Source: Macrostomum lignano
Taxonomy: Eukaryota
Reading direction: 5' to 3'
DNA length: 53,665 bases
Assembly (NCBI GenBank): GCA_002269645.1
Contig: NIVC01004239.1
Coordinates: forward strand, 1-53,665
Of this stretch, positions 1 through 53,665 are shown piece after piece. Every line of letters begins with the position of its first letter. Position 1 is the first letter of the stretch. The notes under the pieces were generated by a model that worked only from the letters and a program-made list of their open reading frames with translations, searched no databases and was not told the origin of the DNA. The position numbers were made by a program, and so were the translations under genes.

Positions 1-345
1 AGATCTTTTCACAGCACGGACCCAGCCTCCCCCAACCAAAGCCCTATCTCTGATTACGTCATCATCTATACATCCCCATAGAAGCAGTTAGCAAGAAAAA
101 AATTTCGATGCACATATATGAACAATGCGAACCAAGCAAATCGCGCGTCTACCAAAGCCAACCCTACCATGTGTGCTGTAATTGCATTTGTCAATGTACA
201 CACCCTATGAATCAGTGTCTCCTTCTTTGGAACACACGAATGCATTAGTCAGAAAGTTTGGATGCAATTAAAAACTCTCTCGATACTTTGCGTATAAACG
301 AGTAATCGATTGAATCAATTGTACACTTGACACATTTAATTACGT
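1..345 (+). repeat. Diverged interspersed repeat, inverted homolog of about 1857-2165; runs off the window start
   Basis: Blocks shared with the reverse complement of 1857-2165: agatcttt[t/c]cacagcac[g/a]gacc, ctc[t/c]gattacgtcatc, tagcaagaaa, tgcatttgt[c/a]aatgtacaca[c/g]cctatgaatcagtgtctcc, attta[at/aa]tacgtg. Confidence 0.7.
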
Positions 346-911
346 GCTGCCATGCAACGGAAAGACAGGATAATGGGGTGGGTGGTCACGCAGCCTCATT
401 CTCTCTTTCCTACTGATTTTTCATTATCTATCAATCTCAGCTCTTTCCGGGGCAACTCGCGCATGTATGCATAGTTCCTCATCAGATTTACCACATGTTC
501 ATTTACATGTGATGTACATATGCAAGCGGCAGCCGATTTAAACCTGAGAAATGGTTGAAGTACTCCCCGACTATGACTAAATGCACGTACGTTCAGTCAA
601 ATACAGGAAAATTTGACACCCGTAGTATGAAGATGTAATCTTCACGAAAGCTTCACATGTTTATCTTTCTCTGTGGAAATGACGATAGTTTCTCAATAAA
701 AATCTGTCATAGGCCCAATATAGCAGTTTAAATATTTTCACGAAAATGTCGCATTCTTCCAAGAACTGATTTTTGCAAACTCTACTGTCAGTAGGAAGAT
801 GAGTTTTCATAGAGACATTTTGTAAAACATAGACTAAACTTTCAAATTATTCGTTTACACGACCAACTGTCTATATTAATGGTGGGGTTATTATTACTTT
901 ACAGAAAAACG

Positions 912-1169
912 CATGTCCTGTGTTACGACACTGCCTAGCAACCGTATAATTTTATTAATACATGAACTAGCACTCCTATTTTACATTCATTGAGAGGCGG
1001 CGGCAGCGGGCGGAGGCGGCAGTAGAGACAGGGACTGTGCTGCGCACAGTCACGGTCTGGCCACCCTCCACCCGCTGCCGCCGCCTCTCAATGAATGTAA
1101 AATAGGAGTGCTAGTTCATGTATTAATAAAATTATACGGTTGCTAGGCAGTGTCGTAACACAGGACATG
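912..1169. repeat. Perfect 99-bp inverted repeat (arms 912-1010 and 1071-1169) around a 60-bp partly self-complementary spacer
   Basis: Arms compared base by base and are identical reverse complements. The spacer contains gactgtgc/gcacagtc and ggagg/cctcc pairings. No flanking TSD seen. Confidence 0.95.
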
Positions 1170-1775
1170 ATTTCTAGCAATTTAGGCTTCAATAGCCATG
1201 TCTTTGGTTGATTCTGGGGTGGCTTGTGGATGTTCGTGGGGGTTCATTCCTGCTTCAAAGCTGTCTAAGGTCAAGTTGAAAGCGACATTTGGACAAATTA
1301 GCTGTTGAAAGTATGGTTTCTAGTGATGAAACTACTGATTTTGATCAATAAAGTCTGCATTTTAACGTAAAAAATGCATAAAAACTGTGAAAAATTGTAT
1401 TTTCTTCTGAAAAAATGTGCATTTCTAGCAATTTAGGCTTCAATAGCCATGTCTTTGGCTGATTTTGGGCTGGCTTGTGGATGTTTGTGTGGGGTTCATT
1501 CCTGCTTAAAAGCTGTCTAAGGTCAAGTTGAAAGCGACATTTGGACAAATTAGCTGTTGAAAGTATGGTTTCTAGTGATGAAACTACTGATTTTGATCAA
1601 CAAAGTCTGCATTTTAAGGTTAAAATCGTAAAAAAACTGTAAAAAGCTGCATTTTAATGAAAAAATGTGCATTTCTAGTCATTTAGCTTTTAAAATAACC
1701 AAATTTCTTGTCTGAAATTCCAACTTTACTTTGTATGGAGAGGTCAGTGCATGATTCATTCCTGCTTCTAACAGA
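1170..1775. repeat. Tandem repeat with a 250-251 bp unit, two full copies plus a degenerate third
   Basis: atttctag[ca/tc]attt recurs at 1170, 1421 and 1671. Copies 1 and 2 are nearly identical. Confidence 0.9.
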
Positions 1776-1856
1776 TTAAACCGACCGTCTCAAAGACCAA
1801 GTCTGAAAGCTTGAAGTGAGAAGGTAGGGGAGGCGGAGAGGCAGAATTGAATAGCC

Positions 1857-2165
1857 TCACGTATTTAAATTTGTGGACTTCACTACTTCTAGTAAACGCA
1901 AGGGTGACTTATACTACTTACAAGTTTAGATCAAGTAAATCAGAATTGCATGCGGTGGAGACACTGATTCATAGGCTGTGTACATTTACAAATGCAGCTG
2001 GGGTTTGTCAATGCAGGTAGAGGTTGGCGGACTCGGATTTGCTCGCGGGGGTTGATGTGTGCATTAAAAGTTGGTTTCTTGCTATCTGGGGCGGCATGGA
2101 TGACGTAATCGGAGAAGAGAGGGGTTTTGAAGTTTAATATATGGTCTGTGCTGTGGAAAGATCTG
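1857..2165 (-). repeat. Second, inverted copy of the repeat at the window start
   Basis: See 1-345. ORF 1940..2368 overlaps it but has no recognisable domain. Confidence 0.65.
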
Positions 2166-2992
2166 TCTGTACACTGAAAATGAAGAGAGGGTCGAAATTC
2201 CTTGGCATTTAGAAGGGGACAGAGAGAACAGGGGCGAGTGTTAAAATTTAGCTCGATTTTGCTATGGGGTCTGCGCTGTGAAGACGAGTCTGGTGAACAT
2301 CGGAGGGGTGGCTGTTTTCGAACAGGGTTGAATTTGACTATGGTCCGAGTTAAAGGGTGATTCAGCATTCAGTATAGGAGCTTCGAGGGGATGGTTTACT
2401 GTAATTAAAGCGCGACGAAGCTTCTTGTATCATACCCACTGTCAATAGAAATATAAAGCACTGCTTCAACACAGTCCTGCATTTGGGGGGCAGACTTGGG
2501 AGAGGTTTAAAATCATTTATGAAGAGAAAATTATTGAAAAACAATGTAAAATTTTCTGTATATTCTATTTGCTGGTGATGGTGTACATGTCTCGATTCCT
2601 GTAATATGCTACTGATTAAATGTAAATATATCTTCATTGTAAATACTTATACATGATGTACGCTACACTGTTAGTTGACTCATTTGGTAGTAGATGAGAT
2701 TAGTAATTCTCGCCTCTGCGTACATGTAGTATTGTACATGTAATTTTGGTGCGCGCTCAGACCGTCTGGGGATGACACTGTAGATTAATGTGAGTGTACA
2801 TATAGAATTGGGGATAGACAATTTGGGATAGGGATTAATGTACATGGAATTAATGTACATATCCAATTTGAGATAGATAGGGATTAATGTACATGGAATT
2901 AATGTACATATATGAGCACATGGATTATTACGACTACATATTGCCATATATCACGCTTAGGATAGCGTTTTCGTATACTACTTACTTCATTT

Positions 2993-5900
2993 TCAGATAG
3001 TAGTATAATTTGCGTTTTTTGCGTCAAAACATCTGAAAACCCGGCAGACCCGGCGCGATACGTAGTTGTACAGCTCGAAGTCCGGGGTTTCGATGTACAC
3101 ATCAAGGATATTGACTGGAAGGGGGGCGTATGTCAGACAGTCACGGGATGACAGCTGTGTGTCAGACAGTTATGGGATGACAGCTGTGTGTCAGACAGTC
3201 ACGGGATGACAGCTGTGTGTCAAACAGTCACGGGATGACAGCTGTGTGTCAGACAGTCAGGGGATGACAGCTGTGTGTCAGACAGTCACGGGATGACAGC
3301 TGTGTGTCAAACAGTCACGGGATGACAGCTGTGTGTCAGACAGTCACGGGATGACACCTGTGTGTCAGACAGTCACGGGATGACAGCTGTGTGTCAGTCA
3401 CAGAATGGCAGCTGTGTGTCAGACAGTCACAGTATGTGTCAGTATTCCAGAATTCGGGGTGCTTCAGGATATCTGAACTAATTAAAAGATGTGTCAGGAA
3501 GTCTAACACGGCGGTGCAGTGGAATGCATTGAAGGTCTACCAGCGCTCACCAGTCAGGATGGAGGGTTCAGCATCGAAGCGGAAGGTCCGAGAGCCGTTA
3601 AGAAGCGCCTGTCGCATCGCAGTCCAGTCAATGCAGGAGTCCTTGGTGTTGGTGAGGCTCTTGTAGCCAGTGTAGCGCAGGTACTCCCCGCTGCTCACCT
3701 GGTCCTCGCTATTTAATGCCAAACAGTCAAACCCGGGCGAGATCGCTGGTGAAAGATTAACAAAAAAATGAAATTTAATTTTAGTCGAAATACAACGTAT
3801 TCTTTGCGATACAGTCTACTACAGTGCGATACAGTCTACTACAGTGCGATGTAGTCTACTACAGTGTGATACAGTCTACTACAGTGTGATACAATCTACT
3901 ACAGTAGCTAGTAAAGGCTTACGACAGAACGGTACGTTGCAGTAGGTGGCTGACAGCTGTCCGCTGTTGCCTCTATAGAAGCAGTAAGGGCCTTCGTTGA
4001 AACTGTCGATTGAAGCTCGGAAAGGAATGAACAGCGGGTTGGAACCTGCCCGAATCGGGTTGGAGGCTTTGGTGTGTTTTTTTGGCTCAATAACTCACGC
4101 ATGAACTCACTCATGTACTCACTCATGAACTCACCCATGAACTCACCCATGAACTCATTACAGAACTCATGAACATTCACTCTCTTCCATTCACCCAACA
4201 TACTGATCAGCCCACTCGCATTAAACCGCCAAATCGCACCTGAGCTCCGAACTTGATAGACAATCGCGGCAGCGTCTCCGCCGCAGGCTTCGGCGATATT
4301 TCCCCGGCACTTCCGGCTGCAAGCGAAGTCGCTAAGGGACAGCGCGGTGACATTGCTGACCTCTTCACCGCAGAGGCACTGGTCACCGTGCAGAGCCATG
4401 TAGGTGTAATTGGCCACGTAGCAGCACTCCGCGCAGCGCTCGTGATTCATCCAACCGTATGGATCTTGCAGGCACAGGTGCGGAAAGTCCGCTGCACTCG
4501 CATTTTTATCCAGACAGCCAACGTACAGGTGCATCTGGTCTGGAATATGGTGAATCATTCTCTATGGTGACTCACAAGCTTTAATTTCTCTACCCTCAAT
4601 GAGTGTACACTGGTGACTCATTCTCCAGCGCACAAACCTCAATTTCTCTACCCCCAATGAGTGTACATTGGTGACTCATTCTCCAGCGCACAAACCTCAA
4701 TTTCTGTATCCCCAATGAGTGTACATTGACGACAAATATCTTTCCTAGCCTGCACCCTCACAAAAACATGCAATCCTAAAGCATAGGCTATTAATCGCAA
4801 TCTCAGTTATTTTTACAGGCTGAAAAAGGCTCACTCACGAGTGGAATTATCTTGAAAACTCTTCAGTGGCAAACCGCGGGGCTGCCTGCACTTGCTGTCG
4901 TCCTCGGAGTAGCCCATGGCCAAGATTTGAGCTGCCAGCGGCACCCCAGCGGCCTGAAGCTCCCTGGCCGCAGAATTCCAGCCGATGCAGTTAGCGGTGG
5001 ACAAGTAGGGAGCAATTTTTGGCAGATTATTGATGTCGGACACTGGTTCCCTGACCTGGGCGGTGCCGAACAGATGTACGATGGACAAGTTTCCTATGTA
5101 CTCTTCTCCGCCAAGTGTTGTACGGCAGGTGCTGACAGAGGCTAAAATAACCGCAAGTGAAAATAACTAAGTAATACTAGAACGTTGCTACTACCGCGTG
5201 TCTAAGAAGTACATAGTGGGATCCTGGGCAATATACTGTGGTTTATTTTTTATTCCTACTTGACACAATTTAATCACATTTTATGAAATGATTGTTGCCT
5301 TATTATTTGTCTATCCTCTATCTGTCTTATATGCATGCACAAAGGGCTTTAGCCCCAGGGGCGCCAGCACCAGGGGCGCCAGCACCAGGGGCGCCAGCAC
5401 CAGGGGCGCCAGCACCAGGGCGCCAGCACCAGGGGCGCCAGCACCATGGCCAAAAGCATCACAGAATCGCAGGTTCCTCACTGTTCTTTCCATAGTGCAA
5501 GGACTGCGAGATGTTGCTCTCAACTGCCGAGATCACGTGCAGCAGCCCCTGGGCAGCCGGTCCATACTGGGCAGCGCTAGTCGTGCCGGATTCTGGGCTC
5601 CAATGGATGTCGAATTTCAGCTGCTTCTTGCAGTCGGTGTCGCAGGTCAGGGCCCTGGTCAGCTCTTTGATGTTCACCTGGAATGTTGTAAAATATGGCG
5701 CTACGCCTGCAGCAATGGCGCCAGCCAGAAGGGGCACCAGCAAGAACTTCAGTTACTGTAAACTACTGTGTACACGTACAGTTGAAATACATCAGTGCAT
5801 AAATTGTCATAGCAACCTCGATCCTCAGAGCGCCTCACCTGCGGACTTGCCCGACTCATAGTAACCAAATCGGTCGGGCAAAAGTACACGTCGGGAAACT

Positions 5901-6129
5901 CGAACGGCAACGAAGTGCTCAGACTGGTTCTCAGAGGCACCGCGGCGAACTGCTGGCCGAGGCTGTACATGTGGAAAGTGAAGCCGCCGTAGGTGCCCAG
6001 CAGGAAGCAGATCCACAGGCCGCGGCCGATGGCGCCAGTCTGGGCCCCGAAGCGGCCGAGCCCGTGCGCGGTAGTGTAACCGCAGAACTGCCGCATCAGC
6101 GACTCGTCATCTTCTTCTTTGGTTGCCAT
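2993..6129 (-). CDS. DEG/ENaC (ASIC/ENaC superfamily) channel-like gene with inserted kringle-like and WSC modules; 3' part (thumb, TM2) not resolved in the window
   Basis: Exons: 6129-5839, 5677-5482, 5141-4839, 4539-4240, 3745-3551, 3114-2993(?). All have GT-AG boundaries and consistent phase. Exon 1 encodes FCGYTTAHG (pre-TM1 HG motif), TM1 LWICFLLGTYGGFTFHMYSL and FEFPDVYFCP (FPxVTxCN-like). Exon 4 is a WSC domain. Exons 3 and 5 are kringle-like. Family call is strong; exon 6 and the end point are uncertain. Confidence 0.75.
3131..3435. repeat. Intronic minisatellite, 29-bp unit, about 10 copies
   Basis: gtcagacagtcacgggatgacagctgtgt starts at 3132, 3161, 3190 and onward. Confidence 0.95.
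3551..3745 (-). CDS. Second partial kringle-like exon (195 nt, phase 1-1)
   Basis: FDCL...YTGYKSLTNTKDSCIDW resembles the kringle N-terminal half Y-x-G-x2-S-x-T-x3-C-x2-W. Acceptor tttcaccag|CG and donor G|gtgagc. Confidence 0.55.
3805..3905. repeat. Intronic minisatellite, 20-bp unit, about 5 copies
   Basis: Unit gcgatacagtctactacagt repeated head to tail. Confidence 0.9.
4093..4175. repeat. Intronic 12-bp repeat
   Basis: tcacccatgaac-type units; these produce the EFMGEFMGEFMSE tail of ORF 3908..4558. Confidence 0.85.
4240..4539 (-). CDS. WSC-domain exon (300 nt, phase 1-1) of the DEG/ENaC-like gene
   Basis: YVGCL...MNHERCAECC...YTYMALHGDQCLCG...CSRKCRGNIAEACGG...VY matches the WSC cysteine pattern. 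Acceptor attccag|AC and donor G|gtgcga. Confidence 0.9.
4565..4735. repeat. Intronic repeat of about 58 bp, 3 copies
   Basis: tggtgactca...aatgagtgtaca starts at 4565, 4611 and 4669. Confidence 0.85.
4839..5141 (-). CDS. Degenerate kringle-like exon (303 nt, phase 1-1)
   Basis: CRTTLGGEEYIGNLS...NCIGWNS...SKCRQPRG follows the kringle pattern C-x-G-x-Y-x-G...C-x2-W...CRNP. Only 3 of the 6 canonical Cys are present. Confidence 0.6.
5355..5445. repeat. Intronic 15-bp GC-rich repeat, 6 copies
   Basis: Unit ccaggggcgccagca. Confidence 0.95.
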
Positions 6130-6509
6130 GGAAACCAGATTCGATAATATATTAATTATTATTTTTTTAAACTGTTTTAATAGGGTTTTAAGAGGGTTTG
6201 ACTTTTTATGGAATTAATTTAACGGCGAGGGTAGCCATTAATGATAGTTAAATCCTTGGGAATCCTTGGGATTGGGAAGGCTGCTGATTGGCCAGTGTTT
6301 GTATCTAATTAATCTGACCAGCATGAAATTTACTGACGCGCAATCAATTTTAGTAGAACTCTTTGGTCCCTTGAGTTCAATTTGCTCAATTAATTATAAT
6401 TAAAACAATATTATAGACGCCCGCTAACCTGTGAGTTAATTAAAAAAGCTTCACATATCCCATAATGCTTTGAATGGTTTGATTCCATAATAATTATGAA
6501 TAATTTATT

Positions 6510-7075
6510 ACATGTATACCCTGCCCTAATGGGCACAGGTGCAACCGACAGCTCAGCCGCATCTGAAGGCTGCGTACGGCTGTTCAGTTACTCATCAATT
6601 ACCCCAGCTAATGCTGGCACCCATTTTACAGCTGGGAACTGAAGCAATTCAGAGCTAAAGTCAAGGACCACTGTAGTATATAACAGGACGTAAAACTAAA
6701 ATTCCTGGGAAAAATACACTGCGGAGATAGAAAAAATATTTTTTTCATCCCACAATCAAAGATTGCATTTGATCTGAGGCAGTGAAGATTATTATTCTTT
6801 TAATTTATATGTAACATGCACAGCATGTCACTCTGTTATGTTCTCTATAGTTGTGATGAAAAAAAAGAATTCTTCCTTTCTCCCTGGGGCATTCTTTCTA
6901 AGAAATTGGCCTCCAAAAATACACGATCTTTGAGTTTTACGGCCTGTTATACGAAATATACGACTACTATACAGTGGTCCTTAAGGTCCTTAATCCTCAA
7001 GCTTAGTGGCTTGCTCAAAACCTGCAATTTGTTCTGTGTGGGTTAAGAATCGAACCCCCGACCTTTCTAATCGCT
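6510..7075 (+). mobile_element. SINE-like relic split by a MITE
   Basis: gctggcacccattttacagctggg...gaagcaat (about 6613-6648) and agtggcttgctcaa...gaatcgaacccccgaccttt (about 7005-7066) match, from memory, the central and 3' motifs of widespread invertebrate SINEs. They are separated by the 6665-6980 insertion. Confidence 0.45.
6665..6980. mobile_element. Non-autonomous TIR element, Kolobok-like (GG..CC ends, TTAA-type target)
   Basis: Ends ggaccactgta...tacagtggtcc with subterminal tataacagg[a/c]cgtaaaact in inverted orientation. Flanks are tcaa (6661-6664) and ttaa (6981-6984). Confidence 0.65.
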
Positions 7076-8412
7076 ATCGCTGTGTATAAAATAGTGTAGG
7101 CAAATTCGGTATTCGCGGGTGGATTCTCTATTGGTGTGAATTGTGATTCAGGTGGAATTTGCGTTTTTTAGGTTGCAGCTGTGCACACGACCGGGTGCAC
7201 TTTGGCGACTGGCTGACTGTATAAATTTAGACTTAAGGCCTCCCTTCCCCTTTCCTTGTCGTTTGTCTTCCCCGTACTTGTGTTTTGATTGACTGCGGCT
7301 CTCCTCGCTCTCGCACTACTCGCTGTTTTTGCGTGTGGCATTAGTTTTAATTCTATGTAAAAAGTGACTGAATTAGTCACAATCGGGTGTGCGCAACAGA
7401 GAACGATCGAGTTTTGTGAACATGTGAAGATCGATCGCGTCAAATTTGGTCTGGCTGTCACTATAAAATTTACTGAAACAAGTAGTATGCGAAGCTTACA
7501 TTGTGCATCAATCTGCAACTAGCATGGGTACGGAACCAACCGCGGGTAATCATAGGCCGGTGGATTCTGTAATACACTGTATGTCTACAGATTATAGATT
7601 ACATGTTCATACTGTACACATGTTTTTGTTGAGCCATCATGTACATGTAATGCGGGCTAGGCGGATTCTGTGTATTTGGGTGCTATTGTGGCGGATCCCG
7701 CTTCGGGCGGGTTACGCTTACGGCGGATATAAACGATATTGATCAGGGGGGACTACATACACTGCATGTTACAATTGCAGATATAGCAATCACGGGACTC
7801 GTAGGAGACTATAAATCATGAAATTTAGAACTATTTTGGATCCAGTAGTAACTTAGTAAGTACTTTACTGGAACAGGTAGCTTTAAAACCTAAGTACACA
7901 CAATTGTATGCACGAGTGTTAATTCTAAATAATTAAAATTTGAAATGAAAAAATGCATTTATGCATTTAAAATTTTAGCGAGTTATATTTAGGAATTTAC
8001 GATTGATTTTAAAACAAATGATGTCAAAAAGTTTCACACGTTTTACTTAAAAAACCCTTGATTGTTTTTAGAGCATACAAATTGTAAAAGTTTTTTATGA
8101 ATACAAAGAAAATTACTTTTAACTTAGAGCTGGTGTACGCTGACTGTATCTTAGGAATATTTCCAATTTAATAAGCCCACTCACAATTTGCTAAGCACAA
8201 ATTTCTTAGAAAGACGTAAACACCCTTTCCTGTCCGTTTGGTAGTCAGCTGATCTTCTTCCTTGTTAGTTTAAAAAAAGTTTCCTGTTTAGAAACCTAAA
8301 GCTGTTTTTTTGCAATATTTCGTTGTCTTTCTGTATGTTTTCTAGAATTCAAGTAGCTTGCTGAGTTACTAGGTAGTTTTATTCAATTTACTTTGTGTGC
8401 TTTCACTTCAGA

Positions 8413-11400
8413 ATGACAAGTAGTGCAAACAGCAAGGAATTTATTGTTAATCAAAAATATCGTCTTATTAAGAAAATTGGAAGTGGTTCATTTGGAGAAA
8501 TCTACCTCGGTGTAAACCAAACAAATGGAGAGGTATGGATGTTTTTATTTGAATTTACTGTTTAAATATTGTTGACAATGTTGTGATAAAATTTAACTTT
8601 AATGTTTTTTATTAGTTTTCAGCTTAGTTTTGAAGTTTGTACATTATTATTAGCCTAACCTCTATTGCTTCCAAACTTAAGATCATATTAAGTAATGGGC
8701 TTTTAACAGCCCAAATTTAACTATAGTGCATGCTAGAAGTTTAAAGAAGAATAACATCTTATTCTTATTTTGGCTCCAGGATGGAATTCTTGCTTGGGCC
8801 GTTGGGGGTAGGAAAACGCACACGCATGTTTTTGGAGCAGCACGCAAGTGTGCACACCAGCTGTAAAAAATTCATAAAGCAGATCATGGCAGGCCCATGC
8901 ACTAAAAATGAAATTTCTAGTTTTTCAATTCTTATGCCAACGTAAACTAGAAAGTTGTACTTTAAGTGTAAAGTAGCTTGATCACTATAATTTTTACAGA
9001 AAATATTCTTTAAAAATTATAAGAGTTTCACTAAACTTTAAAGTAACTATTTTTGCTAAAAACTATTCTTCTTTGTTTTACTTTTGTTTAAAATTTTCTG
9101 GCATAAAAACAACCTTCTAGACTAGGCCTATAAAAAGTAGGAGAACTTGAGCGCGCATACACTACATGGCATATAACCATGTTGAATGCATATAAAAGTC
9201 AAATCCTATTTGTGATTCTGCGGCAAACAGCTTCTTTGCAAGCGCATATGATGGAGTAAGCATACACCTTTAAGAGCGCGCAAGTAGGCTTCTTTTCAGT
9301 GCGCAAGCGGGCACAAATTTGACAAGCGCGCACAAACGCGTAACAACTTTTGTGCAAGAATTCCATCCTGGTTTTGGCTCCTAGCTAGGCCTAAATATTT
9401 GAATACATGCTAGTATATACATATATACATATATGAAAAATTCCTCATTGGCTTTTGTTTTTTGTATTTTTTCATTTTAATAAAAATAAATTAATAGCTT
9501 TATTAGGCTTTCTAGTTTTGTAGGCAGTAGGCTTAGTCTTAGCCTTCCTATTATTTTTTTTAATTTAGAAACAACTGGAAGTTGGAAGCCTATACTCTAT
9601 ATTCTCAAAGGCGCATATATAAGGTGGCCACACCAAGGTAGCTACAACCTATAGGTATAGCTCTAAATTGGCTTATACAAAGAGAGATAGCTTTTAACTT
9701 TTTTTAAATTACTATTGTAGCTCTAGGTGCAACCCATTTTGGCAAAGGAATTTTTAGCAAAAATGCTACACTCAGGAAGGTGTACATTATGGCGGAAAAT
9801 TCTGGCAGACATCAACAAAAAATATGTGCAAAGTGGCGCACACGGTGAACAACAAAGGCTTAGCAGAAGTTTTTAGCGCACAGTGGTACACAGCAAAACC
9901 TAATCAGAAAAATTTAGCTCACAATGAGTCATCTAAATGTATAATCTGCATATGCAGTGCATAAAATAAGCTTTAAGATTACGTTTTTTCCAAGCATATC
10001 AATAAAAAATTGTTGTTTCTTGGTAAGTGAAATGAATAATAAAATTCAAAATGGGATTTTAACGTAAAGTTAAAGCTATTTCTTTTGAGAATTTTCTACG
10101 TGAGCTAAAAAAAGCAAAAGTTTTGAGTTAAAAAAAGCCTATATAAGGTACAAAAACACTGGGTAACAAATAAATCTTTTTTGAAAAATCGTCCAGGGTT
10201 TTCCAGCTGGCTCATTTCATATAAGCATGGTCGTAACATGACAGGTTATTTTTACTTATAAAATGAAATCTAATAATAGAATATACTAAACCAATATTTT
10301 AAATGAAAGATTATTTTGTCTAGAATATATTTATAGAGTTTCATATAGATATCATCATTAGTATAGATGCTATTAAACCTTAAATGACACTTATGGTCGT
10401 AACGACAGGATTTTTGACATATAGAAACTAAAAGGTAAAAGTCTTATAACATTTTTCATTTTTGATATTTTGCAATACATTTTTAAAATTTGACTAAGAA
10501 CATCTTTAGAAATCATACTCTTTTATTAGAATATATAAACTCAAAAGGCAACAAAGATACAAAAGAAAAGGCAGCCTTATGGTCGTAACATTATGGTCGT
10601 AACATATTTTTTTCTGTCAATTCAGTAACTTTGAGGTACTAATACATTAAAAATATAATAGATTATTTGGTCACCAATGCTTTTATCTGATGATGCAAGT
10701 ACTATACTTTTATCTATAGTTTGTTTCAACCTTCAAAAGCTTTCTATTTGTTTTTAAAAGGTACAAAATCTTAATGATGTCTTTTGCTTCAAAAAATGTC
10801 CAAATTTTTACAAAAATGACTTTTTGCCAATTGATAACATACTAATCCAACATTTTACCATTCCTTTATTCTTAGATTGTATATATTGCACAATATAAAC
10901 ATTTGGTAAAAAATAGGCTAATTAGGCAATGGCAAGCAAAAATATTGACTTTTTTCTATTTTCCAAAAATGTCCATCTTATATGGAATGAGCCAGCTGAA
11001 TTAGACTAATTTTGATGCTCTGAGTCTGAAAATGACCTTGGTTTTGCTTAGTCAGGTCAGGATTTTTCACAACAGAAATTTTTTAAAATTATATTTTCCA
11101 AAAAACAAATTTTTATATATTATAAGAAACCCCTAGTTTTTCCATTTTCCCAAAGAAATAGAAGTCTATGTAGTTACACTCATTCAGTTTTATTTACTCT
11201 ATTAAATTGATCAGAATGTATTAGATATGATCAAGGTGTTATCATAGTATTAATTAGTAAGCTTGTATAAGAAAAGTGTTACTTGTACATGACAAAAGTT
11301 CAAAGTTCACGGCATAAATTGGCATTTCTTTGATTCCCGTGTGTGAGTAGCTGCTGGGTTGTCTCTCTTCAGTGACCAGCAGTAGTCCGCCAGCATGACT

Positions 11401-14400
11401 GCGTCCCACCTCCCTTGGTACCTCTCCTCCATTTGGCGCATGTCCTGATAGAACCTTTCTCCCTGCTCGTCGCTCATTGCCCCAAGGTTTTCAGGAAACT
11501 TCTCCATGTGTGAGAACAGGAAGTGCATCTTTATGCTCATCAAACACCCAAGTTTTCTGAAGGCCTCTATCATGTTGCTGATGAGTCTGGCGTGGTTTGG
11601 TGCCTTCGTGTTCCCTAGAAAGTTGTTCACCACCTGCACAAACGATTTCCAGGCAGCGCACTCTAGCGTGTTCATGGAGTTTTGAAACTCTGGGTCTTTG
11701 ATGAGCTGCCAGATCTGTGGGCCATCAAAGATGCCAGCCTTCAGCTTCTCAATGGTCAGTTGAGGAAAAGCTTGGCACAGGTAGTTAAAGCACCTCCCAT
11801 CTTTGTCCAGAGCGCGCGTGAACTGTTTCATTAACCCAAGCTTCATATGTAGCGGTTGGATCAATATCTTCTCCCGGTCAACAAGAGGTTTGTTTACAAT
11901 GTTTCTTGTTCCAGGTACTAACTGCTCTCGCGCAGGCCACTCTTTTTTTACATAGTGCTGGGCTCTGTCTCGACTGTCCCACATACATATGAAGCATGAG
12001 TATTTTGTGAACCCAGATTGCTGACCAAGTAAAAAGTTCACCATCTTGAAGTCGACGCAGATGATCCATTGGTGCTGCTCATATTGGATTTTGTCGAGCA
12101 TGTACTTCACTGCTTCATATTTCTCTTTGAGAGTTGTCGAATGCGCAAGAGAGATTGAGGCAAACTGGTTCCCATTGTGGAGGAGCACACACTTTAAAGA
12201 GCATTTACAACTGTCAATGAAGAGTCGCCAATCTCTCGGATTGTATTGAGGAGCGCCAAGTTTGACAACAAGACTGGAGACATCTTGGCAATACACGAGG
12301 TCTTCCTCCTGGCAGAAGTAGACCATGTATTCCTCATGTCTTCTGCGAAAAAAGGTAATATGCGCGTCCTTGCCAAGAAGATTTTTCTCTTTGAGTCTCG
12401 AGGCCAACAGCTCGGAAGAAGTCTTTGACAAGCTGAGATCCCAAACCAGATCATTAAGCTCACATTGTGAAAAAGGCTGTGGACCATCTTGTGCTTCATA
12501 TTTGTCTTCTGCATCTCCTTCCTCATCTGTAGTGCTCAGGGTCTCAGCATCACAATCAGGAAGCTCTGTGAATGCTGGTATTGGAATTTATTCGCAGTGA
12601 GCAACTGGACGGCGGGCAGATGGAAGGTCGGGGTACTGGAGGCTATGCCAATTCTTCCTGTTGATACTAGTAGTGTTGATGGCGCAGAAGTAACAATCCG
12701 ATGCATGGTCAAATGGCTCCCTCCAAACCATCAGAATTCCAAACTTCAGTGAAGTTTTTGCGCCCTTTGTCCACCGCCGGAGGTATTCCACGCACGTCTT
12801 GCACACTATGTGGGGTGCCCAGGACTTATCTTGGTCACCCAACTTGACTTTAAAATAAGCCTAGTAGGCACGCTTCACAAATCCTGTGATGTTCTTCCTG
12901 TCTACTGATAGCGTGTATTCTCTGCAGATGTAGCAGAAAACGTCAGGATTATTCCTGCATGACCGTCGAGCCGAAGCCATATCAATAAGCTGAAAGTAAT
13001 GGCAGGATGCTATATATTGATGAACATATATAATATAATATAATATATAAATGATATATTTATTTAAATAACAAATAAATATAATACTAAAATAATGTAG
13101 GGCCTATATATCATAGATACAAAAGTGGAACTTAAGACCCCTATAGTATTAGCATATATGCATAGCCCGTCAGGTAGACGTATGGCTGTATCTCAAAAAG
13201 TTGACCTGATAGGGCAAAATCAATGTGATATTCAGACTCAGAGCACCAAAATTAGTCTGAATCAGCTGAGAAAACTCTGACGATTTTTTAACTGTTACCC
13301 AGTGAAATTTATCCGTTTTTTAGTTTTGTTTTAATTGGATTTTTACTGAGTTTTTAGTGCTACAGCGCATTAGTTAGCTATGTATTTGTCAATAAATGAA
13401 TGTACACCTCGGTGCACAAATTCATATTTTAGCTTCGCGCACAGCGCACACTCCAAAAATATGCTGAAATATTATGTTGAGTAGTCAAGAAATGTTAAGC
13501 AAGTAATCTGCACATTTTTATGCAGCATTTTTAATAGTCATACTGTCATAATGTCATTTTATATAAAGATATATATGAATATATTGTATCATAAATAATT
13601 TATATTATTTTTAAATGTTTTTATTAGTTTATTTGATATTAAATAATAAATAATAATCAAAATAAATGAATAATACAAGGGCTGATCAAAAAGTTCTGCA
13701 AGTGACCTCACAACTCAGTGTTACAGCAACCACGGCGTCTAATCAGTGTCACATTCCCTCAAAGTACTTTCCACCACTATCCATGCACTGTCGCATGCGT
13801 GTGCACCATGTCTGAAAGCAGTCATGGTACTCAGAAGTTGGTATACCCTGTAGAGCTGAATGTACCACTTGGGCAAGGTCTTGTATGTGTGAAAACGGCC
13901 TCCCAGAAATGACGGATTCGATCCTCGGGAACAGCCAAAAGTCACAGGGTGCTAGGTCTGGAGAGTAGGGTGGATGGGGCAGCAGCCGGACCTCCTGCTG
14001 CTCCAGGTACGCCATGGTTGAGGCCGCTCTGTGCGGTGCCGCATTGTCATGGTGCAGCAGGAGTCAAGGTCCATGCCTGGTTCGCGCACGTTCCTGCCGC
14101 TCCTGCAGCACGCCTGGCAGAGCATGTGTCTATGTAGTACCTGGCAGTTACTGTGGCACCCACTGGAAGGATGTTTACTGATACAACACCCTGAGAGTTG
14201 AAAAAATGGTGAATATCCGCTTCCAACTGCGGAATCCGGTCTTCAGCACCTTGGGCCTCAGGCTCATCTTCTGCCAGCCAGACCATGTTGGACTGCTTAT
14301 CCTTCTTGGTAAAAGAATGAGATCCAACATTCGCCTCCTGTGATGACATCCGACAGTCGTCGTGGGCCATGGGGCTAAAAAATTTGCACCCACAAGAGAC

Positions 14401-17400
14401 AGATGCGCACCCTCTCTGCTTGCTGCTCCGGAGTGAGAAGATGGGGTACCCACCGAGCGCAGGTCTTTGTGCGGCCCAGTCGCTCATGCATGATGTTATG
14501 AGCACTTCCATAGCTGACACCAAGCTCATAGGCAAGGAATCTTAGCGTAATGCTCCAATCCTCACGAATTATTGCATCGGCATGGGCCACGACATCTTCG
14601 GTCACGGATGTCCGGGGTCGGCCAGACCTCGGTTCATCGTTGAAGCTGTCCCAGCCTTCCAAGAAATGGCGCAGCCAGCGGGCAACTGTGTCAAATGATG
14701 GAGCAGAGTCAGCTAAAACATTCACCCGATCGGTATGAATCTCAGTCACTTTGCAACCAAGTTGCATGCACATAAAGATATAGAAGCGAACACTGTCTTT
14801 TGATGTTTCCATCAGCTACTGAAAACACATGGAAAATATATGGCTGTGAAATTTGACTGGAGCACATTTGGAAGCCAAAAATGTATATAAATATAGCAAA
14901 CAGATATAGCCGCATATGTGTAAGTTTTTGGCTTTTGTCGATTCTATTACTAAAAGCTATAACAAAAGGTTGCAGAACTTTTTGATCACCCCTCGTATTA
15001 AAGTAATAAAAATATACTAATAAATTTTTGCTTATATGTGTCATTCCATGAGAGTTCTATGAAACAAAGGCTGCAGCACTAAGTTGTCTAGCTAAGTTGT
15101 AATTGCCAAATATGACATCCATATTTCTAGGAGTGTCTAGCTGTAGTTGCAGCTGGTTAGCTAGCCAAATTCTTGTATAAGGATCTGAAGAAATCCTTAG
15201 ATGGAATAAAAAAATAGTGATAATATTTCCAGTTAGTGTTCCATTTAGTTATTTTTTGTATAATAATACCAAGATGTGCACAACAATACAACTGATACAA
15301 TTGTTAAAAAAAGGAAAATGCCTTGTTGAAATTTCATTGCCATATTGATATTTCATATATTGAAGGGCATTTTTACCCTATATATATTATCTATATAAAC
15401 ACCCATAAAAATACTCAACTTTTCAACTTGACCTGAGTAAAATTTCTTGACAGTCAAGTAGTTGAAAAAAGAGTCAATTACTCAACATGTAGAATACTCA
15501 GTTGAGTACTTGTTTGGCCTCTAGCAACAAGGTCCTAAACCTAGGTAGTCTAATACTATATGCCCATAGTCTATAATATAAGGCAGCTTTTATGCTAAAA
15601 TTTTGCCTCTTACTAAGGATCTTAATATAGCAAAAATGGCCAAGTTCAGGTTTGGCATATATGGTATAGCCTAATTGTGATTAAAGAAAACTTTTTAAAA
15701 TAAAAATTCATACATGCGCAACCTTGGGAATCACTTGGCCATTTCTTTTGGCAACACACACATGTAAGTCGCTATTGGCTGAGAGCAGTCACGTGACTAC
15801 TATTCCATCCAATAGCAACTTACATGTGTGTGTTGTCAATAGAAATGGCTGGGTGAATCCTTGGTTATGCCCAAGCATGTAAAAATTGTTAGCAACTTAT
15901 AGAGAGTAAAATTAAAAGGAGGATTATAAACTTCTATAAAAAACAAACACTTTAAAGTTTAATAAAACTCTCACTTCAAAGAATATATTGATATTATAAG
16001 AAAATTAGCATGAAAGCACCTTATTCTTGGCAAATTTTTTGATTTATAGAGGCAAAGAATAAAAAAACTAGAATTTTCATTCCAGCATATAATTACTGTC
16101 TAGTAGGATTAAGATGGAAAATTTTTAGAAAAATGCTACATATTTTGCAAGTGAGCTAAAAATGTAATTGTATAACAAAACTTTATAACATAAAATCCAC
16201 TGTGAAATTACATTAAAAAGTGCAAATGTGCAATTGGTAAGATAATGCTTGAATGTGTAAAACAAATTTCAACCTCAAACAAACAAAAACAGACATTCAA
16301 GCCTTCAACCCCCAGTTAAAGTGATATACCATTCAATTACACCAAGCCTATTTAAAAATGCTTTTAGGAAATCGCAGTTAAGCTGGAAAGTCAGAAGGCC
16401 CGCCATCCGCAGTTGCTCTATGAAAGCAAGCTGTACAAACTGCTTCAAGGTGGCATCGGCATACCTCATGTTCGGTGAGTGCTTTTCACTCATTGGCAAG
16501 CGCTTCAGAATGGGATAGATTTAAAGAACCTTGATAGTTACTAACGGGTAATTCCATGTAACCCACTTAAACTTAGCTGGTTCGGCGTAGAAAAAGACTA
16601 CAATGTGCTGGTGATGGACCTGCTCGGGCCCAGCCTTGAGGATCTGTTCAGCTTCTGCTCACGGCGATTCACGATGAAGACTGTGCTGATGCTGGCCGAT
16701 CAGATGATCAACAGAATCGAATACGTGCACAATAAGAACTTTATCCATCGCGACATCAAGCCGGACAACTTCCTCATGGGCATTGGGCGGCACTGCAACA
16801 AGGTGAGCTAAATGCAGGTAGTTATGTTGTAAGCTCTAGACTGTTAGACTCGCCACCAAAGTCAGGGCCGCTGTACAGTACAGTATTGACGCTGTAAAAT
16901 TGACGCTGACGCTGAATTGCCTCAGCGATGGTAAAAACTTTAACTAACTCTCAAGCATTTTAATATCCCGCAGGTGTTCATCATCGACTTTGGCTTAGCC
17001 AAGAAGTACCGGGACAGTCGCTCCGGCAAGCACATCCCCTACCGGTGCGTTTCCTTATTTTTAATCATCATTTTTATGTTCAAAATGTCGGTTATGCTAC
17101 TTACAGTAGAAAAATTAGCGTCCAGTCAGAAAATCAGCTCAAAGTTAACTCAAATTCCGCAGCGAGGACAAGAACTTGACTGGCACGGCCAGGTACGCCT
17201 CTATCAATGCTCATTTAGGCATTGAGCAATCGCGCCGAGACGATATGGAGGCCTTGGGCTACGTGCTCATGTACTTTAATCGCGGCTCACTGCCCTGGCA
17301 GGGTTTGCAGGTCAGAATTTTTTTGTATTGTTAATATTCCAGGTTGACACCAGCATCCCAGGTTGACACCAGCATCCCAGGTTGACCCCAGCATCCCAGG

Positions 17401-18291
17401 TTGACACCAGCATCCCAGGTTGACCCCAGCATCCCAGGTTGACACCAGCATCCCAGGTTGACACCAGCATCCCAGATTGACCCCAGCATCCCAGATTGAC
17501 CCCAGCATCCCAGGTTGACACCAGCATCCTATGTTAACCCAAATACCCCAGGTTGACCCAACTACCCGAGGTGAACTCAAATACCTAAAATTGACCCAAA
17601 CACCCCAGGTTGACCCAAACACCACAGGTTGACCCAAACACCCCAGGTTGACCCAAACACTCAGGTTGACTTAAACACCCCAGGTTGACCCAAACACTCA
17701 AGGTTGACTCAAACACCCCAGGTTGACCCAAACACTCAAGGTTGACTCAAACACCCCAGGTTGACCCAAACACTCAAGGTTGACTCAAACACCCCAGGTT
17801 GACCCAAACACCCCAGGTTGACCCAAACACTCAAGGTTGACTCAAACACTCAAGGTTGACCCAAACACTCAAGGTTGACCCAAACACTCAAGGTTGACTC
17901 AAACACTCAAGGTTGACCCAAACACTCAAGGTTGACCCAAACACTCAAGGTTGACTCAAACACCCCAGGTTGACCAACGAACCCCCTCTTCTGTACATTC
18001 AAACTGTTGCAGGCTGCTAACAAGAAGCAGAAGTACCAGAAGATCAGCGAAAAGAAAATGTCCACCCCAGTTGAAGGCCTGTGCAAAGGCTTCCCTGCCG
18101 AGTTCACCATGTACTTGAACTACTGCCGCGGCCTGCGGTTCGAGGAGGCGCCGGACTACATGTACCTGAGGCAGCTGTTCCGCATCCTGTTCCGCACGCT
18201 CAACCATCAGTTTGACTACACCTTCGACTGGACTCTGCTCAAACAGCGCAGCAACGCTTCAGCCGCAGCCGCCTCCGCCAGTCAGCAGTGA
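8413..18291 (+). CDS. CSNK1A1: Casein kinase I isoform alpha, 316 aa, 6 exons
   Basis: Exons 8413-8532, 16368-16474, 16577-16802, 16974-17044, 17163-17310, 18013-18291 join in frame. Motifs: [81 protein letters not shown]. The N-terminus [20 protein letters not shown] and the short C-tail are alpha-type. Confidence 0.96.
8776..9371. mobile_element. Non-autonomous DNA transposon with an 8-bp TSD (hAT-like), 596 bp
   Basis: Perfect 18-bp TIR ccaggatggaattcttgc / gcaagaattccatcctgg. TSD ttttggct at 8768-8775 and 9372-9379. Confidence 0.85.
10209..10993. mobile_element. Nested 785-bp non-autonomous TIR element with a 4-bp AGCT TSD; superfamily not assigned
   Basis: TIR ggctcatt[t/c]catataag. 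TSD agct at 10205-10208 and 10994-10997. Removing it restores similarity between the Chapaev left and right ends. Internal motif tggtcgtaac occurs 4 times. Confidence 0.85.
11307..12980 (-). pseudogene. Chapaev3-type transposase, 558 codons, two in-frame nonsense codons
   Basis: One frame from ATG 12980 ([19 protein letters not shown]...CKTC...CYFC, Cys-rich N-terminus) to the stop at 11307. TAG at 12861-12863 and TAA at 12588-12590; no frameshift seen. Confidence 0.88.
13676..14995 (-). mobile_element. Degenerate mariner element, 1320 bp
   Basis: 26-bp TIR c[a/g]aggg[c/g]tgatcaaaaagttctgcaa with TA TSD. Frameshifted transposase fragments contain PRSGRP, WVPHLLT and [16 protein letters not shown]. 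Confidence 0.95.
15720..15866. repeat. Short imperfect palindrome (MITE-like) centred on agtcacgtgact
   Basis: Arms ccatttcttttggcaacacacacatgtaagtcgctattgg (from 15739) and ccaatagcaacttacatgtgtgtgttgtcaatagaaatgg (to 15848). Confidence 0.8.
17338..17975. repeat. CK1a intron-5 minisatellite; 19-bp units grading into 19-21-bp variants
   Basis: ccaggttgacaccagcatc, then ccaggttgacccaaacacc and caaggttgacccaaacact. All share the core aggttgac. Confidence 0.95.
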
Positions 18292-18388
18292 CCTCGCCTG
18301 ACCTCCCGTCTGGGTCCATCCTCCCAATTTTCCCAACTCCACCGCTTCTCAATGCTCCTCGACCGGATTCGACCTATTAATTGAGATT

Positions 18389-18394
18389 AATAAA
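18389..18394 (+). promoter_or_regulatory. Candidate poly(A) signal of CK1a
   Basis: aataaa about 100 nt after the stop codon; position only. Confidence 0.3.
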
Positions 18395-19453
18395 CATTTT
18401 TGAAAGAAAAATTATGTTACGCTTCACTTTTCCGTCAGTGTTTTTATTGTTTTGTTATTAATTCTCTTCTGCTTTTGTCTTGTGCTTTTGCTCACCTGAG
18501 TTGCTAAGAAACTGAAGCCGAAGTCAGAAGAAGCAAACACGCACCCAACTCCTTTATTTGTATCTGTAACTCCAAGCCGATTTTGTAATTGTTCATTGCT
18601 ACAATTAACGCCCTACGGTAAGAACTCGTATATATATTACTCATTTTGTTGTACTTTGTTATCACCGATTTTAGAAGATTTAAATGTTTTAATTATATTA
18701 AAACAAAATTTGTTTCTCATATCGTAATAACTAATTGCATAGAAATGATATATGTACAAACTGACAGTAGTAAGATGGCATGATAATGACAAATTACAAT
18801 TGCACTAATGTACTTTGAAACCGTATATATTAATTAAAATCTGTACAAGCACTGGCCATGCATGCTGCCTATTTTTGTCTTATTATAAATCCTGCATAAG
18901 TTTTATTTCAAAATTATCAAAATTATGTTTTTTTTCTGAAGATTTTTTTAGCTATTTGAATTCTATATCTTATTGTATTGTATTCGTACCACCCTTGCAT
19001 GTCCGTTATTTCTGTAATTTTGTGTCTCGCAAGTTTTCATATGTTTTATGCATGAAAAAATCCTTTGTAAACTTTGATTTTTCGGGTCAAAGATAAACGA
19101 TTGTCGGCTGACTCTTTTTTTATGTGAATAAGTTTTTATCGTTGCGGCCCTCGATAAATATAATAGCGATAAATATGTCACTTCAATTTTATTTGACTCC
19201 TAAAAATGACTCAAAACTTTATTATTAAAATATTTTAAAAAAAAAAGTTTTTACGCGAATCTGTATTTATATTTAATAATGGGATGTAATAACTATTGGG
19301 AGTGGAAAAGTGATGGCGAAGAAGGTGAAGAAGTGGTGAAGTAGGAATGCAGGAAGTGAATGTACATGTATAACAGTGTATATGCAACCGAACAAAATGA
19401 ATGTTTGTTAGTATGCAGTGTATAAAAATTAATGTACAATGTACTTTGTACAA

Positions 19454-19731
19454 GGACGCCTTAAGTAGGACTGGAAACCTCGTTTCTTGAAAAGTTTTTG
19501 AAGGCAGGCTTTTCCAAAAATACACTACGGAGATAATAAATTTTCATTTTTCCAGCACGAAAATTGGTATTGCTTTTGATAGGAGGCAGATCCAGTGTTC
19601 ATCTTTTGATATGTTGTGCCTTTCTTATTGCTCTATCGATATAAAGCTTTTCGTCGAGAAAATTGGGATTCTATGTTAATTTTTTATTCTTTCAAGAAAC
19701 AAGGTTTCCCGTCCTTCTACCTAAGTCGTCC
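19454..19731. mobile_element. Degenerate MITE with TIRs of about 40 bp (GG..CC ends, possibly Kolobok-like)
   Basis: ggacgccttaagtaggactggaaacctcgtttcttgaaa versus tttcaagaaacaaggtttcccgtccttctacctaagtcgtcc. The flanks acaa/ttga may be decayed TTAA. Confidence 0.6.
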
Positions 19732-19940
19732 TTGAACTTTGTATGCTGAAAGATACTTCAGTAGAGACATTGAAACTTTAATTAATTATTAGGCTTTAGC
19801 AGGATACTCTTTGAAAAAGTGAATGATTCTCAAGGACGACTAGCTAGGCCTATCATCCGTATTAGTGTGCTAATGATAAGTTGAGACTTTCAACAAAAGC
19901 TAGTGAAAAATCTCATTATTAAAAAAAATGTCAAACAGTA

Positions 19941-22900
19941 GGGTCGTTCGCAAATTCTAGGAGGAGCAAAAATTTTAACAATTTTCCGAACATTTACTAT
20001 TGTTACTGCCATATTGAAAATAATAGGACACTTTTATCTGTGAATAAAGATAATTTTTGGGTTAAACTTTATCATGCAAAAGTGTTTTTTAATCATCTGG
20101 CGGTATTAAGCGATAATTAGCGATGAAAAAATTCAAATTCAATCATTTCACCGATGTTAATTTTTGATACTACAAGATGTCTGTAGCTAAAAAAAGTTGT
20201 TGTTGTGTTGAAACCTTGCTATATTACATTTAAAATTAAAGCTTATATAAATTTAATTTAAGATTTTTTTAAAGCTCAATAAACTGCATTATAAATGATT
20301 TTATAGATGCTTAACTGTACGCCTAGCATTTCCGGTGGGATAGCCTCTTTGCGTCTCACAAAATGTATTTTTCAGCTGACGTCTAGAATGTGCGCTTAAA
20401 ATGATACATTTTGATGCAGATAATTAGAAAAACATGTCTTTTTATCTTTTTGTAAAAAATTGTTATGAAATAGAGCACTATTGTTGATAAAAATAATTAA
20501 AAGCAACCATGCATCGCAATAAACTCCTACTTTGAAGCACAAAATAAATATCCTGTAACCACACTAGCATTCTCCATGGAGCACCTTTTAAGCTGAAATT
20601 TTACACAGATATCCAGTAAAGTAAACTGAGCAAATGATTTTTTTTGTTTTTGAAAATACTTCAATTTGGCTATGTATCAGTTAGTTCATTGGACATATTT
20701 ATTATATTTTTATTAAAATCCTTGTAACCAAGCTACAGAGAAACATGTGCAAAACTGGACCTTGAAATTTGACCTGAATGATCAGCAAATGTGTATCTCG
20801 AAATGATTTTTTTTGTTTTCATCAAGTCATTCTATGCTAATTTTTTCTGAAGGGAAAGATACCATATATTTAGAGTCAATAGGGGAAGCATTTAAACTTA
20901 TTTAATAGTCATTAAAATTGCAACTATATTATTATAATATAGTAATACTATTATACATGTATTATATAGTAATATTAACTTCTAAGATGCCCTTATAAAT
21001 TTAAGTAAAGACAACAGGCCTTAATTAATTAATCAGCATTTTGAAGAAACTGACCTTATACAGATGGGCCCCAAGCTAAGAAATGAATGTAGAGCTTATT
21101 TCGTGTAAGGTATAAAAATCAATTTATTATAATAATAAATACTCCTAGTAAATTGGTTAAATTATTTATTTACCCTGAATTAATTTAATTTAATAATTAA
21201 ATATATAAATTTGTTTCACTTCTTACTGCATTTAAATAGAGTACCTCTCTACTATACTATAGAAGTATAGTAAAAGTATGGTAAAAAAGTATAGTAAAAA
21301 ATTTTCTTTGGTTTAATCCCTGCTTGCCTCAGTTTTTTAGTCTTAATACGAGCTATAGATAGTAAGTGTTGATTAATTTGCTCCATCACCTTTTGCCACG
21401 GAAACAGCACATGTCGGACATGCAACACTCTTCCTGATCCCTGGATTCAAGATGACTGCTTCTGCTTCTTCAATGCTTGAAAACTGAGCTCATGGAGCTT
21501 TAGGTTATGCTGTCAGAGTGCTGCTGCCGGTGCTGTGTGTGTATGTGTGTGTCTTCTGTGGGTAGGTTCCCTGTCCCTCAGTTTAGCCACTGTTGTGGGC
21601 TAACTGGAGGAATTGCCGTTGTCGGTGCTGCAGATGGCACTGCATGGTAGTATTGACGCTGTCAGTGACGCTGGCAAAGGCTTGGACGAAGCTAGGTGCC
21701 GTCATTGTCAGAAGGACATGCGTGTGCTGCTTAGACCAGTGCGCACATTCGACTGGACTCGTATCTGGTGCAGTCTGGTGTATTCACTGAGATTGTGTGG
21801 ATCTGCCTCCTCGCATCACCTCAACCAGGCTCAATTTCTTTTGTAGAATTTTCGTGCGCTGCTTAACTGCATCTTGTGCCTGCTGAGTGATGCCAAGAAT
21901 TGTGCCACACAATAATTCGGCCCATAAACTACTCGTATATTATACATATGTATGCACAGCACACACACGCAGTTCATTCATATTAGTACTAGTTAATGGA
22001 ATTCTCATCTCATGAGCTCTAGTCTATGGACAAACCTGAAATTACTAGAATTTCTAGATAGATCTAAACTTCTTTGAGCAGCGCGCTGCGCTGCGAGCAA
22101 AATACATGTAGATTCCTTAGCGCAACTAATTAAAAGTGTAGTACAGTCTACAGCCTGAAGTAGCCTGTGTAAGATGTGGAGGGATGATTTTTGCATAGGA
22201 AGCCACTACGGTAAGGTTGATGGAACTATGGGGAGGTGAGAGATTCAAAGCGAGGGATGGAAGCCATGCATAGTTCGATCATAAGTTTGATTATTGCATG
22301 AGTCTGGGGATGCATTAACGAGAGGCGGACGAGAGCATAGAAATAAAGCGGGCTGAATATATTAATACACAAAATTACATGTACTAGCTTGTAATTTCAG
22401 AATGGTCAGCGACTCCTCCGATTTGTATCCGCGACCGCGTGCCCACAAATCCCCCGGCAGACTCTGTCGCAGTTGGTGGTTGTGCACAGAATACAATGTT
22501 AATTTTCGAGCTTCTCTGCAAAAAATGCGTGATGCACTCAAGATGCGTGCTATAGTCTACTTCTTTGATTGATGGCTGGGTTTTGCCTTTTCGCTTGTGA
22601 TCATCAAAAGCTTGGGCGTCATTGCTACTGGTGTTTCAGTGTGCGCATTATGTCTGGTTATCATATTATGTGCATGTGCAGTGTCTTTTACCTACATTTT
22701 TGTTTGTCTCTGTTTCCTGCATGCTCTTTCGCATTTTTACACCTCGCACATCCTCATTTTTCTCAATTAACAAGTGAAATCTTTTCTTAAAGACTAATTG
22801 CTATTTTAGTTAAGCTAGTAGGTTTTTGGTAATTAAATAATTCAATTTTGTCTATTTTCCAAAAAGTTTCAAAAAATGAATTAATTAAAAAAAATTTGAA

Positions 22901-23734
22901 TTATTTTAAGTTAATTGGAGTGAAATGTCTAATAAGTAACTATAATTTTTTATTTTAAGTACATGTAGCTTTGGTATAAGTATTAATGTAATGAGTACTT
23001 AAAGTAAAATCAAGCAAGTTATAGTTTTCAGAAATTATGCTACAAATAATCAAAAATATACTAGTATCCGAATTCCTTTATTAAGGAACATGCAGTCGAT
23101 ATTAAATCCACAATGTGCTTTTTGGTGTTCAAGGATAGTTCCCTGACTTTTTCTATTATTAGTTAGATTTTATTATATTTAATGTAAAAATGAACAATTC
23201 TATTCAAGGTAAAAATGAACATCCTTTATTTGTCGAATCATCTTGCCTTTGAAAAGATACATAGTGAAAACTTGATTTTTAATTCAACCTTTCAAGACTT
23301 ATTTAGACTTCTCAATTCAGTGATTAGTTAAACTGATCGAAGTTCTTTTGAGTGCATGCTATAATAATTTCGCACTTTTTCGCACACGATAATTTTAAAT
23401 GTCTGGGATTTAGAGCAGAGTAACAAAATGCTGTGCTCAAAAACATTTCCTTTGTCAATTTCTTGTTCTTTTATTTTTGCAAAAGAAATTTAACTGCATA
23501 TTTAAAATAAAAATGGAAGAAAATTTTATTTTCTCTTTAATATTTTTGTCGTTTATTTTCCGCAACAAAGAATAACAAATAGCCTTGATTTCTTCTCAAT
23601 TTCAAGTTTTCTTGTGGTTTTAGTAGCAGCTTCTTACAGAAATTGTCGAAAGAATTTTTTTGTACGATTATTGGTCGATGTATAAACTTTTTTTGCAATA
23701 ACAAAAAGTTGTGACCTAGCTTTGAGAACGACCC
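19941..23734. mobile_element. 3.8-kb TIR element with a 4-bp TSD (Sola2-like by its termini only)
   Basis: TIR gggtcgttc[g/t]caaa..ctagg. agta flanks both ends (19937-19940 and 23735-23738). Broken coding-like relics on the minus strand at about 21350-22560; no recognisable transposase. Confidence 0.6.
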
Positions 23735-25818
23735 AGTAGGTTACAAAAAAGATACAACGCAAACATTTTTAAAAATTTATTTTAGGTACACACAGCAAAC
23801 AAATTTAGTTTAATGTAACGTATTTTTTAAAATGATAAACTCGGTTAACACTCAGGCCTCAGGGTGCTAAGTCGCGCGCAATTGCCTGTGTCGTATCATA
23901 GGCCCCTACGTATCATGCCATGGGACATGGTAGGCCTATTGCTTGTATCTGTAAGCCATCCGACTCCGAGGGATCTGACCTTACCTGGAACTTGAAGCAA
24001 AGCCAAAGTAGGCCTAACCCGAGATCCTTAGGGACCAACCCCTAGGTATCTTAAGCCTAGGCCTACCTTATGGAAAACAGAAATCTGTTTTGCATTAAAT
24101 AGTTAATGGAATTTTGTAATTATTCTTATACGAACAACTATTGTGACTATTATTGATAAGGTATTTATTTAATTTTTGGTGCATGTCACACCAAAATATT
24201 AATGTATAGGCCCTAGGCCTGATACCAAACGACCAAAATCACTTTTTGTAGGGCCTATGGCATGCTAGGCCTAACATAGGCCCTATGGCTATATGCCAAA
24301 TTTCTTGAGAATGTACCTTAAAAATTTCTGGTGTATATGCCTTCTTCCTGACTATGGCCTATATGTACTTAATAGGCCTAGGTCTATGAAATTTGCTTAC
24401 AAGAAGTTTGCTTGCCAAAGTTTGCTTGCAGGGCTTGCAGGGAAGTTGGTCAGTCAATTATTAGGCCTACTTATGGCTATCTTCTCAAATCATTCGTTTA
24501 ATTCCAACCCCCATCTCCCCATCACCCTTGAATAGAGGGCAAAATAATTCCGGAAATAATTAAACAAACAATTTGAGAAGATTGCCCCTACTTATTATAG
24601 ATGCTTTGCAAATGGATTCTTACTAGCATCAAACTGATAATTAGGGTATTAGGATATTAAGGTATCCTAATAAGTGATTATATATAGGGCCTAGCAATTC
24701 ACTGATTGGCATAGCTAGAAATTTTTGTTGGGGGGACCCATTTAGTACCCAGAGGAGAAAATATAAGAAAGCAGGGTTTTTTTCATTGGAATTCAAGGGA
24801 GAGGCAATTTTTTGTCCAGAATTTTGGGGGGGGGTAAATTTCAAAGGGGCCTAGGTCCCTCTAGCCTGCCTTGGCTATGCCACTAGATTGGTAGTATATT
24901 AATTACAAAAAATCTATTTTGTACACTTTGTTGCTTAAATCATTTGATATAGCATAGGGCTATATATATTGTTCCAAATTATATATATCACTAGATATTT
25001 TACCAGAAAACTTTGGCTTACAAACCTTAGCAAGCAAAGTTTGGCAAGCAAAGTTTACCAAGCAAAACTCGGTGATCAAACTTTGGCAAGCAAAATTCCT
25101 CAAGCAATGCAAATGCAATGTAAGTAAATGTTGTATTCCTATACTTAATAATGTGTATTTTCTATATAAAAATAGGCCTAGGCCTAAGAAATCCAACTTT
25201 ATAGGGAGGTACACATCCTATGCTCCTATGCACATATGCCACTATGCTATGTATATGCCATAATAAAAACAAGCATTGCATCAGAAGCCCAGCTTTCTGT
25301 TGTTAGTGGTTAAGCACGTGACTATGTATGGCAAGGAAGCTTTCTAACTAGTCTATTTCATGCTTAGAGTTACATTAGAAAAATACTGATAAAATTTCAT
25401 TATTTATACTAGACTTATGCTAAGCTTAGGCAATGCATACCAGACATAATGACTAGGCTAGGAGAGGTTGGGTGAGGTAGTTTGTACAAACATTTTTCAA
25501 TTCAAAAATTTGATTGTTTTCATTGGTATATTTTTAGCTAAAACTTTATAAAAATGAAAAAAATTCATAAAAGTTATTGCATGATAGAACAACTTTTAGA
25601 TTTAAAACTTTGTTTTAGTTTTTTACAAATAATAAAATATTAGTTAGATATTTAAAATCTCCATTTAATTTAACTACTAAGTAAGTTATACCAAGTCATT
25701 GTATTATATGCCACATTAAAAAAGCTAGTTGTTTTTATGCCAAGGCTATTTTTTCTTGACTTATACCAAATATTTCTGGCATAACATTGTAATTAACAAA
25801 ATGGACTATGGTATTATA

Positions 25819-27127
25819 TGAGGGTTGTTTAAAAAGTCTGCAATCAAACATGCATATCTTTTTTTGAGTCACTACTTTGTCTTGAAACTTTATACCATAA
25901 CAAATATCATACCCTGAATGTTTTAAATCAAGAGTGGTCTTGTTTGAGCCAGGAATTTTCTTCTTATAGTGTTTTTAGTCACACACTAATTCCATCACTA
26001 TGCTGAATAATGAAGAAGCAAAGCAAAGTGTCATTTGGTTTTTGTGGAAACAAGGAAAGTGACAGGCAGAAATTCTTCACGAGTTGCAAGCAACATATGG
26101 CAAATGTGCACCATCAAAAACAATGGTCAACAAGTGGGTGCAGCATTTTGAAGATGGCTGGGAGACAGTCGATGACCTTCCACGGAGTGGCCAGCCTGCC
26201 ACCACGGTCAACAGGTCAAACATCAAGCTTGTGCATTGTGCTCTGGATATTGATCACCAAGCTACAGTGTGAGAGTTGTCAACCATTACTGGCATCTCAT
26301 CAATGGCCATTCATTCAATCCTGACAGTTGAGCTTGGTATGTCACGCATTGTTGCTTGTTGGGTCCCAAAACTTCTGATTGACCAGCAGCAGCGAGAGCA
26401 GGTCCAGGTGTGTTGGCAGCTCCTCCAGTCATATCACAGTGATCCCAACTTTTTGGACTGGATTGTGACTGGGGATAAATCCTGATTTCACTATAGTGAG
26501 CCAGAGTCCAAGATGCAGAGCAGTGTGTGGAAGGCCAGCCATGAGCCCACACCTGTCAAGGCCCTGACTGCACCTTCAGCTGGCAAGCAAATGGCCACCA
26601 TCTTCTGGGACAAGGAGGGTATTCTGCTCATCAAATGGCTTCCTCGTGGTGCCACAATAAACAGTGAGTACAATATCCAAGTCCTGCAGAAGTTGCATGA
26701 AGCCATCAAGGCCCAGCGGCGTGGCAAGCTGAGCCATCGCATCCTGCTTCAGCACAACAATGCTAGGCTGCACACCAGCCAGGCAACAATGGCTGCCATT
26801 TCAGACCTGGGCTTCAAGGTGCTGCCACACCCACCCTACTCGCTGGACCTCGCACCCAGTGACTTCTGGCTGTTCGGAGAGATGAAAAAACCCTCCGAGG
26901 TTGCTAGTACAGCTCTCTACAGACCCTGGCATTGGCCATCAGCCAGTGGGTCAGGGGATCACCTGCCAATTTCTATGCTGCCAGCATCGAGAAGTTGCCT
27001 GAGAGGTGGCACAAGTGCATAAGCCTCAAGGGTGCCTACGTTGAGAAGCAGGAAGAGTAGCGTTATATTTGTTCAATCCATTAAACTGTTAGACACATTT
27101 GATCGCGGACTTTCCAAACAACCCTCG
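25819..27127 (+). mobile_element. Degenerate mariner element, copy 1
   Basis: TIR [t/c]gagggttgttt..aaagtc.gc.atcaaa with TA TSD. Transposase frame from ATG 26000 has three stops and a frameshift. Motifs LPRSGQP, WVPKLL, IVTGDKS, HNNARLH, PPYSLDLAPSDFWLF. Confidence 0.95.
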
Positions 27128-29729
27128 TAGTAGGACCTTTATATATCATGTGTGCTCTTAGGCCTATAGGCTACCAAGTCTTAGCATAGCTTAGATTTTT
27201 TTCTAAATTGTTTTAATGCTTTTATAATAGAATAAGTCAAGTCAACTAATCAAAAACTAGTCACAAAGGGTAATAGTATCCAATCCACTATCCGCTATTT
27301 GATATATATACAAGATATTGCCAAACTGATGTAAGTCTATTATTAACCAAAAGTAAATATCAAATAATTGCAGCACCAATAGGTGATTGCTTTAACTTTA
27401 AAAAAGAACCCTTTTGGACTGAATGGTAATATTTACAATTCTTTTATGCCCAATATTAGCCATCAATACTATCCTACTCCTACCTTTATAGCACTAGAGT
27501 AACATAGCAATATTGCAGTTCTTATAGGTCTGATACTATTTTCTAGTAGATATTGCTTAGTGCCTAGCCAACCATTTCAAGGCTTAGTTGGTTAATGTCA
27601 AAGCAAGGGCAACTAGTCTATGGTGATTGACAGCCAGATAACATAGAACAATATTATTATAAGTGCTAAAATAGTTTAGAGCAAGAAACCAATGGATTGC
27701 CTGAGTCTTAACTTTGAGAAAATATGCACATCAAATAAATAAGTTCTAAAAATGTATTGAATCATTTTATCTATTAGAAAAGTTGATACTTTAATGTTTT
27801 TAGCAGTAGTCTAGCAATTGCAAAATACTGTATTCTTTCTAGGCCCTATTTTAACTTTTAATATAATATAGATTGTATAGGGACTCCTGCAAGTGAGTGA
27901 GATCTTAAAAGTTATTTTGCAGTATTTTTATTAAACTTTATAAATCCCACCTGGCTAACCTCTGAAAAGGCCTAAATAGAAAATACCTTGTCATTTTTTA
28001 AATTGTGTCAAGTAAAAAAGTTGCAAAACATTTTTACTTATTTGTAAGCATAAAATTTAAGGCCAAGCCTAAATATTCTGTCCATTATGTAGGCCTAAGC
28101 CAACTATAATCATTTTTTACTAAAATGTTATTTACAAAGAATATTTTCTTTATATTTCTTTATATTGAAATAATCAATTTCTATATTCAATGTATCATTT
28201 TTGTTTTGTTTCTAGTTTTCTTAGAGTCATAGGAATCATAGTTAAAAATGGTATAGCATAGAACAAAAATTGGAGGATGATCTATACCATTTATTTCTCC
28301 ATGCTATTTCTATGTACTAACTTCTAAAAACTATATTTAACATATATAGAAATTAAACATTTACCAATGTATATTAGATTGATAAGTTTTTTAATTATAT
28401 ATTTTATTAAAAAATTGCTAAAAATTGTGCAATATATGCATTAGCCACAATGAAGTCAGAGACCTTAGTGTGCATTAAAATTTTGTAAAAAATGTATTAA
28501 GGATTCTTTTTATATATCAAAATTGTCTATGGCAAAAGCACTTTTCTAACTATGATATGAATACAATAAATCTTACAAAATAAGGCATGGTTAAAAAAAT
28601 TCAGGCATAATTTATAAAAAGTCAAATCTAGGCCTTAGATACAATGTGCCAAATATTTTTTTTCTTTTTTCGCAAGTTTTCATATGTTTTATGCATGAAA
28701 AAATCCTTTGTAAACTTTGATTTTTCGGGTCAAAGATAAACGATTGTCGGCTGACTCTTTTTTTATGTGAATAAGTTTTTATCGTTGCGGCCCTCGATAA
28801 ATATAATAGCGATAAATATGTCACTTCAATTTTATTTGACTCCTAAAAATGACTCAAAACTTTATTATTAAAATATTTTAAAAAAAAAAGTTTTTACGCG
28901 AATCTGTATTTATATTTAATAATGGGATGTAATAACTATTGGGAGTGGAAAAGTGATGGCGAAGAAGGTGAAGAAGTGGTGAAGTAGGAATGCAGGAAGT
29001 GAATGTACATGTATAACAGTGTATATGCAACCGAACAAAATGAATGTTTGTTAGTATGCAGTGTATAAAAATTAATGTACAATGTACTTTGTACAAGGAC
29101 GCCTTAAGTAGGACTGGAAACAGGGACTGGCTGCTCCTATGCACATATGCCACTATGCTATGTATATGCCATAATAAAAACAAGCATTGCATCAGAAGCC
29201 CAGCTTTCTGTTGTTAGTGGTTAAGCACGTGACTATGTATGGCAAGGAAGCTTTCTAACTAGTCTGTTTCATGCTTAGAGTTACATTAGAAAAATACTGA
29301 TAAAATTTCATTATTTATACTAGACTTATGCTAAGCTTAGGCAATGCATACCAGACATAATGACTAGGCTAGGAGAGGTTGGGTGAGGTAGTTTGTACAA
29401 ACATTTTTCAATTCAAAAATTTGATTGTTTTCATTGGTATATTTTTAGCTAAAACTTTATAAAAATAAAAAAAATTCATAAAAGGTATTGCATGATAGAA
29501 CAACTTTTAGATTTAAAACTTTGTTTTAGTTTTTTACAAATAATAAAATATTAGTTAGATATTTAAAATCTCCATTTAATTTAACTACTAAGTAAGTTAT
29601 ACCAAGTCATTGTATTATATGCCACATTAAAAAAGCTAGTTGTTTTTATGCCAAGGCTATTTTTTCTTGACTTATACCAGATATTTCTGGCATAACATTG
29701 TAATTAACAAAATGGACTATGGTATTATA

Positions 29730-31038
29730 TGAGGGTTGTTTAAAAAGTCTGCAATCAAACATGCATATCTTTTTTTGAGTCACTACTTTGTCTTGAAACT
29801 TTATACCATAACAAATATCATACCCTGAATGTTTTAAATCAAGAGTGGTCTTGTTTGAGCCAGGAATTTTCTTCTTATAGTGTTTTTAGTCACACACTAA
29901 TTCCATCACTATGCTGAATAATGAAGAAGCAAAGCAAAGTGTCATTTGGTTTTTGTGGAAACAAGGAAAGTGACAGGCAGAAATTCTTCACGAGTTGCAA
30001 GCAACATATGGCAAATGTGCACCATCAAAAACAATGGTCAACAAGTGGGTGCAGCATTTTGAAGATGGCTGGGAGACAGTCGATGACCTTCCACGGAGTG
30101 GCCAGCCTGCCACCACGGTCAACAGGTCAAACATCAAGCTTGTGCATTGTGCTCTGGATATTGATCACCAAGCTACAGTGTGAGAGTTGTCAACCATTAC
30201 TGGCATCTCATCAATGGCCATTCATTCAATCCTGACAGTTGAGCTTGGTATGTCACGCATTGTTGCTTGTTGGGTCCCAAAACTTCTGATTGACCAGCAG
30301 CAGCGAGAGCGGGTCCAGGTGTGTTGGCAGCTCCTCCAGTCATATCACAGTGATCCCAACTTTTTGGACTGGATTGTGACTAGGGATAAATCCTGATTTC
30401 ACTATAGTGAGCCAGAGTCCAAGATGCAGAGCAGTGTGTGGAAGGCCAGCCATGAGCCCACACCTGTCAAGGCCCTGACTGTACCTTCAGCTGGCAAGCA
30501 AATGGCCACCATCTTCTGGGACAAGGAGGGTATTCTGCTCATCAAATGGCTTCCTCGTGGTGCCACAATAAACAGTGAGTACTATATCCAAGTCCTGCAG
30601 AAGTTGCATGAAGCCATCAAGGCCCAGCGGCGTGGCAAGCTGAGCCATCGCATCCTGCTTCAGCACAACAATGCTAGGCTGCACACCAGCCAGGCAACAA
30701 TGGCTGCCATTTCAGACCTGGGCTTCAAGGTGCTGCCACACCCACCCTACTCGCTGGACCTCGCACCCAGTGACTTCTGGCTGTTCGGAGAGATGAAAAA
30801 ACCCTCCGAGGTTGCTAGTACAGCTCTCTACAGACCCTGGCATTGGCCATCAGCCAGTGGGTCAGGGGATCACCTGCCAATTTCTATGCTGCCAGCATCG
30901 AGAAGTTGCCTGAGAGGTGGCACAAGTGCATAAGCCTCAAGGGTGCCTACGTTGAGAAGCAGGAAGAGTAGCGTTATATTTGTTCAATCCATTAAACTGT
31001 TAGACACATTTGATCGCGGACTTTCCAAACAACCCTCG
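29730..31038 (+). mobile_element. Degenerate mariner element, copy 2 (segmental duplicate)
   Basis: Same lesions and same flanks as copy 1. Confidence 0.95.
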
Positions 31039-33640
31039 TAGTAGGACCTTTATATATCATGTGTGCTCTTAGGCCTATAGGCTACCAAGTCTTAGCATAG
31101 CTTAGATTTTTTTCTAAATTGTTTTAATGCTTTTATAATAGAATAAGTCAAGTCAACTAATCAAAAACTAGTCACAAAGGGTAATAGTATCCAATCCACT
31201 ATCCGCTATTTGATATATATACAAGATATTGCCAAACTGATGTAAGTCTATTATTAACCAAAAGTAAATATCAAATAATTGCAGCACCAATAGGTGATTG
31301 CTTTAACTTTAAAAAAGAACCCTTTTGGACTGAATGGTAATATTTGCAATTCTTTTATGCCCAATATTAGCCATCAATACTATCCTACTCCTACCTTTAT
31401 AGCACTAGAGTAACATAGCAATATTGCAGTTCTTATAGGTCTGATACTATTTTCTAGTAGATATTGCTTAGTGCCTAGCCAACCATTTCAAGGCTTAGTT
31501 GGTTAATGTCAAAGCAAGGGCAACTAGTCTATGGTGATTGACAGCCAGATAACATAGAACAATATTATTATAAGTGCTAAAATAGTTTAGAGCAAGAAAC
31601 CAATGGATTGCCTGAGTCTTAACTTTGAGAAAATATGCACATCAAATAAATAAGTTCTAAAAATGTATTGAATCATTTTATCTATTAGAAAAGTTGATAC
31701 TTTAATGTTTTTAGCAGTAGTCTAGCAATTGCAAAATACTGTATTCTTTCTAGGCCCTATTTTAACTTTTAATATAATATAGATTGTATAGGGACTCCTG
31801 CAAGTGAGTGAGATCTTAAAAGTTATTTTGCAGTATTTTTATTAAACTTTATAAATCCCACCTGGCTAACCTCTGAAAAGGCCTAAATAGAAAATACCTT
31901 GTCATTTTTTAAATTGTGTCAAGTAAAAAAGTTGCAAAACATTTTTACTTATTTGTAAGCATAAAATTTAAGGCCAAGCCTAAATATTCTGTCCATTATG
32001 TAGGCCTAAGCCAACTATAATCATTTTTTACTAAAATGTTATTTACAAAGAATATTTTCTTTATATTTCTTTATATTGAAATAATCAATTTCTATATTCA
32101 ATGTATCATTTTTGTTTTGTTTCTAGTTTTCTTAGAGTCATAGGAATCATAGTTAAAAATGGTATAGCATAGAACAAAAATTGGAGGATGATCTATACCA
32201 TTTATTTCTCCATGCTATTTCTATGTACTAACTTCTAAAAACTATATTTAACATATATAGAAATTAAACATTTACCAATGTATATTAGATTGATAAGTTT
32301 TTTAATTATATATTTTATTAAAAAATTGCTAAAAATTGTGCAATATATGCATTAGCCACAATGAAGTCAGAGACCTTAGTGTGCATTAAAATTTTGTAAA
32401 AAATGTATTAAGGATTCTTTTTATATATCAAAATTGTCTATGGCAAAAGCACTTTTCTAACTATGATATGAATACAATAAATCTTACAAAATAAGGCATG
32501 GTTAAAAAAATTCAGGCATAATTTATAAAAAGTCAAATCTAGGCCTTAGATACAATGTGCCAAATATTTTTTTTCTTTTTTCGCAAGTTTTCATATGTTT
32601 TATGCATGAAAAAATCCTTTGTAAACTTTGATTTTTCGGGTCAAAGATAAACGATTGTCGGCTGACTCTTTTTTTATGTGAATAAGTTTTTATCGTTGCG
32701 GCCCTCGATAAATATAATAGCGATAAATATGTCACTTCAATTTTATTTGACTCCTAAAAATGACTCAAAACTTTATTATTAAAATATTTTAAATAAAAAA
32801 GTTTTTACGCGAATCTGTATTTATATTTAATAATGGGATGTAATAACTATTGGGAGTGGAAAAGTGATGGCGAAGAAGGTGAAGAAGTGGTGAAGTAGGA
32901 ATGCAGGAAGTGAATGTACATGTATAACAGTGTATATGCAACCGAACAAAATGAATGTTTGTTAGTATGCAGTGTATAAAAATTAATGTACAATGTACTT
33001 TGTACAAGGACGCCTTAAGTAGGACTGGAAACAGGGACTGGCTGCTCCTATGCACATATGCCACTATGCTATGTATATGCCATAATAAAAACAAGCATTG
33101 CATCAGAAGCCCAGCTTTCTGTTGTTAGTGGTTAAGCACGTGACTATGTATGGCAAGGAAGCTTTCTAACTAGTCTGTTTCATGCTTAGAGTTACATTAG
33201 AAAAATACTGATAAAATTTCATTATTTATACTAGACTTATGCTAAGCTTAGGCAATGCATACCAGACATAATGACTAGGCTAGGAGAGGTTGGGTGAGGT
33301 AGTTTGTACAAACATTTTTCAATTCAAAAATTTGATTGTTTTCATTGGTATATTTTTAGCTAAAACTTTATAAAAATAAAAAAAATTCATAAAAGGTATT
33401 GCATGATAGAACAACTTTTAGATTTAAAACTTTGTTTTAGTTTTTTACAAATAATAAAATATTAGTTAGATATTTAAAATCTCCATTTAATTTAACTACT
33501 AAGTAAGTTATACCAAGTCATTGTATTATATGCCACATTAAAAAAGCTAGTTGTTTTTATGCCAAGGCTATTTTTTCTTGACTTATACCAGATATTTCTG
33601 GCATAACATTGTAATTAACAAAATGGACTATGGTATTATA

Positions 33641-34949
33641 TGAGGGTTGTTTAAAAAGTCTGCAATCAAACATGCATATCTTTTTTTGAGTCACTACTTT
33701 GTCTTGAAACTTTATACCATAACAAATATCATACCCTGAATGTTTTAAATCAAGAGTGGTCTTGTTTGAGCCAGGAATTTTCTTCTTATAGTGTTTTTAG
33801 TCACACACTAATTCCATCACTATGCTGAATAATGAAGAAGCAAAGCAAAGTGTCATTTGGTTTTTGTGGAAACAAGGAAAGTGACAGGCAGAAATTCTTC
33901 ACGAGTTGCAAGCAACATATGGCAAATGTGCACCATCAAAAACAATGGTCAACAAGTGGGTGCAGCATTTTGAAGATGGCTGGGAGACAGTCGATGACCT
34001 TCCACGGAGTGGCCAGCCTGCCACCACGGTCAACAGGTCAAACATCAAGCTTGTGCATTGTGCTCTGGATATTGATCACCAAGCTACAGTGTGAGAGTTG
34101 TCAACCATTACTGGCATCTCATCAATGGCCATTCATTCAATCCTGACAGTTGAGCTTGGTATGTCACGCATTGTTGCTTGTTGGGTCCCAAAACTTCTGA
34201 TTGACCAGCAGCAGCGAGAGCGGGTCCAGGTGTGTTGGCAGCTCCTCCAGTCATATCACAGTGATCCCAACTTTTTGGACTGGATTGTGACTAGGGATAA
34301 ATCCTGATTTCACTATAGTGAGCCAGAGTCCAAGATGCAGAGCAGTGTGTGGAAGGCCAGCCATGAGCCCACACCTGTCAAGGCCCTGACTGTACCTTCA
34401 GCTGGCAAGCAAATGGCCACCATCTTCTGGGACAAGGAGGGTATTCTGCTCATCAAATGGCTTCCTCGTGGTGCCACAATAAACAGTGAGTACTATATCC
34501 AAGTCCTGCAGAAGTTGCATGAAGCCATCAAGGCCCAGCGGCGTGGCAAGCTGAGCCATCGCATCCTGCTTCAGCACAACAATGCTAGGCTGCACACCAG
34601 CCAGGCAACAATGGCTGCCATTTCAGACCTGGGCTTCAAGGTGCTGCCACACCCACCCTACTCGCTGGACCTCGCACCCAGTGACTTCTGGCTGTTCGGA
34701 GAGATGAAAAAACCCTCCGAGGTTGCTAGTACAGCTCTCTACAGACCCTGGCATTGGCCATCAGCCAGTGGGTCAGGGGATCACCTGCCAATTTCTATGC
34801 TGCCAGCATCGAGAAGTTGCCTGAGAGGTGGCACAAGTGCATAAGCCTCAAGGGTGCCTACGTTGAGAAGCAGGAAGAGTAGCGTTATATTTGTTCAATC
34901 CATTAAACTGTTAGACACATTTGATCGCGGACTTTCCAAACAACCCTCG
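33641..34949 (+). mobile_element. Degenerate mariner element, copy 3 (segmental duplicate)
   Basis: Matches copy 2 at all diagnostic sites compared. Confidence 0.95.
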
Positions 34950-37590
34950 TAGTAGGACCTTTATATATCATGTGTGCTCTTAGGCCTATAGGCTACCAAG
35001 TCTTAGCATAGCTTAGATTTTTTTCTAAATTGTTTTAATGCTTTTATAATAGAATAAGTCAAGTCAACTAATCAAAAACTAGTCACAAAGGGTAATAGTA
35101 TCCAATCCACTATCCGCTATTTGATATATATACAAGATATTGCCAAACTGATGTAAGTCTATTATTAACCAAAAGTAAATATCAAATAATTGCAGCACCA
35201 ATAGGTGATTGCTTTAACTTTAAAAAAGAACCCTTTTGGACTGAATGGTAATATTTGCAATTCTTTTATGCCCAATATTAGCCATCAATACTATCCTACT
35301 CCTACCTTTATAGCACTAGAGTAACATAGCAATATTGCAGTTCTTATAGGTCTGATACTATTTTCTAGTAGATATTGCTTAGTGCCTAGCCAACCATTTC
35401 AAGGCTTAGTTGGTTAATGTCAAAGCAAGGGCAACTAGTCTATGGTGATTGACAGCCAGATAACATAGAACAATATTATTATAAGTGCTAAAATAGTTTA
35501 GAGCAAGAAACCAATGGATTGCCTGAGTCTTAACTTTGAGAAAATATGCACATCAAATAAATAAGTTCTAAAAATGTATTGAATCATTTTATCTATTAGA
35601 AAAGTTGATACTTTAATGTTTTTAGCAGTAGTCTAGCAATTGCAAAATACTGTATTCTTTCTAGGCCCTATTTTAACTTTTAATATAATATAGATTGTAT
35701 AGGGACTCCTGCAAGTGAGTGAGATCTTAAAAGTTATTTTGCAGTATTTTTATTAAACTTTATAAATCCCACCTGGCTAACCTCTGAAAAGGCCTAAATA
35801 GAAAATACCTTGTCATTTTTTAAATTGTGTCAAGTAAAAAAGTTGCAAAACATTTTTACTTATTTGTAAGCATAAAATTTAAGGCCAAGCCTAAATATTC
35901 TGTCCATTATGTAGGCCTAAGCCAACTATAATCATTTTTTACTAAAATGTTATTTACAAAGAATATTTTCTTTATATTTCTTTATATTGAAATAATCAAT
36001 TTCTATATTCAATGTATCATTTTTGTTTTGTTTCTAGTTTTCTTAGAGTCATAGGAATCATAGTTAAAAATGGTATAGCATAGAACAAAAATTGGAGGAT
36101 GATCTATACCATTTATTTCTCCATGCTATTTCTATGTACTAACTTCTAAAAACTATATTTAACATATATAGAAATTAAACATTTACCAATGTATATTAGA
36201 TTGATAAGTTTTTTAATTATATATTTTATTAAAAAATTGCTAAAAATTGTGCAATATATGCATTAGCCACAATGAAGTCAGAGACCTTAGTGTGCATTAA
36301 AATTTTGTAAAAAATGTATTAAGGATTCTTTTTATATATCAAAATTGTCTATGGCAAAAGCACTTTTCTAACTATGATATGAATACAATAAATCTTACAA
36401 AATAGGGCATGGTTAAAAAAAATTCAGGCATAATTTATAAAAAGTCAAATCTAGGCCTTAGATACAATGTGCCAAATATTATTTTTCTTTTTTATGCAAT
36501 AGCCAATATTTTTTCTCCTGTTGTGGGTATAGTCTAATTCTAAATCAGGGGTTAGGCCCTAGCAACATTGTTAGAACAAGGGCCAAATAGCAAAATTTTT
36601 CAAGGGCTTAAAGGCCAATAACTGAAAGAATTAAAACACCACAGTTGCATCTTTTTAGTCTAAACAAATATTTTAAATTGACAGTGATCGAAATCTCATT
36701 TCATCCACACCATAAGAGATTCCTTCACTCCAAAACCTGTCTTGTTCTTTCTCTTCTCATTCCAAACCTAATTACTGCCTCCTAGAAACATTCAGACCTG
36801 TAGCCTATCTTTCACCATAAAATGCCAACATAAAACAGTGATGCAAAGAGAGAGGTCGGATGAAAGCCCAAGAGACTAGATGAAATGCTAGATCATTGAG
36901 GACCTTGGGGCTGCATTGGAAGGTTTGGGGGGCAGATTTAAGTACATACAATATAATAGTTGGCTGAGAATTAAAAACTGCAAATAATAATAGAGATGGA
37001 ATATTGGAAAAATTAATACATTGGCTCTGAATTTTGTATTGGCCCTTTGTATCAAACTTACCCTTTTGCTCAATTTTAAAAGGACAAAATCTGTTTTTTG
37101 TTAATATTGCAATTTTAGCAAGCTTTTTCTATAAAAAAGATGAAAATTCATAGTTTTTCATCTGCCTAATCAAAACTAATAATTTAATTTAATTGTTTTG
37201 CAAAGTGTTCATGTGCAAATAAACCTACCTTTTATTTAGATTTTTCCTTATTCATGAATAATAAATAGATTAGCAAGTCACAGGAAACTTACTCAAGTTT
37301 TTACAATTATATTGTTATAATTAAAAAGTATAATTAATAGAAGTATTGGCAGTGCATATTCTATGGTCAAAGTTTAACAAAAAAGCACATTGAGCTCTTT
37401 CTTGCTTGAGTCATAATGCCCTAACACTTAGCAAAAATCTAAATAATCTCAAGTACGTGTTGTTAGTCTCTTAATTTTTTTAGGTAGCAACGTATGAGTT
37501 TTACAATGCGTCACAGTGTTACAATAATGATTAGCACAAAAGCATTGATACTTCTGCTCCAGCCTAGCAGCATCTGATCATCTGTCAGCC

Positions 37591-40500
37591 ATGCCATCCG
37601 ACTCAGAATCCGACAAAGTTGAAGACGAAGAAGTCGAAGAGGAGGACGACGAGATCGACTCGGAAGAGCTCGAGGATCTCGAAGAGGACAACCAGCCGCC
37701 TTCGAAGCGGTCTCGGCAAGGTAAAAATTTGACCTCAGGTAGTTGCGATGTAGTCAAGCTTTACTGGACTTCTTCGGGAATCCCCTAATTTAGTTCAGGG
37801 TAGTCCCTGTTCTATTTTTAGCTCAGTCAATTGGCACCCTTTTTTTCTAAGCTAGATGCCATTTGATTTAATTTCTGTAGTTCTGTGACTCATATTTTAT
37901 TTTGGGTACATCAATAATTTTATAATTTTTGCGATTTTTGGGAGTTCAAAACTATCAAATTGCCAGATTTTGGAGTCTGTAAACTTTGCAATTTCTGTAG
38001 GTCAGAGAGGCTAAACAGTGGAATTTGTAGGGTAGACCTGTTGGTGTTTGATTAATTATTGATTTTTTACTGATGCCAGCTGACATCCCGGTTTTCAATT
38101 TGGCAACCCAGTGTCTGGACCCAGGAAGACAAAGGGAACCTGTGGAATCCTGTTCTGTTTTTAGCTATCATGTGGTGTGTTTTAATATGTCTGTACAAGT
38201 GAGAGAATTCCCTGTTCTATTTTTAGCCATCATGTGATGTGTTCTAGTATGTATGTACAATTGAGAGAATTCCCTGTTCTATTTTTAGCTTTTGTGTGCT
38301 GCTTTCTAATATGCATATATAGTTAAGGGAATCCTTGTTCTATTTTTAGCTAACTGGTTGTTTTCCACCATGTATGTACAATCGAGGGAATTCCCTGATC
38401 TATTAATAGCCTAAAATTTTCCGGCATGCAATCGCAATGCAAAAACAATTATGCAGGCGCATCGGGCTCTAGCCAGAGGAAGTCCAGCTCAGACAAGGGC
38501 AAGCGCAGACGCGGCGACAGTCGCAAGCAGTTCGATCCGCGCAGCTTCGTAGTCGATGAGGCCGACGTCGACGATGATGATGACGACGACGAAGATGAAG
38601 ACGGAGACGATCTCGGCCTGTTGGACGAGTCCAAGCTGGCCGCGGAGACGGCCAAGGAGTTTGAGGAGCGCCTGCGCTACAACAACGACGAACGATGGAA
38701 CAGCGAGAAGGACCGGTTCGACCCCGAGGAGGAGGAGGAGATTGAGAACTATTATCGCAACCGGTATTCGCGCGGCGCCGCCGGGGCGGAGCGATTCGGC
38801 CAGGGCGCACACATGGCTGACGAGATTAGCCAGCAGAGCAATCTACCTGGCGTCAAGGATCCCAACCTGTGGGTGGTCCGCTGCCAGGAGGGCGAGGAGA
38901 AGCAGGTTTGACTCTTTGTTGACTTGTTCTGATCTGGGCAGCTTATCTATGCATCTGTCTTTGTCTGTATAGTCTTTGTCCTATGAATTCTGGGTATGTA
39001 AAGTCTTTGTCCTATGTATGCTGGGTATGTATAGTCTATCTTGTGTATTCTAGGTATGTATAGTCTTTGTCCTATACATGCTGGGTATGTATAGTACTTG
39101 TCCTATACATGCTTGGTATGTATAGCCTTTGTCCTATGTATGCTGGGTATGTATAGTCTATCTTGTGTATTCTAGGTATGTATAGTCTTTGTCCTATACA
39201 TGCTGGGTATGTATAGTATGTATAGTACTTGTCATATACATGCTTGGTATGTATAGTCTTTGTCCTATACATGCTTGGTATGTATAGTATTTGTCCTATA
39301 CATGCTTGGTATGTATAGTCTTTGTCATATACATGCTGGGTATGTATAGTATTTGTCCTATACATGCTTGGTATGTATAGCCTTTGTCATATACATGCTG
39401 GGTATGTATAGTATTTGTCCTATACATGCTGGGTATGTATAGTATGTATAGTACTTGTCATATACATGCTTGGTATGTTTAGTCTTTATTCTATACATGC
39501 TGGGTATGTATAGCCTTTGTCATATACATGCTTGGTATGTATAGTATTTGTCCTATACATGCTTGGTATGTATAGTCTTTGTCATATACATGCTGGGTAT
39601 GTATAGTATTTGTCCTATACATGCTTGGTATGTATAGTCTTTGTCATATACATGCTGGGTATGTATAGTATTTGTCCTATACATGCTTGGTATGTATAGT
39701 CTTTGTCATATACATGCTGGGTATGTATAGTATTTGTCCTATACATGCTTGGTATGTATAGTCTGTGTCCTATGTATGCTGAGTATGTATAGTCTTTGTC
39801 CTATGTATGCTGAGTATGTATAGTCTTTGTCCTATGTATGCTGAGTATGTATAGTCTTTGTCCTATGTATGCTGAGTATGTATAGTCTTTGTCCTATGTA
39901 TGCTGAGTATGTATAGTCTTTGTCCTATGTATGCTGAGTATGTATAGTCTTTGTCCTATATATGCTGGGTATATATAGTCTGCCTGCCTTACTATTGTAA
40001 TTCAACCAGATTAACCGATCTTCAGCTATCCATATATAATTAATCTAGAATCCGTCTCACCTGTCAATCAATCCCATCGGCAGGTGGTGCTTAGCCTGAT
40101 GCGCAAGATGATCGCCTACCAGAATACGGACGAGCCGCTCCAGATAAAATCAGTGATCGCCAAGGACAATCTGAAAGGCTACGTGTACATTGAATCGTTC
40201 AAGCTCACGCACGTCAAGCAGGCTATTGAAGGCATCGGTGCGTTGAGCCGCGGCCGCTACCAGCAGCAGATGGTGCCCATCGGCGAGATGACCGACGTAC
40301 TTCGCGTTGTTAAAGACACAACGGCGCTTCGGCCCGGCCAGTGGGTTCGGCTTAAAACCGGCTTGTTTAAAGACGACCTGGCCAGGGTGTACGAAGTTCG
40401 AGAATCCATGAACCAGGTGGACCTGGTGCTGCTGCCGCGTATTGACTATAGCAGGAAGCGGGGAGTGCTGCGCGGCCAAGACAAGGACGCTGGCGGCGGG

Positions 40501-42063
40501 GAGCAGCAGGCGATGAATAAGAGGCGGTTCAAGCGGTTTCCTCAGGTGAGAGAGCTGGTTTGGATTACGTGCGCAAACCGTTGCGGGACGATGTGAGGAG
40601 CAAAAATGATTAAGAATGAACAACAGGCATTTTACTCAATGTACACAAGTGTAAGAGACGGCAAAAACTCAGTCTAGGGGGCAGGCCCGATCTAGCTCAG
40701 CCAATGAGAGAGCAGTAAGAAGAGAGGTCAAAGTCAGACGGACGAAACTCAGTCTAGGGGGCAGGTCCAATCTAGCCCAGCCAATGAGAGGGCAGTAAGA
40801 AGAGATGTCAAAGTCAGACGGACGAGACTCGGTCTAGGGGGCAGGTCCAATCTAGCCCAGCCAATGAGAGAGCAGTAAGAAGAGAGGTCAAAGTCAGACG
40901 GACGAAACTCAGTCTAGGGGGCAGGCCCGATCTAGCTCAGCCAATGAGAGAGCAGTAAGGAGAGAGGTCAAAGTCAGACGGACGAGACTCAGTCTAGAGG
41001 GTAGGCCCGATCTAGCTCAGCCAATGAGAGAGCATTAAGGAGAGATGTCAAAGTCGGACGAAACTCAGTCTAGGGGGCAGGCCCGATCTAGCCCAGCCAA
41101 TGAGAGAGCAGAAAGGAGAGAGGTCAAAGTCAGACAGAGGAGACTCAGTCTAGAGGGTAGGCCCGATCTAGCTCAGCCAATGAGAGAGCAGTAAGGAAGG
41201 AGAGATAAATTTCTCGGTTTCAAGTTTTCCTGCAGTCTGGACTCGGTAAAACAGGATGAAGATGCCAATATAATGGGTCTGCTTGTAGAAAACCAGAGGC
41301 GATTGTTGCCTCGAAAAGTTGAATAAGCTTTTAAATTTTTGTATTAGTATAAGGCAAAAACTTTAGATAAAGAGGTATTAAGCACATTTTGCGAGTTTCA
41401 CTTGTTTATTCTAGCATCGTTTGTGTTTTAGACTCACTGCGAAAGCTCGCTTACCTCCATCACCCTACCTGTCAAATCCTGTTGCTATGCAGGCCCTATT
41501 CGATCGCACCCGAATCCACGAGATTGGCGGCGAGACCAATCGAGAAGGCGACTACACAATATTCGAGGGTAACTATTACGACATCAAAGGCTTCTTGCGT
41601 AAGACATTCAAAATGAACGCCATCATTAGCGAAGGAGTGAAGCCGACTCTAACCGAACTGGAGAAGTTCCAGGCTACCCCAGACACCCCCGCTGGACTCG
41701 AGATGCTCAACGTGGGCTCCGGCAGTCGATCGGACTCGTCCGCCCACGCATTCGCTCCTGGCGACGTTGTTGAAGTTTGTGAAGGCGAACTCAAGGACCT
41801 TCAGGGACGGGTTATTCGGATTGAAGGTGACGAGGTCACCATACTGCCAAATCACGACGATCTCAAAGACCCGTTGCCGTTCCCGTCTAGCGAGCTGAGG
41901 AAGCACTTCAACCCAGGCAATCACGTCAAGGTTGGTTGGCTGCGGGCTTCGGGCTGCTTGAATTTGATCATCTGGGATGTGTTATCTGGACCCTCAGATT
42001 CACCCAGTGACCTGCTTCTGATCCCATTTCACCCTACCTCTCTCTAACCTTCTCTCTCCCCCT

Positions 42064-42150
<87 letters not shown>

Positions 42151-45100
42151 CCCTGTTCCCCTGTCACCTCCCTCTCACCCCTGTCACCTCCCTCTCACCC
42201 CTACCAGCCTCCCTCTCACCCCTACCAGCCTCCCTCTCTCCCCTACCAGCCTCCCTCTCTCCTCTATCACTCTCCCTCTCTCCCCTACCACCCTCCCTCT
42301 CACCCCTACCACCCTCCCTCTCTCCCCTACCACCCTCCCTCTCTCCCCTACCACCCTCCCTCTCTCCCCTACCACCCTCCCTCTCTCCCCTACCACCCTC
42401 CCTCTCTCCCCTACCACCCTCCCTCTCTCCCCTACCACCCTCCCTCTCTCCCCTACCACCCTCCCTCTCTCCCCTACCACCCTCCCTCTCTCCTCTATCG
42501 CCGTCTCTCCTGAAGTATCCCTCCCCCTTGCACTCACCCGGAATCCTTTCATCTGCCAACACAACGAGCAGTTCCTGTGAAAACTTGTTTGTTTTCCGTC
42601 TCTACGCACCGAACCTGACTGCCTCAATTTGACAGCCACAAATTAACTGCTAAACCCCAACCTAATTCGTCCGCAGTTGAGTAGTGCCAGTAAATAATAG
42701 CATGGAAAAAAACTACTATATAATTTTCAATATATCACTCCAGGCCATCGGCGGCCGTTTCGAAGGCGACACAGGCCTGGTGATTCGCGTAGACAACAGC
42801 GTAGCCATTGTCCTGTCCGACCTGACCTTCAACGAGTTCAAAGTGGCCGTGAAAGACCTTCAACTGTGCGCTGAGACTTCCACAGGCGTTGACCAGGCCG
42901 GGCACTACCAGATTGGGGACCTGGTGCAGATTGATCCGCAAACTGTTGGCGTGATCATCCGCCTAGAGAAGGAGCACTTCTCGCTGCTCACTATGCACGA
43001 CAAGGTCATCCGGGTGAAGCAGAACGCCCTGCTGCGCAGGCGGGACAATCGGCACGCCCAGGCGTTGGACGCTGACGGGCACCCGATCCAGCCCAAGGAG
43101 GTGGTCAAGATTGCCGAGGGACCGCACAGCGGCTACCAGGTTGGTTTCTTGCCGCCGATAGTGGTAAAGGGAGGGTAATAGGGGGGGATGGGTGATGATA
43201 GGGTAGATATGGTTAATAGGAGAGATAGGGATGATAGGGTGGATGGGAATGAAAGGGGAGACTGGGAGGGTGGTAAGGGAGAGAGGGAGGCTGGTAGGGG
43301 AGAGAGGGAGGCTGGTAGGGGAGAGGGAGGCTGGTAGGGGAGAGAGGGAGGCTGGTAGGGGAGAGAGGGAGGCTGGTAGGGGAGAGAGAGGGTGGTAGGG
43401 GACCATAAGAGATCCGTGAGCATTAGCATAATCCAACCCATTTCTTTAATCTCCAGGGTGAGGTCCGTCACATATTCCGCTCCTGGGCGTTCGTCTACTG
43501 CCGCACCCACTCTGAGAACGGCGGCATTGTGGTGGCGCGAACTCGACACCTGCAGCGGGCTGGCGGGGGCACCTCTGCCGCCCGGGTTGGCGGAGGCGGT
43601 GGAGGGCCGCCCAAGCCTCTGTCGCAGCCGTTTGCCAGCCCCATCCACCCCATGAGCGGCGGCGGCGGTGGCGTAAGCGCCCCAGCTATGGACACCGGCG
43701 GCCGCGGCAGAGGCTTCCGTTCTGCTTCGGCAGCCGCGGCGGCTGCGGCGGCGGCGGCCGACCGCGGCCTGATTGGCCAGACAGTCAGAGTGACGCAAGG
43801 TCATTTCAAGAATCACGTGGGCATTGTGAAGGACGTGATTGACAACACGGTACGGCTGGAGCTGCACTCCCAGTACAAGATGATCAGCGTTGATCGATCA
43901 CGAATCACCCCGGTGGACGGGCAGCGCCAGAACCGGCCGTCAGCCAGCACCTACGGCCGCACGCCGCTGCACGGCGCCCAGACTCCCGGCTACGGAATGG
44001 GCGGCGGCTCAGGTCGGACCCCGATGTACGGCGCCGGCGGCCAGACCCCGATTCACGACGGCTCCAGGACTCCGCACTACGGCAATATGACGCCTAGGGC
44101 CGAGGGCGGCGCCACTCCTGGCCATCCCGGCTCCGCCTGGGACCCGACTTCGGGAGCGACGCCCAGGCACCGCTTCGGGCCCGATTCGTTTGACTATGAC
44201 TACGAGATAGAGAGTCCGTCGGTGAGTCACTGCCTGCTAAGGTTGTGGGGATGCTGCTCAGTGACCAGCTGAGGGTGTGGGGATGGTGCGCAGTGACCAG
44301 CTGAGGGTGTGGGGATGGTGTTCAATGACCAGCTGAGGGTGTGGGGATGGTGCGCAGTGACCAGCTGAGGGTGTGGGGAATGCTGCTCAATGACCAGCTG
44401 AGGGTGTGGGGATGGTGCTCAGTGACCAGCTGAGGGTGTGGGGAACGCTGCTCAATGACCAGCTGAGGGTGTGGGGAATGCTGCCTAATGACCAGCTGAG
44501 GGTGTGGGGAATGCTGCTCAATGACCAGCTGAGGGTGTGGGGATGGTGCTCAGTGACCAGCTGAGGGTGTGGGGAACGCTGCTCAATGACCAGCTGAGGG
44601 TGTGGGGAATGCTGCTCAGTGACCAGCTGAGGGTGTGGGAAGCTATCAAGGAGTTTAGCCTGTGCTCCAAACAGGTGCTCACTTTCACCGTTTCTATCCC
44701 AGGTGTCCGCCGGTGCCCCGCTGACTCCAACGGCTCGCGGCATCACGGAGGCCTCGCCGATGTCTGGCTCTGACTTCAGCCCGTCGCCCGGCTTCAGCCC
44801 GCTGACCCCAGGCGGCCTGCCCTACACGCCGCACACTCCGGGTGGAGCTCTGCTGCACCAGAACTCCTCAGACGGTGTGGAATGGGTGACGCCCGACATT
44901 GTGGTGACAATCAGGGCCAGCTGCGAGGACGAATCGTTGCGCAATCTTGAGGGTCACGTGCGCGGCGTGTCGGGCCACCAGGCGAGCGTCTACCTGCCCG
45001 CTGAGAAGCGAGTCGTGTCGGTGAACGCACAGCACCTGACGCCGAGAGTGCCCGAGTCCGGCGACCGAGTGAAGGTGATCGCCGGCGAGGACCGGCACCA

Positions 45101-45224
45101 GACTGGCCAGTGCCTCAGTGTGGACACCAACGAAGGCGTCGTCAAGATCACCGAGGGACCGCTGAAGCTGCTCAACTTGAGCCTGCTGGCTAAGATGATC
45201 GACCAGGTTGACGCGGCGTCCTGA
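37591..45224 (+). CDS. SUPT5H: Transcription elongation factor SPT5 (DSIF large subunit), 1053 aa, 7 exons
   Basis: Exons 37591-37720, 38457-38905, 40084-40545, 41493-41930, 42744-43139, 43457-44221, 44703-45224 join in frame (3162 nt). Acidic N-terminus; LPGVKDPNLWVVRC and LKGYVYIES (NGN domain); KOW motifs such as LRPGQWVRLKTGLFKDDLA, FAPGDVVEVCEGEL and LIGQTVRVTQGHFKNHVGIVKD; CTR repeats GRTPMYG/GSRTPHYG. Confidence 0.96.
38150..38402. repeat. SPT5 intron-1 degenerate repeat of about 58-60 bp
   Basis: gagaattccctgttctatttttagc-type block recurs 4-5 times. Confidence 0.75.
38965..39985. repeat. SPT5 intron-2 minisatellite, 31-bp unit, about 32 copies
   Basis: Unit tatagtctttgtcctatacatgctgggtatg with variants. 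Confidence 0.95.
40665..41196. repeat. SPT5 intron-3 minisatellite, 80-bp unit, about 7 copies
   Basis: g[c/t]agg starts at 40681, 40761, 40841, 40921 and 41001. Confidence 0.95.
42066..42500. repeat. SPT5 intron 4: (CA)n and (CT)n microsatellites followed by a 21-bp pyrimidine-rich minisatellite
   Basis: Unit cccctacca[c/g]cctccctctct, about 15 copies from about 42160. Confidence 0.95.
43265..43401. repeat. SPT5 intron-5 21-bp purine-rich minisatellite, the reverse complement of the intron-4 unit
   Basis: Unit ggggagagagggaggctggta, about 6 copies. Confidence 0.95.
44245..44640. repeat. SPT5 intron-6 minisatellite, 32-33-bp unit, about 12 copies
   Basis: Unit tgaccagctgagggtgtgggga[a]tg[g/c]tgctca[g/a]. 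Confidence 0.95.
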
Positions 45225-45404
45225 GCATTAGACTCAACTTCTGCACCTGACCTAAAACAGAGGACTTTAGTTTCTGGGCCTGTGCATTGCTGTTGTTCTT
45301 TGTTGGGAGTTGCACTTTTCATGTGTCTGCATTGTTGAATTTCATTTTTATGTTGCTTAAAGATAAACTATTGCTTATTTCTGGTCTGGGTTAAAAAAAA
45401 ATCG

Positions 45405-46682
45405 TGCAGGCTAGATGAGGACAGTTCTCCCATTCAGATTGGATGGGGATAATTCTCCTATGCAGGCTAGATGAGGATAATTCTCCCATACAGGCTGGGT
45501 GAGGATAATTCTCCCATTCAGGCTAGATGAGGATAATTCTCAAATGCAGGCTAGATGAGGACAATTCTCCCATTTAGACTAATTGGGGATAATTCTCTCA
45601 TACAGGCTAGATGGGGATAATTCTCCCATGCAGGCTAGATGGGGATAATTCTCCCATGCAGGCTAGATGGGGATAATTCTCCCATGCAGGCTAGATGAGG
45701 ATAATTCTCCTATGCAGGCTAGATGAGGATAATTCTCCTATGCAGGCTAGATGAGGATAATTCTCCTATGCAGGCTAGATGAGGATAATTCTCCTATGCA
45801 GGCTAGATGAGGATAATTCTCCCATACAGGCTAGATGAGGATAATTCTCAAATGCAGGCTAGATGGGGATAATTCTCCCATGCAGGCTAGATGGGGATAA
45901 TTCTCCCATTCAGATTGGATGGGGATAATTCTCCTATGCAGGCTAGATGAGGATAATTCTCCTATGCAGGCTAGATGAGGATAATTCTCCTATGCAGGCT
46001 AGATGAGGATAATTCTCCCATACAGGCTAGATGAGGATAATTCTCAAATGCAGGCTAGATGAGGACAATTCTCCCATTTAGACTAATTGGGGATAATTCT
46101 CTCATACAGGCTAGATGGGGATAATTCTCCCATGCAGGCTAGATGGGGATAATTCTCCCATGCAGGCTAGATGGGGATAATTCTCCTATGCAGGCTAGAT
46201 GAGGATAATTCTCCTATGCAGGCTAGATGAGGATAATTCTCCCATACAGGCTAGATGGGGATAATTCTCCCATGCAGGCTAGATGGGGATAATTCTCCTA
46301 TGCAGGCTAGATGAGGATAATTCTCCCATGCAGGCTAGATGAGGATAATTCTCCCATGCAGGCTAGATGAGGATAATTCTCCCATGCAGGCTAGATGAGG
46401 ATAATTCTCCCATGCAGGCTAGATGGGGATAATTCTCCCATGCAGGCTAGATGAGGACAATTCTCCCATTTAGACTAATTGGGGATAATTCTCCCATACA
46501 TGCTAGATGGGGATAATTCTCCCATGCAGGCTAGATGAGGATAATTCTCCCATTTAGACTAATTGGGGATAATTCTCCAATACAGACTGGGTGAGAATAA
46601 TTCTCCCATTCAGACTTGATGGGATAATTCTCCAATACAGGCTGGGTGAGAATAATTCTCCCATTCAGACTAGATGGGGATA
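45405..46682. repeat. Intergenic satellite, 28-bp unit, about 45 copies
   Basis: Unit gcaggctagatg[a/g]ggataattctcc[c/t]at. Confidence 0.97.
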
Positions 46683-47112
46683 ATTAATCATTCAGAGTTC
46701 TAAACTTGGTTACGTGTGTGGTTTTTAATTTGTCGTCCCAGCAACACCCAGTGCTACATAAAATGGTAGGTTTCATCGTGCTGTTATTACATTATTCATA
46801 TATTGCGAGTCAAATTAGTAAGCGTGATCGTTCGAAAACAAATTTCAATTTCTATCATCTCACTCTACTACTGTTTGACTGAGGTTCAAGTAGTAGCATT
46901 AGTTTTAAAATATCGGAATGCTGTCTTATGAAAATTTGCTGTTTCAGAAAACAACAAATCATATTAGCTTGGTCAGCTCCTTATATAAACCTGTGTGTTC
47001 ACCAATATATGCATGAATATTGACTCCGGCATTCTGTTTAGCGTATTACCATTGAAACCTCAATGGCTGTGTTATTTTCTGACTTGACTTTACTTTACCA
47101 AACATTTAGATT

Positions 47113-48005
47113 GGGGTGTTTGCCTGTCAGATGCTTGCCTTTTAGATGCTTGCCTGTCAGATGCTTGTCTGTCAGATGCTTGCATGTCAGATGCTTGCAT
47201 GTCAGATGCTTGTCTGTCAGATATTTGCCCGTCAGATGCTTGTCTGTCAGATGCTTGCCTGTCAGATATTTGCATGTCAGATGCTTGTCTGTCAGATGCT
47301 TGTCTGTCAGATATTTGCCCGTCAGATGCTTGTCTGTCAGATGCTTGCCTGTCAGATGCTTGCCTGTCAGATATTTGCATGTCAGATGCTTGTCTGTCAG
47401 ATGCTTGCCTGTCAGATATTTGCCCGTCAGATGCTTGTCTGTCAGATGCTTGCCTGTCAGATGCTTGCCTGTCAGATGCTTGCCTGTCAGATGCTTGCCT
47501 GTCAGATGCTTGCCCGTCAGATGCTTGCCTGTCAGATGCTTGCCCGTCAGATGCTTGCCCGTCAGATGCTTGTCTGTCAGATGCTTGCCTGTCAGATATT
47601 TGCTGTCAGATGCTTGTCTGTCAGATGCTTGCCCGTCAGATGCTTGCCTGTCAGATGCTTGTCTGTCAGATGCTTGCCTGTCAGATGCTTGCCTGTCAGA
47701 TGTTTGTCTGTCAGATACTTGCCTGTCAGATATTTGCCCGTCAGATGCTTGTCTGTCAGATGCTTGCCTGTCAGATGCTTGCCCGTCAGATGCTTGCCTG
47801 TCAGATATTTGCCCGTCAGATGCTTGCCTGTCAGATGCTTGCCCGTCAGATATTTGCTGTCAGATGCTTGCCTGTCAGATGCTTGTCTGTCAGATGCTTG
47901 CCTGTCAGATGCTTGCATGTCAGATGCTTGCCTGTCAGATGCTTGTCTGTCAGATGCTTGCCTGTCAGATGCTTGCCTGTCAGATATTTGCCCGTCAGAT
48001 GCCTG
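47113..48005. repeat. Intergenic satellite, 15-bp unit, about 60 copies
   Basis: Unit gtcagatgcttg[c/t]ct; source of the long spurious RCLPV/QMLAC/SDACL ORFs. Confidence 0.97.
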
Positions 48006-48561
48006 CCCACCGCACAATTCCCCGCTACAATGTATTGATCAATTTTTGCCTAGCTTATAGTCTTTACTTACTTCCTTAGCACGAGAATATTTTTTATCGT
48101 GAAAACCCACTTAAAGTAATACTGCTTGTGAGGCTTGGCAGTGTCCGGCGGGCAAGCGTGTGTAATGCCACAGATAGCGCTGCTAATACAGTTACAGTAT
48201 ATGTCATATTGGCAGGCAAAATTCGCACTCTGGTACATGTACTCTGTCACTGTCTGCTGGTCTAATCTAATATCCATCACTCTCTGCTCTCTACTTTTAT
48301 CTGGGAGTAACGGCCCTGCGTCACATACTGATGAAGCCTTTATACTGTAGTAGTGATAGAACTGAGCACCTACTTGATAGAGGTAGAGATAAAGAGATAG
48401 GAGCGGTAGAAATAGAGCTTGATTAGAGATAAAGATAAAACGATAGAGATTGTGGTCATCCTAGTGGTCATGCATTCTAGGCTGGGGTCATAGTGCTAGT
48501 GGTCATGCATTCTAGGCTGGGGTCAGTGCTAGTGGTCATGCATTCTAGGATAAGGGCCATT

Positions 48562-48882
48562 ATATGACTCACAGTAACAGTATTATAATTCTAGCCAAGA
48601 ATTACAGCGTTATATGTACGCATACAAGAGATTCCATATTTAGGTAGATAGTTATGAATGATTCCTAATAATTATTCAACTATCCAATTTTCCCGAGTCA
48701 TTTCCCGACGCCTCTCTGGCAAAATATGACTCACAGTAACAGTATTATAATTCTAGCCAAGAATTACAGCGTTATATGTACGCATACAAGAGATTCCATA
48801 TTTAGGTAGATAGTTATGAATGATTCCTAATAATTATTCAACTATCCAATTTTCCCGAGTCATTTCCCGACGCCTCTCTGGC
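48562..48882. repeat. Exact tandem duplication with a 162-bp period
   Basis: atatgactcacagtaac...cgcctctctggc at 48562-48720 and 48724-48882. Confidence 0.95.
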
Positions 48883-49199
48883 GTCAGCGGTCAGCGCCTC
48901 CAGTAGGATGCGGGTTGCCGGCTTAATCCGACTTGGCAATTAAATTTTTAATTATACTCATATTCTTATCACAAGTGCAGTACAGTAAAGCCACGCCATG
49001 ACTGGGCAGGACTCGTGTGCACTGGGGTTGGCTGGCTCAAGTGAATGAATTGGAAAGCTTCAAAGAGTATTAAAAATGTCTGCTATCGAACATTATTGAG
49101 TTATCATTCACTGTGCTTTATTGCTGGCTCAGGAATAGTGACATAGCTGACAATTTTACTGAATCATATTTAAATAGGTAGATACAAATGCATTGCCTA

Positions 49200-49252
49200 T
49201 CTTGTCTCTGTGTGTCTGTCTGTCTTAGTGTCTGTCTGTCTGCCTGTTTTAG

Positions 49253-49285
<33 letters not shown>

Positions 49286-49352
49286 TAGTGCCTTGATGTC
49301 TTAGTGTCTGTATGTCTGTCTGTCTGGCTGTCTGTCTGTCTGTCTGTCCATC
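49200..49352. repeat. (GTCT)n-like microsatellite just downstream of the LicD-family stop codon
   Basis: Runs of ctgt/gtct. Confidence 0.9.
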
Positions 49353-49372
49353 TGTCAGTCCACCCAGCAGTG

Positions 49373-51016
49373 TCAGAGTCGGTCGGCCCCGGCCACATAC
49401 GCCAGTCCGGCGGCCCGCCATCTCCCGGCAGCCGCGGCAGCTCTGAGCAGCTGCAGCTGGCCGCTGCCCAGCTGAATGGTGCTGGCGAAGTCGAACCTGT
49501 CAGCCAGGGCTCGGCAGGGCACCACGGGCCTGCTGCAGCTGGCAAACGGCGAGTCATCGTGCAAATAATAGACGCATTCGGCCAGGCTGCTGTTGGGAAA
49601 ATATCCCACTATCATCGACTCGATTGAGTTGGGCGTGCGGTACCACCGGCCATGGAATGGACGCCGCCTGGTGGGAAAAATATCCCCAATGGGGAAGCTG
49701 AATGGCGGCTCGCGGATCAGCAGTTGGTCCGTGGTTCGATTCAGTTGGTAGAAGAAAATGTCTATGGCCACGGGTCTGCGTGGGTAGCGATGTGAGCAAT
49801 GAGTGCGACAGCGAGATTGGTGTGTTGCTAGGGTTGCTAGGGGCAGGTACATTATCCTAGGCGCCAATTTTACTGGGAGGAGGCAGCGGGTTGCTAGGGT
49901 CAAGCAACAGGTTGCTAGGGTCAAGCAACGGGTTGCTAGGGTCAAGTAATGGGCTGTTAGGGTCAAGCAACGGGTTGCTACGGGGAAGCAGCGGGTTGCT
50001 AGGGTCAAGCAACGAGTTGCTACGGGGAAGCAGCGGGTTGCTAGGGTCAAGCAACGGTTTGCTAGGGGGCAGTTACATTATCCTAGGCGCCAATTTTACT
50101 GGGAGGAGGCAGCGGGTTGCTAGGGTCAAGCAACAGGTTGCTAGGGTCAAGCAACAGGTTGCTAGGGTCAAGCAACGGGTTGCTAGGGTCAAGTAATGGG
50201 CTGTTAGGGTCAAGCAACGGGTTGCTACGGGGAAGCAGCGGGTTGCTAGGGTCAAGCAACGGGTTGCTAGGGGGAAGCAGCGGGTTGTTAGGGAAGGAAA
50301 CGCTTTCAAGAAGTAAAACAGGCGAAACAGCTCTGCAACTGAAGCTCCATATCCCTATTACCACAGCATGATCACCTGTCCAGCACAGGGTCGAGAATGT
50401 CCCTCAGGTGCACCTTCCAGTGCTGATTGAGCCACTCGGTGTCCTGGAACAGCATACCGGGCCACTTGTACCTCAGCTTCTCCAGCACGATCTTGGCTGC
50501 CGCTTTCTGCTCCTCATCAATCCTCAAATCGATATCCTCATCGTAAGGGATCATCTCCAAGTGGCGCATGGCGCCCAGAGCGGTGCCCATGTCCAGGTAG
50601 AAGTCCACGCCGGCCCTCTCCAGCTCATCGGCCAGCCGGCCCAGCTGCTGCATCGCCTTGAGCCTGACCGGCCGGCTCAGCTTCTCAACAAAGCAGCGTT
50701 CGGGAACTGGCCCGGCTGCGTGATGGCCTTCATCAGGTGCCAGTTCTGACTGGCAGGCGTCGGACAGTCGGTCCCAGTCCACGGCCGCCGACCTGGTCTG
50801 AAATGAATCTCTGCGGACGTCCCCGGACCAGCCGGCGAGTTTCAAAGCTTTGAAGCTGGTTGCTATGCAGACTTCTCTGTCGCTATTATTGCTGCTGTTT
50901 CCTGCGCGTCGCCACAGCAGCCAGCAAGTGACCACCAGGCCGAGGCAGACAGCCAGTCGGAGTCTGCATAGCCGCATCACTGGAACCTGGCGCAGCCCAC
51001 AGTCCTTGCCAAGCAT
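49373..51016 (-). CDS. LicD / fukutin-related nucleotidyltransferase-fold protein, type II membrane, about 347 aa
   Basis: Exons 51016-50376 and 49775-49373 with a phase-2 junction (GAC AG|gtgatc...acgcag|A CCC). N-terminal TM LAVCLGLVVTCWLLW; FYLDMGTALGAMRHLEMIPYDEDIDL matches the LicD motif GTLLGAxRH..IPWDxDxD; followed by PVAIDIFFY and DIFPTRRRPFHGRWYRTP. Alternative start at ATG 50977. Confidence 0.88.
49823..50292. repeat. LicD-gene intronic minisatellite, 21-bp unit with a 226-bp block duplication
   Basis: Unit gggttgctagggtcaagcaac. The interrupting block tacattatcctaggcgccaattttactgggaggaggcagc occurs twice, 226 bp apart. Confidence 0.93.
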
Positions 51017-53665
51017 CCCCACTATATATACAGCCGGGCCAAGTGTGCATATTTATGCTACGAGTATTTAAGCATCAAATATAGCATAGGATAGCATCGA
51101 GTGTCCTCATCGCGCGGCATACCTGCAATAATAAACACACTTCAGCTGCTGCCGGGACTCCTCCAGACTGCCACCAAATCCTTATCCTATATTGTATATA
51201 TGCAGCTATGGCTGGTGTAATAAAATCTGTGCAACAGCCGAATTCTCCCCTCTCATCCATGTTCAGATAAAGAGCGACTGCTGGTTTGTGCAAGTGTGTG
51301 GCACAGCTATTAGACTGGAGATTGATGGAGCTGGGGCGGGGGGGGGGTTCTGTTTATCTCATCTCGAATAGTTTCAGGCAAGGTCGCGCAGCTCCGCTCT
51401 CCGCTCTTCTGGTCAAGACCAGAAGTTCCTGCGTCCAATCCAAGCGTCAGCTGTGGCTAGGACCAAGGACTACTATAGAAACTAGCCAACTGGAATGGAA
51501 AATGTTTTGCATCACGCGGTGCAGTCCTAGGGCTCGGCTCAGAAGGTTGCTACAATCCATTTCTTAGAAATGGGCTGACTTCTAGTAGGGAACGTGCATT
51601 TGGCGTATCGGGTTTAGCCATAGACGAAATTGGGGGAGAAAAATTCGATTTCTCTTGAGCATACTAAGACACGGCCAAGATACGTCGCCTCGTCGCCTTC
51701 TGACGAAATTGAATCAAGTGTAAAGTCCTACTTCAACTGTCCATGCAGGGGCTGCATGCTCTGCACTTAAATGTAACCCATTAGGATAAAAATGGTGTGT
51801 TTGCCGTCAGTCGGAGCTCCTCTCCCAGACACGCTAGAAGTCCATGGGCAGCGACAGCAGCAGCGAAAGCCCTTAGTAATTACGAAAAACAGGATGTGAT
51901 TGCTGCAACAGCGGCCGCAGCTGGAGATGGGGAAGAGGGGGATGTTGCTGCCTATGGTTGGATAAGTGGCAGTTCGACCCTCAGTTCAGGGAGCATGGGC
52001 TGATCAGTTGAACATAGCTATAGCTTATCCCAGTATCTACCTTTGGCAGCCCGCTAGCTGTGTGCTTGCAGAGAATATGGTACAGAACAATATTTTACAC
52101 TTCCCGATACTAATAAGAGACAACAGGAGAAAAACACAAATTTAACTTGCAATTTTTAGTTTGGGCATAGTTTAATCACAGTGAATTTGCTTAAACGCTA
52201 CTAATAGTATCTTCCAGTTGCGGAAATATCAGTAATTAGGTTAGTTAGATCTTGCGGGATACCTTACCAGTAAAGAGCAGATGGGCTTCTGTCGTCTCCC
52301 GACCCTTAATAGACGGAGTTGAAAACTTGAATACATTAAATAATTATTTGGGAAAAATCCGCGTTGGGCATCTCCCACCGGGGTGGGTACGCTTTATTAC
52401 TCTGTGATTTAATACGGATGGACAGTATTAGTTTTTTAGTTTTATGTTCACCTTACTTACACTACATGTTCTAATCACTGTATATTATTTATTTTTATTT
52501 GTGCTTTTTTGGTCGAACAGTCTTTAGTCTACGGAGGTTGCCCTGGGCTATTCTAGGAATATCACTAGGCTGGCCGCTTTTGCCTTAATTAGGGATCTAT
52601 TTTTTGCACCTTTTAGTAGATTTAATTGGTTTTCCCCGATTGGGATTCTAGTTTATGTATGGTTAGGTTGCATTAGTTGGAATCCTTCATAATAAGGATT
52701 TTTAGACTGACTGACTCTGTTCGAACAGAAAATCAATAAATCAACCATTGAGGCTATAATTTTATCTCTTGGGAACAATTTTGCCACTGAATATACTTTG
52801 CACTTTAAGTTTTATTTGTGTTAGTTTTATACATTAGCTTTATTGAAATAATGTTTTATTATATATTTCTAAATTCACCTATTTGTTTTATGTATAGTTA
52901 TATCCCCAATATTTGTTTTAAATTCTTCTAATTTGTTTTAGGCCATCGTCACCTCTTATTTCTTCATTATTTGTTTTAGCCTCTTGACCTTCGATCTTTC
53001 GTCGTTTTATCTTTTAATCTTCATCTCTTATTTGATGCGTTTCTTCTCAATCGCTCATAATTGGACTAAATTTATTATGAACACTGAGCCTAAAATATAA
53101 TATTTGCGTAGGAGCCCTCCCTAGGGCTGAAGCGCAGGGTAAATATTTTTGGCCCAACTTATCAAATGAAAAAAATGTCGTCTCCCGACCCTTAAAAACT
53201 TTTAACTTTTTAACTATAAGTTGAAAGTTGGAAATAGAACATAGAAAACTAGATTTCACGAGAGGAGTCATGCCCTAGTAAATTGGGAATCACGCCCAAA
53301 CGGCTCCTAAAGCAGGAAATAATAGGGAAGTTAATGTTCGAAACCTCTTATTTACTGAAAATAACTTTATCACATTCTGTTGGACCGTTCCTGTCTCAAT
53401 CAGTTGCTAAGTACTAAGATTAGGAACCTCAGGAACCTGGTGGCAGCAACTACCAATCAAACCAGTTAGTCCATTTAAGCAACTAAAGAAACAAACTAGT
53501 GCTTAATCGCGAGGCCACACGACCGCGTAATAAACTTGAGGATCAACTTTGGACAGACAATAAAAGAGACTGCATGCGCAGCAAGCTAGAACTTCAATCG
53601 CATGTACCACAAAGCCTTGGCCTAGCAGTTACGCAAACTATTTCTGCAAATAGTCCAATTTGTCA

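Follow-up and report, generated by a model that had tools for sequence, protein, structure and literature searches.

The window, which is the whole 53,665-nucleotide stretch of Macrostomum lignano contig NIVC01004239.1 that was analysed, contains on its minus strand the front half of a DEG/ENaC gene, Mlig007204.g1, comprising exons 1–6 and the beginning of exon 7. The predicted product features a cassette of 386 residues and 22 cysteines inserted in the finger, made up of a kringle (K1) with a WSC domain nested inside it and a loop-expanded second kringle (K2). The best joint explanation, with a probability of roughly 0.6, is that Mlig007204.g1 is a cassette-bearing DEG/ENaC subunit, represented here by a disrupted copy and elsewhere by an intact twin, and that the subunit forms a trimeric channel with gating coupled to the cassette.

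The gene starts with the ATG at 6129, and its coding extent within the window reaches 3068 in seven exons (Table 1). Every border of exons 1–6 is GT-AG with the frame kept, and splicing them to the first 47 nt of exon 7 gives exactly residues 1–485 of PAA82974.1 (P0009, UniProt A0A267GC91), a DEG/ENaC subunit of 1052 residues recorded as M. lignano Mlig007204.g1. The original prediction of a spliceable, in-frame minus-strand gene is thereby confirmed. PAA82974.1 is encoded on contig NIVC01000440.1, which matches the window at 99.8% identity. The exon 5 acceptor is GGGCAG/GT at 4045 and reproduces PAA82974.1; its earlier placement further downstream was wrong, and a candidate acceptor at 4015 was ruled out because the site at 4045 yields the deposited protein. 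The splicing of exons 3–5 to exon 1, on which the original prediction depended, is found in the transcript-based models of two gene copies and of at least five further paralogs; these GenBank models derive from de novo transcripts placed by BLAT at an identity of at least 80%. The intact copy of the gene has 13 exons, all with GT-AG borders and phase-compatible junctions. No channel body was detected within the window by tblastn with two paralogs, and it is located beyond window position 1. The channel anticipated in this stretch is represented there by its front half, and the body and TM2 are encoded outside.

Table 1. Features of Mlig007204.g1 and of the insertion in the window.
Feature	Position	Strand	Content	Basis
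Exon 1, aa 1-97	5839..6129	-	Cytoplasmic N-terminus, HG motif TTAHGLGRF, TM1 GLWICFLLGTYGGFTFHMYSL, beta1 strand FPDVYFCP	GT donor; identical to PAA82974.1 residues 1-97
Exon 2, aa 98-162	5482..5677	-	Proximal finger segment, two cysteines, helix-like stretch AAQGLLHVISAVESNISQSL, end phase 1	AG/GT borders; paralog alignment
Exon 3, aa 163-263, phase 1-1	4839..5141	-	N-terminal three quarters of kringle 1: Cys1 CRTTLGGEEYxG, Cys2 CIGW, Cys3 CRQPRG; helical loop expansion	
Exon 4, aa 264-363, phase 1-1	4240..4539	-	Whole WSC domain, 10 cysteines, within the kringle 1 Cys3-Cys4 loop	
Exon 5, aa 364-404, phase 1-1	3923..4045	-	C-terminal quarter of kringle 1, GPYCFY...TYCNVPFC, Cys4-6	
Exon 6, aa 405-469, phase 1-1	3551..3745	-	Start of kringle 2, FDC...YLRYTGYKSLTNTKDSCIDW	
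Exon 7, first 47 nt, aa 470-485	3068..3114	-	VNILDVYIETPDFELY; remainder separated by transposon insertion	
Insertion, left part	1..3067	.	Left arm, about 3071-1240 of the window	Window 1168-3072 vs right arm, 99.5%

The window gene encodes, on sequence evidence, a DEG/ENaC subunit. The spliced window product matches the Pfam ASC profile (PF00858) with an E-value of 9.5e-10 (38.5 bits, cut-off 23.6) over profile positions 1–84 only. Full PAA82974.1 matches it with an E-value of 7.4e-38 in three stretches which flank the insert and reach position 455 of 455. In paralog P0003, profile positions 137–455 are matched C-terminally to the insert, and in paralog P0011 the match extends to position 129 through the segment equivalent to exon 2. 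The exon 1 motifs TTAHGLGRF and FPDVYFCP are kept in all paralogs, with P here in place of the final N of FPxVTxCN. The full-length product has an HG motif, TM1, beta1, a palm/beta-ball/thumb body and TM2 (GLWSGISVLTVCELIELLVY) with a G-I-S filter (GLWSGISVLTVCELIE), the latter two encoded outside the window; that the modules are followed by an ASC body and TM2 bears out the DEG/ENaC identity originally proposed. The filter reads G-V-S in P0003 and deviates to G-I-F in P0160. Eight N-glycosylation sequons lie between residues 152 and 454. The nearest solved relatives by sequence are the peptide-gated FaNaC channels; the best PDB sequence matches are FaNaC structures 7yvb and 8on7, and FaNaC residues 155 and 207 flank the position of the insert.

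A complete WSC domain had been predicted, and this is upheld by Pfam: exon 4 matches WSC (PF01822) over the full length of the profile (1–82 of 82) with an E-value of 3.2e-10 and 40.5 bits against a cut-off of 27.8. Yeast Wsc1 (7pz2) is matched by this domain with an E-value of 4.7e-7 by sequence and 1.2e-9 with the family profile, and the family profile matches the Kremen1 WSC at an E-value of about 1e-9. A predicted model of the domain superimposes on 7pz2 with a Foldseek TM score of 0.72 and rmsd of 3.0.

The kringles are more divergent. Of the Pfam profiles named in the original prediction, ASC and WSC are matched above threshold, but Kringle (PF00051) gives no match to the window protein; at best, paralogs score 22.7 and 22.1 bits, short of the 34.3-bit cut-off, and only over the YxG...C..W motif, which falls in the exon 6 part of K2. 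Single-sequence PDB searches also gave only weak kringle matches. Both searches were replaced by a profile–profile comparison (hhalign) of the family with 37 diverse kringles. With the WSC removed, K1 is recovered with a probability of 98.1% (E = 1e-13, 83 of 83 template positions) and K2 with 97.2% (E = 3e-11), and all six cysteines of each are placed on the kringle profile. The WSC and reversed sequences, used as controls, scored 0.2% and 0.1%. Taken alone, the exon 3 half of K1 aligns with template positions 1–61 (95.3%, E = 2.3e-8) and the exon 5 half with positions 58–83 (96.5%, E = 8.4e-10). In addition, exon 5 aligns in the family profile with the Kremen1 kringle segment SPWCYV..YCEIPAC, the family profile matches tPA kringle 2 (E = 1.6e-3), and a phmmer search with the cassette of one paralog matched a 30-kringle apolipoprotein(a)-like protein at an E-value of 3e-50.

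In these alignments the WSC lies inside K1, between Cys3 and Cys4, and exons 3 and 5 are two parts of one split kringle. Each of the two exons supplies three cysteines, in agreement with a 1-6, 2-4, 3-5 kringle disulfide pattern that bridges the WSC. By the same comparison, exon 6 begins a second kringle, which is completed by exons 7 and 8. Thus, two kringle-like modules exist as suggested earlier, but their layout was misjudged: the “first” and “partial” kringles are the halves of K1 on either side of the WSC exon, and exon 6 opens K2. Structure prediction was of low to moderate confidence. The whole cassette reached a pLDDT of 56 with AlphaFold, and K1 with its WSC reached 71 in the best model and 47–57 in the other four. 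Foldseek searches with these models returned WSC and Kremen matches only; a match to the neurotrypsin kringle, of 18 residues and E = 2.1, was not significant.

The acidic pair following CRNP and the aromatic Trp62/Trp72 are ligand-binding features of plasminogen kringles, found in ligand-binding kringles only. This lysine-binding pocket is absent in both K1 and K2. In K1, CRQP is followed by RGLPL and then by the WSC instead, with PYCF and TYC in place of PWCY and WEYC, and K2 reads CRAARVLLD at the site. As the acidic lysine-binding residues are missing, classical kringle ligand binding by the cassette is unlikely, and the binding of Lys-like ligands, named originally as a property of kringles, is not supported here.

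The cassette occupies the finger alpha1–alpha3 region, with the proximal finger segment before it and the helix preceding beta3 after it. This site matches the FaNaC finger helices alpha1–alpha3, so the modules are at the finger position as proposed. They do not replace the finger, however: the cassette is inserted, and finger-like helical segments are retained on either side, in exon 2 and in the first part of exon 9. The cassette (residues 163–548) is encoded by six exons (3–8), entered and left in phase 1, the hallmark of exons shuffled into a phase-1 intron.

At least six paralog lineages, located on different contigs and all from M. lignano, share this order of parts. Among paralogs of 30–35% identity, 22 of 22 cassette cysteines are kept with one exception, and the three cysteines of exon 3 are present in all paralogs. 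The cassette of this multi-gene family is, as far as the aligned proteins tell, under strong constraint. The WSC of the P0160 lineage is degenerate and below Pfam detection; together with the G-I-F filter, this suggests that perhaps not every member binds sugar or conducts. Word-index homologue searches recovered M. lignano proteins only. Cassette channels appear as a Macrostomum-restricted DEG/ENaC subfamily with members from one species, on searches able to miss distant relatives. When the other search matches were scanned with a regular expression for kringle N- and C-terminal halves 130–320 residues apart, they contained no second nested WSC that was convincing; what came up was multi-kringle proteins in which halves had been missed.

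Exon 7 of the window copy is split by an inverted-repeat insertion of about 6.7 kb with terminal inverted repeats of 1836 nt. The arms, at 13059–14894 and 17953–19788 of L002, are about 100% complementary. GTAC at window positions 3071–3068 is the duplicated target site, and in L002 it flanks the insertion on each side. No transposase-size reading frame was found in the insertion, where no frame exceeds 125 aa. By these features, the insertion is a non-autonomous inverted-repeat transposon. The intact copy (L003), located on another contig and 99% identical, is uninterrupted (...GAGCTGTACACCAATGG...). A reading in which exon 7 runs on to the in-frame TGA that lies near 2996, 24 codons inside the arm of the transposon, with the tail NYVSRRVCRVFRCFDAKNANYTTI taken as a degenerate kringle, was rejected: the tail is the inverted-repeat arm, and the intact copy continues ...ELYTNGRKANNFCRAARV. 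With the transposon in exon 7, the window copy alone would give a truncated product.

According to the preferred explanation, the intact protein would assemble into a trimeric cation channel whose ectodomain presents, at its outer upper corner, three modules predicted to bind glycans or proteins. If these modules engaged a glycan or matrix partner outside the cell, or came under force, the finger would shift and opening would be biased, so that the channel might be a tethered mechanosensor or might detect macromolecular ligands as a receptor. The finger helices alpha1–alpha3a build the FMRFamide pocket of FaNaC1, and the same ectodomain corner holds the protease and ion sites of ENaC and the proposed matrix-tether sites of mechanosensitive members (PMC11026163). 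Putative glycan or matrix tethering or gating via the cassette is plausible, the gating role being one that we purely infer. The more specific idea of a self-tethered sensory channel, in which the kringle[WSC]–kringle cassette would be the stimulus receiver, bind a glycan or matrix polymer, pass force or occupancy to the finger and open the pore, is put forward tentatively, as less likely than not.

At the level of the gene, the odds are about even that the exon 7 transposon makes Mlig007204.g1 a recent pseudogene, with the PAA82974.1 model originating from transcripts of Mlig028168.g1, the intact twin, mapped across the insertion. The 6.7-kb insertion with its GTAC duplication and in-frame TGA, a gap in the deposited model that lacks GT-AG borders, the uninterrupted twin, the BLAT threshold of at least 80% and an assembly with many duplicated blocks of at least 95% identity all point in this direction. 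On the other hand, the coding exons are otherwise undamaged (compared with the twin, 5 differences are synonymous and 10 non-synonymous, and there is no frameshift or stop), cryptic splicing could excise the insertion from some transcripts, and the insertion could be heterozygous or particular to the sequenced line. Loss of function in this sense would be limited to the window's copy and is compatible with a functional family. It is highly improbable that the chimeric protein does not exist at all and that annotation fused three separate pieces, namely a 5′ exon of ASC type, the gene of a Kremen-like secreted protein and a 3′ gene of ASC type. Repeats and redundancy do mark the M. lignano assemblies, and UniProt lists several family members as fragments under incorrect automatic names; against this, the order of parts recurs on different contigs in at least six paralog lineages, the junctions of the intact copy are all GT-AG and phase-compatible, the gene models are transcript-based, neither a signal peptide nor a stop separates the parts and the cassette exons lack a start codon context.

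At the level of function, the cassette could instead fix or cluster the channel at a particular structure outside the cell, be it basal lamina, cilium sheath, mucus or adhesive secretion, or aid folding or trimer formation, with gating by another stimulus such as a peptide, pH or ions or with a constitutively open pore. We regard such an anchoring or assembly role as possible, if somewhat doubtful. The kringle and WSC of Kremen1 make up a rigid platform for protein binding and not a mobile element (PMC5014086); the missing lysine-binding site, the proximal finger segments kept on each side of the cassette and the peptide gating of the nearest solved relatives would also agree with it. However, the insertion is at the family's most gating-sensitive corner, where a rigid body of 386 residues would probably not leave finger movement unaffected. 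By analogy with the proteolytic activation of ENaC, the kringles might recruit a serine protease or other kringle partner that cleaves or unlocks the finger, which we consider quite unlikely. The cassette does sit in the region equivalent to the ENaC cleavage region, and ENaC is activated by finger cleavage and acted on by kringle-bearing proteases such as plasmin (review PMC9540061). Nevertheless, no furin-type or other conserved cleavage motif was evident by eye in the aligned paralogs, the kringle lysine-binding residues are absent and the WSC would be left without a role.

How mechanosensitive or matrix-associated DEG/ENaC channels are coupled to the exterior is a long-standing question; the tethers proposed in nematodes and mammals are separate proteins or glycans and have been hard to pin down. 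In the family considered here, recognisable adhesive and lectin-type modules are part of the gating-sensitive corner of the subunit. If the self-tethered reading is true, this would be the first DEG/ENaC with the long-postulated extracellular tether inside the subunit and the first ion channel gated via a WSC or kringle module. The locus is also a clear case of phase-1 modules shuffled as exons into the gene of an ion channel, and of a mobile domain, the WSC, that sits inside another, the kringle. M. lignano is open to transgenesis and RNAi, so the tether idea can be tested on one defined cassette. Heterologous tests may be hard, as expression in oocytes yielded no current for three other M. 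lignano DEG/ENaCs, which belong to a FaNaC-related branch (Dandamudi et al. 2022, PMC9234716; the identifiers there belong to a different transcriptome version from the cassette-family records). The family is seen in one flatworm species, its proteins being known from sequence and transcript-based models. No published description of a kringle–WSC DEG/ENaC architecture was found in the literature searched. PAA82974.1 is already public, auto-named “WSC domain-containing protein”, and the ASC and WSC combination was therefore already findable in databases; the novelty once suggested holds for the literature searched and not for the deposited protein. The kringle–WSC channel is deposited yet apparently undescribed.

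Among known systems, the FaNaC channels (Aplysia 7yvb and Malacoceros FaNaC1 8on7) share with the M. lignano protein the HG motif, TM1, beta1, the cysteine-rich thumb and the TM2 G-x-S filter. In contrast, the distance from beta1 to the CxFxGxxC strand is about 50 residues in FaNaC and about 480 in the M. lignano protein, which adds three disulfide-rich domains, and sequence identity beyond TM2 is low, with an overall E-value of about 1e-12. FaNaC-type peptide gating is not expected to be conserved.

Kremen is, to our knowledge, the only well-studied animal protein combining a kringle with a WSC. Kremen1/2 (PDB 5fws) resemble the cassette in this pair of domains, with Kremen1 matched by the family profile at an E-value of 2.7e-9 over the WSC and the C-terminal strand pair of the kringle and, in Foldseek, by a predicted model at an E-value of about 7e-4. 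However, Kremen carries a sequential kringle, WSC and CUB on a single-pass receptor, whereas the M. lignano protein has a nested WSC and a second kringle in a loop of a two-pass channel; no CUB domain was found by Pfam in the full protein. The Kremen-type arrangement put forward originally is not matched.

Yeast Wsc1 (7pz2) is the best single-domain match both by sequence and, with the predicted model, by fold. It differs in that it is no channel and signals by way of its cytoplasmic tail to a kinase pathway, and the flatworm WSC has two more cysteines. Wsc1 is a surface mechanosensor whose WSC touches cell-wall glycans (PMC9024836). MEC-4/MEC-10 and the GRIP domain of the ENaC finger are precedents for large lineage-specific ectodomain additions and for gating influenced by the matrix or the finger; MEC-4 is linked with laminin and nidogen (bioRxiv 10.1101/2022.02.11.479800). 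In these systems, either the matrix-binding modules (Kunitz, EGF and collagen) reside on separate proteins or the insert lacks homology to mobile modules, whereas the M. lignano subunit itself carries recognisable shuffled modules.

The channel gene on the minus strand belongs to a DEG/ENaC subfamily that is lineage-specific and carries in its finger a shuffled, nested lectin/kringle cassette. It starts with an ATG at 6129 and continues through seven coding segments in one frame with canonical AG/GT borders (Table), each window exon from exon 3 onward being phase 1 at both ends. The other six exons are outside the window, past its position 1. The spliced translation is identical to residues 1–485 of P0009, the deposited 1052-residue protein of Mlig007204.g1. 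In Pfam it matches ASC (PF00858) with E 9.5e-10, at profile positions 1–84 only, and WSC (PF01822) at full length with E 3.2e-10; no Kringle match was obtained. The gene proposed at 3551–6129 in the original prediction is thus real, with exons splicing in frame, but only the start of the channel lies in the window, where nothing resembling the channel body was found. Introns 2–6 each contain one minisatellite.

Features located in the window
Feature	Position	Strand	Remarks
Exon 1	6129–5839	-	GT-AG spliced model
Exon 2	5677–5482	-	residues 98–162
Exon 3	5141–4839	-	phase 1-1
Exon 4	4539–4240	-	phase 1-1
Exon 5	4045–3923	-	phase 1-1
Exon 6	3745–3551	-	phase 1-1
Exon 7, start only	3114–3068	-	ends after ...PDFELY
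Minisatellite, 29-mer x10.5	3131–3430		intron of channel gene
Minisatellite, 20-mer x5	3805–3905		intron of channel gene
Minisatellite, 12-mer x5.5	4092–4157		intron of channel gene
Minisatellite, 58-mer x2.5	4583–4728		intron of channel gene
Minisatellite, 15-mer x6.5	5351–5446		intron of channel gene
Casein-kinase-1-like protein kinase gene	~8.4–16 kb	+	head to head with channel gene
374-residue uninterrupted reading frame	11307–12431	-	inside kinase gene span
Mos1-type HTH fragment, separate	14047–14812 (14.4–14.8 kb)	-	
~3.9-kb unit, mariner/Mos1-type transposase fragment (PF01359)	~26.5–35 kb	+	head-to-tail repeat, at least 3 units
Reading frames of the ~3.9-kb unit	26513, 30424, 34335	+	
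SPT5 transcription elongation factor exons	38.4–45.2 kb	+	NGN, KOW1, KOWx, KOW4 domains
LicD-family match (fukutin/FKRP-like phosphotransferase)	50372–51022	-	exon-sized reading frame

When 5.8 billion proteins were searched by word index, the one relative returned was an incomplete Macrostomum lignano protein carrying both ASC and WSC domains. Its cluster includes the near-complete paralog P0003 (1091 residues), in which the ASC profile picks up again past the insert at position 137 and continues to TM2. With the paralog's cassette as query, HMMER run exhaustively against 1.84 billion representatives recovered P0009, which is GenBank PAA82974.1 (BOX15_Mlig007204g1) and UniProt A0A267GC91, automatically named 'WSC domain-containing protein'. 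Its contig, NIVC01000440.1 (L002; GCA_002269645.1), is 99.76% identical to the window, with small indels; the window may stem from a different assembly version or be another near-identical copy with the same transposon insertion. P0009 possesses an HG motif, TM1 and the beta1 strand at its front, a CxFxGxxC...GxCxxF strand pair and a cysteine-rich thumb in its body, and TM2 (GLWSGISVLTVCELIELLVY). Among solved structures, its sequence matches best those of two FMRFamide-gated channels, 7yvb and 8on7, with ASIC5 and ENaC next in rank.

Residues 10–97 of P0009 align with residues 66–155 of the Aplysia FaNaC chain, and residues 580–613 with 207–240. FaNaC has about 50 residues at this stretch, whereas the flatworm channel has about 480. 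The ASC profile alignment runs into exon 2, up to about position 129 in a paralog, and the beginning of exon 9 (SIPGLVRDRIGSALLASRF), located ahead of the CxFxGxxC strand, appears equivalent to helix alpha3 of other members. The 386-residue cassette (residues 163–548, exons 3–8) is inserted between these two segments, so the finger is not simply replaced, as had been proposed, but flanks the insert. In Malacoceros FaNaC1, V87–F144 with helices alpha1–alpha3a forms the FMRFamide pocket, and the same outer corner houses, in ENaC, sites for ions and proteases and, in mechanosensitive members, the proposed sites of matrix tethers (PMC11026163).

The WSC module of the original prediction was recovered directly by Pfam, whereas its kringles were missed by Pfam and are supported by profile-profile comparison. 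In the paralogs, Pfam kringle matches stayed below threshold and were confined to the second module's YxG...T.sG..C..W motif; one such fragment is named 'Kringle domain-containing protein' in UniProt. The cassette HMMER search matched a 30-kringle apolipoprotein(a)-like protein (E 3e-50). Against PDB sequences, the family profile found Wsc1, Kremen1 and thereafter kringle proteins only: tPA kringle 2 (E 1.6e-3), HGF, plasminogen, ROR1/2, apolipoprotein(a), neurotrypsin and prothrombin. In hhalign, with 37 diverse kringles taken from search hits as the reference, exons 3 and 5 joined without the WSC exon covered 83/83 kringle positions (probability 98.1%, E 1e-13). Exon 3 by itself covered positions 1–61 (95.3%), exon 5 by itself positions 58–83 (96.5%) and the second module positions 5–83 (97.2%, E 3e-11). 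For the WSC segment, which is just as rich in cysteines, the value was 0.2%, and for reversed sequences 0.1%.

These profiles assign the cassette the order kringle 1 N-terminal part, complete WSC, kringle 1 C-terminal part and kringle 2, with the WSC placed in the predicted kringle 1 loop between CRxP (Cys3) and GPYC (Cys4). Exons 3 and 5 contribute three cysteines each, a split that fits only a single kringle with 1-6, 2-4, 3-5 pairing across the two exons. In plasminogen-type kringles, the acidic lysine-binding residues are located in the Cys3–Cys4 loop; they are not present in the flatworm kringle 1 loop. The predicted structure had a pLDDT of 56 for the whole cassette and, for kringle 1 with its WSC alone, 71 in the best model and 47–57 in the others. 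Foldseek matched the WSC fold (Wsc1, TM 0.72, rmsd 3.0) and also returned Kremen1, but from the models with pLDDT 56 and 71 no kringle was matched independently; the kringle assignment is thus one of sequence profiles and cysteine framework, not of fold. The cassette is entered and left in phase 1, and such boundaries with 1-1 exons are the classical signature of module shuffling. Together with the phase 1-1 exons 3–6, they suggest that the WSC exon landed in an intron splitting a kringle.

All 22 cassette cysteines are kept in every paralog covering them, with the sole exception of a Cys-to-Ser replacement in P0160. Shared motifs include GEEYxGN, WNxAAR, CRxPPGLPL and GPYCFF...YCNVPxC. Eight N-glycosylation sequons (residues 152–454) are in keeping with an extracellular position. 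In one paralog lineage, P0160/P0012 (Mlig006398/Mlig013355), the WSC has degenerated beyond recognition by Pfam and the TM2 filter reads G-I-F rather than G-x-S; this lineage is possibly a non-conducting or modulatory subunit. End-to-end cassette matches, and all matches also holding channel sequence, came from M. lignano only. An unannotated tandem paralog, comprising at least exons 1–3 and built alike, is located ~8 kb downstream of Mlig034226 (L001, the contig of that gene, 26189–27559), and a possible degenerate fragment occurs nearby (23356–23457 and 25287–25421).

After ...PDFELY, the window enters an 1836-nt arm of an inverted repeat, with the partner arm 3 kb further. The insertion of about 6.7 kb (L002 13059–19788; window part 1–3071) is flanked by a 4-bp GTAC target duplication and ends in nearly perfect 1836-nt terminal inverted repeats. 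It contains no reading frames longer than 125 residues and is a non-autonomous element. An inner 105-nt palindrome (L002 14965–15222) and short direct repeats (window ~1244–1689) were also observed. The twin copy P0156 is uninterrupted at this site (...GAGCTGTACACCAATGG...). The GenBank CDS of PAA82974.1 has a gap across the insertion (L002 13064/19780) without GT-AG borders, as expected from mapping transcripts at relaxed identity onto a genome in which near-identical duplicated blocks are numerous (PMC5730564). The record is probably the intact twin's transcript mapped onto the interrupted copy. Outside the insertion, the two copies differ in 15 codons (5 synonymous and 10 non-synonymous), and since neither has a frameshift or stop there, the insertion looks recent.

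Elsewhere in the window, the kinase gene corresponds to an annotated L002 neighbour with Pkinase matches (exon at 8395–8565). The 374-residue frame has no Pfam match and may be transposon-derived.

A chimeric annotation artefact as the source of the architecture is very unlikely, because the annotation of GCA_002269645.1 is based on RNA-seq and de novo transcripts mapped onto the genome (PMC5730564), the twin copy (PAA59863.1, Mlig028168g1, contig NIVC01002218.1) was rebuilt exactly as 13 GT-AG exons, and the same part order recurs in at least six paralog lineages at only ~30–35% identity and in the unannotated tandem neighbour. No description of a DEG/ENaC channel with WSC or kringle was found in the searched literature, the gene identifiers are absent from searchable papers, and the sole comparative study testing M. 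lignano DEG/ENaCs is silent on these domains. The proteins are already deposited in GenBank and UniProt under automatic names and can be found by a domain-architecture query.

Domain composition, insertion site, conservation and channel hallmarks are established here. The intact protein would form a trimeric cation channel carrying three modules, each a WSC-bearing kringle followed by a second kringle, at its top outer corners. These modules may bind a glycan or protein outside the cell; such binding, or pull on the modules, would bias finger movement and hence gating. In the main rival reading, the cassette only anchors or organises the channel, which is gated by something else; protease recruitment via the cassette is less likely. 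In yeast Wsc1, WSC is a carbohydrate-contacting sensor (PMC9024836), and in Kremen1, WSC and kringle form a rigid protein-binding platform (PMC5014086).
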